Assembly: GCA_965214775.1 (NCBI GenBank) | Contig: OZ243974.1 | Location: forward strand, 1,824,001-1,888,000 | Source: Nitrosopumilus sp. | GTDB taxonomy: Archaea; Thermoproteota; Nitrososphaeria; Nitrososphaerales; Nitrosopumilaceae | Reading direction: 5' to 3' | DNA length: 64,000 nucleotides | In this document: in pieces, positions 1 to 64,000 of the stretch | Layout of the letters: each line of letters begins with the position of its first letter | Position numbering within the stretch: the stretch's first letter is position 1 | The notes under the pieces: model-generated | The model's database searches: none | What the model saw: the letters and a program-made list of their open reading frames with translations, nothing else | What the model was told of the DNA's origin: nothing | Position numbers and translations under genes: made by a program

Positions 1-405
1 TTTTTTGCCTGCATCAGGCAGCGGGCCAATGGCCCCGAAAACTTGGGATTCCTCGTCGCTGTTACTTTGAATAATCAATTTGTAGCTGCCAGTCTGGCCA
101 ATCTCGAATTCTTTTTCCACCGTCTCTGACCGGATTGCCTCTGATGATATCTCAATACCTGACGAATCCAATACTTTTGCATAAAACGTATCCTCTTTGA
201 ACTCCGTAATTTGAACTGCGTAAACGCCGTAAGCAAGTTCTTCTGAAGAAAATTCTCCGGAAACTGTCAAATCCTGATTGACGCTTACCATTCCGTTTCC
301 TTGGCTAACCCCCTCTAGAATTACCTGATTTCCAACTACCAGCAGGACCAGTCCGATCACAATTAACACACCTGAAACCACCAGCATCGTTCCTGATTTT
401 TGCAC
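1..405 (-). CDS. Hypothetical membrane-anchored protein (3' end runs off window)
   Basis: Own translation from GTG at 405: MQKSGTMLVVSGVLIVIGLVLLVVGNQ...GAIGPLPDAGKK, open to position 1; N-terminal hydrophobic helix. Confidence 0.75.
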   Translation of the reverse strand, partial: MQKSGTMLVVSGVLIVIGLVLLVVGNQVILEGVSQGNGMVSVNQDLTVSGEFSSEELAYGVYAVQITEFKEDTFYAKVLDSSGIEISSEAIRSETVEKEFEIGQTGSYKLIIQSNSDEESQVFGAIGPLPDAGKK

Positions 406-456
406 ATTCTTCGAAAAATCCCCTTTAGTTTAAACCTAGTTTTTGGGATTCTACTT

Positions 457-508
457 TTAGCCTGGATTAACAAAGTTAGACAGGACTAAGAGAATTAGCT
501 TATGCTAA
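457..508. promoter_or_regulatory. Three tandem DtxR/MntR-type operator palindromes (TTAG-N6-C/TTAA)
   Basis: TTAGcctggaTTAA (457), TTAGacaggaCTAA (476), TTAGcttatgCTAA (495) at exact 19-bp spacing, next to TATA-like TTTAAATA (510-517) upstream of a metal ABC operon. Confidence 0.7.
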
Positions 509-545
509 ATTTAAATAATCCTGGCCGCAAATATTTCTTGCAGAC

Positions 546-1571
546 ATGAAAAAGCCCCTTTTGGCAGGATCCATCGTCGTTGTCGCAATAATTATTGGAG
601 TCTCTGCCACTCTTACTCAAGGCAGCAGCAGTAGCAACAGCAGCAACAACAATGACGGTGGTGGTGGGTATGGCAGTGGCAGTGGCAGTGGCGATACGAA
701 GATTGGGAATCCTGAAAGCCCATCCAATGATTCGGAGAAAATTGCCATTACAACTACGACAAACATAATCACGGATCTGGTGGAAAATATCGGCGGCGAT
801 AGCGTTTCGGTTACCGGGTTGATGGGCCCCGGAGTGGATCCTCATTTGTACCGTCCCAGTGCAAGCGATGTCAAAAAACTGCAGAATGCCGACATTATAT
901 TTTACAACGGATTGGACTTGGAAGGAAAGATGGGAGACATTTTTGTAAAAATTGGAAGGGATGGAACTTTTGTCAGGGCAGTCTCTGAAGGCATTCCTCC
1001 AGAATCGTTGCTAAGTCTGGATGCTGATGGCCATCTTGATCCTCATATCTGGTGGAATGTGGAACTCTGGATGGAAGCCGCAAGGGTCGTTGCAGCCGGA
1101 TTAATGGAGCACGATCCTGAAAATTCAGAAAAGTATGACCGGAATCTTTCAGAATATCTGGCCCGGCTGGATGCCCTAAACTCGATTAATCTGATAAAGA
1201 TTGACTCAGTCCCTCAGGAGCAAAGGGTTCTTGTTACGGCACATGATGCGTTCCAGTACTTTGGGCACGCATATGGCTTTGAGGAACTGGCCATTCAGGG
1301 ATGGAGTACTGACAGCGAAGCTGGAATCAGGGAAATCCAAATCCTGGCCGACGAAATCTCTAAGCGAAAGATCAAGGCGGTGTTTGTGGAAACTTCCGTC
1401 TCTCCGGCAACAATTGAGGCCCTAAAAGCGGCTGTCCAAGACAGGGGCCATGATGTTGTGATAGGCGGGGAGCTGTTTTCTGATGCTATAGGGGAGAAAG
1501 GGACTGCTGAGGGGACCTATGTTGGCGCATTTGCTCACAACATCAACACAATCGTACAGGCATTGAAATGA
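546..1571 (+). CDS. troA: Mn/Zn ABC transporter substrate-binding protein (TroA/MntA family)
   Basis: [19 protein letters not shown] and FSD metal-ligand motifs; N-terminal TM anchor followed by S/N/G-rich linker. Confidence 0.92.
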
Positions 1572-2353
1572 TGGAACAGAGATCAGGTGAGGAAAAAAAA
1601 TCCGGAGGGGCCAGCGAATCCCCCGTAACGATTAGAAGCCTTTCAGTAACATACGGAACCGGGCCGGCTCTGTGGAATATCGACCTTGATCTTCCCCGGG
1701 GAAAAATGACTGCAATTGTTGGTCCAAACGGCGCAGGAAAATCCACTCTGATAAAGGCTGTTATGGGATTGGTGCCAATTGCCGCCGGCAAAGTAAGCGT
1801 TTATGGCAAACCATGCTCCAAGAACCGAAGCAAGGTTGCATATGTTCCTCAACGGCGCTCCGTTGACTGGGACTTTCCGACAGACGCATTAGACGTTGTT
1901 GAAATGGGACTGTATGGAAAGCTCGGATGGTTTCATCGTCCAAATTCAAAAACACGAGGCTTGGCCAGGGAATGCCTGGACAAAGTGGGATTGCATGACT
2001 GTGCAGACAGGCAGATAGGGCAGTTATCTGGAGGCCAGCAGCAAAGGGTCTTTGTGGCAAGGGCCCTGGCACAGGATGCCGATGTTTACCTGATGGATGA
2101 GCCGCTAAACGGAGTAGACGCAATAACAGAGGAAACAATTCTGTCGGTTCTTGAGGGTCTCAGAAGGAAGGGAAAAACCGTCGTGATGGTTCATCATGAT
2201 CTTCGGACTGTTGAAAAGTATTTTGACTGGGTTGTAATGCTAAATAGGAATCTGATTGCCGCAGGACCGATAAAAGAAGCGTTTACAAAAGCAAACCTGG
2301 ACAGGACCTATGGGAAAAGCGGCACCGCACGCCTGTTCGGCAAGGATATGTGA
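1568..2353 (+). CDS. troB: Mn/Zn ABC transporter ATP-binding protein
   Basis: Walker [18 protein letters not shown] signature, YLMDEP Walker B, AYVPQ. Confidence 0.95.
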
Positions 2354-2359
2354 GATCAA

Positions 2360-3328
2360 GTGGTTCTTGAAGAAGCGTTCCCTGTTTTTCTGGGAGTCTT
2401 TACCGATTATACTCTGAGGAACGCCGCTCTGGGCTCTGCTGTCCTGGGAATTGCCAGTGGCGCCCTTGGATGTTTTACCGTACTGAGAAAACAGAGCCTG
2501 TTTGGAGATGCCCTTGCCCATGCAGCCCTGCCTGGGATTGGGTTTGCCTACCTGTTTGCCGGAACAAAGGACTCGCTTCTTTTGATGCTGGGCGCTGCAA
2601 TCTTTGCATGGTTTGGCGGAATAATCACACTTGCAATCACGGGCACTACGAGGATCAAGCAGGATGCCGCTCTGGGAATCGTACTCTCTGTCTTTTTTGG
2701 ACTGGGGGTTGTCCTGCTGACTCATCTGCAAAACATTGGGGATGCCAGCCAGGGGGGGCTGGACAGATTTCTGTTTGGTCAGGCAGCTGCGTTAACGGAA
2801 TCTGACGCAGTCAGTCTGGGAATCCTGGCTGCCGTGTGCCTTGCCGTTCTAACCGTGTTTTACAAAGAGTTCAAGATTGCAACCTTTGACAGCTTCTTTG
2901 GCCAAAGCCTGGGACTTCGAATCAGGCATCTTGATGCGCTGCTGACATCGGTAATTGTCGTGGCAGTTGTAATGGGACTGCATACTGTTGGCGTGGTTCT
3001 GATGGTTTCCATGCTGATTGCCCCGGCAGCTGCGGCAAGGCAGTGGGCTTCAAGCCTCAAAAGCATGATAATCCTGTCTGCAATCTTTGGCAGTTTGAGC
3101 GGAATTGCCGGCTCTGTGATTAGCAGCACGACTGAGGGGATGTCCACCGGACCTGTAATTGTGGTTATGATTACTGCCGTACTGGGCGTCTCGCTGCTAT
3201 TCTCGCCAAAACGAGGCTATCTGTCTGGGTATCTTTTTTGCAACCAAAGAAAACCACAGACTCCTCTGGACCGAACCAAGGCAGTCTCAGACAGAGAAAA
3301 GGAGGGGAATCATGGAAATTTCCAGTGA
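2360..3328 (+). CDS. troC: Mn/Zn ABC transporter permease (ABC-3 family)
   Basis: GDALAHAALPG motif, multiple TM helices, operon position. Confidence 0.9.
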   Translation: MVLEEAFPVFLGVFTDYTLRNAALGSAVLGIASGALGCFTVLRKQSLFGDALAHAALPGIGFAYLFAGTKDSLLLMLGAAIFAWFGGIITLAITGTTRIKQDAALGIVLSVFFGLGVVLLTHLQNIGDASQGGLDRFLFGQAAALTESDAVSLGILAAVCLAVLTVFYKEFKIATFDSFFGQSLGLRIRHLDALLTSVIVVAVVMGLHTVGVVLMVSMLIAPAAAARQWASSLKSMIILSAIFGSLSGIAGSVISSTTEGMSTGPVIVVMITAVLGVSLLFSPKRGYLSGYLFCNQRKPQTPLDRTKAVSDREKEGNHGNFQ

Positions 3329-4418
3329 TCTGATAATTGTGGGCGCCGCTGTCCTGGTGGCAGCAAACTGTGCCTCAATTGGCGTGTTTTTGGTGCTAAG
3401 ACAGATGGCAATGATGTCTGATGCCATCGGCCATGCCGTCTTGCTGGGAATAGTCATCGCCGTATTTTCTGCAGGCGGGAGAGAACCTGTCCCGGTAATT
3501 GTGGGCGGCGTGCTGTCAGGAATTCTTACAGTATCCCTGGTTGAGCTGCTGTATCGTTCAGGGAAACTAAAACAAGACAGCTCGATTGGAATTGTCTTTC
3601 CTTTCTTGTTTGCAATCGGGGTGATTCTTGTCACACAGGCAGGCAACCTCCACATTGATGCGCAGCATGTCCTGTATGGCTCGATAGAATTTGCGCCATT
3701 TGATACGCTGCATGTGGGTGATTTTGACGCTGGTTCCAGGTCTTTGTGGGTTCTTGGCATCTTGGCAATTGCAAACGTATCCTTTGTTGGAATCCTTTAC
3801 AAGGAACTAAAAATTAGCACCTTTGACAAGTCGCTTGCATTGGGCATTGGAATGATGCCTCTGCTGGTTCATTATCTGCTGATGGTTATGGTGGCCACTA
3901 CTGCAGTTGTTGCCTTTGAATCGGTTGGCGCAATTCTTGTAATCGCATTTTTCATCGTTCCTGCATCTGCGGCGTATCTGCTCACAGATCGCCTGTCTAA
4001 AATGCTGGCTCTCTCGGTTTTCCTGGGGATTGCAAGTGCCGTGACGGGTTATCTGCTTGCGGTTCTTGCCGATGTGTCAATATCTGGCTCGATGGCCACT
4101 ATGGCCGGAGCTATTTTCGGATTGGTTTGGGTCTTTGCGCCAAACAGGAGGGGGTTGATCAGTAGATGGAGACGAATCTCAAAGCAGCGATTTGAAGTAG
4201 ATCTGGCAATCGTTCTGACTCTTATCCAAAACGAGCTTGATGCACAACGCCGGGTTTCTACGTTAACCATATCGGATTCCTTGGGTTGGACCGAGGAACG
4301 CTCCAAAAGACTGGGCAAATTCATTGAAGAGCAAAAACTTGCTGAAAAAGACGCCCAAGGCAACTTTGTACTGCTTACCGGCCTTGGACTGAGAAAGGCA
4401 GAAAGCCTTTCAAGCTAG
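3312..4418 (+). CDS. troD: Mn/Zn ABC transporter permease with C-terminal winged-helix-like extension
   Basis: SDAIGHAVLLG motif, TM helices; soluble ~90-aa tail ending ...FVLLTGLGLRKAE. Confidence 0.88.
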   Translation: MEISSDLIIVGAAVLVAANCASIGVFLVLRQMAMMSDAIGHAVLLGIVIAVFSAGGREPVPVIVGGVLSGILTVSLVELLYRSGKLKQDSSIGIVFPFLFAIGVILVTQAGNLHIDAQHVLYGSIEFAPFDTLHVGDFDAGSRSLWVLGILAIANVSFVGILYKELKISTFDKSLALGIGMMPLLVHYLLMVMVATTAVVAFESVGAILVIAFFIVPASAAYLLTDRLSKMLALSVFLGIASAVTGYLLAVLADVSISGSMATMAGAIFGLVWVFAPNRRGLISRWRRISKQRFEVDLAIVLTLIQNELDAQRRVSTLTISDSLGWTEERSKRLGKFIEEQKLAEKDAQGNFVLLTGLGLRKAESLSS

Positions 4419-5791
4419 TCTGGGCGTGACTGCTGTTTGTCTGCCGGTTCGGGATGAATTGTGATTACGGAGTTTTTAATCTGAGATCTTATCAGATGCT
4501 CTATTTCTGACGTCAAATCATGGACTTTTTCTATTGACAACTCCCTGTCAAAGGAGCAGTCAATGTCGATTTTTCGGATGTTTTCAAATCTCAAGGAAAC
4601 AATTCTTCCGATTGCCTTGATTTCGTCATACCTTTCTAAAACAGCTTTTATTTCTCCTTCTGCCTCCTTGTCCTCTGAGTTAAAGTTTTTTGGAACTGTG
4701 AGGAATGGTTCCAGGTGGATTGTCGCATGCTCGATTTCGGGAACCTCCATTTGAATCCTCTGCTCTACGATCTCTGAGATTTTGTGCGCTGAATCAAGGT
4801 TGATCTCTCCGTTCACCATGACGTGCAAGTCTGTGAAAATCTTTCCCTTTGTCTTGTGAGTGCTTACATTGTGCACCCCTTTTACTCCGTCCACCCCCTG
4901 GGCAACATCTTGAATTTTTGCATCCAAAGGAACACCGCTCCAGTTTGGCTCAAAGTGAACGGTGATCGACGCATTTGCAATCTTGTCCTTGATGTTCCTC
5001 TCAACGTTGCTGCTAATCTCGTGAGCCTTGTCAAAACTTGTATTTCCCATCAATGAAATTGTAATGTCTGCAAAAATTGTATCACCTGAATGCCTCATCA
5101 GGATTGGGTCTGCGTCCAATACTCCCTGGGTCTCTAAAGAAATCTTTCTGACATCTTGTACGAGTTCCGGGGAGATAATGTCAGTCAAGTCTAACGCTGT
5201 TCTGTAAATCAGCTTGATGCTTAGTACTGCAAGCAGTCCTCCGAGAATCAGTGCCGCTATAAAGTCTCCGTTGTAAAACCCGTATGATACAAGGACAATT
5301 CCCGCAATGGCAACTACGGTGGAACCCAGGTCCGTGAACGCATGATAGAAATCTGCTTTTAGCGTAGAGCCGCCTATTTTCCTAATTGATCTTTGCAGCA
5401 GGACAACTCTGAAGATGTCCACTCCTATTGTATACAGCCCGCCAATGACTGCAAACAGACCCGGGAGGACAGCAGGCGGCGGACTCTGAATTCTGTTGAC
5501 TGACTCGTAAATGAAAAAGCATGCAATCAGAAATATTGCAATCCCCCCGATTAATCCCCCCAGCGATTCTATTTTTCCATGGCCGTACGTATGCTTGGCA
5601 TCAGGCGGCTTTGCTGCCATTCTGGCAGCCAAAAGCAAAACAACTGTTACTACGGCATCAAGCAGTGCATGAATGCTGTCAGTGATTAGTGCCAGACTGT
5701 TTGAGACTAGGCCAAACGCAAGTTCCACTACAAATGCTGAAAAAATTGCCGCTAGTGAAATCTGTAAAACCCTGGCTCTTTGGACAAACAT
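4415..5791 (-). CDS. Cation diffusion facilitator (CDF) transporter with three C-terminal dimerisation-type domains
   Basis: SLALITDSIHALLD, HTYGHGKIE, ADFYHAFTD; repeated AHEIS..E / HxEP motifs (ITVHFEP, TIHLEP, TIHPEP). Confidence 0.9.
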   Translation of the reverse strand: MFVQRARVLQISLAAIFSAFVVELAFGLVSNSLALITDSIHALLDAVVTVVLLLAARMAAKPPDAKHTYGHGKIESLGGLIGGIAIFLIACFFIYESVNRIQSPPPAVLPGLFAVIGGLYTIGVDIFRVVLLQRSIRKIGGSTLKADFYHAFTDLGSTVVAIAGIVLVSYGFYNGDFIAALILGGLLAVLSIKLIYRTALDLTDIISPELVQDVRKISLETQGVLDADPILMRHSGDTIFADITISLMGNTSFDKAHEISSNVERNIKDKIANASITVHFEPNWSGVPLDAKIQDVAQGVDGVKGVHNVSTHKTKGKIFTDLHVMVNGEINLDSAHKISEIVEQRIQMEVPEIEHATIHLEPFLTVPKNFNSEDKEAEGEIKAVLERYDEIKAIGRIVSLRFENIRKIDIDCSFDRELSIEKVHDLTSEIEHLIRSQIKNSVITIHPEPADKQQSRPD

Positions 5792-6124
5792 TTTCCTAAA
5801 ATCCGATGATTTTTTACCGTATTACAGGTTTCTAAGAAGAAGAAGAAGAAGAGCTACTACTGCCTCTGTGACGGTGTTGTTTGTAATAACTGATTTTTGA
5901 GCTGTTACGCCAGAAATATTGGGATGTGCTGGCAATTTTTTCAATAGTTTTCCTGCTTCTGGCTTTAGGTGCCAGGAGGTGTGACCTCCTGTCCTCCCGT
6001 TGACAATTCAAATTCGTTGCCTGCAGAAATCCCCGATTTGAAAACCATCTTTCAGGCTTGATGATAATTAAAGCTGTAATTGGTGATATGGGGACATTCA
6101 AGACGCCTGTAAAGGAAAGGGCAA

Positions 6125-6168
6125 GCCTCCCTGCCTCCCTGCCTCCCTGCCTCCCTCCCTGCCTCCCT
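6125..6168. repeat. Low-complexity (CCTG/CCTC) tandem tract; short (AGA)n tract at ~5835-5851
   Basis: gcctccctgcctccctgcctccctgcctccctccctgcctccct seen directly. Confidence 0.8.
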
Positions 6169-6587
6169 GATGCCCTCGCATTAACTGGAAACCTCCCTGC
6201 CTGCCTGCTGTACAAAACTGAATTATCTCACGATAACCATGATGTTGGAACTTGTTATTGGATGCTAAAACTCTTGAACTGTAAATGTGGCTGAAAAACA
6301 AGACAGTGCAAAATGATTTGGCCGCTGAATCTGTTTCCGACTTGCTCTGTTGGGGAAACTGCATTTTTAATTGATGAATGGCTGATCTTGCTGCCTCTGA
6401 GATCTTCTGAGCATTTTGCAAACCAAGGGATTTCGTATTGGGAAAGGAACAATTCAAAATGGCAGTATGAAGATCAAATCTCATATGATATTTCTTAAAG
6501 CCGATCCGATACTTGGCCAAAAAAGGTGCAATTCAAACACAATACAGCCGATTTTTCTTTTGTTTAAAATATAAATACTCCCAAGGC

Positions 6588-7592
6588 ATGAAAAAAATGA
6601 AAATGAGACTGGCCGAATTCTTTGTATTTGCGTTATTATCTGTCTCAATTCTATCCTATGGTACTGCCGGCGGTGGTTCTGCCTTTGCCGCAACTGATCC
6701 TAATCCGGCATTGACAATTTCATCTGACTTGGATGATTATTCAAACGGCTCAACAATTACCATCTCTGGAAATATCAAGGATTACGATCCTGGAAAAGGA
6801 CTTACTTTCATCATCAGATCCCCTGTTGACAACATGGTAACTATTGGACAAATCATTCCAAACTCGGACGGCTCTTTTGAAAAGACAACAATTGCCGGCG
6901 GACCTTTGTGGAAATTAGCTGGAGACTATAAGATAGAGTTTCACTATGGTGTCACTTCATCTGAAATTGCAATTAATTATGTAGGTGGCGAACAACCACC
7001 TACAGTAGAGCCACCACCTACAGTAGAGCCACCACCTACAGTAGAGCCACCACCTACAGTAGATCCACCCCCGCCACCCCCACCCCCGCCACCCCCACCC
7101 CCGCCACCACCGGCAGACCCGCAATGTGGACCCGGAACAGAGTTGCGAGACGGCGTATGTCAGGTAATTGCCCCTGTTACTACTGATCCGCCAAAATCAG
7201 ATGGCGGTGGTGGTAGTTGCCTTATTGCAACTGCGGCATACGGCACCGAACTGGCCCCTCAGGTACAGTTCTTGAGGGAAGTCCGAGACAACACCGTAAT
7301 GAGCACTTCATCAGGAATGGCGTTTATGGCCGGCTTTAACCAGTTGTACTATTCATTCTCGCCAACAATTGCCGACTGGGAAAGAGAAAACCCAATGTTC
7401 CAAGAAACAGTCAGAGCATTCATCACTCCGATGATATCCACTCTTTCAATCATGACGCTGGCAGACAGCGGTTCGGAAATCGAGGTGCTTGGATTGGGAA
7501 TCTCGGTAATTGCATTGAATCTTGGAATGTACATTGCAGCACCGGCATTGGTTGGATTCAAGGTACACCGCCACCTTAAATCCAGAAAGTAA
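6588..7592 (+). CDS. Secreted CFI-box-CTERM surface protein with Pro-rich linker
   Basis: Signal peptide, CGPGTELRDGVC motif, CLIATAAYGTELAPQVQFLRE domain, C-terminal TM helix plus basic tail; ATG at 6588 follows TATA at ~6563-6576. Confidence 0.85.
   Translation: MKKMKMRLAEFFVFALLSVSILSYGTAGGGSAFAATDPNPALTISSDLDDYSNGSTITISGNIKDYDPGKGLTFIIRSPVDNMVTIGQIIPNSDGSFEKTTIAGGPLWKLAGDYKIEFHYGVTSSEIAINYVGGEQPPTVEPPPTVEPPPTVEPPPTVDPPPPPPPPPPPPPPPPADPQCGPGTELRDGVCQVIAPVTTDPPKSDGGGGSCLIATAAYGTELAPQVQFLREVRDNTVMSTSSGMAFMAGFNQLYYSFSPTIADWERENPMFQETVRAFITPMISTLSIMTLADSGSEIEVLGLGISVIALNLGMYIAAPALVGFKVHRHLKSRK
6993..7112 (+). repeat. 18-bp coding repeat (PPPTVE x4) followed by poly-Pro
   Basis: ccaccacctacagtagag units at 6993-7064, then CCN run. 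Confidence 0.9.
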
Positions 7593-7647
7593 CGACAACC
7601 CTGTTTCATCTAGTAACTTATTATACTGAACCCGTCTAGACCATTCA

Positions 7648-7971
7648 ATGAAAATTGAATATGAAGAGTTTGATACCATCGAAGACATATTCCTGTATAT
7701 GGCATCAGCGGCCCCTCCGATGAAAAACACAATGCCGGTTCATTCATACAAAGGCTACATAATGTCCTTCATTCCGCTTAGTCCGACTACCGGGGAGACC
7801 TATCTGATGATCTATGCAAAAGGCTCTCTTGAACCAGGAATTTACGAGTTTGACGTGGCATCAAAGTCCTTCAAAAGGGTTGACGGAATTGAAAGGGCAG
7901 ACAAGGTCTACTTTGTATCCCTGACTCCCAAAAGAAACACAATAGCAGATAGCGCTATTGAAAGCCTATAG
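7648..7971 (+). CDS. Conserved hypothetical protein
   Basis: 107-aa ORF with ATG start after a TATA-like element, converging on the next gene. Confidence 0.7.
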   Translation: MKIEYEEFDTIEDIFLYMASAAPPMKNTMPVHSYKGYIMSFIPLSPTTGETYLMIYAKGSLEPGIYEFDVASKSFKRVDGIERADKVYFVSLTPKRNTIADSAIESL

Positions 7972-9546
7972 TTTCTTTGTCTGAATCCTTGGAACAGACA
8001 CTGATCTGCTTTTGGAATATTTGTCGATAATTTCGTCCGGCGTTCTGCCGTTGAACAGATCCTTGCACAATCCCCTGAGATATCTCATAATGGCCCAGGT
8101 TCCTGCCTTTAGAATTCCATACATGAATACCTTCATTGGAGGCCCATAGGTCTTGTTTCTCAAGATAATCGGAATGATGTCGTTGATTACCCTCAGATTG
8201 TTTTCCCAGCATTTCCAAAACAACGTAAACTGTGCCTCGTTTAGGTTTCCAAAGTGCATTGAATTTTTTTCGCTGAAATCTTGGTAAAGCAGCGGTGCTA
8301 CCAGTCCCCTGAAATCCATCGCTCTAAAGTCACTCATCATGTCAATCGTGTGCTGAATGTCATCCGGTGTCTCGTCAGGCCATCCTATGATGATGGTGGC
8401 AGCTGGGAACCAGTGGTTTTCATTTAAAATTCTGGCGCCTTCCCTGACCACGCTTCCCCATTCTTCGGGAGCAAACGGCTTTGTTTTTACACCAAGATGC
8501 TTCTTTACCATGTCTGGCGCAACCGTTTCGATTCCCAAATTGGTTGCAAGCCATCTGCCAGATTTGTGTTGGTTGTTAATTTCCGCAATGTTGTGCATTA
8601 GCTGGGGATCTGCTGCAACTGCTGAAAATGTCATGTGTGTGGTTCCGACAAAGTTTGCCCCAAGTCCCTTCAGTCCTTTCCACAAATCCGTAATTGCATC
8701 CCTGTTTGGAACAAAGTCCCTGTTGTCGCATCCGTATAGCAGCATTTCATCAGAATGCAGCCATACCGAATCAAACCCGTAATCTAGGTTGATCTTTGCC
8801 TCATGCTGCAACCTCTCTGGGGGGAGATCCTTTTTTGATCTTTTGTTCACGTCGCAAAAGTCGCAACCCCTTCCGCACCCTCTCATCGCCTCGATAAGGG
8901 AGTTAATCGTCGGACCCTCGATAACTGGAATATTCTCGAGGTTTCTGACAAAACAATGCATCAGTTCCGGCGCGTCGCCTTGCTCCAAATCTTGGAACAA
9001 GTCCACTGCCAATTCATCGGCCTCCCCCACTACAACCGTGTCAAGTCCGTGAATCCTCATTCTGTCTGATTTTGCCAGTTCCCATGCGCCGTTACCGCCA
9101 ACTACCACCTTGAAATCATGCTTTTTCTTCAGCTGGATAATGCTTGCGCACATCTTTTTGAATTTCATCGCAACATAGGATAGTTTTTCAGGCGACATTG
9201 TTGTTGTAACCGGTGCCATTCCCAACGGATCCATTACATTGATTCCGACAACCCTCGTATCCGGACCAATCGATTTGTGCAGCATCTCCGGATGTGCCAT
9301 GAAGACGTCCTCTCTTTTGTATCCGCCCTGCAACAGCGAACTCTCAACACGTCTTAATCCGACCTGGGCAACTCTGACTTGGCCGGTAGCCGGATCTGTC
9401 TCTACTGAGGGACAAAACACCTTGTCAAAAACCCATTCTGGGAGCACCTCGTACGGACCGCATGCGATGAATCCGTAGAGAAAATTCCCCCTGTAGTTTG
9501 TCATCAGGCTGCGATCAGCAGTAAGTACGATGCGTTTGCCGGCCAA
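7966..9546 (-). CDS. B12-binding radical SAM protein
   Basis: RGCGRGCDFC (CxxxCxxC), VVVGG and VVVGEAD cobalamin-binding-type motifs. Confidence 0.88.
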   Translation of the reverse strand: MAGKRIVLTADRSLMTNYRGNFLYGFIACGPYEVLPEWVFDKVFCPSVETDPATGQVRVAQVGLRRVESSLLQGGYKREDVFMAHPEMLHKSIGPDTRVVGINVMDPLGMAPVTTTMSPEKLSYVAMKFKKMCASIIQLKKKHDFKVVVGGNGAWELAKSDRMRIHGLDTVVVGEADELAVDLFQDLEQGDAPELMHCFVRNLENIPVIEGPTINSLIEAMRGCGRGCDFCDVNKRSKKDLPPERLQHEAKINLDYGFDSVWLHSDEMLLYGCDNRDFVPNRDAITDLWKGLKGLGANFVGTTHMTFSAVAADPQLMHNIAEINNQHKSGRWLATNLGIETVAPDMVKKHLGVKTKPFAPEEWGSVVREGARILNENHWFPAATIIIGWPDETPDDIQHTIDMMSDFRAMDFRGLVAPLLYQDFSEKNSMHFGNLNEAQFTLFWKCWENNLRVINDIIPIILRNKTYGPPMKVFMYGILKAGTWAIMRYLRGLCKDLFNGRTPDEIIDKYSKSRSVSVPRIQTKKL

Positions 9547-9623
9547 CTACACAACTTCATCAAGGTATGTATATATCGTTTACGAGGATGCCAGCCCGGC
9601 CACGACGATCTTTCAGGGGAATC

Positions 9624-10397
9624 CTATCTTTTTCTAATTGAACGGTTTGCAATATTTGCGGCAATTCCTCCGGCTGCAATGCCATTGTCAATGTTGACCA
9701 CTGACAATCCTAGCGAACAGCTCTGCAACATTGATGCAAGCGCTGCAATTCCTTTTTGGCCGTATCCGTATCCTACAGACGTGGGGATTCCGATTGTCGG
9801 AATGTCCACCAGTGCGGAGACCAGCGTTGCCAGCGCCCCCTCCATTCCAGCTGCAACAATGATGCAGTCTACCTCCTGATCTACCATCTTTTTTAATTCT
9901 GGAAAAATTCTTTGAATCCCGGCAACCCCGACGTCATAGCCTGTGATGCATTTACAGTTCATTGCCTCGCACATCAGCCTTGATTCTTCGGCAACGCCGA
10001 TGTCTGAGGTGCCTGCAGTCAAAATTCCGACCTTTCCGCCATCTTGTCTGATGGCCTTTTTATAAAGCAAAAGCGAGGAGGAATTCTTGCCTGTCTTTAC
10101 CTTGACTTTTAATTTTTTTGAATATTCCTTGATCTTTGGATAATCGCTTTTCTTGAGTCTGGAAACCATTACTGCGTTTGATTTTTCCAGGACTCTTTTT
10201 GCAATCTTTTTAATCTCGTCCAATTCCTTTGTCTCGGCAAAAACCACCTCTGGAATTCCTCTTCTGCCCTGTCTTCTGATGTCTATCTTGGCAAACCCCT
10301 CTATTTGCTCAATTGAGTGTAACGAAAGTAATTTTTTTGCCTGATTGACCGTGATTTTGTTTTCCTTTAACGACTCGAGGATTTTTTCGACATCCAA
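9624..10397 (-). CDS. larB: Nickel-pincer cofactor biosynthesis protein LarB
   Basis: RRGIPEVVF, AGTSDIGVAEE, DVGVAGI, AGMEGAL, PTSVGYG, VVNIDNG. Confidence 0.93.
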   Translation of the reverse strand: MDVEKILESLKENKITVNQAKKLLSLHSIEQIEGFAKIDIRRQGRRGIPEVVFAETKELDEIKKIAKRVLEKSNAVMVSRLKKSDYPKIKEYSKKLKVKVKTGKNSSSLLLYKKAIRQDGGKVGILTAGTSDIGVAEESRLMCEAMNCKCITGYDVGVAGIQRIFPELKKMVDQEVDCIIVAAGMEGALATLVSALVDIPTIGIPTSVGYGYGQKGIAALASMLQSCSLGLSVVNIDNGIAAGGIAANIANRSIRKR

Positions 10398-10430
10398 TGC
10401 ATTTTGTAGGGCTATTGAATAAAAAAATGC

Positions 10431-11345
10431 TTAGATCTCCATTCCGGAAATTGCGCCCTTGACGCTGTCTACTGCCCTCCCAAAGGCCTGTCTTTCTTCA
10501 TCGTTAAGATCCAGCTCGATGATCCTCTCTACCCCGTTTTTTCCAATCACGGCAGGAACCCCCATTGTGACCTTGGAGTGGCCGTACTCCCCGTCAAGGT
10601 ACGTTGCGACAGGAACCACCTGCTTTTTGTCCCTGACAACTGATTCTAAAATTGCCGAAACTGCATTTCCCGGCGCGTGAACCGTTGCGCCCTTTGATTC
10701 GATTACTCTGGCAGCTACCTGCCTTGTGCTCTGAACCAGCTCGTCCAACTTTTCTTTTGGCAGCAACGACGATAGTGGAATTCCGGAGACTGACGAGAAT
10801 CTTGGCAGTGGCAGCATGTTCTCTCCGTGCTCGCCAATCACCAGGGCTCTGATGGAATCCCTCGAATGCCCGGTTGCCTCGTGAATGAACTGTATGAATC
10901 TTGACAAATCCAGCATTCCCCCCATTCCAAACACCCTGCTTCTTTCAAATCCTGAAACCTTGTAGGCGATGTATGCCATTGGATCCAGCGGATTTGTGAC
11001 GGGAATGATCATCGAATCGCCTGCATATCTTCTGATGTTTTCTACAACACTCTTTACGATTGATGCGTTAGTCTTCAACAAATCCATCCTGGTCATTCCC
11101 GGTTTTCTTCCAGAACCTGCAACTACTACGACTGCGTTGGAACCCTTCATGTCTGCAAAGTCGTTTGAGCCCCTCACCTCGACATCGATTCCCTGCTCAG
11201 ATAACACGTGGTTGATATCCATGGCCTCTCCCTGGGGGAGCCCCTCTGCGACATCTAGCAGCAAAATTTGATCATCTAGCCGTCTTAATGCCGAAAACAA
11301 TGCGGCATCCCCGCCTACCTTGCCTGAACCCACTATGGTAATCAT
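10431..11345 (-). CDS. mdh: Malate dehydrogenase (LDH-like)
   Basis: GSGKVG NAD motif, [22 protein letters not shown]. Confidence 0.93.
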
Positions 11346-11434
11346 AAGGTTGGCTGCCAACCCTCAATAATTAAATCTAATGAAGCCAGAATCCGATCAG
11401 GCGAATTTATAAGCATTTTTGCAGTTTTTAAATT

Positions 11435-12673
11435 ATGGTACTGGTCATTGATCCTCAGATTGCCGGAATCTCTGGAGACATGCTGCTGTCTTCGTTGGTG
11501 GATCTTGGCGCCGATAAAAACAAAATCATAGACGGAATAAGGAAATCCCAAAGATTCCTGCCAAACTCCACAATTAATGAAATTCGTTTTACAAAAGTAA
11601 CAAAGCGGGGCATTCATGCCACTCAGCTGAAATTGGAAATTGACGAAGACGTTCATGAACGCAGAGGATCTGAGATCAGAAACGCCATCTCTGACTCGGC
11701 CGAACTAATCGGACTGTCTTCGAAGGGAAAATCCTTTGCTGAATCCTGCATTGACGCACTGATTCTATCCGAATCAAAGATCCACGGAATTCCTGCAGAT
11801 TCCGTACATTTTCATGAGGCCTCAAGCATGGACACTCTGGTGGACATTCTTGGAACTGCCGTTGCCTTGGAAGACCTTGGAATCTTGGATGAAAAGGTCC
11901 TGTGTCTGCCGGTTGCAGTTGGAGGGGGATCTGTGACTTTTTCTCATGGCACCATGTCCAATCCTGCAAGTGCCATCCTGGAAATTTTCAAAAATTCCTC
12001 GTTAAAAATTCAAGGAGACCCCTCGGCAGGCGAACTGACAACGCCCACCGGGGCCTGCATCTTATCAAGCCTGTCTAACAACAACTTTGTTGATTGCTAC
12101 CCGAAAATGAAAATCGAATCTGTCGGATACGGCGCCGGCCAAAGAGACTTTGAAAATTTCTCCAATGTGCTGAAAATCGTACGCGGAACGCAGAACGAAC
12201 TGGGTGTTGATTCTGTTAAAATTCTCGAGACAAACGTTGATGACGTATCTGGAGAAATCCTGGGAAACCTGATTGAAAAGTTAATGGGCAAGGGCGCCAA
12301 AGACGTCTCAATTTATCCTGGAATCACGAAAAAAGGCCGACCAACAAATCTTGTAAGGACAATCTGCGACGAGCAGAAAGTCGAATCACTGGCCGATACC
12401 CTGATTCACGAGACAGGAACTCTGGGGGTTCGCATATCTGAATCAAGGCGCCTTGTCGTTCCAAGATCCGTCCATTCGGCCAGGGTGAGCATATCTGGCC
12501 GGACGTTTGAAGTAAATTATAAAAAGTCATCCTTTAAGGGAAGGGATGATCTAAAGATAGAATTTGATGATCTGAAAACCGTCTCAAACAGCGTGTCCAA
12601 GTCCATCAAAGATACCGAATCAATATTAAGAAAAAAAATAGAGGAAATCGGGGATGCAGATGAGCCGTCTTGA
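11435..12673 (+). CDS. larC: Nickel-pincer cofactor nickel insertase LarC
   Basis: AGISGDMLL, VHFHE, GELTTPTGA, ETNVDD, ETGTLGVR. Confidence 0.93.
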   Translation: MVLVIDPQIAGISGDMLLSSLVDLGADKNKIIDGIRKSQRFLPNSTINEIRFTKVTKRGIHATQLKLEIDEDVHERRGSEIRNAISDSAELIGLSSKGKSFAESCIDALILSESKIHGIPADSVHFHEASSMDTLVDILGTAVALEDLGILDEKVLCLPVAVGGGSVTFSHGTMSNPASAILEIFKNSSLKIQGDPSAGELTTPTGACILSSLSNNNFVDCYPKMKIESVGYGAGQRDFENFSNVLKIVRGTQNELGVDSVKILETNVDDVSGEILGNLIEKLMGKGAKDVSIYPGITKKGRPTNLVRTICDEQKVESLADTLIHETGTLGVRISESRRLVVPRSVHSARVSISGRTFEVNYKKSSFKGRDDLKIEFDDLKTVSNSVSKSIKDTESILRKKIEEIGDADEPS

Positions 12674-13460
12674 TGATCTGATTGACTGGTTTGATCCCGG
12701 ATCAAAGGTAATGGTCGCTCTTTCAGGGGGGGTTGATAGCGGATTGGTTGCCTATGCGGCATTCCAAAGATTAAAGGCCGGCGCCATGGCAGTCACTGCC
12801 GATTACAAGACTCTCTCAAAGGAGGAATTGGATTCTGCAAAAGACGTATGCGGGGAAATCGGAATCTCACACATCCTTTTGGATTATAATGAACTAGAAA
12901 ACGGGGATTTTGTCAGAAACGGTTCTGACCGATGCTTTCATTGCAGATCAGAACTGGGCTCTCATCTGACCAGTCTGGCAAGAGAGCATGGCGTCGATGT
13001 CATTGTTGATGGGACAAACGTTGATGACTTGGGCGACTACAGGCCCGGGATTGAGGCCCTAAAACGGCATCAAATCAAGAGTCCTCTTGTCGAGACAAAC
13101 TTTACAAAAAGCGAGATTCGAGAGTGCGCAAGGTCTGTCGGGCTGTCGGTTTTTGACAGGCCCTCCAACTCCTGTCTGGCCTCTAGAATTCCGTGGGGCC
13201 AGAGAGTGACCGCTGAGAAATTGGTTCGGATTGAAACGGCAGAGACAGTTGTAAAACAGCTGACCGGCCTCAGGCAGGTACGCGTTCGTGACATGGACGG
13301 CCATGCAAAAATCGAGGTCGAGGCAGACGGCGTCTCCCTCCTTGAGGATTCCGTGTTGTTGGAGCAGCTGTCCGAAAAGTTGAGGATGATCGGATTCACC
13401 GGGGTCAAGGTGGATCCGGAAGGATACAAGCCGGGAAAAATCAACGTGATTGCGGATTGA
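12660..13460 (+). CDS. larE: ATP-dependent sulfur transferase LarE
   Basis: PP-loop SGGVDS, RCFHC, DGTNVDDLGDYRPG, SCLASRIP. Confidence 0.93.
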   Translation: MSRLDDLIDWFDPGSKVMVALSGGVDSGLVAYAAFQRLKAGAMAVTADYKTLSKEELDSAKDVCGEIGISHILLDYNELENGDFVRNGSDRCFHCRSELGSHLTSLAREHGVDVIVDGTNVDDLGDYRPGIEALKRHQIKSPLVETNFTKSEIRECARSVGLSVFDRPSNSCLASRIPWGQRVTAEKLVRIETAETVVKQLTGLRQVRVRDMDGHAKIEVEADGVSLLEDSVLLEQLSEKLRMIGFTGVKVDPEGYKPGKINVIAD

Positions 13461-14620
13461 TCTATCTTGATAATGCCGCATCGACCCGGATCCATGACGA
13501 TGTGATTGACTCGATGCTTCCGTTTTTCAGGGAACAATTTGGAAACCCCTCCTCTGTTCATCGATACGGGAGGCAATCAAGAAGGGCAGTTGAAAAGGCC
13601 AGAAAGCAGATTGCCTTGTTGATTAATGCCGAGCCGTCTGAAATCCTGATCACTTCGGGGGGAACAGAGTCAAACACGACTGCCTTGCATGGGCTGGTCT
13701 CAAAGTCGCCCAAAGGAAAAGTCATAACCTCCTCTATCGAACACGATGCAATTTTAGAACCGTGTAAAAAATTAAGAGAAAGCGGCGGTCTTGATCTGGA
13801 ATACCTGCCGGTAGATGGCTCTGGAATAGTCAGGCCCTCCTCCCTGGAACAAAAAATTTCCGATGACACCCTGCTTGTCTCAGTAATGCTTGCAAATAAC
13901 GAGATTGGCACCGTTCAGCCTGTCTCTGAGCTTGCCAAAATTTCCCATTCCCGTAACGTTCCCTTTCATACTGATGCAGTACAGGCAGCAGGAAAAGTGC
14001 ATATTGATGTCAAGGCAATGGGCATTGACCTTCTTTCAATCTCCTCTCACAAGCTTTACGGTCCCAAAGGCGTGGGCGCACTGTATGTTCGAAAGGGATT
14101 GGAGATCGATCCTGTGATGCTGGGCGGTGGCCAGGAGCACGGATTGCGCTCTGGCACTGAAAACGTGGCCGGCATAGTTGGCTTTGGAAGGGCCTGCGAA
14201 ATTGCAAGAACCAACCTTGACTCAAACATCTCTAAAATGCTTTGCCTGCGTGACAGTCTGATTCGGAGGGTAACTGATGAAATTCCCAAGGTTACGGTTA
14301 ATGGCGATCTCAAATCCCGACTGCCCAACAACGCGCATTTTACATTCCTGGGCGTTAACGGCGAGGATTTGATTCTCAAACTCGACGAGCATGGAGTTGC
14401 AGCATCTACCGGCTCTGCGTGCTCTGTCAATACCCAAAAGGCATCACACGTATTGCAGGCAATGGGGCTTTCCCACGAGAAGATTGCCGGCTCGCTTAGG
14501 TTGACGATTGGTGTCTTTAACACTCGGGATGACATTGATAAGACCGTTGTTTTGCTAAAACGGATTGTTAGGGAACTGCGGGATGTCTCGCCATTCAAAG
14601 ACAAGTACTCGTTTTCGTAA
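13457..14620 (+). CDS. iscS: Cysteine desulfurase (IscS/NifS)
   Basis: IYLDNAAS, HTDAVQ, SSHKLYGPKG, RSGTENV, STGSACS. Confidence 0.95.
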   Translation: MIYLDNAASTRIHDDVIDSMLPFFREQFGNPSSVHRYGRQSRRAVEKARKQIALLINAEPSEILITSGGTESNTTALHGLVSKSPKGKVITSSIEHDAILEPCKKLRESGGLDLEYLPVDGSGIVRPSSLEQKISDDTLLVSVMLANNEIGTVQPVSELAKISHSRNVPFHTDAVQAAGKVHIDVKAMGIDLLSISSHKLYGPKGVGALYVRKGLEIDPVMLGGGQEHGLRSGTENVAGIVGFGRACEIARTNLDSNISKMLCLRDSLIRRVTDEIPKVTVNGDLKSRLPNNAHFTFLGVNGEDLILKLDEHGVAASTGSACSVNTQKASHVLQAMGLSHEKIAGSLRLTIGVFNTRDDIDKTVVLLKRIVRELRDVSPFKDKYSFS

Positions 14621-14625
14621 AAAAA

Positions 14626-15441
14626 TCAGACTCTTGTTTGCAGCCTGTCTCTTGTTGTTAGCATTGTGATGATGACAATAATTCCGACAGCCAGGATCAT
14701 CGCTGTTGTGACTGCTCCAAATTCTGGAACAACGTACGTCCCAATAACCTCAATGTCCGAATCCCCCTGCTCAAAATTGATTGTTATTACTCTTGAATCT
14801 GAATGTAACGCTGATTCCTGGTGTGCCACCTCGATTCCGTCAATTAGTATGATGAATGTATCGTCCTTGCCATCCTGTTTTTCGGCTCCGATGAATTCCC
14901 TTGGAAGATCCAACGAAATGGTGCCCTCGTCAGTAGAGCTTATCTGGACAACTAGCGCAAAGGTATCCGAATCTACTGCCATGTCTCTGACTGTCCCCCC
15001 CTTGATTGTATATTCCACATCAAAGGTTCCATGACTTCCCGCATCTACCTCGAAAATCGTCGTAGTTTGAACCGCCTCTGACTTTGACGTATAGTCAAAA
15101 TATGATTCTGCGATGTTCCCCTCCCCGTATGAGACTCTCACCAGATAGTCTCCTGACTTGTTCCATAATGGGCCTTCTGCAATGATCGTGTGGGAATAGC
15201 TGCCGTCTTGGGCAACTGTGATTTGAGCAATATCTACGAGATTACCTTCGGTAAAAAGCTGAAGTGTTATTGGGGTTGCCCCTATTACGGTACTGACTTG
15301 GCCTGAAATTACAATTGTGTCCTCCTCGTCATAGTTGTTGTCATCTGTCTGGACTGAAATCAGTGATTCTTGTGCAAATGCACCTCCTGTGGAGACTGCC
15401 AAAAACGCCAAAAGAACTATTCCATGAATTCTAAATCCCAC
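14626..15441 (-). CDS. PEFG-CTERM sorting domain surface protein
   Basis: Signal peptide (...GGAFAQ), VPEFG followed by TM helix and basic tail; start moved to GTG 15441. Confidence 0.85.
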   Translation of the reverse strand: MGFRIHGIVLLAFLAVSTGGAFAQESLISVQTDDNNYDEEDTIVISGQVSTVIGATPITLQLFTEGNLVDIAQITVAQDGSYSHTIIAEGPLWNKSGDYLVRVSYGEGNIAESYFDYTSKSEAVQTTTIFEVDAGSHGTFDVEYTIKGGTVRDMAVDSDTFALVVQISSTDEGTISLDLPREFIGAEKQDGKDDTFIILIDGIEVAHQESALHSDSRVITINFEQGDSDIEVIGTYVVPEFGAVTTAMILAVGIIVIITMLTTRDRLQTRV

Positions 15442-15511
15442 AAAATTTTCTACGCGTGTATGTATATTTCCTTTACTATCAGAAATGAAAAAATGAAAAA
15501 AGATGTGGTTT

Positions 15512-16408
15512 TTAGAATCTTCTTGGAACAATGCTGAGTCCTGATCTTGCAGAGATTGCAACTATTGATATGATTGCAACTGCTAGAACCATGACTGCGA
15601 TTGTGCCAAATTCTGGGACTACAAAGGTACCTATTATTTCAATCTCTTCGGCGCCTGCTGGGAACATCACTGTGATTTTTTCTCCAGCGATTTCAGAATC
15701 ATCCCACTCTTCCCCGTCGACAAGTACCATGAAGGCACCGTCCAAGGTTGTCTTTTTTGGTGATACTGTTAGCATTCCATCTTCTTGGGCGTTGATACCA
15801 ATGACAATCGAATTATCATCAGAATTGACTGTTGCACCTGTTATCATTCCACCGGTTATGGTAAATGGTACACAATGACCGCCTACACTTAGCTCCATGC
15901 TCCTACATTGTCTGTCTGGAACATTGGGAGTGTCGTATGTTGGCGTATATGCAACTCCACCAGTAATCTCTACTTTTGCACTGTCTGCTTTTTCAGCGCT
16001 TCCATAGTTTGCCTTAATGGTGTAAGTACCGTCGTATTTCCACATTGCGCCTGCTGTGTTTAATGCTGTCTCAAAAGTTCCATCGTCAGAAACATTGACC
16101 TGGTCAACTGTGACGATTGAATTCAGAGGACTCACAACAGTAATTGTAACTGGAAATCCAGAGACTAGATTTGCTACATGTCCTTTTACCATGATCATGT
16201 CACTGTGGCCATAATCTGTTTTGTCAGTCCAAACAGATATTGGAATGTCCTCAAGAAGCATCTTTTCTGCTGCTTCCCTTGCATCCTCTATTGGGCATCC
16301 CACACATGGCTGTGGAAGATCTTCGACAGCATATGCTGATGACATGGCGGTTAAGGTACCGACTGCAGTCAAAACGGCTAGTAGCGCGAACGACGTACGG
16401 CTGTTCAT
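15512..16408 (-). CDS. PEFG-CTERM sorting domain surface protein
   Basis: Signal peptide, GTFVVPEFGTIAVMVLAVAIISIV tail. Confidence 0.88.
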   Translation of the reverse strand: MNSRTSFALLAVLTAVGTLTAMSSAYAVEDLPQPCVGCPIEDAREAAEKMLLEDIPISVWTDKTDYGHSDMIMVKGHVANLVSGFPVTITVVSPLNSIVTVDQVNVSDDGTFETALNTAGAMWKYDGTYTIKANYGSAEKADSAKVEITGGVAYTPTYDTPNVPDRQCRSMELSVGGHCVPFTITGGMITGATVNSDDNSIVIGINAQEDGMLTVSPKKTTLDGAFMVLVDGEEWDDSEIAGEKITVMFPAGAEEIEIIGTFVVPEFGTIAVMVLAVAIISIVAISARSGLSIVPRRF

Positions 16409-16469
16409 CTTGATGCGAATTGAACGTGTCTCTATTTATGTATTTTAAAAAGAGAAAAAAGTTGTGAAC

Positions 16470-17348
16470 TTAGTATCTTCTTGGAACAATGCTAAGTCTT
16501 GATTTTGCAGAGATTGCAACTATTGATATGATTGCAACTGCTAGAACCATGGCTGCGATTGCGCCGAATTCTGGAACCACGGTACCATCCAAGATGTCTA
16601 CCTCGATTGAATCGGCGTATTTTGGATCGTCAAATTGCTTTGCATTTACAGTATAGAAGCCATTTTCTTTCCATAGTGGCCCTCCAACTGTTATGACTTT
16701 CTCGAATTCCCCATCAAGCGATGGCGAAATCTGAGCTACTGTCACCACGTTTCCATTTGGAGCAACTATGGTTATTGTGATGTCCTGACTGACTCTGTCT
16801 GTAGTGCCAGAAACCGTAAACTCGTCAGATCCGTTTACAAACTGTGCCATGTCAAGCTCAAGCCCTGCATCTGTTGCAACATTTGGGTCTTCTGGATTTA
16901 CACCAAGAAATCCTGTGTCTAAATTAGATTCAGTTGCAGAAGTTCTTTCTGCCATGCCATCTGTTACTTCAACAAGAACGTCAAGGGTATACAATGAATT
17001 TTGCTGTACGCCTTGCATTGCAGTTATCTCGTAGAATCCGTTCTCTTTCCAAAGAGGTCCGATTTTGAATTCAACTGCAAAGTCTCCGTTTGCATCAGGT
17101 GAAATCTGCCCCAGGGACACTATGTTGTTACCGCTTGGAGATGTCACTCTAAATGTAATGTCTGTAACATCTGAGACCGTTTTGCCTGTAACCATAATGG
17201 TGTCGGATCCTTTATCAGCCGTAGCTGTAATTGACATTCCCATACTTTGAGCAAAAGCATCTTGTTGAATTGAAGTCGCTGAAATTAATGACACTGCTGC
17301 CATGAGGACTATTGCCGTCGATGTTGTTGTAGAACGTTTAAAATTCAT
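16470..17348 (-). CDS. PEFG-CTERM surface protein with two Ig-like repeats
   Basis: Two GPLWKENGFY domains, VPEFG tail; ATG 17348 lies 25 nt from the same TACATAAATA box seen 25 nt before the 16408 start. Confidence 0.88.
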   Translation of the reverse strand: MNFKRSTTTSTAIVLMAAVSLISATSIQQDAFAQSMGMSITATADKGSDTIMVTGKTVSDVTDITFRVTSPSGNNIVSLGQISPDANGDFAVEFKIGPLWKENGFYEITAMQGVQQNSLYTLDVLVEVTDGMAERTSATESNLDTGFLGVNPEDPNVATDAGLELDMAQFVNGSDEFTVSGTTDRVSQDITITIVAPNGNVVTVAQISPSLDGEFEKVITVGGPLWKENGFYTVNAKQFDDPKYADSIEVDILDGTVVPEFGAIAAMVLAVAIISIVAISAKSRLSIVPRRY

Positions 17349-17467
17349 CCTAATTGAACCCATCATTCTTGGTATTTATGTATATTCAAAAAGGAGGCGT
17401 TGTCCGGAATTTTTCCAGAAATCTACCGATAAGCTTATAGATCATAAGCGCAGGATGCGACAACCTT

Positions 17468-18523
17468 ATGGATCATAGGATCGACGTCCCCGTATCAATG
17501 AAATCAAAGACCAACAAGAAGGAATCCAAGAAGGAATCCAAGAAGGAATCCAAGAAGGAATCCAAGAAGGAATCCAAGAAGGAATCCAAGAAGGAATCCA
17601 AGAAGGAATCCAGCAAGACCAGCAAGAAAAAAAAGTCAGAGTACACGAGACCTCCGGAATACTATGCCGAGTACGAGGAAAAAAGGAGAGAGGACAGCAA
17701 GAGGTGCGGCATCGGAATCAAAAAGATCCGCAAGATCCTCCTGTCCCTCCTCCATAACACAGAGCAAGAGGATGAAATTCCCTATCTTCTGTGCGTACTC
17801 GACATGGAGTACCGCGGAAACTCGTATCGCAGACACGTCGAATACATGGAGTCGAATCCTGGTTCAACTAACATGTACGGGCTCAAAAAGGTTCCGGCCA
17901 AGTCGACACTGCATGATGCAGCCGTAAGGATAGCTGCCTGGGACAAGTCGGTGCTAAGATCGGTACTCTCAGAACAGGCAGGCGCAGACGCCAGGGGAAC
18001 GTTGCTTGGCGACTCTAGCGGTTTCTCCATAATGAGATACCACACATGGGAGGACGCAAAGAAGGGCGTCATATCCAGGCAGATGTTTGCCAAGCTGCAC
18101 ATACTGTTGGCCCCGCACGGCAAGATTGCCGCCTGCGAGGTGACGCCGGGCGAATTCCATGATTCCCCGGTGTTCCGTAACGAGCTGCTACCGCAGGTTC
18201 CCAACGGCACAGGACACGTGATCCTGGATGCCGCATACGACTCGTATGAGAACTGCAGGGTCATAGCCGACGGAGGCAGAACCCCAGTGATATGTCCGCG
18301 TACAGGATATACGGTTCACGGGTTCAACGCCCGCTCCAAGATGCTAAGATGGCACAAAAAGGACCCCGAGGGATTCGAGAAGACGTACCACCAGCGCAGC
18401 CTCGTTGAGTCGGCCTTCTCGTCGATAAAGGCAAGGTTTGACTCCACGGTGCGCGCCATGTCGCTTCCGATGCAGTCGCTCAGGCTTACCCTCAAGGTAT
18501 TCTGCTACAATCTGGTCAGCTAG
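17468..18523 (+). CDS. IS5-family DDE transposase
   Basis: GDSSGF, KLH, LDAAYDS, YHQRSLVESAFSSIK motifs. Confidence 0.9.
   Translation: MDHRIDVPVSMKSKTNKKESKKESKKESKKESKKESKKESKKESKKESSKTSKKKKSEYTRPPEYYAEYEEKRREDSKRCGIGIKKIRKILLSLLHNTEQEDEIPYLLCVLDMEYRGNSYRRHVEYMESNPGSTNMYGLKKVPAKSTLHDAAVRIAAWDKSVLRSVLSEQAGADARGTLLGDSSGFSIMRYHTWEDAKKGVISRQMFAKLHILLAPHGKIAACEVTPGEFHDSPVFRNELLPQVPNGTGHVILDAAYDSYENCRVIADGGRTPVICPRTGYTVHGFNARSKMLRWHKKDPEGFEKTYHQRSLVESAFSSIKARFDSTVRAMSLPMQSLRLTLKVFCYNLVS
17516..17611 (+). repeat. 12-bp tandem repeat x8 (KKES) in transposase
   Basis: aagaaggaatcc eight times, perfect. Confidence 0.95.
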
Positions 18524-18774
18524 GATCCATAATGCCGGTACGGTGGAATCGTCCGGCTAGCGGATGCTATGCAGTATGACGTCAAAACACGGGCCATAAC
18601 TACACAATGCGGGCCGGAGTGCGGATTCGTCTCTATGTTTGCAGTCATTGCGCCATGATTTTGTACAAATCTCCCCGGAAATCACGTCCTAAAATCACGA
18701 TTCCGGACAACGCCCAAAAAGGAAATTGGACGATCTACGGGGTTATTTTGGATAATTCCTCCTGTTTACTTTTG

Positions 18775-19055
<281 letters not shown>

Positions 19056-19185
19056 GGCACTTTGTCTGTTTTTGATGTTGGTTTTTTACTGCTGATGCCT
19101 CGTCTGAGACTCACTGATCATGCTTGCTGGGATATCTTCTCATGAATCGCTCTAATCGTTTTGATTCTCTAGTGACTGCCATGCG

Positions 19186-20535
19186 CAGTAGACGGAAATG
19201 TACCCCCTTTAAATACGTCTGACAGACGACAGCGTAAAAAAATCTACCAAAAATGTAAACAAATCTAGATCACACAGATCAACTGTAAGGCGCCCCTACC
19301 CGCTATAGTGATTGGACAAAATAGCGGGCAAAAGCACCGCATCAACATGGGCAACAGGGTGCTTAATACCTTGGCAAACATCATAGGCGGCGGGGGCGAG
19401 ATCAAGTTCTCCAAGCAGCATAACGCGCTATACGGACTGTCACAGTTTGTGATGATCCTGGCATCCATGTGCAAATCAGGCCAGACTGCAACAGAGAGCG
19501 TGATAGAGTTTGAAGACAGCGAGAACCTGCCCACTGCCAGGTGGTTTCACGGAATGGTCCGAACCGCAGGCCTTGACGGAATAAGGAGGATCTGCGATGA
19601 CCTGATGGATATTGCAATCAAGGCCGCCAAAAAGGGCGGCATTCACAGTAACGGCCCCGTCATGATTGCAATAGACAAGCACGAGATACCGCGGTATGAC
19701 AAGGACAACATGAAGTATCTGATAAGATCAAAGCCCAAAAAGGGAACAAGCAAGTTCGAGGCGTATGCGACCATGCAGGCAGTCGACTCTCCTGTCAATG
19801 CCACGCTCGGATGCATTCCGCTCACAAGGGAGGACTTTGACGCCGATTTCGTGCGTAAATTTGTGAATATTCTCAGGAAATCAAACATAATGTACCGGCT
19901 CTTTCTGCTGGACCGGGAGTTCTACTCAGTTGACATAATGACAGAGATGTATCGTGCAGGAAAAAAGTTCCTGATGCCTGCAATCAAGAATGCCACAGTA
20001 AAGAATGCAATAGAGGCGGCACACGCAGCAGGCAAGACCAAGGGGAGCTGCGTGTCTGATTTTACCATTACAAACCGCAAAGGCAAGACCGCATCATTTA
20101 ACCTGGTCATCGTGCCGTCTGCCATGCACGGGCAGGAGGGCAAGACAGTAGTGGAACAGTACGTGGCATTTGCCACCAACCTCCCGTTCTCCAACGCACT
20201 GCACGAGATCGATACTGCCTCACCGGACTACCGGAAGAGGTGGGGCATAGAGACAGGATACAGGCAGATAGAGCAGATACGGGCCAAGACCATAAGCAGG
20301 AACCAGGACATCAGGCTGCTTGTATTTTTTGTGTCTGTCTTTGTGTACAACATGTGGGCCATCGAGCGCAACAGGGACGACATATGGTGTGCGAGAAGGG
20401 ATCTTACGTTATTGCGGGTTTCATGCGCGCTTCTCATGGCTGCTAGAAGGAATCTTGCAGAATACGGGTTTGCCGGCCCGCCACTGCCGCCGTAGGGTCG
20501 AGGTGGCCTTTGGGGGGTTACATTTCCGTCTACTG
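19186..20535 (+). mobile_element. ISH3-family insertion sequence (1350 bp)
   Basis: TIR CAGTAGACGGAAATGTA at both ends; 5-bp target duplication ATGCG (19181-19185, 20536-20540). Confidence 0.9.
19308..20495 (+). CDS. ISH3-family DDE transposase
   Basis: IAIDKH, LLDREFYS, YRKRWGIETGYR motifs; exact start uncertain. Confidence 0.9.
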   Translation: MIGQNSGQKHRINMGNRVLNTLANIIGGGGEIKFSKQHNALYGLSQFVMILASMCKSGQTATESVIEFEDSENLPTARWFHGMVRTAGLDGIRRICDDLMDIAIKAAKKGGIHSNGPVMIAIDKHEIPRYDKDNMKYLIRSKPKKGTSKFEAYATMQAVDSPVNATLGCIPLTREDFDADFVRKFVNILRKSNIMYRLFLLDREFYSVDIMTEMYRAGKKFLMPAIKNATVKNAIEAAHAAGKTKGSCVSDFTITNRKGKTASFNLVIVPSAMHGQEGKTVVEQYVAFATNLPFSNALHEIDTASPDYRKRWGIETGYRQIEQIRAKTISRNQDIRLLVFFVSVFVYNMWAIERNRDDIWCARRDLTLLRVSCALLMAARRNLAEYGFAGPPLPP

Positions 20536-20702
20536 ATGCGTATGATCTTTTTCTTGTTGGGGCTCACCGGGGCCTTTTGGCGTCTTTTGGGCTTGCCAAC
20601 TGTGCCGTTGAATCTTACATTGCAAAATGTGTTTTGTTGGGTTGTAACTCGGGAAATGAACTTCCGTTAATGTTCTTCCCGCTCACTGATGGGGCACGAT
20701 GT

Positions 20703-20828
20703 GGGTTGTCGCCTAATTCACCAGAATTCCTGAAAACCATTGAGATGCCATATGAATCAGGCGTGTAAAAGGGAGGAAATTCAGAAAAACGTGCAGACAG
20801 TCAAATAACCGGAATTAGGCGACAATCT
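20703..20828. mobile_element. MITE family A (TIR GGTTGTCGCCTAATTC)
   Basis: Terminal inverted repeat; related copies at ~30239-30363 and ~56971-57197. Confidence 0.75.
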
Positions 20829-20921
20829 CGGTAATATGGGAAAAATGGAAAATCATTGTGTCATTACACAGATGCTTTTTGTATCTACGAACCGCATATG
20901 GGGCATGACCGGGAAGAATTT

Positions 20922-21042
20922 CGGTCTTCCAAAAAGTACCGCATCAAATTATCCCGGGCTTGAAACAATTCAGATGGGGATGCCTGCAGATCCGCATGTC
21001 GCCTCCCCTGCTGCCACGAGTCGGTTACTTTTGGGAAGGCTG
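20922..21042. mobile_element. MITE family F (121 bp; TIR CAGTCTTCCCAAAAGT-like)
   Basis: TIRs, 5-bp flanking duplication AATTT; copies at 47339-47457, 55919-56039, 58033-58153. Confidence 0.82.
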
Positions 21043-21099
21043 AATTTGGGCGCAGCCTATTTTAGCAAGTGTTCATTACGATACTTGCCCTATAAAATC

Positions 21100-21505
21100 A
21101 TGAACGAATCGCCAATTAGAAACAGCAGTGGGGATATTGGCTGTCCTAAATGCTTTATTTCATTGCAGAAAAAAAACCCCGTTTAAGACGCATGGAGAAT
21201 ATGTAGGTAATTTTGAATCATATGCGTCTCCCATATGCAGCTATTCTGCACTTACTGGGGATGGTTACGATGCAGCAGTGACTCAGGCAAAACAATTGGC
21301 AATAAATCAAGATATTCCAGAAATAGAACAAATTCAATTTAAGATGAACTGCTTCTAACTTGCTAGCAATGATCAGAGAAGAGAACAAACTCATGAAAGT
21401 AAGCAAGAGATTCAATCCTCAAATGATCCGGCCGACATGTTGGAATTGTTAGATCGCATGGACATGTTATACGAGGATGACCTACTAGACTTGCCAAGAA
21501 AATAA
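21100..21505 (+). pseudogene. Degraded zinc-ribbon (YgiT/MqsA-type) protein
   Basis: CPKC, frameshift in A8 run at 21169-21176, then GEYVGNFESYASPICSY; in-frame stop at 21356 followed by further open frame. Confidence 0.5.
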
Positions 21506-21589
21506 GGATCTGGAAAAATGCCAGTACGAACAAGCCCAAAGGATCTTGACGACAAATTATTCAGGATTAAAAAGATTCAATTCAATACG

Positions 21590-21676
21590 AGACATTATGT
21601 ATAATCGATCTAAATGGGATGAATCCGTTAATAATGATAATAACAATCCTGAATCTGAATCGATTACGCAGAGCCT
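21590..21676. mobile_element. MITE family D (TIR AGACTTTATGCGTAATCG-like)
   Basis: Imperfect TIRs and shared internal GATGAATCCGT; copies at 45345-45424 and 58231-58410. Confidence 0.7.
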
Positions 21677-21715
21677 GCTGGTTTTTATCTGAAAAAATGA
21701 AAAAAGATGTGGTTT

Positions 21716-22576
21716 TTAGAATCTTCTTGGAACAATGCTGAGTCTTGATCTTGCAGAGATTGCAACTATTGATATGATTGCAACTGCTAGAACCATGGCT
21801 GCGATTGCGCCAAATTCTGGGACTACAAAGGTGCCGATTATTTCAATCTCTTCAGCGCCTGCCGGGAATGCTATGGTAAGGACTCTGTCTGTTGATGATA
21901 TTGATTCATCAAAGTCTACTTCTTCTCCATCAATTAAGACAAAGAAATCGTCATCTTCACCATCCATTGTTGCATCCAATACAGATCTTGGTATTGTGAG
22001 GGTCAGTGAACCGTCATCGGTGGCATCAATAGAAACGATTAGTGAATTTGCATCCACGTCAGGCATAATGCTTAATAATTTTCCGCCTGTAATCTCATAT
22101 CCTATCAAATCACTGGAACCTTCAACTGAGACTGTCGTCTCAGTTACCTTGGAACCGCCTCCATTTCCTCCTTTCATGGATCCTTCTGGTGGTACTGTGG
22201 ATCCTCCAAAGTCAAACGAAGTGGTTGCTGAACGATTTTCGGTTCCGTACTGGACTGTAACTGTGTATGCCCCTTCAGCTCTCATTAATGCCCCTCCTGC
22301 AGTTATTTCAGTGCTGAATTTCTTGTCAGCACCTACGGTAACTTGCGCAATGGAAACCAGGTTTCCATTAGGAGCCTTGACGATAACGCTCACTGGAATT
22401 CCAGAATACAGATCCCTTACTTGGCCGGTTACTACAATTGTATCTCCTTCTGCATATGCAGCCTTGTCTGTAGTAACGACAATCGAGTTTTGTATTTGCC
22501 CAAATACTGGTGGTGCCATGCCGATACTTACAACTAAAATTACAGACAAGGCAAACACCGATAGATGAGTCTTCAT
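21716..22576 (-). CDS. PEFG-CTERM sorting domain surface protein
   Basis: Signal peptide MKTHLSVFALSVIL, VLIDGEEV, GTFVVPEFG tail. Confidence 0.88.
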   Translation of the reverse strand: MKTHLSVFALSVILVVSIGMAPPVFGQIQNSIVVTTDKAAYAEGDTIVVTGQVRDLYSGIPVSVIVKAPNGNLVSIAQVTVGADKKFSTEITAGGALMRAEGAYTVTVQYGTENRSATTSFDFGGSTVPPEGSMKGGNGGGSKVTETTVSVEGSSDLIGYEITGGKLLSIMPDVDANSLIVSIDATDDGSLTLTIPRSVLDATMDGEDDDFFVLIDGEEVDFDESISSTDRVLTIAFPAGAEEIEIIGTFVVPEFGAIAAMVLAVAIISIVAISARSRLSIVPRRF

Positions 22577-22755
22577 CAATTTTACGCCTGAAATTATACT
22601 ATTTAAGGTTGTGAAAAAATATGTTGACCAAAAGAGAAAAAACACTGGTTTTGCCGAATTTCAGATTAGATATATATTAACCCGAGCGCGAGATTTTGAC
22701 AGTTTGTGTGTTTTCCTTATTGTTACATTTAATGTTCGACGTGGAGGCATTTTAA

Positions 22756-23007
22756 ATGGCAACTAAGAAGAATCAAATTTTAGTTCCGGATCACGTTTAT
22801 GTTCCAAAACATGAAATTATTTCAAAGCAAGAAGCCGAGGGCGTTTTAAAAAAATACAACTGTAAGCCGACTGAACTGCCATTAATCTTTGTAAATGATC
22901 CGGCAATCTTGGGACTTGGCGTAAAACCAGGTGATATGATAAAGATTACAAGAAAAAGCCCGACTGCCGGCCAGAGTCTCTATTACCGTTACGTGGTGGA
23001 AGTATAG
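22756..23007 (+). CDS. rpoH: RNA polymerase subunit H (Rpo5)
   Basis: HVYVPKHEI, LPLIFVNDP, RKSPTAG, YYRYV. Confidence 0.97.
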   Translation: MATKKNQILVPDHVYVPKHEIISKQEAEGVLKKYNCKPTELPLIFVNDPAILGLGVKPGDMIKITRKSPTAGQSLYYRYVVEV

Positions 23008-26000
23008 GTGGCAGACTCTTCAACCAAACGATGGCCTGTCATCCAGGATATCCTAAAACGTGAGGGCATTGCACGCCAGCATCTAAACTCATTTGATGAG
23101 TTTCTTGAAAGAGGGCTTCAAAGCATCATTAACGAGGTTAGCCAGATTGAAATTGAAAATGCAGAGTATCCCTACAAAATCCAACTCGGCAAGGTAAAAC
23201 TCCAACAGCCAAGAATGATGGAACTTGACGGCTCCATTACCCACATTACTCCGGCAGAGGCAAGGCTGAGAAACGTCTCGTACTCTGCACCGGTAATGAT
23301 GGAGGCAAGCGTTGTCGAGGATGGCAAAATTTTGGAATCAAGGTTTGTCCACATTGGGGACGTACCAGTAATGGCAAAATCCAACGCATGCATTTTGCAC
23401 AACTTTTCAACCCAGAAACTAGTCGAGCACGGGGAAGATCCAAATGATCCCGGCGGTTACTTTATCATCAACGGCTCAGAAAGAGTAATTGTCGGACTCG
23501 AAGATCTTTCATACAACAAGATAATTGTCGACAGGGAAACTGTTGGAGGAAACATTGTCTTTAAAGCCAAGGTATACTCTTCAATTGTAGGTTATCGTGC
23601 AAAACTAGAGCTTGTAATGAAAAACGACGGACTGATCGTTGCACGAATTCCGGGATCTCCTGTGGATATTCCGGTCGTTACCCTGATGAGGGCGCTGGGA
23701 CTAGAGTCTGATAGGGAGATTGCCGCAGCAGTATCGCTTGTTGACGAAATCCAGGACGAGCTGGAGGGCTCCTTTGAAAAGGCCGGGGATGTCCCGACCT
23801 CAAAAGACGCGATTGTCTACATCAGTAAAAGAATCGCACCTGGAATGCTCGAGGAATTCCAAATCAAGAGAGCTGAGACTCTGCTTGACTGGGGACTCTT
23901 GCCACACCTGGGCAAACATCCCGAAAACAGAAAGGAAAAAGCGCAGTTCCTGGGCGAGGCGGCATGCAAACTGCTGGAATTAAGGCTCGGCTGGATTTCC
24001 CCGGATGACAAGGATCACTATGGAAACAAGGTAATCAAGTTTGCCGGACAGATGCTGGCAGACCTGTTCAGAACGGCGTTTAGAAATCTTGTCAGGGACA
24101 TGAAATATCAGTTAGAGCGCTCAGGACAAAAACGTGGAATCAACGCAGTGGCAGCTGCAATCAGGCCCGGCATCATCTCTGACAAGCTGAACAATGCCAT
24201 TGCGACTGGCAACTGGGGCAGGGGGCGTGTCGGCGTTACCCAGCTGCTGGACAGGACTAACTACCTCTCCACAATCAGCCATCTTAGGAGAATCCAGTCC
24301 CCCTTGAGCAGGACCCAGCCAAACTTTGAGGCAAGGGATCTTCATGCAACCCACTTTGGCAGGATATGTCCAAGTGAGACCCCCGAAGGCTCAAACTGCG
24401 GCCTTGTTAAGAATCTCGCCCTGTCTGGAATCATCTCCGTAAACGTCCCATCCGAGGAGATTGTCGAAAAACTCTATGATCTTGGAACCGTTCACTTTTT
24501 TGATGCAAAAGAAGACCTGAAGAAAGACGGGGCAAGAGTCTTTGTTGATGGCCGCCTCACAGGCTATTTCAAGGATGGCAAACAACTGGCAGAGTCCCTG
24601 AGGGAACTGAGAAGAAACTCAAAGATTCACCCCCACGTCGGAGTATCCTTCCACAAATCGGAGATTGAGGGTTCGACAAGAAGGCTGTACGTAAATTGCA
24701 ATGCAGGACGCGTCCTGAGACCCCTCATCATTATCAAGGACAACAAACCGCTTTTGACTCAGGAATTATTGGACAAAATCTCTAAAAAACTGCTTTCATG
24801 GACTGACCTTCTGAGAATGGGTGTCTTGGAGATGATTGACGCAAACGAGGAGGAAAACTGCTATGTCACTTTGGATGACAAGGATACAAAAAAGTATACC
24901 CACCTGGAGGTCTTTCCGCCGGCAATCCTTGGCGCAGGGGCCTCGATCATTCCGTATCCGGAACACAACCAGTCTCCGAGAAACACCTACGAGTCTGCAA
25001 TGGCAAAGCAAAGCCTCGGATTCTCAACGCCCATGATGAACACCAGCACATACGTCAGGCAGCACTTTATGCTGTACCCACAGGTTCCAATCGTCAATAC
25101 AAAGGCAATGAAGCTTTTGGGCCTGGAAGACAGGCCTGCAGGACAAAACTGTATCGTGGCAGTCCTGCCGTTTGACGGCTACAACATTGAGGATGCGATC
25201 GTCTTGAGCAAGGCCTCAGTCGACAGGGGACTGGGCAGAACGTTCTTCTTTAGAATCTATGATGCTGAGGCAAAACAGTATCCCGGAGGTATGAGGGACG
25301 ACTTTGAAATCCCAAACGCCGAGGAGAACATCCGTGGCTACAAGGGGGAGCGCGCATACCGGCTCCTAGAGGAGGACGGCGTCGTTGCAGCAGAATCCCA
25401 GGTAAGGGGCGGCGACATCCTGATTGGAAAGACCAGCCCTCCGAGATTCATGGAGGAGTACAGGGAGTTTGAGTCAAGCGGCCCTTACAGAAGGGACACG
25501 TCAATCGGTGTCAGGCCATCTGAGACCGGCGTAGTTGATACCGTCGTTATGACCCAGTCCAATGAAGGCGGAAAAATGTACAAGATCAGGGCAAGAGACA
25601 TGAGAATCCCCGAAATCGGCGACAAGTTTGCATCAAGGCACGGACAAAAGGGGGTTCTTGGAATTTTAGCCAAGGCAGAAGACCTGCCATACACTGCAAG
25701 CGGAATGTCCCCTGACGTCCTGATCAACCCTCACGCGTTCCCCTCCAGGATGACTGTCGGAATGATGATGGAATCAATCTGTGGAAAGGCAGCCGCACTG
25801 CGCGGAAAAAGATTTGACGGCTCTGCGTTTGTTGGCGAGAAGATGGACGAGGTCAAGGAGGTGATGGATGCCCACGGCTTCAAATATTCCGGCAAGGAAA
25901 TAATGTATGACGGAAGGACCGGAAAGCCGTTCCCAGTCGAGGTGTTCCTTGGCGTCGTATACTATCAGAAACTGCACCACATGGTCGCAGACAAAATTCA

Positions 26001-26355
26001 TGCAAGGGCGCGCGGCCAGGTCCAGATGCTGACCAAGCAGCCTACCGAAGGCAGGGCAAGGGGCGGCGGCCTGAGGTTTGGCGAGATGGAGCGGGACTGC
26101 CTGATTGCATATGGCGCCTCGATGATCCTAAAAGACAGGCTGCTTGACGAGTCTGACAAGTCTGACATCTTTGTCTGTGAGAGGTGCGGCCTGGTCGCAT
26201 ATCACGACGTCAAGCAGAGAAAGTACGTCTGCAGGGTCTGCGGGGACAAGGCCAAGGTGTCATCCGTGTCAGTTGCATACGCATTCAAGCTGCTGCTGCA
26301 GGAAATGCAGAGCCTTAACGTCGCGCCAAGGCTGCTAATCAAGGAGAAGGTGTGA
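23008..26355 (+). CDS. rpoB: RNA polymerase subunit B (Rpo2), unsplit
   Basis: GDKFASRHGQKG, GGLRFGEMERD, ETPEG, C-terminal Zn ribbon. Confidence 0.98.
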   Translation: MADSSTKRWPVIQDILKREGIARQHLNSFDEFLERGLQSIINEVSQIEIENAEYPYKIQLGKVKLQQPRMMELDGSITHITPAEARLRNVSYSAPVMMEASVVEDGKILESRFVHIGDVPVMAKSNACILHNFSTQKLVEHGEDPNDPGGYFIINGSERVIVGLEDLSYNKIIVDRETVGGNIVFKAKVYSSIVGYRAKLELVMKNDGLIVARIPGSPVDIPVVTLMRALGLESDREIAAAVSLVDEIQDELEGSFEKAGDVPTSKDAIVYISKRIAPGMLEEFQIKRAETLLDWGLLPHLGKHPENRKEKAQFLGEAACKLLELRLGWISPDDKDHYGNKVIKFAGQMLADLFRTAFRNLVRDMKYQLERSGQKRGINAVAAAIRPGIISDKLNNAIATGNWGRGRVGVTQLLDRTNYLSTISHLRRIQSPLSRTQPNFEARDLHATHFGRICPSETPEGSNCGLVKNLALSGIISVNVPSEEIVEKLYDLGTVHFFDAKEDLKKDGARVFVDGRLTGYFKDGKQLAESLRELRRNSKIHPHVGVSFHKSEIEGSTRRLYVNCNAGRVLRPLIIIKDNKPLLTQELLDKISKKLLSWTDLLRMGVLEMIDANEEENCYVTLDDKDTKKYTHLEVFPPAILGAGASIIPYPEHNQSPRNTYESAMAKQSLGFSTPMMNTSTYVRQHFMLYPQVPIVNTKAMKLLGLEDRPAGQNCIVAVLPFDGYNIEDAIVLSKASVDRGLGRTFFFRIYDAEAKQYPGGMRDDFEIPNAEENIRGYKGERAYRLLEEDGVVAAESQVRGGDILIGKTSPPRFMEEYREFESSGPYRRDTSIGVRPSETGVVDTVVMTQSNEGGKMYKIRARDMRIPEIGDKFASRHGQKGVLGILAKAEDLPYTASGMSPDVLINPHAFPSRMTVGMMMESICGKAAALRGKRFDGSAFVGEKMDEVKEVMDAHGFKYSGKEIMYDGRTGKPFPVEVFLGVVYYQKLHHMVADKIHARARGQVQMLTKQPTEGRARGGGLRFGEMERDCLIAYGASMILKDRLLDESDKSDIFVCERCGLVAYHDVKQRKYVCRVCGDKAKVSSVSVAYAFKLLLQEMQSLNVAPRLLIKEKV

Positions 26356-29300
26356 TGTCGATTCAGGCAATAAAGTCAATTGACGGAATCAGGTTCTCTG
26401 TTTGGTCTCCCACCGAAATCAGAAAGTACTCCGTGGCAGAGATTACCGCGCCGGAGACCTATGACGAGGACGGGATGCCGGTCCAGGGGGGCCTGATGGA
26501 CGGGCGGCTGGGCACATTGGAGCCCGGACAAAAATGTCTTACATGTGGGAATACTGCTGCAAGGTGTCCCGGTCATTTTGGACACATCGAGCTTGCCGAA
26601 CCGGTATTGCACATTGCGTTTATTGACAATATCTACAAGCTGCTGCAGTCAACGTGCCGCTCCTGTGCAAGACTGAAGGTTCCTCAAGAGGACTTGGAGG
26701 CGTTTAGAAAAATCAAAACAAAAGAGGCAGCATATACAGTAATCTCGCAAAAGCGCATCCCAGAACAAATCATTGAAAAGGCAAAAAAGGCAAAGGAATG
26801 CCCGCACTGCGGCAAGACGCAGTACGAGCTGATCTTCACAAAACCGACCATCTTTGTAGAAAAGACCGAGATCGGGGAGCACAGGCTGCTTCCAATTACA
26901 ATCAGGGAAAGATTCTCACAAATCCTGGATGAGGATTTGGAGTTGCTGTCATATGATCCCGTGACTGCCAGGCCAGAATGGTTCGTCTTGCAGGCACTGC
27001 CCGTCCCTCCGGTCACTGTGAGGCCCTCGATCATTCTTGAGACCGGAATCAGATCCGAGGATGATCTGACACACAAGATGGTCGACATCATCAGAGTCAA
27101 CCAGAGATTAAAGGAGAGCAAGGAGGCCGGAACCCCGCCCCTGATCGTCCAGGACCTGGTTGATCTGCTTCAGTATCATACCACCACATACTTTGACAAC
27201 GAGGTCTCCGGAATCCCGCAGGCCCACCACCGTTCTGGCAGGCCACTTAAGACACTGACCCAGCGACTCAAGGGCAAGGAAGGGCGTTTCAGGGGCTCGC
27301 TGTCCGGAAAGAGGGTCGACTTTTCCAGCAGGACCGTGATCTCGCCTGATCCAAACCTGGATCTATCTGAAGTCGGCGTGCCTGAGGCAGTTGCCATGAA
27401 ACTGACAATTCCCGAAATCGTTACGGAATGGAACATTGAAAGAATGAGAAAGCTCGTAATTAACGGTCCTGATAAATTCCCGGGAGTCAACTATATTGTA
27501 AGGCCTGACGGGGTCAAAATCAGGCTTGACTTTGTCGAGGACCGCTCCACCATTGCAGAGACGCTGGAAATCGGATATCTTGTGGAACGGCACCTTGCAG
27601 ACGGCGACATTGTCATGTTCAACAGGCAGCCGTCACTTCACCAGATGTCCATCATGGCCCACTATGTCAGGGTGCTGCCCGGAAAGACATTCAGGCTGCA
27701 TCCGTCAGTATGCCCCCCCTACAACGCAGACTTTGATGGCGATGAGATGAACCTGCACGTTCCCCAGAGCGAGGAGGCAAGGGCAGAGGCAATTCTTTTG
27801 ATGAGGGTGCAGGATCAACTGATCTCCCCAAGATACGGCGGCCCCATCATTGGCGCGCTCAGGGACTTTGTCACAGGCGCATACCTTCTGACCAAGGAGG
27901 GAACAACGCTGACTCCCCAGGAATTCTCCAATCTTGCAATGCTTGGGGGTTACACCGGCCCGCTTCCAAAGCCTGGAACAAAGACAAAAAACGGCCCTGC
28001 ATATACGGGCAAGCAGCTGTTCTCGCTGTTCCTTCCAAAGGACTTTAACTATGTCATTACATCAAAGTGGTCCAAGGGCACCAAGGGCGTGCAAAACGAC
28101 GTCGTAATCAAGAATGGCCAACTCATCAGCGGCGTAATTGACAAGACATCAATCGGTGCAGAGGAACCGGAAAGCGTCCTGCACAGAATCGCAAAGGACT
28201 ATGGAAATGCCGTCGGCAAGAGCTTTCTGAACTCCATCCTGATCATGGTAAAGCAGTTTATCACCCATTACGGTTTCAGTTACGGGTTTGGCGACCTTGA
28301 GGTTCCAGAGAAGGACAAGCAGCAGATCCTAGACGACATACAGGGAACCTATGATGTTATTGCCGATTTGACCGATCAATACGAAAAGGGCACCCTCAAA
28401 CTGACAAGGGGCATGAGGCCCGAGGAGGCATTGGAGGCCTACATCGTCAACGAGCTGGGCAAGGCAAGGGACAAGGCCGGCTCCACTGCCAATGATTCCC
28501 TTGACGATGAGAATGCCGGAAAAATCATGGCTACTACCGGCGCACGAGGCTCGTCGCTGAACGTGGGCCAGATGGCCGGCGCCCTGGGCCAGCAGTCCAG
28601 AAGGGGAAACAGGCTGCATGACGGCTACAACAACCGTGCCCTGCCGCACTATGCAGAACATGACAACAACCCTGACGCGCACGGGTTTGTAAAGTCCAAC
28701 TATCGCGAGGGGCTCTCTGCACTGGAGTTCTTCTTTCATGCGATGGGCGGACGCGAGGGCCTTGTAGACACTGCAGTCAGAACGCAGCAAAGCGGCTATA
28801 TGCAGCGCAGGCTGATCAACGCCCTGGAGCACATCAGGCTGGAGTATGATGGAACCGTCAGGGATCCGCACGGCCACATCGTACAGTTCCTTTATGGGGA
28901 GGACGGAATCGACGTATCCAAGAGTGATCATGGGGAGGCATTTAACATCAACAGGCTGATCGAATCGCAGACAATCGTCGACTCTGGCAGGAAAGCCAGA
29001 AGAGAGGAGGTTGAAACCCTGACTAAAAAATACACAAAAACCTTCAATCCGAGACTCAAGACGCTTGTCAGTGAGGCATTGCAAGGATCTGGATTGAGCA
29101 GGGACGGCGTTGAGGCAGTATGCAGGAAGGGGCTGTCGCTATTTGACAAATCCAAAGTAGAACCGGGCCAGGCAGTCGGAATCATCACGGCCCAGTCAAT
29201 CGGCGAGCCGGGCACCCAGATGACCCTGAGGACGTTCCACTTTGCAGGAATCAAGGAAAGAAACGTCACCCTGGGCCTTCCAAGGCTGATTGAGCTTGTG

Positions 29301-30146
29301 GATGCCAGAAAAAAGCCCGTTACGCCCACGATGGACATCTATCTTGACGAGGAATCAAAAAAGTCGAGGGAAAAATCAATCGAGGTTGCACGAAACGTGT
29401 TGCAGACCAAGATCAGCGCGTTGATTGCCGACAGCGAGACTGACTATTCGACTGAGATCAGGCTGATCCTCAGCGAGAAGAGACTCGGGGAAAGGGGCTG
29501 CACCATTGCCGATGTGGAGGCCGCGCTGTCCTCGAATAAAAAATTCAAGATGGAGACGACCGGCGAGCTGATTACCCTGAGGCTGGTTGAGGAATCTGAC
29601 GCCCCGACAGTCATTGCAATCAGAAACAAGGTTCTAAATGCTACTGTAAAGGGCGTTCCGGATATTGAGCGCGTCACGCTGGTCCAAAAGGATGACGAGT
29701 GGGTCATCCAGACGACCGGCTCAAACATTGCCAAGGTCCTTGAAGTAAAGGGCATTGACAAGACAAACGTCAGGACAAACAACGTCTTTGAGATTGCGGG
29801 AACACTTGGAATCGAGGCGGCGCGCAATGCCCTGATCAACGAGCTAAACGGCACCCTGGAAGACCAGGGACTGGAGGTTGACAACAGGTACATCATGCTG
29901 GTCTCCGACCTGATGTGCTCAAGGGGATACATGCAGCAGATTGGCAGGCACGGGATTGCCGGCACCAAGGACAGCGTGCTTGCAAGGGCCGCATTTGAGA
30001 TTACCGTTCCTACCATTGCCCATGCCGCACTTGGCGGGGAAGTCGAGCAGCTGAAGGGAATCACAGAAAACGTAATTGTCGGCAGCAACATTCCGATTGG
30101 AAGCGGCACCGTTGATCTGTACATGCAGGTCTCAAAAAAGAAGTGA
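26355..30146 (+). CDS. rpoA1: RNA polymerase subunit A (Rpo1), fused A'/A''
   Basis: YNADFDGDEMN, GEPGTQMTLRTFH and A'' region in a single ORF. Confidence 0.98.
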   Translation: MSIQAIKSIDGIRFSVWSPTEIRKYSVAEITAPETYDEDGMPVQGGLMDGRLGTLEPGQKCLTCGNTAARCPGHFGHIELAEPVLHIAFIDNIYKLLQSTCRSCARLKVPQEDLEAFRKIKTKEAAYTVISQKRIPEQIIEKAKKAKECPHCGKTQYELIFTKPTIFVEKTEIGEHRLLPITIRERFSQILDEDLELLSYDPVTARPEWFVLQALPVPPVTVRPSIILETGIRSEDDLTHKMVDIIRVNQRLKESKEAGTPPLIVQDLVDLLQYHTTTYFDNEVSGIPQAHHRSGRPLKTLTQRLKGKEGRFRGSLSGKRVDFSSRTVISPDPNLDLSEVGVPEAVAMKLTIPEIVTEWNIERMRKLVINGPDKFPGVNYIVRPDGVKIRLDFVEDRSTIAETLEIGYLVERHLADGDIVMFNRQPSLHQMSIMAHYVRVLPGKTFRLHPSVCPPYNADFDGDEMNLHVPQSEEARAEAILLMRVQDQLISPRYGGPIIGALRDFVTGAYLLTKEGTTLTPQEFSNLAMLGGYTGPLPKPGTKTKNGPAYTGKQLFSLFLPKDFNYVITSKWSKGTKGVQNDVVIKNGQLISGVIDKTSIGAEEPESVLHRIAKDYGNAVGKSFLNSILIMVKQFITHYGFSYGFGDLEVPEKDKQQILDDIQGTYDVIADLTDQYEKGTLKLTRGMRPEEALEAYIVNELGKARDKAGSTANDSLDDENAGKIMATTGARGSSLNVGQMAGALGQQSRRGNRLHDGYNNRALPHYAEHDNNPDAHGFVKSNYREGLSALEFFFHAMGGREGLVDTAVRTQQSGYMQRRLINALEHIRLEYDGTVRDPHGHIVQFLYGEDGIDVSKSDHGEAFNINRLIESQTIVDSGRKARREEVETLTKKYTKTFNPRLKTLVSEALQGSGLSRDGVEAVCRKGLSLFDKSKVEPGQAVGIITAQSIGEPGTQMTLRTFHFAGIKERNVTLGLPRLIELVDARKKPVTPTMDIYLDEESKKSREKSIEVARNVLQTKISALIADSETDYSTEIRLILSEKRLGERGCTIADVEAALSSNKKFKMETTGELITLRLVEESDAPTVIAIRNKVLNATVKGVPDIERVTLVQKDDEWVIQTTGSNIAKVLEVKGIDKTNVRTNNVFEIAGTLGIEAARNALINELNGTLEDQGLEVDNRYIMLVSDLMCSRGYMQQIGRHGIAGTKDSVLARAAFEITVPTIAHAALGGEVEQLKGITENVIVGSNIPIGSGTVDLYMQVSKKK

Positions 30147-30156
30147 CTTTTTTTTC
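30147..30156 (+). terminator. Oligo-T terminator after rpo1
   Basis: cttttttttt directly after the stop codon. Confidence 0.55.
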
Positions 30157-30238
30157 GGCCAGGCGAGGTGGTGCGGGCCAAAAGAGCCGCCGTTGGGCAT
30201 TCTCAAGGCGCGTTTTTGGCATGCAGCAGTGTGTCTGA

Positions 30239-30363
30239 GGCCGCCCCGCCTAGTTACGCTTGCCTGGCTCAATCTGCGCGTTTTTCTGAATTTCCGCCCT
30301 TTTGTATGCCGTCTGCGTGGCATCCCAGATTTTCAGGAATTCTGGCAAATTAGGCGACAATCC
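30239..30363. mobile_element. MITE family A copy (inverted relative to 20703)
   Basis: Ends AATTAGGCGACAATCC; internal TTTTTCTGAATTTCC and TTTTCAGGAATTCTGG match the reverse complement of the 20703 copy. Confidence 0.7.
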
Positions 30364-30571
30364 AGTACGTCTGCTAAAGCGGATTATGATGCTGTAATAT
30401 CGTGCCTGTTTTGACACGCGGATGCTCGGTTTTTAGCCGTACATATATGACAGGAAGGCCACAGATGCAATCAGGTAGAGCGGCCCGAAATGGATGAAGA
30501 GCGATACCAAGAATAACGGACCTGATTTTCATATAACACATCAACGGATTCAAGTAAAAAAATTGAGTTGT

Positions 30572-30645
30572 GGTACGAGGTCACCTACCCCCATCAGCTA
30601 GGCACGGATTAGCGTGCATGATTGTAATTTTCGTGCCTAGATGGT
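30572..30645. repeat. Palindromic repeat family B (CTAGGCACG...CGTGCCTAG)
   Basis: Hairpin; second copy at ~57020-57090 nested in MITE A. Confidence 0.65.
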
Positions 30646-31023
30646 AGGGGGACGTGACCACATACGAGTTGTGCAACAAATTATCGAATTCGATATTTTT
30701 AATAACCGAACATGGCTTAGCTTTGACATAATAATGAATGTGTTATATGCGATATGGCATCCTCGCCAATGCCCTAGTGATGGCTGGGCAGGTGGAGGAG
30801 GAAGAGGAGATGGGGGGGGGGTGGCAGACCCAGGCCCCGCTGTCGTGGCAAGAAGAGGACGGCCTCGTCCGGGCGGCTGTGATACATTGGTATTCAGTCC
30901 GGATCCTGGCGGCATGAGGAGGGCCTGTATGCGGCGGATCTGCATGTATACGTCCTGCGTCATACTGCTTGTGCAAAACGGCAAGCCAGCTACACGGGAG
31001 GGAATAGCGCCCGAGTCAGGAGA

Positions 31024-34000
31024 ATGTGGAGGCGGAGAAGGGGAAGTAGGAGGTGGCCTGCCATAGCTGACACACGGCATCACCCATTCCATCGGGCCCC
31101 GGCAGGAATATCTTCCATACACTTGGTGTTCATTGCGGCCGCCGTCCTGGGCCTTGCCTCCGCCGGTGCCCTGCATGGGGAGGAGGCACATGCGCAGCAA
31201 AGCGAGATCGCAGTAGTCGCCGTCGGCAATATGGGAGATAACAGTACCCTGCTGCTTGACGGTGCCCGCGGCGTGGATACGTTTACGATAGGCAGCAACA
31301 CCTACGCCGCAGTTGTCTCTGAAGGCGACAGTGGCATCCAGATCGTAGACGTCACCGATCCTGCAACCCCGACTGCCGTAGGGAATCTGGAGGATGGCAC
31401 CTCTACGCGGCTTCTTGGCGCCCAAGGCGTGGCCGTCTTTACCATAGGCAGCAACACCTACGCCGTAGTGACCTCCTACGACGTTGACTCCGATAACAGC
31501 GGCATCCAAATTGTGAGCGTCACCGATCCTACAACCCCTACCGCCGTCGGGGATCTGGGTGATGACAACTCTAGGGAGCTTAACGGCGCCCAAGGCGTGG
31601 CCGTCTTTACCATAGGCAGCAACACCTACGCTGCAGTGGCCTCCGTCGCGGACCACGGTCTCCAGCTAGTCGATGTCACCGATCCTACAACCCCTACCGC
31701 CGTCGGGGATCTGGGTGATGGTGGCTCCACGCTACTCAGAGGCGCCTCCGGCGTGGCCGTCTTTACGACAGGCAGCAACACCTACGCCGCAGTGACCTCC
31801 TACAATGAAGACGGCCTCCAGATCGTAGACGTTACCGATCCTACAACCCCTACCGGCGTTGGGAATCTGGGTGATGGTGGCTCCCTGGAGCTTGACGGGC
31901 CTCGTGGTGTGGATGTCTTTACCATAGGCAGCAACACCTACGCCGCAGTGGCCTCCTGGCTTGACGACGGCCTCCAGATCGTAGACGTTACCGATCCTAC
32001 AACCCCTACCGGCGTTGGGAATCTGGGTGATGGTGGCTCCCTGGAGCTTGACGGCGCCTATGGTGTGGATGTCTTTACCATAGGCAGCAACACCTACGCC
32101 GCAGTCGCCTCACACACAGACGACGGCCTCCAGATCGTAGACGTTACCGATCCTACAACCCCTACCGGCGTTGGGAATCTGGGTGATGGTGGCTCCTTGG
32201 AGCTTGACGGCGCCCAAGGCGTGGCCGTCTTTACCATAGGCACCAACACCTACGCCGCAGTCGCCTCAAACACCGATGACGGCCTCCAGCTGGTGAGGCT
32301 GGGTGCTGAGGCAGAGACTCCCAACAGCCCGCCTGTGGCACCTGCTACGACGGCCACCACTGCAGAGGATACGCCCGTTACCATAACGCCTGCAATATCG
32401 GATCCCGACACATCGGACACACCGGTGATATCGGCAGTCGATAACCCGCCCAACGGGACTGCCACACATGACGATGATACCATAACCTACACTCCCGATA
32501 CAGACTATGACGGTACGGACGCCTTTACATACACGGTATCTGACGGAACGGACACGGCGCAGGGCACGATAACTGTAACTATAACGCGCGACAACAACGA
32601 CCCCGTCCTCGGTACGATAGGAGACCAGAACGCGACGCCAGACACACAGCTGAGTATAACGCCCACGGTAACTGATGCCGACACAACTGACACGCACAGG
32701 TATTCGATATCGCGCGGCACGCTACCGGCAGCTGCCGCATTCAATACCTCTGATGGTAGCATCACCTGGACGCCTGTTCAGTCAGATGCCGGGCAGACCC
32801 ACACGGTCACCATAACGGTAAGTGACGGCCGCGGCGGCACCGACTCGCAGACCTTTGATATCACCGTGGCCTCCTTGAATGTGATCGAGGTGGCCCCCGT
32901 AGGAAATCTCAAGGATGGCGGCTCCCTACTGCTTGATACGTCCACAAGCGTGGCCGTCTTTGAAATAACCGATGGCGGGAACACCAACACCTACGCCGCA
33001 GTGACCTCCTTTGCCGACAACGGCCTCCAGATTGTGGACGTCACGAACCCGGCCCAGCCGAGGGCAGTCGGAAACCTGGAAGACACCGAGCCTGCAAACC
33101 CGGGTGAGGACGAACTGCTGCTTGACGGTGCCTTTGGCGTAGACGTCTTCACGACAGGCGGCAAGACATATGCTGCAGTCGCATCCTCCAATGACGGCGG
33201 CCTCCAGATTGTGGACGTCACTGACCCCGCCAGTCCCGCCGCCGCAGGAAGCCTAGCCGATAACAACACCCTGCTGCTTGACGGCGCCTCCCGCGTGAAG
33301 GTCTTCACGATAGGCGCCAACACCTACGCCGCAGTCACCTCCTCCTTTGCCGACAGCGGCCTCCAGATTGTGGACGTCACCGACCCGTCCGCCCCGGCAG
33401 CCGCCGGAAACCTGGAGGACGACAACGACCTGCTGCTTGCCGACACCCAATACGTAGACATCTTTGAAACAAACAGCAGAACCTACGCCGCAGTGGCCTC
33501 CGAATCAGACGACGGCCTCCAGATTGTGGACGTCACCGACCCATCCGCCCCGGCAGCCGCCGGAAACCTAGAGGATGACGGCTCCAGGCTGCTTGACAGC
33601 GCCCACGGCGTGGATGTCTTTACGATTGGACAAAGAACATACGCGGCGGTGACAAGTGGCGGTGACGACGGCCTCCAGATTGTGGACATCACCAACCCGT
33701 CCGCCCCGGCAGCCGCCGGAAACCTGGAGGATGACAACTCCCTGAAGCTTGGAAACGCCTATGGAGTGGACGTCTTTACGATAGGCGCCAACACCTACGC
33801 CATAGTCGCATCCTTTGCCGACGACGGCCTCCAGATTGCAGACATAACCGATCCCGACAATCCGAAAGCGGCCGGGCAGCTGGAGGACACCAGCGATCTG
33901 TTGCTTGCTACCGCCTTTGACGTGGACGTCTTTACAATAAATGCCGCCACCTATGCGGTGGCAACAGCCAGGGACGACCATGGAATCCAGATAGTGAGGC

Positions 34001-37000
34001 TGGATGCGGCAGATGCCACAAACGCCCCGCCGGTGGCACCCGCCGAGACGGCTACCACGCCAGAGGACACACCCGTGACCATAACGCCTGCCATTTCGGA
34101 TCCCAACGTATCGGACACACCGGTAATATCGGCAGTCGATGATCCGCCAAACGGGACTGCCACACATGATGATACTACGATAACGTATACGCCTGATCAG
34201 GACTATAACGGAACAGATACCTTCGGATATACGGTATCTGATGGAACAGACACGACACAGGGCACGATAACTGTAACCGTAACGCGCGACAACAATAACC
34301 CCGTCCTAGAGAAAATAGGCAAGCAAACCGTGGTGGCCGGTGCACAGCTGAGCATAACGCCCACGGTGACTGACGCCGATCCGACCGATACGCACACGTA
34401 TTCCATTCGGATCAAGGATGGCACGCTTCCAGTATCTGCAATATTCACGTCATCTGACGGGAGCCTCGTCTGGACGCCGGCTCCGTCCGATGCAGGAACC
34501 TACAAGGTTACCATAACCGTAGATGACGGCCGCGGAGGCAGAGGCTTGACGGGCTTTGACATAACAGTGACCCCCGCGGATCCGATCGCGGTTACCCCCG
34601 TCGGGAGTCTGGGGGATAACAGTACCCTGCTGCTCGGTGGCCCCAGAAGTGTGAGCGTCTTTGAGATAGGCGGCAGTACATATGCCGCAGTGACTGCCGG
34701 GGCCGACGATGGCCTCCAGCTAGTCGACGTCACCAACCCTGCCAGTCCGGCGCCAGTCGGGCAGCTTGCAGACACCGAACCGGACGGACTGCTGCTCAAC
34801 GGAGCCTACAATGCGGCCGTCTTTACCGTGGGTGCCAGCACCTACGCCGCAGTAGTAGGCAACCTAGACCACGGCCTCCAGATCGTGGACGTGACAGATC
34901 CTACCAGCCCGGAGGAGGCAGGACAGCTTGCCGACGACGAGGATCCCGGTGACGAGCTGCTGTTCCGCGGACCCAGGGGCGTGGACACCTTTACGGCGGG
35001 CAGTGACACCTATGCGGTGGTGACAGGCGGCTCGGACAACGGCATCCAGATAATCGACATCACCGATCCAGACAGTCCGGTCGCCGCAGGAAAGATGCGC
35101 GATAACGGCTCCAGACTGCTTGAAGGCACCTACGACGTGGCCGTCTTTGAGATAGGCGCCAAGACCTACGCCGTCGTGGCCTCCTATGGCGAGGACGGCA
35201 TCCAGATAATCGACATCTCCAATCCAGACGGTCCGACTACGGCCGGCAGTCTGAAAGATGGGGGCTCCCTGGAGCTTGACGGCGCCAGAGGAGTGGCCGT
35301 CTTTGAGATAGGCGCCAACACCTACGCCGCAGTGGCCTCCATTGAGGACGACGGCATCCAGATAATCGACATCTCCAATCCCGCCAGTCCGGTAGCGGCC
35401 GGGAAGCTGGCCGATGGGGGCTCTAGGGAGCTTGACGGCGCCGTCGACGTGGACGTCTTTACCATGGGCACCAGCACCTACGCCGTGGTAGCCTCCGCCA
35501 ACGACGACGGCATCCAGATCGTGGATGTCTCCAATCCCGCCAGTCCGACTGCGGCCGGGAAGCTGAGCAGGGGCTCCCTGGAGCTTGACGGCGCCACCGG
35601 CGTGGACGTCTTTGAGATAGGCACCAGCACCTACGCCGTGGTGGCCTCCCGTACAGACAACGGCATCCAGATCGTGGAGCTCTCAGTCGTAGACGACACA
35701 AGGCCCGAGTTTGCATCAGCTACGCTAGACGGCAACACTGGCGCCATAACCATTACATTCAGCGAGACAGTAGACATCTCTGAGACCGACCTGTCCCAGA
35801 TGTACGTCAGTGATACAAACGAGACAAACACCGTCTCACTGGCCGGCGCCGACTTTGATGATGCCGCGGCCGATTCGGATACCATACAAATAGATCTTGC
35901 AAGCTCACAACGGACAGCGATCGATCTGATGACGACCCCGCAGCTCGACATCGCCGCAGGTGCCGTATCTGACCTGTCTAGAAACCTGATAGATGCCGCG
36001 GCCGACAACACGATCACGACGGCCAGCCCGGACAGCCCGATACCCTCCGGAAGGCTGCCTGACAGTGCAAGTCTGATACTTGAAAAGTCCCGCAGCGTGG
36101 ATACCTTTACAATAGGAAGCAATGTCTACGCCGTCTCCGTCTCCAGCACCGAGGACGGATTCCAGATTGTCGACATCAGCAGGCCCGACAAACCCAGGGG
36201 TCTCGGCAATCTGGTAGATTCTAACCTGCCCCAACGGCTGCTTGACGGCGCCCGCGGCGTGGCAACCTTCACTGCAGGCAGCAACACCTACGCGGCAATA
36301 GCCTCCCATGCCGACGACGGCATCCAGGTATTCAGCGTCTCGGATCTTGCGCATCCGCAGCCTGCCGGAAATCTGGAAGATAACGGCTCCCGCCTGCTTG
36401 ACGGCGCCACCGGCGTAGCCACCTTTACGATAGGCAGCAACACCTACGCGGCAGTCACCTCACAGCACGACGGCGGCCTCCAGCTTGTAAATGTCACCGA
36501 TCCCAGCAGTCTGACGGCACCCGGAAAGCTGGAAGACGGCGGCTCCAGACTGCTTGCTGATACCTCCTCTGTGGACACCTTCAAGAGGGGCGGCTCTACA
36601 TATGCAGTAGTGGCCTCGTGGGGAGATGACGGCCTTGAGATCATAGACGTCAGCAACCCGTCCAGTCCTGCAGAGACGGGACGGCTGGCAGACGACAGTG
36701 ACATGCTACTCAAGGGAATCCGCGCCGTGGATGCCTTCGAGGCGGGAGGCTCTGCATACGTGGCAGTGGCGTCACATGGTGAAAACGGCCTCCAGATCGT
36801 GGACGTCTCGGATCCTGCCAATCCGTCACCTGCCGGAAAGCTGGCAGACGGCGGCGACCGGCTGCTTGGCGGGGCCAGCGGCGTGGAGATATTCTGGGTG
36901 GGTCAGGCAATCTACGCCGCAGTGGCCTCCCAGTCTGATGACGGCCTCCAGATCGTGGACGTCTCGGATCCGGATAATCCTGCAGAGGCCGGATCCCTGA

Positions 37001-40000
37001 GGGACGGCCCGAGACTATCGCTTGATGCGGCCCGAGATCTGTCCGTGTTCACCCGCGGTGGGGCCCAGTACGCCGTGGTGGCCTCTGACACGGAGGGCCT
37101 CCAGATTGTAAAGCTTGCAGAGAGCACAAGGCCCGCCTTTGCATCTGCGATCCTTGACGGGAACACGGGGGCCATGACTATCACGTTTGCCGATGTCATA
37201 GATGTCTCTGAGACAGACCTGTCAAAGCTGTACATCAGCGATATAAACGAGACAAACGCCGTCTCGCTGGCCGGCGCCGGCTTTGACGACGCTGCGGCCG
37301 ACTCCGATACCATACGGCTGAGGCTCACCGGACCTCAACTGGCAGGAATCGCCCCAATCGTGACTGTACAGCTGGACATAGCAGCAGACGCCGTATCGGA
37401 CCTGTCCGGAGGCCATATCAGGGATTCACCGGACAACCCGATTACGACGGCCAGCCCGGACAGCCCGATCCCCTCCGGAATGCTGCCCGACAATGCCCAG
37501 CTGCTTCTTGGCGGCGCCTACGGCGTGGATGTCTTCACTGAAGACGGCAAGACCTACGCGGCAGTGGCCTCCAGCGATGAGAACGGCCTCCAGATAATAG
37601 ATATAACCGATCCCGACAATCCGACAGCGGCCGGACGGCTTGCAGATGCCACCGACCTGCTGCTTGACGGGGCCAACGCCGTGGCCGCCTTTAGAATAGA
37701 CTCGAATACCTACGCCGCCGTGCCCTCCGGCAGCGAGGGCGGCCTCCAGATTGTAGATATAACCGATCCCGACAATCCGACAGCGGCCGGGAATCTTGAA
37801 GACACCGAGCCTGCAAACCCGGGTGAGGACGAGCTGCTGCTTGGTGGAGCCGGCGGAGTGGAGATATTCCAAGTGGGATCTGACGTCTACGCCGCAGTGA
37901 CATCCAACACCGAGGGCGGCCTCCAGATTGTAGATATAACCGATCCCGACAATCCGACAGCGGCCGGACAGCTTGCAGATGCCAACGACCTGCTGCTTGA
38001 CGCCCCCCTCGGCGTGGATGTCTTTCCGATAGGCGGCAAGATCTACGCGACTATGACATCGACATCCAACGGCAAGGCCGGCCTCCAGATAATAGATATA
38101 ACCGATCCCGACAATCCGACAGCGGCCGGGCAGCTTGCAGATGCCAACAACCTGCTGCTTGAGGGAACCATTGGCGTGGATGTCTTTACGATAGGCACCA
38201 AGACCTATGCCGCAGTGTCCTCCGTTGTTGAACACGGCCTCCAGATAATAGACGTCTCTGATCCCGACAATCCGGCAGCGGCAGGACGTCTTGCAGACAC
38301 CACCGACCTGCTGCTTAGAAACGCCCAAGGCGTGGATATCTTTACGACAGAAGATGGCACCTACGCGGCCGTCACCTCCGAATTCGGCGGCCTCCAGATA
38401 ATAGACGTCTCTGATCCCGACAATCCGGCAGCGGCAGGACAGATTGCAGATGATACCGACCTGCTGCTTAGAGTCACCTACGACGTGGCCGTGTTCCTGA
38501 ACGGCGGGGACACGTATGCAGTGGTGACAACCGACATGGAGGGCCTTCAGATTGTAAAGCTTGCAGAGGTTACAGACGCGACCCACAACAGCGCCCCCGT
38601 CCTGGGTACGATAGGCGACCAGAACGCGATGCCAGACACACAGCTGACCATAACGCCTACCGTAACTGACGCCGACACAACTGACACGCACACTTATTCG
38701 ATATCGCGCGGCACACTGCCGGCAGCTGCCGTATTCAACACCTCTGATGGTAGCATCACCTGGACGCCCGTACAGGCCGATGCAGGACAGACCCACACGG
38801 TCACCATAACGGTAAATGACGGCCGCGGCGGCACCGACTCGCAAACCTTTGACATAGTCGTGGCAGAGACACCCAACAATCCGCCGGTGGCACCAAACGA
38901 GACGGCAACCACCGCAGAGGACACGCCCGTTACCATAACGCCTGTAATATCGGATCCAGACACATCGGACACACCTGTAATATCGGCAGTAGAGAACCCG
39001 CCAAACGGGACTGCCACCCATGATGATGATACGATAACGTATACGCCTGATCAGGACTATGACGGTACGGACACGTTCGGATATACGGTATCTGATGGAA
39101 CAGACACGGCGCAGGGAACCGTAACGGTAACCGTAACGCGCGACAACAGCGCCCCCGTAATGGGTACAATAGGCGACCAGAACGCGACGCCCGGCATACA
39201 GCTGGTCATAACGCCCACGGTAACTGACGATGATCCGACTGACACGCACACGTATTCCATATCGCGCGGCACGCTGCCGGCAGCTGCCGTATTTACCACC
39301 TCTGGCGGCACCCTCATCTGGACGCCCGTGCAGGCCGACGCAGGACAGACACACACGGTCACCATAACCGTAGATGACAGCCGCGGCGGCACCAACTCGC
39401 AAACCTTTGACATAGTCGTGGCCGACATGGACACCTCTGAAATCACGCTTACCCCCGTCGGGAATCTGAATGATACCGGCTCCAGAGAACTTGACGACGC
39501 CCAAGGCGTGGCCGTCTTTGCGATCGGGCAGAACACATACGCTGCAGTCGCCGCATCCCGGGACGACGGCCTCCAGATTATTAACATCACAGATCCATCC
39601 AATCCGACAGCTGCCGACAGCCTGGGGGATAACAACACCCTGCTGCTTGGTGGCGCCAGCAGCGTGGACATATTTGCTATAGGGGCTAACACCTACGCCG
39701 CAGTGGCCTCCTCCGCCGATGACGGCCTCCAGATTATCGATGTCACAAACCCTTCCAGTCTTGTGGCAGTCGGGAATCTGGAAGATACCATAGATGAGGT
39801 GGGGGACATTCCGATAGAAGGATTTTTGCTTGACGGCGCCAGCAGCGTGGACATCTTTACAATAAACGGCAGCACCTACGCCGCAGTGGCCTCCTCCGCC
39901 GATGACGGCCTCCAGATTATCGATGTCACAAACCCTGCCAGCCCTGACGCTGCCGGCAGCCTGGGGGATAACAGCACCCTGCGGCTTGACGGCGCCAACG

Positions 40001-42909
40001 CAGTGACCATCTTTGGGATAAATTCGAGTATCTACGCCGCAGTGGCCTCCTTTGCCGATGACGGCCTCCAGATTGTCGATGTCACAAACCCTGCCAGCCC
40101 TGCCGCTGCCGGCAGCCTGGGGGATAACAACACCCTGCGGCTTGACGGCCCTCAAGGCGTGACCACCTTTGTGATAGGCAGCAGCACCTACGTGGCGATA
40201 TCCTCACAGACAGACAGCGGCCTCCAGATCATCGATGTCACAAACCCTGCCAGCCCCGCCGCCGCCGGCAGCCTTGCAGACACGAACTCACTATTGCTTG
40301 ACAACGTCAACGGTATAGATGCCTTTATGATGGGCAACACCACCTACGTGGCAGCTGCCTCCTTTGTCGAGAAAGGCCTCCAGATTATCGACGTCACCGA
40401 TCCTGCCGGCCCGGTAGGTGCCGGGAATCTTGCAGACACGACCTCCCTGCTGCTTGATGGCCCGCGCGACGTGGACATATTCACGATAGGCAGCAGCACC
40501 TACGCCGCAGTGGCATCCGAATACGATGACGGTCTGCAGGTGGTGAGGCTAGATGAGGCCGCATCCAGCATCCCGCCTGTCATATCACTTGTGGGAGACA
40601 ACCCGTTGATCCATGAGCTGGGCACCCCGTACGCAGATCCGGGTGCCACGACCGACGACGGTTCTGAAGTCACAACGGATACATCACAGGTCGACGTCAA
40701 CGTGCTCGGGGATTATCTGGTCACATATACTGCCACCGACGATGACGGCAACACGGCAACGGCGATCAGGATAGTGTATGTGCGCGATACCGCCCCCCCG
40801 ACATTTGAGTCTGCAACCCTTAATGTGAACACGGGTGCCATGACCATAACCTTCAGCGAGACGATAGCCGTATCGACAACCAACCTGTCCCTGCTGTACG
40901 TCAGCGACATAAACCAGGAAGATACCGTCCTGCTGGAAGGCGCCGGCTTTGACGATGCGACACTCGATACAGAGACCCTCTCACTCACGCTTGTAGAGTC
41001 CCAGCTGACGCAGATAATCCCGATGGACACGCCGCAGCTCGACATTTCCTCTGGTGCCGTATCTGATATACACGGCAACCAGATAGGGGACTCGCCGGAT
41101 AACCCGATCACGGTAACCGCAGACGACCCAGGGCCCTCCTTTGAATCGGCGACCCTTGACGAGAACACGGGTGCCATGACCATAACCTTCAGCGAGACCG
41201 TAGACGTCTCTGCTACCAGCCTGTCCCTGCTGTATGTCAGTGACATAAACCAGGCAGACACAGTCCCGCTGACAGGCGCCGAATTTGACTTTGCATCCGC
41301 TGATGTTGAGACCCTTTCACTTACCCTGACAGGATCCCAGATACGGCAGATAACCCCGATGGATATACCGCAGCTCGATATTGCAGCCGGCGCCGTATCT
41401 GATCTGCTGGGCAACCAGATAGACGACTCACTGGATAATCCGATCACCATAACTGTCACTGAGAGACCCACCTTTGAATCGGCTACCCTTGACGAGAACA
41501 CGGGTGCCATGACCATAACCTTCAGCGAGACCGTAGACGTCTCGACTGCAAATCTGTCCCTGCTGTACATCAGCGATATAAACGAGGCAGACACGGTCCC
41601 GCTGGCCGGCGCCGAGTTTGACTTTGCATCCGCTGATGTTGAGACCCTTTCCCTCACGCTTGCAGAGTCCCAGATACAACAGGTGACTCCGATGGGTACG
41701 CCGCAGCTCGATATTACAGCCGGCGCCGTATCTGATCTGCTGGGCAACCAGATAGAAGAATCGCAGGACAACCCGATCACGGTCACGGGACACGTCCAGA
41801 CCGATGACGGCGATGATGGCAGTACCGGATCGACGTCGTCTGCCGGTCGCAGCAGCAGCAGCGGAGGCGGCGGCAGAGGCGGAGGCGGAGGCGGCATCAA
41901 CATCATTTCCTCCACGACCGGCCCGGGTTCTGCATACATAGCATCCATATCGTGGGACTGTACTGCCGGACTCGTAATGATAACTGCCGGACCTTCCTCT
42001 GATGATCTCTCGGTCTTGGTGCGCACCGCCACAAACGGCATCGCTAGGACTACGGCAGCAGGCCAGACGTCCGACGGGTTGGCGGTGTTTACGGCACCGA
42101 TGCGCGAGAACGAGACGTACATCAGTGTCAGCGCAATCCTGCAACATGGAAGGAACATAGACTCTGACTCCAAGTCGATAAACGTGGATTCCTGCATCGG
42201 CGAGCGCACATACGAAGTTCCGACGTCCATGTCAACGGCCGGTATCAATGGAGGGACAGCAGGCCAGCCGGGCGATGGGGACACCGGGATCATCGAGCCA
42301 CCGGCGCCAAGCCAGCCAGATACCGTGACACGACAGCCAGAGCCAGATACTGAGCCAGAACAGCCGGCGCCAAGCGAGCCAGATACTGAGCCAGAACAGC
42401 CGGCGCCAAGCGAGCCAGATACCGTGATGACACCACCACAACCACCACCACCACTCCCACCAGATACCGGGACTGATTCCGGCGGCTCATGCCTGATAGC
42501 GACTGCCGCATATGGCACCGAGCTGGCACCGCAGGTACAGGCACTCAGGGAGGTACGCGACGTCACGCTGCTCTCGACGGACTCGGGCGCCTCATTCGTT
42601 GCCGGATTCAACTCCGTATACTATTTGTTCTCACCTGCGATAGCCGACCTGGAGCGCCAGAATCCGGTATTGCGCGATGCCATAAGGATTGCCATCACCC
42701 CGATGATCTCGACGCTGTCGATAATGTCGCTTGCAGAGGAGGGCTCCGAACCGTCTGTTTTGGCACTGGGTGTCTCAGTCATTGCACTCAATATCGGCAT
42801 GTATGTGGTAGCTCCGGCAGCCGTTGCCGTCGTGGCAGCCCGGCGGCTGCAGGACAGATGCAATATCTGCAAATCTGATCCGAAATTAGCAAATCCTGCT
42901 CGCGCATAA
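31024..42909 (+). CDS. Giant (3961 aa) surface protein: six LVIVD-like 7-repeat beta-propeller blocks, Ig/cadherin-like domains, DUF5011-like domain, CFI-box-CTERM anchor
   Basis: 42 copies of ~52-aa repeat (..YAAVAS..DDGLQIVDVTDP..), Ig-like spacers (TYTPD..G.DTF.YTVSDG; WTP...DAG), CLIATAAYGTELAPQVQ plus TM tail; start codon uncertain. Confidence 0.9.
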   Translation: MWRRRRGSRRWPAIADTRHHPFHRAPAGISSIHLVFIAAAVLGLASAGALHGEEAHAQQSEIAVVAVGNMGDNSTLLLDGARGVDTFTIGSNTYAAVVSEGDSGIQIVDVTDPATPTAVGNLEDGTSTRLLGAQGVAVFTIGSNTYAVVTSYDVDSDNSGIQIVSVTDPTTPTAVGDLGDDNSRELNGAQGVAVFTIGSNTYAAVASVADHGLQLVDVTDPTTPTAVGDLGDGGSTLLRGASGVAVFTTGSNTYAAVTSYNEDGLQIVDVTDPTTPTGVGNLGDGGSLELDGPRGVDVFTIGSNTYAAVASWLDDGLQIVDVTDPTTPTGVGNLGDGGSLELDGAYGVDVFTIGSNTYAAVASHTDDGLQIVDVTDPTTPTGVGNLGDGGSLELDGAQGVAVFTIGTNTYAAVASNTDDGLQLVRLGAEAETPNSPPVAPATTATTAEDTPVTITPAISDPDTSDTPVISAVDNPPNGTATHDDDTITYTPDTDYDGTDAFTYTVSDGTDTAQGTITVTITRDNNDPVLGTIGDQNATPDTQLSITPTVTDADTTDTHRYSISRGTLPAAAAFNTSDGSITWTPVQSDAGQTHTVTITVSDGRGGTDSQTFDITVASLNVIEVAPVGNLKDGGSLLLDTSTSVAVFEITDGGNTNTYAAVTSFADNGLQIVDVTNPAQPRAVGNLEDTEPANPGEDELLLDGAFGVDVFTTGGKTYAAVASSNDGGLQIVDVTDPASPAAAGSLADNNTLLLDGASRVKVFTIGANTYAAVTSSFADSGLQIVDVTDPSAPAAAGNLEDDNDLLLADTQYVDIFETNSRTYAAVASESDDGLQIVDVTDPSAPAAAGNLEDDGSRLLDSAHGVDVFTIGQRTYAAVTSGGDDGLQIVDITNPSAPAAAGNLEDDNSLKLGNAYGVDVFTIGANTYAIVASFADDGLQIADITDPDNPKAAGQLEDTSDLLLATAFDVDVFTINAATYAVATARDDHGIQIVRLDAADATNAPPVAPAETATTPEDTPVTITPAISDPNVSDTPVISAVDDPPNGTATHDDTTITYTPDQDYNGTDTFGYTVSDGTDTTQGTITVTVTRDNNNPVLEKIGKQTVVAGAQLSITPTVTDADPTDTHTYSIRIKDGTLPVSAIFTSSDGSLVWTPAPSDAGTYKVTITVDDGRGGRGLTGFDITVTPADPIAVTPVGSLGDNSTLLLGGPRSVSVFEIGGSTYAAVTAGADDGLQLVDVTNPASPAPVGQLADTEPDGLLLNGAYNAAVFTVGASTYAAVVGNLDHGLQIVDVTDPTSPEEAGQLADDEDPGDELLFRGPRGVDTFTAGSDTYAVVTGGSDNGIQIIDITDPDSPVAAGKMRDNGSRLLEGTYDVAVFEIGAKTYAVVASYGEDGIQIIDISNPDGPTTAGSLKDGGSLELDGARGVAVFEIGANTYAAVASIEDDGIQIIDISNPASPVAAGKLADGGSRELDGAVDVDVFTMGTSTYAVVASANDDGIQIVDVSNPASPTAAGKLSRGSLELDGATGVDVFEIGTSTYAVVASRTDNGIQIVELSVVDDTRPEFASATLDGNTGAITITFSETVDISETDLSQMYVSDTNETNTVSLAGADFDDAAADSDTIQIDLASSQRTAIDLMTTPQLDIAAGAVSDLSRNLIDAAADNTITTASPDSPIPSGRLPDSASLILEKSRSVDTFTIGSNVYAVSVSSTEDGFQIVDISRPDKPRGLGNLVDSNLPQRLLDGARGVATFTAGSNTYAAIASHADDGIQVFSVSDLAHPQPAGNLEDNGSRLLDGATGVATFTIGSNTYAAVTSQHDGGLQLVNVTDPSSLTAPGKLEDGGSRLLADTSSVDTFKRGGSTYAVVASWGDDGLEIIDVSNPSSPAETGRLADDSDMLLKGIRAVDAFEAGGSAYVAVASHGENGLQIVDVSDPANPSPAGKLADGGDRLLGGASGVEIFWVGQAIYAAVASQSDDGLQIVDVSDPDNPAEAGSLRDGPRLSLDAARDLSVFTRGGAQYAVVASDTEGLQIVKLAESTRPAFASAILDGNTGAMTITFADVIDVSETDLSKLYISDINETNAVSLAGAGFDDAAADSDTIRLRLTGPQLAGIAPIVTVQLDIAADAVSDLSGGHIRDSPDNPITTASPDSPIPSGMLPDNAQLLLGGAYGVDVFTEDGKTYAAVASSDENGLQIIDITDPDNPTAAGRLADATDLLLDGANAVAAFRIDSNTYAAVPSGSEGGLQIVDITDPDNPTAAGNLEDTEPANPGEDELLLGGAGGVEIFQVGSDVYAAVTSNTEGGLQIVDITDPDNPTAAGQLADANDLLLDAPLGVDVFPIGGKIYATMTSTSNGKAGLQIIDITDPDNPTAAGQLADANNLLLEGTIGVDVFTIGTKTYAAVSSVVEHGLQIIDVSDPDNPAAAGRLADTTDLLLRNAQGVDIFTTEDGTYAAVTSEFGGLQIIDVSDPDNPAAAGQIADDTDLLLRVTYDVAVFLNGGDTYAVVTTDMEGLQIVKLAEVTDATHNSAPVLGTIGDQNAMPDTQLTITPTVTDADTTDTHTYSISRGTLPAAAVFNTSDGSITWTPVQADAGQTHTVTITVNDGRGGTDSQTFDIVVAETPNNPPVAPNETATTAEDTPVTITPVISDPDTSDTPVISAVENPPNGTATHDDDTITYTPDQDYDGTDTFGYTVSDGTDTAQGTVTVTVTRDNSAPVMGTIGDQNATPGIQLVITPTVTDDDPTDTHTYSISRGTLPAAAVFTTSGGTLIWTPVQADAGQTHTVTITVDDSRGGTNSQTFDIVVADMDTSEITLTPVGNLNDTGSRELDDAQGVAVFAIGQNTYAAVAASRDDGLQIINITDPSNPTAADSLGDNNTLLLGGASSVDIFAIGANTYAAVASSADDGLQIIDVTNPSSLVAVGNLEDTIDEVGDIPIEGFLLDGASSVDIFTINGSTYAAVASSADDGLQIIDVTNPASPDAAGSLGDNSTLRLDGANAVTIFGINSSIYAAVASFADDGLQIVDVTNPASPAAAGSLGDNNTLRLDGPQGVTTFVIGSSTYVAISSQTDSGLQIIDVTNPASPAAAGSLADTNSLLLDNVNGIDAFMMGNTTYVAAASFVEKGLQIIDVTDPAGPVGAGNLADTTSLLLDGPRDVDIFTIGSSTYAAVASEYDDGLQVVRLDEAASSIPPVISLVGDNPLIHELGTPYADPGATTDDGSEVTTDTSQVDVNVLGDYLVTYTATDDDGNTATAIRIVYVRDTAPPTFESATLNVNTGAMTITFSETIAVSTTNLSLLYVSDINQEDTVLLEGAGFDDATLDTETLSLTLVESQLTQIIPMDTPQLDISSGAVSDIHGNQIGDSPDNPITVTADDPGPSFESATLDENTGAMTITFSETVDVSATSLSLLYVSDINQADTVPLTGAEFDFASADVETLSLTLTGSQIRQITPMDIPQLDIAAGAVSDLLGNQIDDSLDNPITITVTERPTFESATLDENTGAMTITFSETVDVSTANLSLLYISDINEADTVPLAGAEFDFASADVETLSLTLAESQIQQVTPMGTPQLDITAGAVSDLLGNQIEESQDNPITVTGHVQTDDGDDGSTGSTSSAGRSSSSGGGGRGGGGGGINIISSTTGPGSAYIASISWDCTAGLVMITAGPSSDDLSVLVRTATNGIARTTAAGQTSDGLAVFTAPMRENETYISVSAILQHGRNIDSDSKSINVDSCIGERTYEVPTSMSTAGINGGTAGQPGDGDTGIIEPPAPSQPDTVTRQPEPDTEPEQPAPSEPDTEPEQPAPSEPDTVMTPPQPPPPLPPDTGTDSGGSCLIATAAYGTELAPQVQALREVRDVTLLSTDSGASFVAGFNSVYYLFSPAIADLERQNPVLRDAIRIAITPMISTLSIMSLAEEGSEPSVLALGVSVIALNIGMYVVAPAAVAVVAARRLQDRCNICKSDPKLANPARA

Positions 42910-43247
42910 ACAAGTTTACTTACACAGCCAAGTGACATAACACTAGGTCCTCAACTTTCTAGGCGTAAAACATTCATCCAAATTTCCTACTCGCGCCTGA
43001 TTTTACGTAGGATCTGATGCTGTACGCTAAAAAGTACCCCAAATCTGACGTTACGGATGGGGTTTGGACTCCCTGGAACAAACCGTCACACACTCCTCCT
43101 GGCACACCGGCACTGTCGTGACGTTCTGCACCCCGAACCCCCCGCAGAGCGGCTCCCTGGCAACCGTCTGCTCGTTGAAGTGTCATTGAATAGTAAAAGC
43201 GCAGCGCCCTGGCTCCCAGGTCGGCCGTCCCGGTCTTGGCCCTGAGA

Positions 43248-43402
43248 GATGATCCGAGATCAGAAGCCGCACAAATGCCCGGATTTTCCCGTACATCTGC
43301 CAGGCAACTTCACAGACAGCCTGTCCTTTGTGAATGTTCTAGCCGATTTGATAACACAGGTCTGCTTGTTGTGCATGATCCGAGCCTGCCAGTTTCGGAT
43401 CA
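43248..43402. mobile_element. Putative single-copy MITE (TIR GATGATCCGA)
   Basis: gatgatccgaga ... tttcggatcatc bounding ~155 non-coding bp. Confidence 0.5.
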
Positions 43403-43592
43403 TCCCTTGGGATGACTGCAATGCAACGGGGCAATCATGATGGGCGGCTCAACCAAGGAATGTCGGTGATTGGTTTGGCGTTGGGAAGCAAAGTATCTCG
43501 TATTACAAGTGCTATGAACCATGGAGATGTGTATATCATGGAATTTGCAAACTTGGAAACGGCTTGTTGTATGGGAAAATTTTGGAAATGGT

Positions 43593-43712
43593 CAGCCAAG
43601 CGAAAAGCAAATGAGATCTGTTGTTTTGTCTTGCCGGCGGGCATGGTTTGAGGCATCGCGTTTCTTGCCCATCTTGTTTTTGCTCGATTTTTTAGTGCTT
43701 TTCACTTGGCTG
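43593..43712. mobile_element. MITE family G (TIR CAGCCAAGTGAAAAG-like)
   Basis: TIRs; second copy at 47466-47574 with similar interior. Confidence 0.78.
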
Positions 43713-43877
43713 ATGATTTGAAAATGGCTATATATGGCCCCCATCTACGCCTAATTGTTAAAAAATTGCCTAGTCTATCACGATTCACACCTGACAGATC
43801 AGCTGAAAGCTCTGACTTGCATGCATGCAAGCAAGCATGCAAGCATGCAAGCAAGAAAAAAAATGAGTGAATAGGGC

Positions 43878-44111
43878 ATGGCTGATGAAATCTCTACACT
43901 AATGGCCAATAGCAAAGACAAGGTCGTCTTACTCAGACTGAGAAACAGCAAAACCGTCCAAGGAACTCTAAAGGACTTTGACATTCACATGAACCTGACA
44001 TTAGACTGCGCAAAAGACATCACTGGTGAAGAACCGGTCTCAATCGGAAATATCCTGCTGCGCGGAGACAACATCCTCGCAATTTCCCTTCCTGAAGAAG
44101 AACCGTCCTAA
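43878..44111 (+). CDS. Sm-like (LSm/SmAP) RNA-binding protein
   Basis: GTLKDFDIHMNL (Sm1), LLRGDNI (Sm2). Confidence 0.92.
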   Translation: MADEISTLMANSKDKVVLLRLRNSKTVQGTLKDFDIHMNLTLDCAKDITGEEPVSIGNILLRGDNILAISLPEEEPS

Positions 44112-44153
44112 ATTCGTGTCAAACATTAAATTTGATCTTGATCAATTTATTTT

Positions 44154-45341
44154 GTGATAGACCTTGTCCTTCTTTTGATTCCCCTGCTGGTATTTTCTGC
44201 ATTTGCAGAAGAAAAAATTCCTGATTATGACAAGCCCTTTGCGCCAATATTTACCGACAAGCCATCCTACAGCTGGACTGACAAAGTCAAAATTACGATT
44301 CTGGCGCCTAGCTGGAACACCAACAAAAATCTGATTGACTCGATTGGCGGTGTGAAATCCCACCCGATCAAAATTTCCACAGGCAAGCATTCTCTAGACC
44401 AGTACAGGTTTACTGAAACTGGAGCCAATTCTGGAGTCTTTTCAGCACAAGTTACACTGTCTGGCTTTCTGCATGATGCAAACGGCGATGGCAACTTTGA
44501 TACTGCCCCGAAAACTTCTGGAAGCGGACCAAATAACGGATTCCTAGAGGCAGACAGGGATTCTTCAGTCACCATATCCTTTGAGTTTGCCGACGGTGTT
44601 GTGCTGACCAAATCGGTTCCCGTCTCGTGGAACGTTGCAACAATCCAGTTTGCAAATGACGAGTTTTTTTCTAACGAGCAAATTGCCGTCAAAGTCGTTG
44701 ACGTTGACATGAATCTAAATCCCGAGGCGATTGATCAAGTACCAATTCAACTCTACTCCGGCTCTGATGCTGCGGGAACTGTTCTTGATGCTACTGAAAC
44801 CTCGGAAAATTCCGGAGTTTTTGTAGGGACGATTTCCTTGTCTCAAAGTTCCACTTCGGGTGGAGGCAGACTGTATTCTGTACCAGGTGATCAGGTTTTT
44901 GCAAAATATGACGACTATACCCTTCCCAAACCATATTCTATGTCTGATAGTGTCAAACTAGTAACCTCGGCACGGATTGACTCGTCAATTCCCCCTATTG
45001 AAAGAATTGGCAATTCACCTGTCAAATTATCTGATAGTTTTGGAAACGAACTGAACTCTTTTTCAACAAATAACCAGTTGCAGATTGTCGGCACCATAAC
45101 AAACACGCAGGAGCATAAGCAAAGTTTTGTTTACTTTTTCCAGGTAAAAAATTCTGATGGCTCCACTGAATCCATTGCATGGATAAGAGGGGAACTAAAC
45201 GCACATCAGACGCTTGACGTCTCACATTCATGGATCCCCAAAAAATCCGGCGACTATGAAATCCAGACATATGTTTGGAATTCAATAGGTGATCCTACCG
45301 CATTAGGGCCAGAGATGTCTGCTGCGATTAGCGTAAACTAA
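44154..45341 (+). CDS. Exported thaumarchaeal hypothetical protein
   Basis: Signal peptide, repeated ETxxNSGVF motifs, Ig-like C-terminal domain. Confidence 0.78.
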   Translation: MIDLVLLLIPLLVFSAFAEEKIPDYDKPFAPIFTDKPSYSWTDKVKITILAPSWNTNKNLIDSIGGVKSHPIKISTGKHSLDQYRFTETGANSGVFSAQVTLSGFLHDANGDGNFDTAPKTSGSGPNNGFLEADRDSSVTISFEFADGVVLTKSVPVSWNVATIQFANDEFFSNEQIAVKVVDVDMNLNPEAIDQVPIQLYSGSDAAGTVLDATETSENSGVFVGTISLSQSSTSGGGRLYSVPGDQVFAKYDDYTLPKPYSMSDSVKLVTSARIDSSIPPIERIGNSPVKLSDSFGNELNSFSTNNQLQIVGTITNTQEHKQSFVYFFQVKNSDGSTESIAWIRGELNAHQTLDVSHSWIPKKSGDYEIQTYVWNSIGDPTALGPEMSAAISVN

Positions 45342-45344
45342 AAG

Positions 45345-45424
45345 AGGCCCTATGCATAATCGGCCTGAATAAGATGAATCCGTCCGTAGTGATTTTAGAT
45401 CTGAACCGATTACGCATAAAGTCT
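45345..45424. mobile_element. MITE family D copy
   Basis: aggccctatgcataatcgg ... ccgattacgcataaagtct. Confidence 0.72.
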
Positions 45425-45510
45425 ATCTGATTAAAAAAATGATCGGTTCTCAACTGCACGCACCGTCAAAAAAGCACCACTGACATGTCTGCAAAAAACC
45501 ATCTTGTAAA

Positions 45511-46476
45511 TCACGGTCTCAGGAGCACCTTCATGACACCTGGCGCTTGCGCACGCTCAAGGGCCTGCCTGATCTCCGCTAACGGATATACAGAGTCGAC
45601 CAAGTCAGATACTGGGATGGCTTTGTTGGATAGCGCCTTGATTGCAGGCCGGAACGGGCCGCATCGGGAGCCGACCATGGTGACCTCGTTTACAACCGCA
45701 GGGGTCAGATCCAGGTCCTTTCGTGAGGCAATGGTGGATTTCAGGACCATGGTCCCGCGTGGCTTGACGATCCTTACGGCATCGCCGAATCCGGAAGGAC
45801 TGCCCGTGGCCTCGACTACCAGGTCAAAGCCGTGCTCGTCTGGTATGCCGATGCCCGTTTTTGCATGCATGCCGAGCCTTTCCAGCCGCCGGAGCTTGCC
45901 TGGGTGATGGCCAAAGCATGTCACGTCCGAGGAAGAAGACATCCCTAGCACCATTGCGACTAGCTGTGCAAGCCGCCCGTCTCCTACAACGGCAATCCTC
46001 CAGTCAGGCCGGATCCGGACCTGCTCTTTGATCTCAAATGCAGCTGCAAGTGGCTCGACGAAGACTGCCTGCTCGTCTGAGACGGTATCGGGCACGGCGT
46101 GCAGGTTTTTTGCGGGCAGCGACAGGTATTCTGCAAAGGCCCCGTTCCTGTTCAGAATTCCCAGGACTGTGCGACGTGGGCAGTGCCGTTCCATGCCTCT
46201 TGCACAGGAATCGCATTGCCCGCACGCGACATTGATTTCACCCACGACCCTTCTGCCAATCAGATCCGGGTTTTCTGACGTTTCGACCACGCCGACGAAC
46301 TCGTGTCCCAGTATTCCGCGATAACCCATGTATCCATGCAGGATCTCCAGGTCGGTTCCACAGATTCCTGCCAAGGTTACTCTGACCAGCGACTCGCCGG
46401 GCTCGGGCTCGGGAAATTTGGAACCATACTGCATCTGCCTGCCGTCAAAGATGGCTGCCCTCACAAATGTGGTCAC
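45511..46476 (-). CDS. Zn-dependent alcohol dehydrogenase (MDR family)
   Basis: GICGTD, GHEFVG, CGQCDSC...C, VGDGRL. Confidence 0.9.
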   Translation of the reverse strand: MTTFVRAAIFDGRQMQYGSKFPEPEPGESLVRVTLAGICGTDLEILHGYMGYRGILGHEFVGVVETSENPDLIGRRVVGEINVACGQCDSCARGMERHCPRRTVLGILNRNGAFAEYLSLPAKNLHAVPDTVSDEQAVFVEPLAAAFEIKEQVRIRPDWRIAVVGDGRLAQLVAMVLGMSSSSDVTCFGHHPGKLRRLERLGMHAKTGIGIPDEHGFDLVVEATGSPSGFGDAVRIVKPRGTMVLKSTIASRKDLDLTPAVVNEVTMVGSRCGPFRPAIKALSNKAIPVSDLVDSVYPLAEIRQALERAQAPGVMKVLLRP

Positions 46477-46513
46477 TTCTCCTCTGGTTTTAAACTAGAC
46501 GCATAGCACAGTC

Positions 46514-47335
46514 GTATGAGTTTACCCCTCAGGCGACGTTTCCAGTCAGGGTCTTGGCGACCATTTCACTCACGCTGCAACCTTGGGCGCGCCAGTTCAC
46601 TGCTCAGGCCTATGTGGCCTTACCGCACCCCGGCAGATGCAGGTCATATCTGCAGTTTTGATTTTATCTTGATTATGTCGTTTTCTATCCTCTCGAACCG
46701 AGAGTCAAGCATCTCGTGGATGTTGGATGAAAGATCTCGGATCTCCGTTATGGTCTGATCCTGCTTGTTGAGCATCTGATCCTGCTTGTCGAGCATCTGT
46801 CTCTGCCCTGCGGCAATGTCATTCAGGTACATGGCCTCGGTAGCAAAGCCCTCGACAATCTCGCTTTCCATGTTTCTGCCACTATCCTGAATGTCTTGAA
46901 CCTTCCGGTACCCTCTGAGTACTGCACGTCGATGTCATCTACCTGCACCGGCTCTTTGCTGTCCCTTATTGAGGCGACAAGCCCCTCAATGTCCTCCCTT
47001 TTGCCCTCGCACTCTATCATGACCGTGCCGTCATCAAGGTTCTCGACGTGTCCGGTGATTCTCCGGCGGCCTGCCTCGCTCCTTACCCGGTAGCGAAAAC
47101 CGACGCCTTGGACGATTCCGCTTACGTGTATCCGTGCAGCATGTCGCATGTTCTCATGTGTGGTACGTCGTTATTATATTCTACACGCAGGGCGGGGGCA
47201 AACTCTTGCCCGGCCGGCAGTGCCATAGTGCGTGCAGTTGAAAATCGAATATTTTTTTGGCAAAACAGGCACGATGTGACAAAATTATATTCCATTTTTT
47301 GATGTTGGTACTACGCCTGAGGGGTAAACTCTTTT
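46514..47335. mobile_element. Non-autonomous cargo transposon with MITE-C ends (822 bp)
   Basis: TIR core GAGTTTACCCCTCAGGCG at both ends; 8-bp flanking duplication GCACAGTC (46506-46513, 47336-47343). Confidence 0.82.
46644..47149 (-). pseudogene. Acylphosphatase with coiled-coil tail, split by a frameshift near 46872
   Basis: GIVQGVGFR and GHVENLDDGTV motifs; tail MLDKQDQMLNKQDQ...RFERIENDI lies in a second overlapping frame. Confidence 0.75.
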
Positions 47336-47338
47336 GCA

Positions 47339-47574
47339 CAGTCTTCTGGGAACTTCCCCACAAGACGGCTTCAAACCCAAAACAGTTCATGTCAGGCTGC
47401 TGCAGGTTCGCATGCCCCGTCTGCATCACCATTGGGCCGGCTGCTTCTTAAAGACTGGAGAACTTCAGCCAAGTGAAGTAAATGAGGTCTGTTGCTTTGT
47501 AATGATATTGAGGCATCGTGCCTCCTGCCCAGCTTCTGTTTTTACTTGATTTCTCAGTACTTTTCACTTGGCTG
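47339..47574. mobile_element. Adjacent MITE F (47339-47457) and MITE G (47466-47574)
   Basis: CAGTCTT...AAGACTG and CAGCCAAGTGAA...TTCACTTGGCTG ends. Confidence 0.72.
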
Positions 47575-47635
47575 AAGAACTTTTCAATAAACCTATAAAG
47601 CCCTGATATGACGATCGTCATAAGTAAGAAGAAAA

Positions 47636-47959
47636 ATGAGTAAGATACTTGAAAAGTCACTGAAGGATGCCCTAAAAGAGAACAAGTTGACAATGGGCGC
47701 CAAACAAGTTTTGAACTCTGTAAAAGACTCCAAACTAATTGTATTGTCCCAATCCGTTGAGGAAGAATTGTCCGAGAAAATCGAATCCGATGCAAAAAAA
47801 GAAAAAATACCGCTGGTAAACTTCCAGGGAACATCAGTCGCACTAGGCAGACTATGTGGCTTACAATTTAGAATTTCAACAATTTCATTTACATCAATCC
47901 CTGATACAAACATCAAATCAATCCTTAAAGACACAGAAGCTGAGGAAAAAAATGACTAG
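47636..47959 (+). CDS. rpl30e: 50S ribosomal protein L30e
   Basis: L7Ae/L30e-type GTSVALGRLCG; position before nusA. Confidence 0.9.
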   Translation: MSKILEKSLKDALKENKLTMGAKQVLNSVKDSKLIVLSQSVEEELSEKIESDAKKEKIPLVNFQGTSVALGRLCGLQFRISTISFTSIPDTNIKSILKDTEAEEKND

Positions 47960-48035
47960 CTGCAGTTGTCGTCCTAGTACGTTTCATGAAAGTTTAAATG
48001 AGACATTTTTTGTTCGGAGTTAAAAAGGAATTCTT

Positions 48036-48500
48036 ATGACACAATCCATCAAACTGACAACCGATCAAATGCGCATGATGTCCCTTTTCCAAAACGTCAC
48101 CGGCGCAACGGCGCGCGACTGCGTTGAGGATGAAAAACAGGACAGGGTGATCTTTGTTGTAAACACGGGAAAGATGGGACTGGCAATCGGAAGGGGCGGC
48201 ACCCACATCAAGTCGCTTCAAAACATTGTAAAGAGAAACGTCGAACTAGTTGAGTTTGACGAGGATCCCGCAAAATTTTTGTCCAACCTGCTAAACTCAA
48301 AACTGGTCTCCGAGGTAAAAATAGGCAAGCGGGCCGATGGCTCAAAGCAGGCAATAGTTGTCGTAGACCCGCGCAAAAAGGGAATTGTAGTAGGAAGGGA
48401 AGGCAGAAATGCCGAAAAGGCAAGGATGCTTGCAAAGCGATACTTTGACATTGCCAGCGTACTGATTAACAGCCCTGAAAAGGCAACACTGGAGATGTAG
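48036..48500 (+). CDS. nusA: NusA-like transcription factor (KH domains)
   Basis: MGLAIGRGG and GIVVGREGRN KH motifs. Confidence 0.93.
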   Translation: MTQSIKLTTDQMRMMSLFQNVTGATARDCVEDEKQDRVIFVVNTGKMGLAIGRGGTHIKSLQNIVKRNVELVEFDEDPAKFLSNLLNSKLVSEVKIGKRADGSKQAIVVVDPRKKGIVVGREGRNAEKARMLAKRYFDIASVLINSPEKATLEM

Positions 48501-48503
48501 GAA

Positions 48504-48941
48504 CTGAGAAAATCACCGCTTGGACTGTTTGCAGGAAGGGTCTTGACAACCAAGAAAAAGAGACAGCGCTGGGCGATCTCTACTTACAAACGAAGGGAGC
48601 TTGGCATTGACAAAAAGGCAGATCCCTTGGGCGGTGCCCCGCAGGCAAGAGGCATAGTCTTAGAAAAAGTCGGAATCGCGGCAAAACAGCCAAACTCCGC
48701 TGTGAGAAAGTGCGTCAGAGTACAGTTGATTAAAAACGGCAAGACCGTCACCGCATTCCTTCCACGGGACGGCGCGATGAACTTTATTGACGAGCACGAC
48801 GAGGTTCACATCCAGGGAATGGGCGCCACCCAGGGCGGCGCAATGGGGGACATTCCCGGCGTCAGGTTCAAGGTTTTCAAGGTAAACGGCACGTCACTGC
48901 ACGAACTGGTAATCGAAAAGAAGGAAAAGCCAAGGAGATAG
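48504..48941 (+). CDS. rps12: 30S ribosomal protein S12 (uS12)
   Basis: [26 protein letters not shown]; N-terminus [11 protein letters not shown] extends back to CTG 48504. Confidence 0.95.
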
Positions 48942-48945
48942 GGAA

Positions 48946-49545
48946 ATGGCACAGACAAAAAACCTATTGTTGTTCAGAAAGTGGGATCTGTCTGACATTG
49001 AAGTCCGGGATCCCGGACTAAAGACTGCGATCTCGCTAAGAAAGCAGATCCTTCCGTACACATACGGCCGCTCTGCACTAAAACGGTTCAACAAGGCCGA
49101 CGTCAACATTGTTGAGCGCCTGATAAACAAAACAATGCACTTTGGAAAAAAATACGCGAAAAACACCGGAAGAATGACTGGAAAGAAAACCAAGGTTCTC
49201 AATACCGTAAAAACCGCGTTTGATATCATTGCCCTAAAGACCGGAAAGAACCCTGTTGAAGTCTTGGTCAGGGCAGTAGAATTTTCTGCCCCAAACGAGG
49301 ATACCACCAGGATTGTCTATGGCGGGACAGTTTACCATGTCTCAGTCGACGTGGCTCCGATCAGGCGGGTCGACCTGGCACTCAAATTCATCTCTGATGC
49401 AATCAAGGAGGCCACCTTCTCAAACCCAAAACCCATTGAGGAGCATATGGCCGAACAGCTGATCCTTGCGTCATCAAATGATCCTGCCGCCCATTCTGTC
49501 AAGAAAAAGAACGAGCTAGAGCGTATCGCCCAGGCTTCCAGATAG
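48946..49545 (+). CDS. rps7: 30S ribosomal protein S7 (uS7)
   Basis: IVERLIN, VDVAPIRRVD, KKNELERIAQASR. Confidence 0.96.
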   Translation: MAQTKNLLLFRKWDLSDIEVRDPGLKTAISLRKQILPYTYGRSALKRFNKADVNIVERLINKTMHFGKKYAKNTGRMTGKKTKVLNTVKTAFDIIALKTGKNPVEVLVRAVEFSAPNEDTTRIVYGGTVYHVSVDVAPIRRVDLALKFISDAIKEATFSNPKPIEEHMAEQLILASSNDPAAHSVKKKNELERIAQASR

Positions 49546-49554
49546 AATTTTTAG

Positions 49555-49645
49555 TAGCCCGAGGCAGATTCGAACTGCCGTCTCTGCCTATATCCACTTT
49601 GTAAGATCCAGAGGGCAGAATCCTTGACCGCTAGACTATCGGGCT
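49555..49645 (-). tRNA. tRNA-Gln(CTG) with 18-nt intron at 37/38
   Basis: AGCCCGA/TCGGGCT acceptor stem, CTGCC-CTCTGG[ATCTTACAAAGTGGATAT]A-GGCAG anticodon arm, GGCAGTTCGAATCTGCC T arm. Confidence 0.93.
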
Positions 49646-49697
49646 GCTTGAAGAAATTTTCAAATAAAGGAATATAACCATTTGCCGCTGCTGATTG

Positions 49698-50030
49698 CTA
49701 TTTTGATCTTGCCTCATGGATTGCAGTTGCATAATCGCAGTCTGCCTTTAATCTCATGTATGGAATTAGCCTGAAATGAATCGAATAGATCTTCCCCTCT
49801 TTTCTGATGATGCCCTTTTGCATCAGTGAGACGAGGCCCCTTGACGGAATGCTTATCGGGATGTTTTTTTCATCGCAAACCTGATCACGCTTTTTTTGAA
49901 ACTGCCTTAAAGAAAACGCCACGTCGTTTAACTCCAAAATCAACGGCCAAACAATCTGGCTCCAAACAAACCTCCTGTTCTCTGTTGCAGACGCATACTT
50001 GCCTTTTCCGCTCAACATTAATAACATCAC
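49698..50030 (-). CDS. Conserved hypothetical protein, winged-helix-like
   Basis: SRGLVSLMQKGIIRKEGKIYSI wing-like motif. Confidence 0.7.
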   Translation of the reverse strand: MMLLMLSGKGKYASATENRRFVWSQIVWPLILELNDVAFSLRQFQKKRDQVCDEKNIPISIPSRGLVSLMQKGIIRKEGKIYSIHFRLIPYMRLKADCDYATAIHEARSK

Positions 50031-50053
50031 CAGGTCATGTTATAACTTGATAG

Positions 50054-50758
50054 TTGCCTCAAAACGAAATTAAAGAATCGCTGGATTTGCTTGAAAAGGA
50101 CTGGGATGTCGATCCGGTTTTAAAAAGCTTCATGCTTGGAAGGATAACTGATGCAAGTGATCACACAGTCAAGGTCAGGGATGTCGTCTTTCATGTCCCG
50201 TATCTGAGATCCGAAAAAAAATTCATCCTGTGGAAATGCCACTGGCCTGACTGCCACAACTGCTGTGACAGGCAGGGACGTCTGCCGCTGACCTCCGATG
50301 ACCTGATCACGATTGGCAGGGGGCTAAAGTATCAGAGACCTTCCGAGTTTGTAAAAAATGACACCCTGACTGTGACATATCAGGAGCCGGGACCCTCCGG
50401 ACAGGTGATTACGATGACTACGATCAACCTGAAAAGAAAGAAAGACGAGACAGAGGCCGATGACGGCACTCGTATTCCTTGCCGGTTTTTGGATGATGAG
50501 GGCGGCTGCAGCATGCATCCTGACAGGCCCGGAGTCTGCTATCTTTATCCGTTCTCGACATGGCTTGAAAATGAGCAGGGAACAGCCAGGGTGCATGCTG
50601 CCTACCAGTTTACAGGCGACTGTCCGGGATTCTACCTTGCCGAAGACCTGGATCCCATGAAAGAGGAATTCAAAGAGTACTCGAAAATAATTTTTGACTA
50701 TAACATGGCATCAAACAGAACCGGCAGGGAGGGTCTTGGCTCGGCATCTTTTGGCTAG
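50054..50758 (+). CDS. YkgJ-family cysteine cluster protein
   Basis: CHWPDCHNCC, CRFLD, CSMHPDRPGVCYLYPF, CPG. Confidence 0.85.
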   Translation: MPQNEIKESLDLLEKDWDVDPVLKSFMLGRITDASDHTVKVRDVVFHVPYLRSEKKFILWKCHWPDCHNCCDRQGRLPLTSDDLITIGRGLKYQRPSEFVKNDTLTVTYQEPGPSGQVITMTTINLKRKKDETEADDGTRIPCRFLDDEGGCSMHPDRPGVCYLYPFSTWLENEQGTARVHAAYQFTGDCPGFYLAEDLDPMKEEFKEYSKIIFDYNMASNRTGREGLGSASFG

Positions 50759-50771
50759 GCTTTTGCCACGT

Positions 50772-50894
50772 CAGTACTTCCTAGATGTGCTTTTGCAGAC
50801 CCGGCACGCCATAGCCGCTAACTTCGTTTACGCATAAGATCTTCTCCAAATTACGTAATTACCGTGCCTGTAAAAGTACACCTAGGAACTACTG
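50772..50894. mobile_element. MITE family E (123 bp), copy 1
   Basis: Imperfect TIR CAGTACTTCCTAGATGTGCTTTTGCAG / CTGTAAAAGTACACCTAGGAACTACTG; identical copy at 54524-54646. Confidence 0.88.
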
Positions 50895-50896
50895 AC

Positions 50897-51411
50897 GTAT
50901 GAGGGCGCGTAAGAGACTGGCTCAGAGTAGGCGGACAACGAAATGCCACATCATCGAGGGCGAGTGGGAGTTTTCCGTTCAGTTGGGCACACACACTTTG
51001 ATCAGCAGGGAGGTGATATAATGATCAACGTAGGAATAGATGTTAATAAAAAGACGCGTGTAGCGGCCATCAAGAACCCGGCTGCAGGGATTCTGGAACA
51101 GGCAGAGTTTTCCAACACAGCCGACGGAACAAGGATGGCAGTCGTGGCCAGAACGCTGGCAAAGGTGATCTGGCACGTGCTGGCTGATGAAACCGAATAC
51201 CGCACACAAAACAAAGATCTCACGGAGAGAAAGTATAAAATGATTGAGTGTCTAGTAAATACGTCTGACTGAGAAACGCACACTCGCAGCGGCCCGTGCA
51301 GGGAACCAGAATAATTTGATATGAGAGTTTACCCCTCAGGCGACATTGCTGGCCGGAGCCTTGATCACCGTGCCTACCACGTCGTATTTTCGGGAGGGGG
51401 TAAACTCCTAC
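50897..51411. mobile_element. MITE family C interrupted by the IS110 remnant
   Basis: Removing the insert restores GTATGAGTTTACCCCTCAGGCGAC, identical to the end at 46514; right end GGGGTAAACTCCTAC. Confidence 0.72.
50904..51324 (+). mobile_element. Internally deleted IS110-family element
   Basis: ORF 51021-51272 with SD GGAGGTGA: N-terminal VGIDVNKK...FSNTADG fused to C-terminal AVVARTLAKVIWHVL...Y; GAG repeated at both ends. Confidence 0.75.
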
Positions 51412-51595
51412 GTTCTCCTTGGGACACGTCGGGTGTTGGAAATCTCAGATTTTGAAGACTTAAAAACAGCAGGGTAGTATCAGTTTGTTGCATAACCCTT
51501 CCTAAAATTTGAAATCTGACTGAAAATCACCGGAATGATCAACTAATTCTGACCGAAAAAGTAATGGATCATGAGGATGCCTCGTATGGTATACA

Positions 51596-53146
51596 TTGGC
51601 ACACACGGACAATGCAAAGTACGTAGAGAGAGGGGCAGGCCTGGTCGTCAAGTACGACCCCGGCTGGGAGAAGGATCTCAAGGCTGCCAACTGCCACAAG
51701 GAGGAGGGCGCCCCGTTCCTGTACGCCGAAGGCATGATAATGGCCGCAGCCGCCCTCAGGACCGCATTCATGCTAAAATACAGGCAGCTGTCAGGCATGC
51801 TCGGGGAGATGCTAAAGGGTGCGGACTCGCCGTGTTACACCACGATATTCAGAAGGATACAGAAGCTTGACGTAGATATTGCAGAGAACATAATTACGGT
51901 GCGCGACAAGACCTGTAACCTGGTCATGATATCTGACGCCACGGGCCTCAAGCAGCACAACCGGGGCGAGTGGATATGCAAGAAATGGAAGGTAAGGCGA
52001 GGATTCGTCAAGATGCACCTGATGGTTGATGCAGACACCAAGCAGGTGCTGGCAGTATCTGTCACAAGTGATGCAATCGGCGACAGCACGGAACTGCCGG
52101 CACTGCTTGAGGAGGCGGCCAAGAACATCAAGAAAGAGAAGGAGGAAGAGGAGCAGAACCGCACCGACAGCGCGGATGCAGTCAAGAACATCAAGAAGGA
52201 AGAGGAGCAGAACCGCACCGACAGCGCGGATGCAGTCAAGAACATCAAGAAGGAAGAGGAGCAGAACCGCACCGACAGCGCGGATGCAGTCAAGAACATC
52301 AAGAAGGAAGAGGAGCAGAACCGCACCGACAGCGCGGATGCAGTCAAGAACATCAAGAAGGAAGAGGAGCAGAACCGCACCGACAGCGCGGATGCAGTCA
52401 AGAACATCAAGAAGGAAGAGGAGCAGAACCGCACCGACAGCGCGGATGCAGTCAAGAACATCAAGAAGGAAGAGGAGCAGAACCGCACCGACAGCGCGGA
52501 TGCAGTCAAGAACATCAAGAAGGAAGAGGAGCAGAACCGCACCGACAGCGCGGATGCAGTCAAGAACATCAAGAAGGAAGAGGAGCAGAACCGCACCGAC
52601 AGCGCGGATGCAGTCAAGAACATCAAGAAGGAAGAGGAGCAGAACCGCACCGACAGCGCGGATGCAGTCAAGATCCCCAACATGCTTGCAGACGGGACAT
52701 CGCCGCTGGCTGTACTCGGTACCGGCGCGAATCCAGATATACCGGGAAAGATCCTGCTTGCAGACGGCGGATACGGCTCGAGGAAAAACGTAGCCGAGTG
52801 TCACAAACGCGGCATAAAACCGCTCATACGGCTTTTGACAAGTTGCAATGCAAAGGGCAAGGGCACCGGCGACAAGTGGGGCATGCTTGTACGGTGGCAG
52901 CTTGGGGGCGGCCCCGAGGTGCCTGTGGGTGATCTCTCAAAGGAGGAAAGACAGGAGAACCTGCGGTACTGGAAGAGCACGGTCGGCTTTGGCAGCAGAT
53001 GGATCGTCGAGATCGTGATATCGGCCATAAAGCGTATGTTCGGCGAATGTGTAATGGCCCTCAAGTGGTCCAATATAGTGCAGGAAGTAAAGCTGAGGAT
53101 ATGGCTGTACAACAAGTGGATAGCAGAGGCGGTGGCTGCCGTGTAG
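51596..53146 (+). CDS. IS5-family DDE transposase with internal 18-aa repeat insertion
   Basis: SDATGLK..RGEW, KMHLMVD, LADGGYGS, RWIVEIVISAIKRMFGE. Confidence 0.9.
   Translation: MAHTDNAKYVERGAGLVVKYDPGWEKDLKAANCHKEEGAPFLYAEGMIMAAAALRTAFMLKYRQLSGMLGEMLKGADSPCYTTIFRRIQKLDVDIAENIITVRDKTCNLVMISDATGLKQHNRGEWICKKWKVRRGFVKMHLMVDADTKQVLAVSVTSDAIGDSTELPALLEEAAKNIKKEKEEEEQNRTDSADAVKNIKKEEEQNRTDSADAVKNIKKEEEQNRTDSADAVKNIKKEEEQNRTDSADAVKNIKKEEEQNRTDSADAVKNIKKEEEQNRTDSADAVKNIKKEEEQNRTDSADAVKNIKKEEEQNRTDSADAVKNIKKEEEQNRTDSADAVKNIKKEEEQNRTDSADAVKIPNMLADGTSPLAVLGTGANPDIPGKILLADGGYGSRKNVAECHKRGIKPLIRLLTSCNAKGKGTGDKWGMLVRWQLGGGPEVPVGDLSKEERQENLRYWKSTVGFGSRWIVEIVISAIKRMFGECVMALKWSNIVQEVKLRIWLYNKWIAEAVAAV
52121..52669 (+). 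repeat. 54-bp tandem repeat: 9 perfect copies plus 1 variant (KNIKKEEEQNRTDSADAV)
   Basis: Perfect units 52184-52669 (486 bp = 9 x 54). Confidence 0.95.
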
Positions 53147-53366
53147 GAACCGGGCGCCGGTCATGATCCGGGAGGACTGACTTGGCTCTAGTCGGAGTTA
53201 TGCAACAAACTAGGTAGTATGGCAGTTATCAGTATGGTGATGACCTTAACTGGTCAATCAGGTGTTGTGGATTTACACAACATCCATTGTTTTTAGTTAA
53301 TCTTGATTTAGTGTGATATGGTGTTGGATTGAAATGATATTTACTGTGTGGTGGCCAACTTGTCTT

Positions 53367-53441
53367 GGACTCGTAGCACAGTCAGGATAGTGCGGGCGGC
53401 TTCGGACCGCCAGGTCAAGGGATCGAAGCCCTCCGTACTTG
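53367..53441 (+). pseudogene. Degenerate tRNA-Arg(TCG)
   Basis: GGACTCG 5' stem, D arm, GGCGG-CTTCGGA-CCGCC anticodon arm, T arm; 3' acceptor strand CGTACTT instead of CGAGTCC. Confidence 0.75.
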
Positions 53442-53472
53442 ATCTGAGTAGTTTATTAGATTCAACTTGTGA

Positions 53473-53832
53473 GTGAATGCATTGAGAGTTTTAGCTCATC
53501 CAGAGGATTTTTTACCGGCGTATAATCGACTTCAAAGTCAACTACAAATAAACAAGGTCATGTTAGAAGCTATAGACAATGTTAAACAGCAATTACAAAG
53601 TTCTGACAAGCCATTAGGAGTACATCATAAGAAAAAGCAAATTCCACAATATTACAAAAAGCGATATAATCTGCAAGCTTTGTATCCTTTTGACATGCCT
53701 GACTATCACAGGCTCGTGTATACTACAAGGCGTTCTACTACGGATGGAAGGATCGAGGTAATGTTTTTGGAACTTTTAACACACGATCAATACAACAAGC
53801 GATTTGGCTATTTTAAGAAGAAATCACACTGA
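53473..53832 (+). CDS. Putative RelE/ParE-like toxin
   Basis: Basic 119-aa ORF, KKQIPQYY...LYPFDMPDYHRLVYT...LLTHDQYNKRFGY pattern; AT-rich. Confidence 0.5.
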   Translation: MNALRVLAHPEDFLPAYNRLQSQLQINKVMLEAIDNVKQQLQSSDKPLGVHHKKKQIPQYYKKRYNLQALYPFDMPDYHRLVYTTRRSTTDGRIEVMFLELLTHDQYNKRFGYFKKKSH

Positions 53833-53880
53833 TAAGTACAGGATGAGATAGTTATATACTAGTTAGTACATAGTTGTTGT

Positions 53881-54255
53881 ATGTATGCGGCCAGAGGATT
53901 GGAAAATTCTATTTTAAAAGACAACTCCAAAGGTGAATTTTTAAAAATATTGATCGAAAGGCAGGAAGACAAACTTGATACTCTCGTAAAAAAACTTGCA
54001 GAAAAGAACAATCCAAGACTATTAAGTATAAAGAAAGTGGAGAATCTTTTCAAAAAAAACATAGAATTTAACTCACGAAGTCACTTGTTGCGTGAGCTAA
54101 AGGGAAGTATGAAAGCCCCAGTACTCAATACTATAATTGCTCATTTTGTATCGGAAAATAAGCTCGTTGTTAATGATGATCATTCTTTAACATGGATTGA
54201 TGCAGAAGGCAATGAAAAATTAAATAGAGTATTTGAAAAGGCCGTCCCACTCTAA
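53881..54255 (+). CDS. Hypothetical winged-helix-like protein, possible antitoxin
   Basis: SRSHLLRELKGSMKAPVLNTIIAHFVSENKLV...LTWI; adjacent to putative toxin. Confidence 0.5.
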   Translation: MYAARGLENSILKDNSKGEFLKILIERQEDKLDTLVKKLAEKNNPRLLSIKKVENLFKKNIEFNSRSHLLRELKGSMKAPVLNTIIAHFVSENKLVVNDDHSLTWIDAEGNEKLNRVFEKAVPL

Positions 54256-54523
54256 ACATTTCTACATTTCTGAACTGGGAAGTTATCGGCGGATAATGCT
54301 AGCTGGGAAACGTCGGTAGGTAAGATTCTAACAACTGTATTACAGATAATGTAGTTAATACATAAAAAAACGGAAGCAGTCTGACAATGTTTTTTTTGGT
54401 GAAAGATCTAAAGATCAGCTGCACTATACGCAAGTGCATGCATGCATCACAAGGACGGCCTGTCACCAGATGGGATTGCAGAAAACCTCGACATGTCAGG
54501 ATCCACCGTATCGAGAGGCATGT

Positions 54524-54646
54524 CAGTACTTCCTAGATGTGCTTTTGCAGACCCGGCACGCCATAGCCGCTAACTTCGTTTACGCATAAGATCTTCTCCA
54601 AATTACGTAATTACCGTGCCTGTAAAAGTACACCTAGGAACTACTG
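54524..54646. mobile_element. MITE family E copy 2, interrupting an HTH fragment
   Basis: Identical to 50772-50894; preceding bases translate as HHKDGLSPDGIAENLDMSGSTVSRG. Confidence 0.88.
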
Positions 54647-54706
54647 ACGTAAACGTAGGGATCCAATAGGGTACAAACCACCAAGTCTTGGCTCGGTATA
54701 TTTTGG

Positions 54707-55720
54707 CTAGGCTTTTGCCACCCTCATCAGATCTGCAATTCTGATATCCATTCCGAACCTGTCTTCGTTTTTCTTCATGTAGCGGAAAATCGCCAAAAAG
54801 TCAGGAAGCGACTTGAAAAAGCTAAAGTCCTTTCTGATCTTTGACCTTACAAAGTTGAACACCTTGGCATATACCTTGTAATGCTTCTCTACTGCCTTTT
54901 CGTATGCCTTGAAATCGTGCATGTTCTCCAGGAAGATTTCCACGCACTGCATTGACGGGATTATTCCCTCGCCCAACAACGCATAAACCGTTCCTATGGA
55001 CTCCCCGACTCCGACAACCTTTCCTGAATAGTACGGCTTGCACCTGTCAGGAGTGGCCAGCCTGATTGGGCGGCCCTTTGTTTTTATGATCTTGCCTCCG
55101 TGTTTTTTCAAAAACTCGTCTGTTGCCCTGATGTGGTTTTTGTTGTAGTCCCCGGCGCCAACATGTGCCCATTTTTCCCCTAGCGGGAAATACCAAAAGT
55201 ATCCCGACATTCCCGGGAACGGCTCGATATAGAAATCATCGTACGGGACCCCGTCTTCGTACTCGACCTTGTATTCGTAGGTTGGCAAAAAAAAGTCCTC
55301 CTTTAATTTTGGCAAAAATACCCTGTGAAAACCGGTACAGTCTACGATCATGTCGTATTCCCTTTCAAGATCCTCTGTTGATGGAGACTTTCCGTAGATG
55401 ACTCTCGAGTCCTTGATGAAATCCTTGATTAGTCCGATTTTGTCATATGTGCAAAGGCCGTGCAGGCCGATGTCAAATTTCACGTCATTGTTCATTTTGA
55501 CATGCATGCTTTTTCCGTCATGAATCAGATAGTCATTAAAATCCCTGCCTGTCTTTTTGCAGTATTCGGCAAGGATTGGCTTGATTGTACCCCAGGCACA
55601 GATTGAGTCATGCCTCTCTTTGGGATTCAGCTCGTATCCCGTGACATCGTGCTCAGAATCTTTGAGCCTTGCCACCAGGTAGGAACCTGCAACGCCCATT
55701 CCCATTACCGCAATCTTCAA
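54707..55720 (-). CDS. FAD-dependent oxidoreductase (geranylgeranyl reductase-like)
   Basis: GMGVAGS, ICAWG, GYFWYFP, VGESIG...GEGI. Confidence 0.85.
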   Translation of the reverse strand: MKIAVMGMGVAGSYLVARLKDSEHDVTGYELNPKERHDSICAWGTIKPILAEYCKKTGRDFNDYLIHDGKSMHVKMNNDVKFDIGLHGLCTYDKIGLIKDFIKDSRVIYGKSPSTEDLEREYDMIVDCTGFHRVFLPKLKEDFFLPTYEYKVEYEDGVPYDDFYIEPFPGMSGYFWYFPLGEKWAHVGAGDYNKNHIRATDEFLKKHGGKIIKTKGRPIRLATPDRCKPYYSGKVVGVGESIGTVYALLGEGIIPSMQCVEIFLENMHDFKAYEKAVEKHYKVYAKVFNFVRSKIRKDFSFFKSLPDFLAIFRYMKKNEDRFGMDIRIADLMRVAKA

Positions 55721-55918
55721 GACGTCTTGCAAATCCTCCGGGCCTAATAAATACACTTTCTGAAAGGAACTGGGAAGTTTACGGTAGATGATTCTCCCTG
55801 GGAAATGTCGGTAGATCTAATAAATAAAAAATAGTTACAAGGTTCTGTGTAATCTACGTTTGGTATTTTGCCGTGTTCACTGTCGTTTGGCGGGATTTTA
55901 TGAATGGGACTGTTAAGT

Positions 55919-56039
55919 CAGTCTTCCCGGATGTACCAGACTCATGGCGGTGCAGGTGGCGACATGCGGGCCTGCAGGCAGTCTGATCTGTATTATTTCG
56001 GGTTTGGAGCCGTCTTGTGGGTAACTTCTGGGAAGACTG
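55919..56039. mobile_element. MITE family F copy
   Basis: CAGTCTTCCC ... GGGAAGACTG, 121 bp. Confidence 0.8.
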
Positions 56040-56086
56040 ATGTTGTAGAAATCTTATTAAAATCACTCAAACTTTAGTTCTAGGAC

Positions 56087-56505
56087 ATGACTGAAAAATT
56101 CAATAGTAAAATCCAGGTTGCGAGAAGAGCCGTTACTTACTTTGGAAGCCAATCCATCTCCAATGATGCGTCAGCCATCTTCGAACTGGTCAAGAACGCA
56201 AGAGATGCTGATGCGAAAAAAGTCTTCATCACATTTGAGAATATGGGAAAGAAGAATGCCAGGATAGTAATCGAGGATAACGGGCATGGAATGACAGACG
56301 ACGACATAATGAAAAAATGGCTCGTGGCAGGAACCGATACAAAAATTGAGAATCCCAAATCAAAGGATGGCAGAACAGTTTGGGGCGAAATGGGTATTGG
56401 AAGATTCGCATGCGAAAAACTCTCCAAAAAGACCACCATGTTATCATACCCAAAGAACAGAAAGAACATGATCCAAATGACTTTTGACTGGGAACTTTAC
56501 AAAAA
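56087..56505 (+). pseudogene. 3'-truncated GHKL (HATPase_c/MORC-like) ATPase
   Basis: ELVKNARDADA, IEDNGHGM, GEMGIGRFA, ending at FDW. Confidence 0.8.
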
Positions 56506-56927
56506 ACTTTACCGATGTATGTCACCACAGCAAGGAGGAAAACTCTCTTTTCCCGGCACTAGAACAGGAGGGCGGAATGCCCAAAAACACAGGACTTGTC
56601 GCAATGATGTTGATGGATCACGAGCGTTCTCGCCAGATAGGACGCAGCATGGAGGAATCCGCCAGGGAGTATCTTTCATCGGGAGACCCTGCAAATCTCA
56701 TCAGTCACATGAAGTGGTATGTGGAGCACATCACAGAACATTTGTGGAAGGAGAACAATCGGCTGTTCATGATGGCAGAAGCCCGACTGCAGCATGTCTC
56801 TGAAAAAGTGGACAGGAAACTCCATGAAATTGAGGACTCGCGGCCGGGCGGTTTGGGGAAATCCAGAGAGCACTATGAGCAGCTGGCTGAAAACCTTGCA
56901 AAGGACGTAGCGGCAAATCAGGACTGA
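56490..56927 (+). pseudogene. 5'-truncated hemerythrin/HHE-domain protein
   Basis: HHSKEENSLFP, MLMDHE, EHLWKENNRLF; first His helix absent and no credible start codon. Confidence 0.78.
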
Positions 56928-56970
56928 TCCCCTTGGCAGATAGCGTGTTTGGTCAGGTAGTGGGGGGGGT

Positions 56971-57197
56971 GGTTGTTTCCTAATTCGCAGGAATTCCCGA
57001 AAACCGTTGAGATGCCAGCCAGCTAGGCACGAAGATCACGGTCATTCATGCTAATTCGTGCCTGATTGATGAGGGCAGGCGGCCCGCACCTTTTGCACGA
57101 CTGATCCGTGTGGGAAACGTGACCGCATACTGCAAAAGGGTGAAAATTCAGAAAAATATGTAGATTGAGTCAGGCAGGCGGAATCAGGAAATAGTCC
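56971..57197. mobile_element. MITE family A copy containing a family B insert
   Basis: GGTTGTTTCCTAATTC..GAATTCCCGAAAACC..GAGATGCCA, then CAGCTAGGCACG hairpin, then AAAAGGG..AAATTCAGAAAAA. Confidence 0.7.
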
Positions 57198-57222
57198 CCC
57201 CTTCAGTAAAAGAATTGCGGGC

Positions 57223-57516
57223 TCAGGTGAAATAGTGCTGTGTTGGCGTCGGGGGTCTTGAGAGAAACAGTAGCAACAAAAGAATTACAGGTGAAAAAAT
57301 AATGTACTTGAGAGGAGTCTTGTTAATCACATAGAAAGGAATGCCGATAATTCCGATTATCACTACCGCATCCACTACCTCAAATGGGACCATCTGACCA
57401 AAAACATAGATTTTGTTTGATGTAAGCAAGAGTAATACGAACATCACCGCACTAATTCCAGTGATTACCAGAGCATTCTGCACGATCTTCTGTTTGTTCA
57501 TATCTGACAGTTTCAT
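57223..57516 (-). CDS. Small hypothetical membrane protein (3 TM)
   Basis: Three hydrophobic segments in 97 aa. Confidence 0.6.
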   Translation of the reverse strand: MKLSDMNKQKIVQNALVITGISAVMFVLLLLTSNKIYVFGQMVPFEVVDAVVIIGIIGIPFYVINKTPLKYIIFSPVILLLLLFLSRPPTPTQHYFT

Positions 57517-57820
57517 GTTTATGATAAAAAAGTAACTGATCGGATTCCGGAAACCGTTTCTGATTTTGGGCACAGACTCCGTTTTGATCGGCGTTCACTA
57601 GTAGCAAAATTCACGCTTGGATTTCCAGGGCCCGATCAGTTATAACAACGAGTAGAAATAATTGAGGTTTTTTACATGTAGTTATGACCTATTTTGACTC
57701 AAAGACTTCTGCCAGTTGCTATACGTTGCTTTATTACGTATAATATATTGCCAGAACCAATCCATCTGCACATGCGCAGAATAATAGATCCTAATTCCTA
57801 TTTCTTTCAGAGCGATTTCG

Positions 57821-57988
57821 TCACTTTGACTTGTTAATATGCTTGTCAATGTTATCTAACAATTCTGAAAAACATTCACCCTTGATAACGTGTTCTTGTT
57901 TATTAAATTCCATCTTTGCTTTCTCCACCTGTTCCTTACTTTGTAATCTCGTTTGTTCTACTATTTCGCCATCTGCTACACTTGCCAT
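57821..57988 (-). CDS. Small hypothetical protein (55 aa)
   Basis: Own translation MASVADGEIVEQTRLQSKEQVEKAKMEFNKQEH...; GGTGA SD-like motif before ATG. Confidence 0.45.
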   Translation of the reverse strand: MASVADGEIVEQTRLQSKEQVEKAKMEFNKQEHVIKGECFSELLDNIDKHINKSK

Positions 57989-58032
57989 GGTCTCACCAAT
58001 ATTGTTGTGTTAATTAAACTTATTTCTCTTTC

Positions 58033-58153
58033 CAGTCTTCCCAGAAGTAACCGATTCGTGGTGGCGCAGGAGGTGATATGCGGATCTGCAGGCATCCTCA
58101 TTTGAATTGTTTCGAACCTGGGATAATTTGATGTGGTACTTTTGGGAAGACTG
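58033..58153. mobile_element. MITE family F copy
   Basis: CAGTCTTCCCAGAAGT ... ACTTTTGGGAAGACTG, 121 bp. Confidence 0.82.
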
Positions 58154-58230
58154 CTTTGCATGAAGGATAATTTGATCTCGTTGTGAAGGAAATATCACCA
58201 ATATTGAAATTTTCATGCTTCTCCTACAAT

Positions 58231-58410
58231 AGACCTTATGCGTAATCGCAAGAGTTTACCCTTCAGGCGACACTACTGACTGGAGCCTTCATGATCACGC
58301 CTGCCACGCCGTATCTCAGGCGAGGGGTAAACTTTTACTGCGTAATCTATTCAAAACTAGGATTATTACGAACAAATTCATCCCGTTCAGGTCGATTACG
58401 CATAAAGTCT
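58231..58410. mobile_element. MITE D with nested MITE C (58248-58338)
   Basis: C flanked by 9-bp duplication TGCGTAATC (58239-58247, 58339-58347), which is part of the D terminal repeat. Confidence 0.82.
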
Positions 58411-58414
58411 AATC

Positions 58415-61318
58415 TCATTCAATCAAAATTGCGGGCTTGAACGGCCTGGCATGCCTTGCCTTTCCCTTGGGATCATAGATGTCCTTCTCTGATTCCGAAT
58501 AGACCTCCACCTTTGCACCAAACTCTTTTCTGCCAATGCTGATCAGCTCGGATTTGAGAAACTCCTTTTCCTCAAAAGATTCGTCTGCCAGCCTCATTCT
58601 CTTGATGTTCTCTGGCTCTGAATGCAGATCCTTGACTGTCTTTTGAACAAAGTCCGGGTTCTTTTTTGCGTCAGCCGTTTCTGGATCTGCAATGAGTTCC
58701 TTCATCACGGCTCCCATACTGCTGTTTTGTCCCCCTCTTCCTCCGGCAGCCAACACGCCGAGTATCTTGCGGTAAACCTTGGATTTGAATTCGTCAGAAC
58801 TCACATACGCCACAATCCTTTTTGGCGTAATCTTTGTCACCCTGATAATGTTTGCAATGTCCTCTACGGTACTCTTTAGCAATTCCTCGGACTGGATTGA
58901 CGATGCATCAACCTCGCTTGGACTGTGTTTTGGCCAAGCTGATTTGGACACCAAACCCGCATTACCCAGCTTCTCCCACATCTCTTCAGATACGTGTGGC
59001 GCAAACGGGGACAGCACTGCAACCCTGTATGAGTTGACTTTGTGCAGAATTCCTGAGATATCGTCACCTCCCCTGTTCTTTGCAGCGGCCCTCTTTTTGT
59101 ACCAGCTCAGGTCCGCCTCAAACGTAAACAGGATGTCGTGGAGTGCCTCACGCAACCTCATCTTTTCAACGGCCTCGGTAATTTCGGCAATCTTGCCTTG
59201 GGTTTTAGACAGAATCCACCTGTCTTCTGCATGCAGTTTCCCGATCTCGGATTTTTTGAGCCTGGAGCATTCCCCTAACAGCGATTCCAGCTTGCCTTGA
59301 ATGCCTGAGACTGATTCCATGTTGAAATCAGCGTCCTGGAGCAGTTCTGCTGACGATATTATTGCCAGTCTGATTGGATCTGCGCCGTGATCCCTGACTG
59401 CGGCCCGCAGCGGGATGATGTTTCCCATGCTTTTGGACATCTTGGCTCCGCCCATCATCACGCTTCCATTCACGACGATCTCTTGCGGCCACAAACTTTT
59501 CTCAAATATTGCAACGTGATTCAAGACAAAAAATGACAGGTGGTTCTGGACCAAATCACGGCCCGAATGTCTTGAATCAACCGGATAGAAATATGCAAAC
59601 TCCTCTCTCATTGCATTGACTGTATCCTCAGACAATTTTGACGTGGATGCGGCCAGTTCCGCACTTTTCCTGCCTAACAGGACATAGTCAAAGAATTCCC
59701 TTGTAAGGTTTTCTGGCGTTGCAGTTCCGTCATTTACAAACCGCGACAGCGTATAGTATGCCATGTATATTACAGAGTCTGACAGGCTCTCGACTATCCA
59801 GCCGTTGTCCCATGGCAGCCTGGTTCCCAATCCCTGCTGCCTTGCACAAGCCCGCTCATGCAGCCAATCAATCACCTCGATAAACTCCGTCCTGATGTTG
59901 CCAGGCAGTATGTCCATATCATCCAAGCAGTCCCTGGCCAGTCCTTTCCATTCCTCATCACCATAATCCAAAAACCACTGGTCGCTGAGTACCTTGACAA
60001 CACATTCGGCTCCACAGCGACAGCGAACAGGCGCATTCTCCAGTACCGGGAATTTTTCCAAGCTTCCATTCTCTTGCAGCCAATCCCTGATCTTGTCCCG
60101 GCCAAACCGTACCTTCTCCCCGCCAAACTGTCCGCACCTGTCATTGAGTATTCCGCCTGTGAATTCTTTGAGGTAAAGTTCCTTTGTAGCCTCTTCCAGC
60201 CTGTCGTCTGTCTGGTCAGAAATTCCCATTTTCTCTACGATGTCTTTTGCCGGAATCATACCGTATCCGTCAGTTGCAATTATTGAAACCGGCTCTATCT
60301 TTGAGGCCTGTTCGTGGCTTTTGGCCTTCAAATCCATCAATGCCTGGTAGTCTTTTGGGGCGTGTCCTGGTACGGACATTACCAACCCCGTGCCCGTGCC
60401 GGGATCCACAAAGTCAGCAGGCAGGATTGGAATTTCCTGTCTGCCATCATGGCAGGCAACAGCATGTCTTCCAATTATGTCGCTTCCCGGAATCTCCCCG
60501 ATCTCCTTTACCTCTTTTTCAAAAAATGAGATCTTCTTTGCACATTCAGGCGAAACTATCCACGTCTTGCCATCCACTGATACTTTTTTGTAGACGGTGT
60601 TTGGATTGGCCCACAAATTGGTAATGCCAAAGATCGTTTCAGGCCTCAACGTCGTAATTGGAATTACAATCTCCTCCCCTAGACTGAACTTGATCAGGAA
60701 GTTTTTCTCATCAATTTTTGGCTCAACGTCTCCCATTGTATCGTGCTGTGATACCGGGTTTTGATCAACTGGACACCATCCAACGGGATGGCTGCCCTGA
60801 ATGATCCTCCCTCTTTCTTTGAGTGTGCTAATCTGCCATTTGACGAACTTTTGATAGCCCGGATCTATGGTCGTGAACTCCCGCCTCCAGTCAATGGAAT
60901 AGCCCATCTCGATCATTCCTGATTTGATCTCCTCATGAAAATAGTCTGCAATCCTTGCTGGCTCGACAAACGTCTTGATTGCATCCTCTGGTATGTGGTA
61001 AATGTTCCGCAGGCCATCCAGGATCTCTTTTTCTCCGGCCTCTATCCGCTTTGCCATTCCAAGTATCGGGGTTCCAGTATAGTGAAATCCCATTGGGAAA
61101 AGTACGTTGAACCCCTTCATTCTGAAGAATCTTGCGTGAACATCGGCAAGGGTGTATGTCCTTCCATGACCGACGTGCTGGGGGGAATTCGGATACGGAT
61201 AGGCCACCGTGATGAATTTTTTTGGTTTTTCGTCGTCGGGGTTTGCCTCAAAATCCCTGTTTTCCTGCCACTTTGTCCTCCACTTGTTTTCAATTTCAGC
61301 CCAGTTTATTGTCGTCAT
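58415..61318 (-). CDS. leuS: Leucine--tRNA ligase
   Basis: YPYPNSPQHVGH, TTLRPET, GTGLVMSVP, KMSKS. Confidence 0.96.
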   Translation of the reverse strand: MTTINWAEIENKWRTKWQENRDFEANPDDEKPKKFITVAYPYPNSPQHVGHGRTYTLADVHARFFRMKGFNVLFPMGFHYTGTPILGMAKRIEAGEKEILDGLRNIYHIPEDAIKTFVEPARIADYFHEEIKSGMIEMGYSIDWRREFTTIDPGYQKFVKWQISTLKERGRIIQGSHPVGWCPVDQNPVSQHDTMGDVEPKIDEKNFLIKFSLGEEIVIPITTLRPETIFGITNLWANPNTVYKKVSVDGKTWIVSPECAKKISFFEKEVKEIGEIPGSDIIGRHAVACHDGRQEIPILPADFVDPGTGTGLVMSVPGHAPKDYQALMDLKAKSHEQASKIEPVSIIATDGYGMIPAKDIVEKMGISDQTDDRLEEATKELYLKEFTGGILNDRCGQFGGEKVRFGRDKIRDWLQENGSLEKFPVLENAPVRCRCGAECVVKVLSDQWFLDYGDEEWKGLARDCLDDMDILPGNIRTEFIEVIDWLHERACARQQGLGTRLPWDNGWIVESLSDSVIYMAYYTLSRFVNDGTATPENLTREFFDYVLLGRKSAELAASTSKLSEDTVNAMREEFAYFYPVDSRHSGRDLVQNHLSFFVLNHVAIFEKSLWPQEIVVNGSVMMGGAKMSKSMGNIIPLRAAVRDHGADPIRLAIISSAELLQDADFNMESVSGIQGKLESLLGECSRLKKSEIGKLHAEDRWILSKTQGKIAEITEAVEKMRLREALHDILFTFEADLSWYKKRAAAKNRGGDDISGILHKVNSYRVAVLSPFAPHVSEEMWEKLGNAGLVSKSAWPKHSPSEVDASSIQSEELLKSTVEDIANIIRVTKITPKRIVAYVSSDEFKSKVYRKILGVLAAGGRGGQNSSMGAVMKELIADPETADAKKNPDFVQKTVKDLHSEPENIKRMRLADESFEEKEFLKSELISIGRKEFGAKVEVYSESEKDIYDPKGKARHARPFKPAILIE

Positions 61319-61341
61319 TGCATCCTCCTTTCTCTCCCTAC

Positions 61342-64000
61342 CTATCCCAAAATCATTGACTTTGCCTTGGCTACTGCCTGCTCCTTTTTAGACATGTCTT
61401 TTCCACCGCCCTGGGCAAATCTGGCATCTCCGCCACCTGAACCATCTAGAATCAAGGCTACCTCTCTGGCTATCTGTCCGGAGTTGATGCCCGAGTCGGC
61501 CCCTGCATGCACCATTATCCGCACTGTCGGGCCTGCCTCATAAATCCCGCAAAATGCCGAGGAGCTGTCTCTTGCAACCAGTCTCTTTCCAAAATTCTGA
61601 TGAAAGTAACCGTCATAGTTCGGACTTGATGTAAAGCACAATCTTCCTTTTGTAAAAATCCCATCTGGTTTGACTGATTCCCCGTTGAGGACTTTTTCAA
61701 GCAGTATCGGAATCCTCTCTCTTGCCTTTGCCTTGTTCTCGTCTCTATGTCTTACTAGCTGTTCTCTCTGTTCTGCCTCTTTGGTCCTGCGTTTTGACTC
61801 CTGTCCTTGCTGCCTTTCATATTCAAGCGCGCTTGGCCCTGAGACAAACTCCAGGCGGACGACTCCGTCCTGAATTCTCTTGGTCCTGGTAATTCTGATC
61901 AGTCCTATGTCCCCTGTTCTTTTGACATGGGTTCCGCCACACGCCTCAACGTCTTGGTTTTCAATTGATACTATCCTGACGGCCTTTACCGGGACCACCC
62001 CTCCCTGGTAAATTCTGAACCCATAAGTCTGCTCGGCTGCCCCTCTGTCATAATAGCCGATATTCACGCTGAGATTCTGCTTGATCATGCGGTTTGCCTC
62101 ATCCTCGATTTTCTTAACTTCGCTGTCTGAAAGGGACGAATGATGCGTGATGTCAAGCCTTGCGTGGTCGTCTTCCTTGAACGCAGAATGCTGCCAAACC
62201 CATGAGCCCAAAACCTTGCGTGATGACGCGTTTAGAATGTGGGTGCTTGTGTGGTTTTTTGTGATGTTGGACCGCCTTGCCTCGTTGACTCTGCACGAAA
62301 CGGTCTCTCCCTCCACTGGAACTCCGCCCTCTAGCCTGTGAACTATGATGTTTGCGTGCTTTTCAACGTCGACTACATTAAAACCCCCGATGCTCCCGTG
62401 GTCTGGCTCTTGACCGCCTCCCCTTGCATAAAACGACGTTCTGTCGAGAACCACCATGTTCTCAACCACTTTGAGCACCTTGGCTTCAAACTCCATTGGG
62501 TCATCCTGGTAGAACAGCATCTCGGTTTCCTGAATCCCCCCTTCCAATGGCAGCAGCTTTGCAACCGTCTTTTTTTTGTCTGACTGGTGCAAGTCAGACA
62601 GTCTTGAATAGAACGACGAGGGAATCTCCCCAATTGCATTTACTTCCTTGAGATATTCAGGCGTAATTCCCTCTGATTCGTAAAACGTGATCAGCTCGTC
62701 CACTGTCGGCGCCCCTTTTTCCCTGATTTTATCTGCCTTTTTCTTCATGTGTGTCTTTGATTCCTCATATCGGGAAGACTCTAGCCTCAAAATTTCTTTG
62801 ACGTCATCCCCTTTTTCATCAAGTTCCGGGTATGTCCCCTTTAGATAACCGATATGGGCATCAATCAAATCATCAATGTCCAGTCTGAGATTTAGTTTTG
62901 AGATTGTCGCATTTACCCTGCGCAGCATCATTCTGAGGTTGTATCCTCCGCCAACGTTGGATGGCAGTGCCCCGTCAGTAATTGCAAAAATTAGCGTCCT
63001 CAGATGATCTGCAATAAGATATGCTCCCTCCAGTGGCGTGATCATCCTGTCAAGTAGATCATCTGAAATTCCGGCGTTTTTTGTCGCAAGGCGCCTTACC
63101 TGGTTTAGATCATCAAAATGATCAATTGCCCTTGCAATTTCGGTAAAATACTTTCCAAGAACTTTTGAATCCGGATCAATGCCGATCACACTGAATAATT
63201 TTTCGTTTATTGGCCCAAAGCAGCAGTCATACGCAGTTGGAGTCCCCATGGTTATCCAGGCAAATCTTTCCAGGCCTGCACCCATGTCAATTACCCTTTG
63301 ATCTAACGTGGTGTGTCGGCCCAGCTCTCCCTGGAATTCGGTAAAAACGGCATTTCCCAGCTCTAGACCTCGCACAAAATATTCAAGGGATGGCCCAAAC
63401 GAGCCTCCCCCCGCCCAGACATCCTCTACAAAGACGACTTCGTCCCTGTTAATTCCGAACTGCTCGGTAAGCAGCCTGTAGTCCAAGTCAACGCACTCGT
63501 CTTTCCAGTACCCGCCGTTGCCGTCTGGAACGCTGTGCTGGCCAATCATGCAGAAACTTGAAAAGTGCCTTCCGGTAACCCCCACGTTTTCCAAATCCTT
63601 GAACCTCAGACAGGTCTGGGGGACAACAAGGGGATTTGCAGGAAACTCAAAGACAACCTTGGAGCCCATTACCCTTTGAAAGTCTACGATTGAGGCGACT
63701 GTAAAGTACAAGTCGTCACGCCATCTGCATACTACCGGGTACCTGCTTACCGATGTGTGGTTGTTTTTTACAAAAAACTCCTCGACATGCTTCCATGATT
63801 GGACATAATCGAATCTCTTTGATGTCGGCGGCTCCCCGATGAACGAATATGTGTCGAGCCCGTCATCCGGACAAAGGTTTCTATCGGCATTCAGCGTCCA
63901 GAAGAACCGCCCGCACTTTGAGCAGGATTTTCTGACAAACCCCTGTTCCTGGAACAACTTGACGTTATAGTATTTGTCGGGATCTGATGAAAATTCCCTG
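61342..64000 (-). CDS. alaS: Alanine--tRNA ligase (5' end outside window)
   Basis: DMGAGLER, IADHLRT, HTSTH, CGGTH, GGGDARFAQGGG; frame open to window edge. Confidence 0.96.
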   Translation of the reverse strand, partial: REFSSDPDKYYNVKLFQEQGFVRKSCSKCGRFFWTLNADRNLCPDDGLDTYSFIGEPPTSKRFDYVQSWKHVEEFFVKNNHTSVSRYPVVCRWRDDLYFTVASIVDFQRVMGSKVVFEFPANPLVVPQTCLRFKDLENVGVTGRHFSSFCMIGQHSVPDGNGGYWKDECVDLDYRLLTEQFGINRDEVVFVEDVWAGGGSFGPSLEYFVRGLELGNAVFTEFQGELGRHTTLDQRVIDMGAGLERFAWITMGTPTAYDCCFGPINEKLFSVIGIDPDSKVLGKYFTEIARAIDHFDDLNQVRRLATKNAGISDDLLDRMITPLEGAYLIADHLRTLIFAITDGALPSNVGGGYNLRMMLRRVNATISKLNLRLDIDDLIDAHIGYLKGTYPELDEKGDDVKEILRLESSRYEESKTHMKKKADKIREKGAPTVDELITFYESEGITPEYLKEVNAIGEIPSSFYSRLSDLHQSDKKKTVAKLLPLEGGIQETEMLFYQDDPMEFEAKVLKVVENMVVLDRTSFYARGGGQEPDHGSIGGFNVVDVEKHANIIVHRLEGGVPVEGETVSCRVNEARRSNITKNHTSTHILNASSRKVLGSWVWQHSAFKEDDHARLDITHHSSLSDSEVKKIEDEANRMIKQNLSVNIGYYDRGAAEQTYGFRIYQGGVVPVKAVRIVSIENQDVEACGGTHVKRTGDIGLIRITRTKRIQDGVVRLEFVSGPSALEYERQQGQESKRRTKEAEQREQLVRHRDENKAKARERIPILLEKVLNGESVKPDGIFTKGRLCFTSSPNYDGYFHQNFGKRLVARDSSSAFCGIYEAGPTVRIMVHAGADSGINSGQIAREVALILDGSGGGDARFAQGGGKDMSKKEQAVAKAKSMILG

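Follow-up and report, generated by a model that had tools for sequence, protein, structure and literature searches.

The gene and its domains

The window, by which we mean the whole 64,000-nucleotide stretch of Nitrosopumilus sp. DNA analysed here, holds a giant gene in which six blocks of LVIVD repeats alternate with spacer domains, most of them similar to immunoglobulin (Ig) folds. Its features are as follows (aa, residues of the encoded protein).

31024-42909, + strand: whole gene, a single open reading frame of 3961 aa (start codon putative; stop-to-stop frame from 30883)
31117-31173, + strand: signal-peptide-like N-terminus with a hydrophobic core (aa 32-50), preceded by an Arg-rich stretch
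31192-32301, + strand: propeller 1, seven LVIVD units (aa 57-426)
32302-32880, + strand: Ig-like spacer pair 1, Big_9/Cadherin_5 and He_PIG (aa 427-619; best He_PIG stretch 527-616)
32881-34002, + strand: propeller 2 (aa 620-993)
34003-34569, + strand: Ig-like spacer pair 2 (aa 994-1182)
34570-35682, + strand: propeller 3 (aa 1183-1553)
35683-36015, + strand: 111-aa spacer domain, copy a, with a weak Big_5 Ig-like match
36016-37116, + strand: propeller 4 (aa 1665-2031), of a signature class common to propellers in three other genes
37117-37443, + strand: 111-aa spacer domain, copy b
37444-38562, + strand: propeller 5 (aa 2141-2513)
38563-39426, + strand: three Ig-like spacers, He_PIG, Big_9/Cadherin_5 and He_PIG (aa 2514-2801; best Big_9 stretch 2618-2703)
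38585-41444, + strand: segment with duplicates in two further genes of the genome
39427-40551, + strand: propeller 6 (aa 2802-3176)
40582-40782, + strand: Bact_surface_Ig-like domain, PF16403 (aa 3187-3253)
40804-41783, + strand: 111-aa spacer domain in three tandem copies (333-base period, 82% matches)
42314-42422, + strand: Pro/Glu/Thr-rich linker, from 27- and 36-base tandem repeats
42490-42708, + strand: CFI-box-CTERM domain, NF041770 (aa 3823-3895; 69 bits, cut-off 40)
42757-42840, + strand: predicted C-terminal membrane helix (aa 3912-3939), then a basic tail of 22 aa

When the hydrophobic 19-residue stretches of the whole protein were ranked, the strongest fell in the C-terminal helix (3912-3930) and the second at aa 32-50. 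We read the latter as a probable signal peptide and the former as a putative membrane anchor, and both together with the CFI-box domain suggest display on the cell surface. The Pfam domains matched are LVIVD, Big_9, Cadherin_5, He_PIG and Bact_surface_Ig-like. LVIVD (PF08309) scores 300.1 bits (E=1.4e-91; gathering cut-off 20.2), and the choice-of-anchor B model TIGR04312 scores 300.4 bits over 11 stretches (E=2e-89; cut-off 100). The EPTP family (PF03736) reaches 174 bits for the whole protein, with each single stretch under threshold and its matches overlapping those of LVIVD. The similarity of the 111-aa spacer to Big_5 (E=0.0011, 20.1 bits) lies under the Pfam cut-off of 23.6. The GC content of the gene (0.56-0.61) exceeds that of the genome (0.47); a foreign origin was rejected since its GC3 of 0.66 is native-like (0.65 in the RNA polymerase A frame). 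The excess is confined to codon positions 1 and 2 and thus reflects amino-acid composition.

Fold and position of the variable residues

The repeat units span positions 31192-40551 and, as proposed in a sequence-only reading of this DNA, they number 42, in six blocks of exactly seven, a count returned unchanged by an HMM re-scan. That reading had also singled out two variable places, one after the motif LLDG and the other being the XX of VAS-XX-DDG, and these hold the three highest-entropy columns among the 42 units: the two X positions reach 3.71 bits (15 residue types) and 3.21 bits (12 types), and 3.12 bits (12 types) are found two residues beyond LLDG. Every dipeptide it had listed for VAS-XX-DDG is found in the sequence. 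Genome-wide, over all 252 units, the same three columns again rank highest (3.85, 3.66 and 3.29 bits). We call these positions, unit columns 24, 42 and 43, the signature, which comprises three positions per blade and 21 per propeller; that of propeller 1 reads R-EG Q-YD Q-VA S-YN R-WL Y-HT Q-NT.

The surrounding scaffold is less constant than had been described, as about ten more columns in this gene stand at 2.2-2.6 bits. Across the genome, column 13 (3.28 bits) almost equals column 24, and loop columns 4, 5, 7, 33 and 34, predicted to lie on the opposite face, vary as well (2.6-2.95 bits in 252 units). Near-identity of neighbouring units in DNA was confirmed for B1R5-R7 (83-92%), but it fails as a general statement: units of the same block average 0.66 in DNA identity, those of different blocks 0.62. 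In the closest unit pair, B1R5/B1R6 (92% DNA identity), 10 of the 13 differing bases fall in four codons of the variable places. Aromatic residues account for 23% of column 24 and 33% of column 42, as against 2-3% at the other variable loop columns and 7% overall.

An AF2 model of block 1 (pLDDT 96.6, pTM 0.94) contains 28 strands in seven units, that is, the four beta-strands per repeat, arranged as a beta-propeller, that characterise LVIVD proteins. DSSP on this model places the variable sites where one strand begins and in the next-but-one loop. In the up-down meander of a propeller blade, loops two steps apart face the same side. The earlier proposal that the variable positions gather on one propeller face is supported by this topology together with a weak alignment to the EPTP domain of LGI1. 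In a Foldseek search with the block 1 model, LGI1 EPTP chains took ranks 1-7 (E ~1e-14, TM 0.72) and the Sphingobium phosphotriesterase structures 5hrm/5ioj ranks 8-9, all top matches being seven-bladed propellers. The HMMER alignment to LGI1 EPTP is weak (chain E 0.11, stretch E 0.3) and was calibrated on four residues named in PMC5906670. According to that paper, Arg330/Lys331 and Lys353 of LGI1 contact ADAM22, and Asp334/Glu336 are calcium ligands lining the channel; on the weak alignment these fall on unit columns 21/22, about 44, and 25/27, respectively. They adjoin columns 24, 42 and 43, so that, as far as a weak alignment can indicate, the signature would lie at the inner rim of the ligand face. 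Model and alignment, along with the aromatic enrichment and the set-wise conservation of signatures described below, support a view of the variable sites as a candidate binding surface.

The enzyme among these structural matches deserves separate attention. A single-sequence search of the PDB gave no match, and a family-profile search returned eight chains at E up to 10, of which 5hrm and 5ioj (0.00099 and 0.0019), carrying LVIVD-like motifs, represent the only solved protein below E=0.01. Some or all of the propellers might accordingly be metal-dependent enzymes like this phosphotriesterase of Sphingobium sp. TCM1, in which the variable residues would shape substrate pockets and not adhesion. 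His and Arg abound in several signatures of the genome, as such a role would allow, and the title of Mabanglo et al. (2016; via PMC11656708) names a binuclear metal centre in a seven-bladed propeller. We nevertheless consider catalysis very unlikely, because the possible metal ligands form no conserved constellation, the propellers of the genome are split into many signature classes (see below), and neither Pfam nor NCBIfam yields an enzyme-family match to this protein. Six propellers on an Ig-spaced stalk, moreover, correspond to the way adhesins are usually built.

Paralogues, probable cassette exchange and selection

The genome contains ten such genes with 36 propellers and 252 units. Block lengths are multiples of seven in all ten genes (7, or 14 where two propellers abut), as are repeat numbers in 7/7 proteins of a related genome, and the CFI-box-CTERM domain ends seven of the ten giant LVIVD frames. 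The 36 propellers carry 35 distinct signatures, which fall into 29 signature classes. Propeller 4 and propellers in three other genes have 12-18 of 20 signature residues in common, with identities of only 38-61% at their other variable columns and of 71-85% in DNA; other propeller pairs at similar DNA identity (0.70-0.73) have only 0-7 of 20-21 signature residues in common. Conservation of the signatures is bimodal: some sets are retained, more strongly than the scaffold, and the others differ throughout.

A protein of a close relative, P0124, is colinear with the one described here. At the protein level, the spacers and propeller 2 are 98-99.5% identical to it, whereas propellers 1 and 3 are 63% identical, with the boundaries at domain edges, and this mosaic would fit either a cassette swap or fast divergence of propellers 1 and 3. 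Propellers 1, 3 and 6 have no close counterpart in the close relative. In the 14 propellers shared with it, 266 of 279 signature residues are kept; the 13 changes (4.7%) compare with 67/1138 (5.9%) in the other loops (p=0.47) and 2.3% among core residues.

The segment at 38585-41444 recurs on the minus strand at genome positions 416748-419607 (95.0% identical, gapless over 2860 bases) and 2825052-2827575 (92.4% over 2524 bases), and units that are 96-100% identical are found across different genes. B6R2 and B6R3 carry identical patches at their signature sites, where the duplicates in the two other genes differ. In many of the altered signature codons two or three bases have changed, so that these may have been copied in as patches and need not be fresh mutations. 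Among the matches listed, 15 public read runs from 10 studies carry part of the region, with no RNA run among the public runs listed. Four read runs were compared through short-read contigs, pieces of about 190-960 bases onto which paralogues can cross-map, and 40 of 232 read differences were listed; of the 18 listed upstream of the duplicated segment, two fall on signature codons, both in one contig, a signal too faint to carry any weight. One short-read contig appears to skip one unit.

Inside one duplicated segment, the NG86 omega was highest in the propeller (0.65), lower in the downstream part (0.31) and lowest in the Ig spacers (0.15). An all-against-all pN/pS comparison of the 42 units was saturated and non-independent, and was therefore replaced by a simple counting method on independent close unit pairs. 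In three identity bands, pN/pS at signature codons was 1.15, 0.70 and 0.77, as compared with 0.50, 0.59 and 0.54 elsewhere. In the closest band (22 independent unit pairs, 88-99.9% identity), amino-acid to synonymous-only changes stood at 11:1 in the signature and 58:35 elsewhere (p=0.054), and in the other two bands at 42:6 against 222:115 (p=0.0024) and 116:14 against 835:450 (p=2e-9). The excess of non-synonymous change that the sequence-only reading had anticipated is thus seen as a raised amino-acid to synonymous ratio at signature codons, but not as a pN/pS clearly above one, and with values of 0.70-1.15 positive selection is not proven. Its term "hypervariable", taken as ongoing fast change, is unsupported for the same reason, and also because the signature changes no faster than other loops between two close genomes and the genome yields no reverse transcriptase.

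These results bear on two further explanations. The protein could be a receptor or decoy in an arms race, with rapid change now going on at its face residues under pressure from viruses or predators or through a dedicated mutator. The amino-acid excess in the other two bands and the difference of whole propellers between close genomes would agree with this, yet omega is not above 1 and the 14 shared cassettes show no acceleration of the signature. As for the mutator, there were no matches to the RVT_1 reverse transcriptase in this 99.9%-complete, single-contig genome, while control genomes were positive; a diversity-generating retroelement is thus unlikely, and a dedicated mutator of retroelement type was rejected. 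We regard this explanation, too, as very unlikely. Alternatively, the protein may be a structural surface matrix or spacer without specific ligand, its variable positions being simply the least constrained loops, drifting neutrally. The signature pN/pS is such as unconstrained sites give, all loops vary to some degree, and the wider LVIVD family consensus has no majority residue at these positions. Neutral drift fails, however, to account for signature sets kept above the scaffold in four genes or for their retention in the cassettes shared with the relative, and the aromatic excess is roughly tenfold over other variable loops. We therefore regard a ligand-free matrix as unlikely.

In our judgement this is probably a giant membrane-anchored surface protein with a six-propeller binding repertoire that owes its diversity to duplication and cassette exchange and not to hypermutation. 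In this archaeal ammonia oxidiser, the region would supply the putative ligand-binding portion of a giant protein on the cell surface, in which six LVIVD/EPTP-type propellers, spaced by Ig-like domains, are carried on a stalk that ends in the CFI-box domain and the presumed membrane helix. Around the opening of the central channel, the face presented would differ from propeller to propeller, and mainly three residues per blade would set it: one in the innermost strand (its second residue) and the two that open the B-C turn after it. The face is assigned here by homology, and binding is the function we infer, with a glycan, a protein, a mineral, another cell or a virus as possible ligands. The repertoire would have arisen by duplication and been partly homogenised by gene conversion, and whole propeller cassettes appear to have been reshuffled between paralogues and between related genomes. 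Change in the repertoire would then come from whole-propeller exchange between nearly identical flanks rather than from point hypermutation.

Relation to known systems

The LVIVD-repeat family (PF08309; COG5276), for which a surface location is predicted, was defined by Adindla et al. (2004; PMC2447325), and PMC8078820 lists LVIVD among repeat families without known structure. The literature searched assigns no function to LVIVD propellers; it gave nothing pertinent on CFI-box, choice-of-anchor B or COG5276, nothing relevant by title on surface propellers of Thaumarchaeota or Nitrososphaera, and little on attachment of ammonia-oxidising archaea to particles, partners or hosts or on their viral receptors. 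The protein described here belongs to the family by score and agrees with it in the four strands per unit of a seven-bladed propeller and in the predicted surface location. It differs in having six propellers per chain, 36 in ten genes, a putative CFI-box-CTERM anchor and units of 52 residues, compared with 42 in the Pfam model. LVIVD propellers are widespread on archaeal and bacterial surfaces, and the one solved relative that sequence searches brought up is an enzyme. The present locus provides a testable map, with three positions per blade on what is probably one face and 29 signature classes; binding assays could well begin with the class that four genes have in common. Ammonia-oxidising archaea are of great importance to the nitrogen cycle.

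Among solved structures, LGI1 EPTP in complex with ADAM22 (PDB 5Y2Z, 5Y31, 8HPY; PMC5906670) is the best structural match (TM as given above), and the two have the same ring closure by the N-terminal strand and the last three strands. LGI1 is, however, a secreted vertebrate protein with one propeller and an LRR domain, at ~10% sequence identity. The Sphingobium sp. TCM1 phosphotriesterase (5HRM, 5IOJ), closest among solved proteins by profile, has LVIVD-like motifs and seven blades as well, but it is a single-domain enzyme, whereas the propellers here are without conserved candidate metal ligands.

A constant scaffold with specificity placed at a few fixed positions is a principle known from TAL effectors, variable LRR receptors and the top-face 'hot-spots' of WD40 propellers. 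Their folds and ligands differ from those considered here, and a code of one residue to one ligand is not indicated.

The closest known way of working, by analogy, is that of the HNWD/NWD proteins of the fungus Podospora anserina (het-d, het-e; Paoletti et al., 2007; PMC1805685). That system is likewise a ten-gene propeller family with few variable interaction-face positions per repeat, and its hallmark, the exchange of repeats or cassettes within and between paralogous loci, is found here in the duplications, the shared patches and the mosaic against the relative. Unlike the archaeal protein, the fungal ones are cytoplasmic, consist of WD40 repeats and vary in repeat number, where the present blocks always have seven units, and positive selection has been shown in the fungus and not here. 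Homogenisation of the repeats has also gone much less far here (66% mean DNA identity), and exchange seems to involve entire propellers. One may speculate, quite tentatively, that ammonia-oxidising archaea possess a combinatorial surface-recognition system of some 36 cassettes per genome, each with 21 face residues and six on this giant stalk, exchanged between paralogues and strains so that related cells would display different sets. Such a system would be the archaeal and extracellular equivalent of the WD40-based non-self repertoire of fungi, serving the recognition of kin, partner, host or virus.

Architecture and setting of the giant LVIVD gene

Assembled as one 2.83-Mb contig, the genome encodes archaeal AmoA and therefore belongs to an ammonia-oxidising archaeon. 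Its giant gene is flanked by rpoB-rpoA on one side and on the other by a KH-domain (NusA-like) gene, which is followed by S12 and S7. A motif scan with MAFFT alignment resolves the protein into 42 units of about 52 residues, and an HMM made from these units recovers the same 7+7+7+7+7+7 pattern, in agreement with the six blocks of exactly seven counted by the sequence-only reading. Tandem Repeats Finder reports a 156-base period in several blocks.

Features of the giant gene and its protein
Window 31024-42909 (+): giant gene, open reading frame of 3961 aa
aa 57-426 (+): block 1, or propeller 1
aa 620-993 (+): block 2
aa 1183-1553 (+): block 3
aa 1665-2031 (+): block 4
aa 2141-2513 (+): block 5
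aa 2802-3176 (+): block 6
aa 3823-3895 (+): CFI-box-CTERM domain (NCBIfam)

In Pfam the repeat is LVIVD (PF08309; 300.1 bits against a cut-off of 20.2), the related EPTP model scores too, and NCBIfam gives a "choice-of-anchor B" match at 300.4 bits. Between the blocks Pfam recognises Big_9, Cadherin_5, He_PIG and Bact_surface_Ig-like domains, and a 111-aa domain weakly resembling Big_5 sits between propellers 3/4 and 4/5, with three further copies downstream of propeller 6. Hydrophobicity over 19 residues is highest at aa 32-50 and aa 3912-3930, which are read as a putative signal peptide and C-terminal membrane anchor. Ahead of the CFI-box, a perfect 36-base tandem repeat (window 42340-42422; 2.3 copies, 100% matches) codes for a Pro/Glu/Thr-rich linker. 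Two antisense open frames inside the gene (window 37426-40155 (-), 909 aa; 40713-42611 (-), 632 aa) are most likely a by-product of its GC-rich repetitive composition and do not point to genes.

Besides the giant gene, three further frames lie between the two flanks (window 23008-30146 and 48036-49545), and the end of rpoA is 18.4 kb from S12, compared with about 1.0, 2.5, 2.9, 4.1 and 7.3 kb in five relatives; in one other genome (G018) rpoA is directly followed by a frame of 931 aa that matches LVIVD. Closely 3′ of the giant gene, a 395-aa frame (window 44154-45341 (+)) is without a Pfam family; its only resemblances, both faint (E about 0.2), are to CARDB and to a haemolysin-type calcium-binding related domain. 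A 516-aa frame (window 51596-53146 (+)) carries the DDE transposase domains DDE_Tnp_1 and DDE_Tnp_1_5. The genome has ten giant LVIVD frames with 252 units, or 36 propellers, and a CFI-box closes seven of these frames. Genome-wide this domain has 15 matches, 14 above cut-off; the second such protein of the window is a 359-aa frame at 6513-7592 (+).

Variable positions and the predicted propeller face

The sequence-only reading had placed the variation after LLDG and at the XX of VAS-XX-DDG, and these places do hold the highest-entropy columns among the 42 units, with 3.71 and 3.21 bits for the two X residues and 3.12 bits for the second residue after LLDG. Across all 252 units the same columns lead (HMM columns 42, 43 and 24; 3.85, 3.66 and 3.29 bits), with column 13 nearly level (3.28 bits) and five further columns at 2.9-3.1 bits. 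We call these three columns over seven units, 21 residues per propeller, the signature. Aromatic residues make up 23% of column 24 and 33% of column 42, against 2-3% of other variable loop columns and 7% overall. The near identity of neighbouring units at the DNA level, also claimed, holds for units 5-7 of block 1 (83-92%) but not elsewhere (mean 0.66 within blocks, 0.62 between them); the closest pair differs at 13 bases, 10 of them within four codons at these variable places. In the public short-read run X8, one contig skips exactly one 156-base unit of propeller 3 (window 35193-35350), with 32 bases shared at the junction; it reflects a variant with six units or else a collapse during assembly.

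AlphaFold2, given 56 aligned sequences (50 of 120 homologues among the matches listed, together with the six blocks), models block 1 with 28 strands at pLDDT 96.6 and pTM 0.94. On this model DSSP puts column 24 in second position of a nine-residue strand; the next strand leads into a turn of four residues, columns 42-45. In an up-down blade, loops two steps apart point to the same side. Foldseek ranks the LGI1 EPTP domain 1-7 (TM 0.72), followed by Sphingobium phosphotriesterase 5hrm and many WD40 proteins, and a family profile aligns one LGI1 blade to the LVIVD unit, weakly (E 0.11). With an offset of 217, the published Arg330, Lys331, Asp334 and Glu336 match the aligned letters exactly; Arg330, Lys331 and Lys353 contact ADAM22, while Asp334 and Glu336 are Ca ligands "inside the central channel" (PMC5906670). 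The first two fall on columns 21/22, the Ca ligands on columns 25/27, and Lys353 about two residues past column 42. From this placement we infer that the strand from column 23 would be innermost and the signature would lie on the ligand face, around the rim of the channel. The LGI1 EPTP closure also fits the blocks, which start with the column-23 strand and end one strand short. DSSP positions and LGI1 alignment thus agree with the proposal that the variable loops share one face, although the placement is inferred through a weak alignment.

Signature classes and whole-propeller differences

With propeller 1 as query, matches were found in 6 of 30 other genomes, that is 6 of 18 in the genus and none of 12 from other genera. 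The best is 46-48% identical, against up to 63% for in-genome paralogues; for RpoA, identity is 91% in the five relatives examined. A closer relative came from a protein search: its 3.2-Mb contig encodes at least seven such proteins, of which P0124 is colinear with aa 53-2525 of the giant protein.

Identity to P0124
Propeller 1: 0.63
Spacer pair 1: 0.98
Propeller 2: 0.99
Spacer pair 2: 0.995
Propeller 3: 0.63
Propeller 4: 0.97
Propeller 5: 0.94

Among the seven proteins of this relative that were compared, the longer ones of its genome, propeller 6 has no close counterpart (best 0.63), and 14 of our 36 propellers have a partner at 0.90 or above. In these 14 pairs the signature differs at 13/279 residues (4.7%), other variable loops at 67/1138 (5.9%) and the core at 80/3528 (2.3%); the signature is therefore stable at short range, and large differences concern whole propellers. 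"Hypervariable" is accordingly a misnomer for sites better described as specificity-determining and stable within a cassette, a propeller that appears to be exchanged as one unit. In the relative, P0123, P0124 and P0125 carry one signature in their last propeller, and here the propeller 6 class (propellers with alike signatures) is common to propellers of two other genes. Last-propeller copies are closer within a genome than to the other genome's counterparts, which points to concerted evolution.

Signature conservation is bimodal. Propeller 4 has counterparts in three other genes, one propeller per gene, and these four have 12-18 of 20 signature residues in common, with other variable columns 38-61% and DNA 71-85% identical, whereas other pairs at DNA identity 0.70-0.73 share 0-7 of 20-21; the 36 propellers hold 35 distinct signatures in 29 classes. 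A segment of 2860 bases recurs as a duplicate in another gene; over its length, propeller 6 has an omega of 0.65, the Ig spacers 0.15 and the downstream domains 0.31. The aromatic excess, bimodal conservation and omega contrast speak for signature sites that would be functional.

Codon changes in independent unit pairs (pN/pS signature, other codons; amino-acid:synonymous-only changes signature, elsewhere)
22 pairs, 88-99.9% identity: 1.15, 0.50; 11:1, 58:35 (p=0.054)
23 pairs: 0.70, 0.59; 42:6, 222:115 (p=0.0024)
57 pairs: 0.77, 0.54; 116:14, 835:450 (p=2e-9)

Amino-acid changes outnumber synonymous-only ones by more at the signature codons than elsewhere, but these pN/pS values do not show diversifying selection there. 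Most changed signature codons differ by two or three bases, and in block 6 two adjacent units have the same patches at signature sites where their copies in two other genes differ; patchy gene conversion is thus apparently at work and would blur any codon test. No reverse transcriptase is present in the genome. Near identity of neighbours apart, the original observation was largely right, and these propellers are best read as carrying a diversified binding surface, which is reasonably probable.

Comparison with known repeat systems

LVIVD repeats were defined in 2004 from archaeal and bacterial surface proteins (PMC2447325) and have been listed among repeats without solved structure (PMC8078820); one further paper goes no further than guessing at attachment. 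The nearest known way of working is that of fungal HNWD, ten genes in which WD40 repeats are swapped within and between loci, with positive selection on four face positions (PMC1805685). Unlike HNWD, the LVIVD protein is predicted to be extracellular and belongs to another repeat family, homogenisation is much weaker, and selection, established in HNWD, is unproven here; unit number is fixed at seven per propeller, and exchange apparently involves whole propellers.

Follow-up and report, generated by a model that had tools for sequence, protein, structure and literature searches.

IS4321 and IS5075 target the terminal repeats of Tn21-family transposons, and the core of IS621 is CT. In the available part of PMC11208160, the bridge RNA of IS621 is placed in the left end, upstream of the gene, with target and donor internal loops in which 8 to 9 nt of the 5′ strand pair with the bottom strand and 4 to 7 nt of the 3′ strand with the top strand, the RDG-RD pairing being discontiguous. 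IS1111-type elements, as described in the accessible portion of PMC11187229, have subterminal repeats, extensions of 7 and 3 nt, and an RNA that is usually downstream, with the complement of the top strand located 5′ of the guide complementary to the bottom strand. The same portion lists a few IS1111-type exceptions with an upstream non-coding region, e.g., ISMtsp17, and describes ISEc21 (IS110 type) as targeting a conserved stretch inside IS3-family transposase genes. The available parts of two further sources name "handshake guides" (PMC13626964) and report 662 archaeal IS110 recombinases (10.1101/2024.06.21.599552).

The window, i.e., the whole stretch of 64,000 nucleotides analyzed here (G000:C1:1824001-1888000), contains a locus from 50763 to 51325 that is very probably a dead mosaic remnant of an IS1111-like insertion sequence (IS) of the IS110 family. 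The intact kin of this element, termed family A, appear to be RNA guided and insert at the tips of MITE terminal repeats. The features of the locus were as follows.

50763-50771, plus strand: left boundary of the relic, TTGCCACGT, equal to positions 70-78 of the family-A left end.
50768-50771 and 50895-50898: 4-bp target duplication ACGT of the MITE-X.
50772-50894, unstranded: MITE-X of 123 bp inside the left end of the relic, with terminal repeats CAGTA[C/G]TTCCTAG.
50899-51020, plus strand: left-end positions 79-200, which hold the last two thirds (3′ side) of the bridge/seek-RNA gene, followed by the ribosome-binding site, parsed against the family architecture.
50909-50918, plus strand: left-target guide GTAAGAGACT, composed of the MITE-C tip GTAAG, the core AG, and AC, the dinucleotide with which the element starts.
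50962-50973, plus strand: left-donor guide region GAGTGGGAGTTT (family consensus, GAATGGGAG plus TT).
51021-51272, plus strand: residual recombinase ORF of 83 aa.
51273-51325, plus strand: complete right non-coding end with terminus ...AATTTGATATGAG.
51314-51322, plus strand: right subterminal inverted repeat ATTTGATAT, followed by a 3-nt extension, GAG (GGG in most copies).
51326-51327, plus strand: core dinucleotide AG, common to element and target.
51326-51411, unstranded: MITE-C copy lacking its 5-nt left tip.
51412-51420: GTTCTCCTT, one copy of the 9-bp target duplication of that MITE-C.
46514-46537, plus strand: unoccupied MITE-C/IS-C terminal repeat GTATGAGTTTACCCCTCAGGCGAC, an empty target.

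A 37-nt direct repeat (50733-50769 and 54686-54722) is also located near the left boundary of the relic. Contigs of one study (four runs), which are not independent of the assembly, were compared with 49800-52000; 50500-50799 and 50985-51291 were identical, and neither an empty-site form nor a MITE-X-free form of this region was present in the contigs of that study.

The residual ORF consisted of the first 36 codons of a recombinase gene (to ...SNTADG, 51128) fused in frame with the last ~45 codons (from ...AVVARTLAKVIW), the junction between the N- and C-terminal parts lying at 51129-51143. Relative to L105, an intact element of 1348 bp with a 365-aa ORF in another genome, both of the retained blocks were 89.6% identical and 855 bp were missing. 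The only full-length copy in this genome, which is interrupted by both a MITE and a transposon of ~10 kb (left end, ~403758; right end, 415387), was 85 to 86% identical to both blocks. Joint occurrence of PF01548 and PF02371 in one protein of ~300 to 460 aa, as expected for the IS110 family, was observed in the full-length relatives; the in-genome copy matched DEDD_Tnp_IS110 (PF01548) at 2e-24 and Transposase_20 (PF02371) at 1.8e-24, whereas the stump matched the N-terminal domain PF01548 only, at an E value of 0.0022, which is below the cut-off. As the two blocks match the recombinase ends and the Pfam match of the stump is N-terminal only, the initial annotation was correct in describing a recombinase remnant with both termini fused in frame.

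Neither an uninterrupted family-A recombinase gene nor another match spanning the 855-bp deletion junction was found in this genome. A sister group, family B, with a protein 55 to 60% identical to that of family A, was represented in this genome by three uninterrupted recombinase ORFs, with an intact copy at genome positions 2030286-2031620, and its recombinase matched NCBIfam NF033542 ("IS110 family RNA-guided transposase") with 248.7 bits (cut-off, 140). Among the 40 relatives of a first scan, uninterrupted ORFs were detected only at 33 to 39% identity, and the relatives at 44 to 53% identity were fragmentary matches in G002; the useful loci outside this genome came from a wider scan that went beyond these 40.

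The ends of these elements were of the IS1111 type. The left end was 197 to 200 nt long and included the RNA, the right non-coding end was ~53 to 75 nt long, and the left ends of families A and B could be aligned over their whole length. Intact family-A elements had subterminal inverted repeats of 9 to 10 bp with extensions of 7 nt on the left (AG plus ACGTT, one core copy being counted with the element) and 3 nt on the right (GGG). The repeats were ATATCAAAT/ATTTGATAT in family A and ATATGAAATC/GATTTCATAT in family B, with a compensatory change, and perfect repeats of 9 to 11 bp were detected in 15 of 20 loci. The initial annotation had stated that both non-coding ends of the window copy were kept. 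This held for the right end, which is complete (51273-51325), and failed for the left end, from which positions 1-69 of 200 are missing, and with them the donor half-site and subterminal repeat of the left terminus.

Within the left end, a ~120-nt RNA could be delineated (positions 47 to 168/171) in which two stem-loops, each with an internal loop, stand under a common helix. The helices were as follows, with the two strands separated by a slash.

P0: GCCCAA/TTGGGC in family A and GCCTGA/TCAGGC in family B, closing both stem-loops.
P1: GAGCC/GGCTC in family A and GAGTC/GACTC in family B, flanking the first internal loop with P2.
P2: TGCC/GGCG in family A and TACC/GGTG in family B, flanking the first internal loop with P1.
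P3: RCGGA/TCCGT in family A and GGCGGAA/TTCCGCC in family B, flanking the second internal loop with P4.
P4: GCC/GGC in family A and CCG/CGG in family B, flanking the second internal loop with P3.

The same helices could be parsed in 6 of 7 family-A left ends, the exception being a diverged A2 copy, and in all 11 family-B left ends. In a set of 18 sequences, 99.4% of the cells were paired versus 18 to 43% with slid partners, and two-sided changes occurred in 6 of the 18 pairs; as this set comprises only two main lineages, these represent few independent events. A covariance model built from the 18 sequences gave 64 matches in 89 loci with related recombinases, most of them in genomes labelled Nitrosopumilaceae, Nitrosopumilus, Nitrosotenuis or Nitrosotalea, and nearly all of the matches ended ~30 to 40 nt before the recombinase start codon. 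In the resulting alignment of 54 distinct rows, which was fitted to the structure of the model and leans towards it, 97.9% of the cells were paired (slid controls, 21 to 42%), with two-sided changes in 15 of 18 pairs. G-U pairs, as detected from the pair types of P2 and the parse of P3, were present on the recombinase-sense strand only. Single-sequence folding of the RNA cores recovered P0, P1, P2 and P4, and folding energies did not differ significantly from those of shuffled sequences (z of −0.64 for family A and −1.10 for family B). As the fold energies were no better than those of shuffles, covariation was relied on instead. A search of Rfam with the window locus and the full-length locus matched nothing apart from a tRNA and, by chance, an lncRNA; bridge-RNA families gave no match. 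A TTAT-rich stretch at left-end positions 16-21 is a putative archaeal TATA box from which transcription might start near position 45; in contrast to IS621, no sigma-70 junction promoter is to be expected in an archaeon.

The internal loops matched target and donor. In family A, the 3′ strand of the target loop read GTA[A/T]GAG plus AC, in which the MITE-C tip is followed by the core and then by AC, with which the element itself begins. The five variable guide bases of family B changed with the left flank from copy to copy (classes CAGTAG, CTTATAG, AAACAG and TTACAG): 46 of 55 variable guide positions were identical to the copy's own left flank, compared with 27.3 ± 5.8 in shuffles, of which 21 in 20,000 reached 46. 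When the left-target 9-mer was compared with the left junction at 54 loci drawn from many genomes, 9/9 positions matched in 25, 8/9 in 17, and 7/9 or fewer in 12, while among 2,452 unrelated guide-junction pairings 9/9 matched in 8 and 8/9 in 29. The matching left junction lay 53 nt ahead of the RNA in almost every case. The other strand of the target loop, on its 5′ side, was complementary to the core and right flank, GTAAACT facing AGTTTAC in family A and GGAACT facing AGTTCC of the MITE-X/IS-X repeat in B1. For the 18 loci with a recognizable right end, this right-target guide shared at least 5 consecutive nt in 9 loci (controls, 20 of 270) and at least 7 in 5 loci (controls, 0 of 270); at the other 9 loci only 2 to 4 nt were in common, and the register was variable. 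The right-target signal is real but weaker than the left-target one. In the donor loop, the 3′ strand contained the right-end terminus plus core (ATGGGAG) in 17 of 20 loci, with covariation in L087 (ATGGCTG), and the 5′ strand covaried with left-end bases 2-5 (AACG/CGTT, GGTG/CACC and GGGT/ACCC; AGC/GCT in family B). In both families, the guide that is the complement of the top strand stands 5′ of the guide complementary to the bottom strand. By analogy with the published mechanism of IS621 and IS1111, the RNA would be transcribed, would be bound by the recombinase and would bridge the circular element and its target.

The strongest surviving alternative, itself very unlikely, is that the conserved left-end structure is a feature of the DNA or of an mRNA leader, acting in recombinase binding or translational control, and that the flank-like segments are protein-recognized copies of the ends. 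In its favor, no transcript was observed here, and the fold energies are no better than those of shuffles; internal guide-like DNA can also serve as a pseudo-site, a family-B right end being joined to ...AGAC-TGACTCG at genome position 2788312. Against it, pairing has been kept through two-sided changes in 15 of 18 pairs, with G-U pairs on one strand, which is a signature of RNA, and the variable segments follow the copy-specific outside flank, as published for bridge and seek RNAs in the available parts of PMC11208160 and PMC11187229.

In order to describe the target preference of the guided elements, it is necessary to consider the resident repeats. MITE-C is ~85 bp long, is present as 70 short copies, and has the terminal repeat GTANGAGTTTACCCC with the tip consensus GTANG; the same ends are borne by ~1.54-kb elements, IS-C, the parent of MITE-C. 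The sequence AGTTTACCCC (≤1 mismatch) occurred 315 times in the genome, preceded by G, T, A, N and G (215, 205, 236, variable and 235 of 315, respectively), and the tip variant GTATG was present in 18 of these 315 ends. A perfect target duplication of 9 bp was detected for 23 of the 70 copies, with 8 bp for 6 copies, 6 to 7 bp for 3 copies and 0 to 2 bp for 38 copies. MITE-X gave 50 terminal-repeat matches and has a parent, IS-X, of ~1.5 kb; most of the paired MITE-X or parent copies that were read had 4-bp duplications (ACAT, ACGT, ATAT, ACTT, ATTT or GATT), and at least three pairs were imperfect.

Family-A right ends were followed by AGTTTACCCC (≤1 mismatch) in 8 of 11 cases, which included several subtypes of MITE-C and MITEs in either orientation, by an indel variant in 1 case, and by DNA other than MITE-C in 2 cases. 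All nine full left ends (eight independent, two sharing a duplicated flank) began with ACGTTATATCAAATC and were preceded by GTA[T/A/C]GAG beside unrelated DNA. The variable fourth base before the left ends behaved like the variable base of the MITE-C tip. The flanks at right and left ends together with this fourth base indicated that family A inserts at GTANG-AG-TTTACCCC with the shared core AG. The intact element L105, in another genome, was flanked by GTAAGAG-...-AGTTTACCCCTC, both junctions had the core AG in family A as well as in family B, and GTANGAGTTTACCCC and CAGTAGTTCCTAG also occur as unoccupied sites. The empty repeat GTATGAGTTTACCCCTCAGGCGAC reported initially was indeed uninterrupted at 46514, and use of MITE-C terminal repeats by this lineage, as then proposed, agrees with the 8 of 11 right ends and all 9 full left ends. 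Insertion of family A would thus take place 5 nt in from the outer end of the terminal repeats of MITE-C and the ~1.5-kb IS-C, and family B, reprogrammed to other sites, would target among others the MITE-X/IS-X tip (CAGT-AG-TTCCTAG). To judge by sequence, families A and B appear to be IS1111-like bridge/seek-RNA elements that target the terminal-repeat tips of MITE-C/IS-C and MITE-X/IS-X. The two outcomes that the initial annotation had named as contrary to its proposal, namely unrelated targets for other copies and lack of a structured RNA with matching loops, were both not encountered.

At the window locus, the right end (51273-51325) abuts AGTTTACCCCTCAGGCGAC, the terminal repeat of MITE-C, and reads AG-TTTACCCCTCAGGCGAC; this right junction is a genuine insertion junction. 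The left side is different. Homology to the family-A left end resumes to the right of MITE-X at position 79 (ATGAGGGCG, 50899), and with the MITE-X and one ACGT removed the window reads ...GGCTTTTGCCACGT-ATGAGGGCGCGTAAGAG. The sequence TTGCCACGT-ATGAGGGCG occupies positions 70-87 in all three family-A left ends of another genome (L105, L111 and L080, among which only L105 is an intact element). As these three left ends read through in this manner, the left GTATGAG of the window copy is an internal hairpin loop (ACGTATGAG) and not a MITE-C tip: its GT is left-end positions 77-78 and also half of the ACGT duplication of MITE-X, and its ATGAG is positions 79-83. The statement that the element was inserted precisely and that excision at a duplicated GAG restores the MITE end was, hence, in error, since the left GTATGAG is left-end positions 77-83; the apparent precise insertion is a coincidence between the internal hairpin loop ACGTATGAG and the MITE tip. 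As this GTATGAG is internal to the element, the coordinates of the relic were widened leftwards to 50763, and 50772-50898 was assigned to a foreign insertion and its duplication. A second resemblance, that of CGTAAGAG in the left end (50908-50915) to the MITE-C tip consensus GTAAGAG, had been correctly noticed; this sequence overlaps the left-target guide GTAAGAGACT.

Upstream of TTGCCAC is host DNA, in which a gene at 50054-50758 is intact, its product having 234 aa as in 12 relatives. The sequence TAGGCTTTTGC(A/C)AC after the stop codon of this gene is native, with close variants in 5 of 5 relatives, and TAGGCTTTTGCAAC follows the stop codon of the equivalent gene in relatives. A second copy of TTGCCAC at 54716-54722 runs on into native DNA. 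As TTGCCAC is both native host DNA and left-end positions 70-76, the junction is one of 7-nt microhomology. A purely element-derived origin for the TTGCCAC left of MITE-X was considered and dropped on finding it as native host DNA in relatives. The sequence GTTCTCCTT-GTATG-AG-ACGTTATATC was detected at genome position 1100699 on the minus strand, both flanks being unique in the genome. The sharing of GTTCTCCTT between the window MITE-C and this position indicated that the true left junction lies in inverted orientation at a distance of 775 kb. A search of related genomes for the site as it was before the MITE-C/IS insertion, made with the partner left flank at 1100699, gave a match in 1 of 30 other genomes, over repeats only.

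A somewhat less probable alternative than the DNA-level one is that the left junction is a real MITE-C tip and that left-end positions 1-83 were lost later, by deletion from the GTATGAG of the flank to the (A/G)TATGAG inside the element. A direct repeat of 6 to 7 nt, TATGAG, is on offer for such an event, which would produce the same appearance from 50897 rightwards. A deletion between the flanking and internal copies of TATGAG had earlier been our candidate and was revised after native TTGCCAC and TTGCCACGT in the left ends of another genome were recognized. This alternative requires host TTGCCAC to match left-end positions 70-76 by coincidence (about 6e-5). Also against it, the left side lacks the expected 9-bp MITE-C duplication (though 38 of 70 MITE-C copies show ≤2 bp), a tip with the matching duplication stands elsewhere, at 1100699, and the host has an uninterrupted TTGCCAC-CCTCATC at 54716-54729. 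The least credible account is that of a complete miniature non-autonomous IS110 inserted precisely at the duplicated GAG and mobilizable in trans by a full-length recombinase and RNA: the literal GTATGAG...GAGTTTACCCC is present, the joined flanks form a legitimate MITE-C end, GTATG does occur among MITE-C tips (18 of 315) and three uninterrupted family-B recombinase ORFs are available in the genome, but each of the 9 other copies has a full left end that begins at ACGTTATATC, 76 nt farther to the left, TTGCCACGT-ATGAG is internal in 3 of 3 family-A left ends of another genome, the DNA left of GTATGAG minus the MITE-X is not the expected 9-bp duplication GTTCTCCTT, which stands instead with tip and left end at 1100699, the deletion was found in no second copy in this genome, nor was an uninterrupted family-A recombinase gene, and family B has different donor ends.

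The preferred reading of the window copy as a dead remnant is consistent with the inventory of its parts. The P2 3′ strand (50904-50908), the P1 3′ strand (50919-50923), the whole donor loop (50931-50978) and the P0 3′ strand (50983-50988) are retained, while the P0, P1 and P2 5′ strands, the right-target guide, and the TTAT-rich stretch of the presumed promoter region (left-end positions 16-21) are missing. The left-target guide (50909-50918) and the donor loop (50931-50978) are all that is left of the guides and loops, and the left-donor guide region GAGTGGGAGTTT mismatches the copy's own right end ATATGAGAG. The window copy, which occurs once and cannot move, is unable to act as a donor or to produce a functional guide RNA. 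The initial view of an RNA-guided element targeting MITEs therefore stands for the family, with its structured RNA and loops matching target and donor, and falls for the window copy, which is a relic; nor is the latter a mobilizable "miniature," having no left terminus, presumed promoter region or right-target guide, being interrupted by a MITE and occurring once. Retention of both functional ends in several dispersed short copies, the mark of a MITE-like derivative, was not observed for the window copy, which resembles ordinary internally deleted IS remnants (deleted gene, truncated end, nested MITE and single occurrence) with no substantive difference. The window copy very probably derives from a full insertion into the MITE-C at 51326-51411, after which 855 bp of the gene and positions 1-69 of the left end were deleted, the remaining left end was joined to host DNA at the 7-nt microhomology TTGCCAC, and MITE-X was inserted, presumably in that order.

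Comparison with described systems placed families A and B closest to the IS1111 group. As in IS4321 and IS5075, insertion is into the terminal repeat of another transposon, and as in the IS110 family generally it is site specific, at a short shared core and without the usual target duplication. The subterminal repeats fall within the 7 to 17 bp or so of the IS1111 group, and the extensions of 7 (or 6) nt on the left and 3 nt on the right and the guide order agree with those given in the available part of PMC11187229. The DEDD recombinase, subterminal repeats, 7/3-nt extensions and guide order are shared with seekRNA elements such as ISEc11, ISPa11 and ISKpn4, insofar as these are described there. 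Families A and B differ from that description of the IS1111 group in archaeal hosts, in MITE/IS-tip targets at a 5-nt offset, and in the position of the RNA and the long non-coding region, which are downstream of the gene in the group and upstream here. The upstream left-end RNA, the two loops, the 8- to 9-nt sense and 4- to 7-nt antisense strands with the core included, and the discontiguous RDG-RD match are features in common with IS621 as it appears in the accessible part of PMC11208160. In contrast to IS621, so far as that text covers it, the loop strand order is swapped (the 3′ strand pairs with the bottom strand), the core is AG and not CT, and the subterminal repeats are 9 to 11 bp rather than 2 to 3 bp; assignment to an IS621-like type, with a 5′ loop strand that pairs with the bottom strand, was accordingly not supported. 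A structured RNA with loop strands that covary with the flanks and the element's own ends, as defines bridge/seek RNAs, was found, the right-target match being weaker. The two bases added to the left-target guide (AC, the element start) and those added to the donor guide resemble the "handshake guides" of PMC13626964, as far as that source was available. ISEc21, on the partial account used here, is alike as an RNA-guided IS inside other transposable elements and differs in its coding-sequence target and its guide order. Families A and B have IS1111-type ends and guide order together with an upstream RNA, and bridge/seek-RNA elements of the IS1111-like kind are already known.

For the wider group, it seems slightly more likely than not that there is an archaeal clade of bridge recombinases (genome labels Nitrosopumilaceae, Nitrosotenuis and Nitrosotalea, among others) in which the ends and guide order are of the IS1111 type while the bridge RNA is upstream and has an internal promoter, and that this clade has been repeatedly reprogrammed to the outermost terminal-repeat bases of resident MITEs and their parent ISs. 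A search of the literature library available detected no description of this archaeal clade, its RNA or its MITE-tip targeting; members may already be listed in the supplementary bridge-RNA catalogue of PMC11208160 or among the ISs tabulated for PMC11187229.

The window copy itself matters little, being a fossil whose look-alike insertion derives from an internal hairpin loop. The family, in contrast, gives dozens of natural guide/target pairs for an archaeal IS1111-like RNA located upstream of its gene, and families A and B show natural retargeting between two transposon families within one genome. The covariance model detects these RNAs where Rfam gave none and, hence, is of use for annotation. 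An RNA-guided IS can specialize on the tips of the terminal repeats of other elements, and this tip targeting accounts for much of the nested-repeat structure of the genome. Such specialization would spare host genes and make MITE and IS ends safe havens. If the proposal for the clade is true, its members are hyperparasites of other transposons and make up a set of small archaeal enzymes whose natural guides and targets can be read as pairs.

A short repeat that includes the end of the host gene at window 50054-50758, an intact gene of 234 aa, was found in two copies in direct orientation:
window 50733-50769 and 54686-54722: 37-nt direct repeat, 35/37 positions identical

The repeat consists of the final 26 nt of the gene, including its stop codon, together with GCTTTTGCCAC. 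The ∼3.95 kb lying between the two copies contained mobile DNA only, namely, a MITE-X, the IS relic (a decayed family-A copy), a MITE-C, a transposase gene and a second MITE-X, and native DNA downstream of the gene was resumed only from 54708, as judged by alignment with five of five relatives at 75 to 80% identity. One possibility is that the 37-nt duplication arose by template switching at microhomologies. Two ORFs and a tRNA gene were also recorded in the window:
window 51596-53146: transposase-like ORF, 516 aa
window 54710-54781, minus strand: 23-codon ORF
window 49555-49645, minus strand: tRNA gene, matching the Rfam tRNA family at 50.8 bits

In the middle of the transposase-like protein, an 18-aa unit (NIKKEEEQNRTDSADAVK) is repeated in tandem ∼10 times, and this repeat is perfect at the DNA level. 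The 23-codon ORF was conserved, convergent with the 234-aa gene and immediately downstream of it in all five relatives examined (MKK..RFGM.IKI.DL.KVAKA) and may be a small protein gene. The anticodon region of the tRNA gene holds a 21-nt insertion, which is probably an intron.

MITE-X and its ∼1.5-kb parent, IS-X, are targets of family B, which with its sister family A comprises IS1111-like elements of the IS110 family carrying a predicted guide RNA upstream of the recombinase gene:
window 54524-54646: second MITE-X, flanked by ATGT and ACGT, essentially identical to the MITE-X at 50772-50894
genome 2746640-2751230: doubly occupied IS-X (loci L021, L020 and L053)

The right-hand repeats of both MITE-X copies contain CAGTAG/TTCC, a perfect target for the B1 subclass, and both sites were unoccupied. 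In the single IS-X copy, each of the two terminal repeats holds a family-B element, the two being inverted in orientation, and an extra right-end fragment is also present.

Family-A copies were themselves subject to insertion:
genome 404430-404520, ∼1269440 and 90312: third MITE type, ∼90 bp, ends GTATGTGGTCAC.../...GTGACCACATAC
genome 405131-415304, between loci L002 and L010: ∼10-kb insertion, inverted ends GAACTGGGAAGTTTACGGTAGAT, duplication CTCACGCAA

The third MITE type was inserted in two family-A copies and adjoined one family-A right end; the ∼10-kb insertion split the sole full-length family-A copy.

Close recombinase relatives with the same upstream RNA were detected on contigs labelled Poribacteria and Dehalococcoidia (L077, L092, L108 and L090); these may be archaeal contigs that were mis-binned in sponge metagenomes, or they may reflect real transfer.

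Aberrant structures were also observed. At genome 2788312, a family-B right end was joined directly to internal left-target-guide DNA (...ATATGGGAG abutting ACTGACTCG) of a left end without its first ∼105 nt, as if guide-coding DNA had been used as a pseudo-recombination site. The second structure was a chimera:
genome 1100376-1100699, minus strand: A/B chimera, locus L005

Here, a family-A left end runs into an N-terminal coding region 90% identical to that of family B (residues 1 to 67, one TAG), an arrangement of sequences which suggests that guide-RNA modules are exchanged by recombination.
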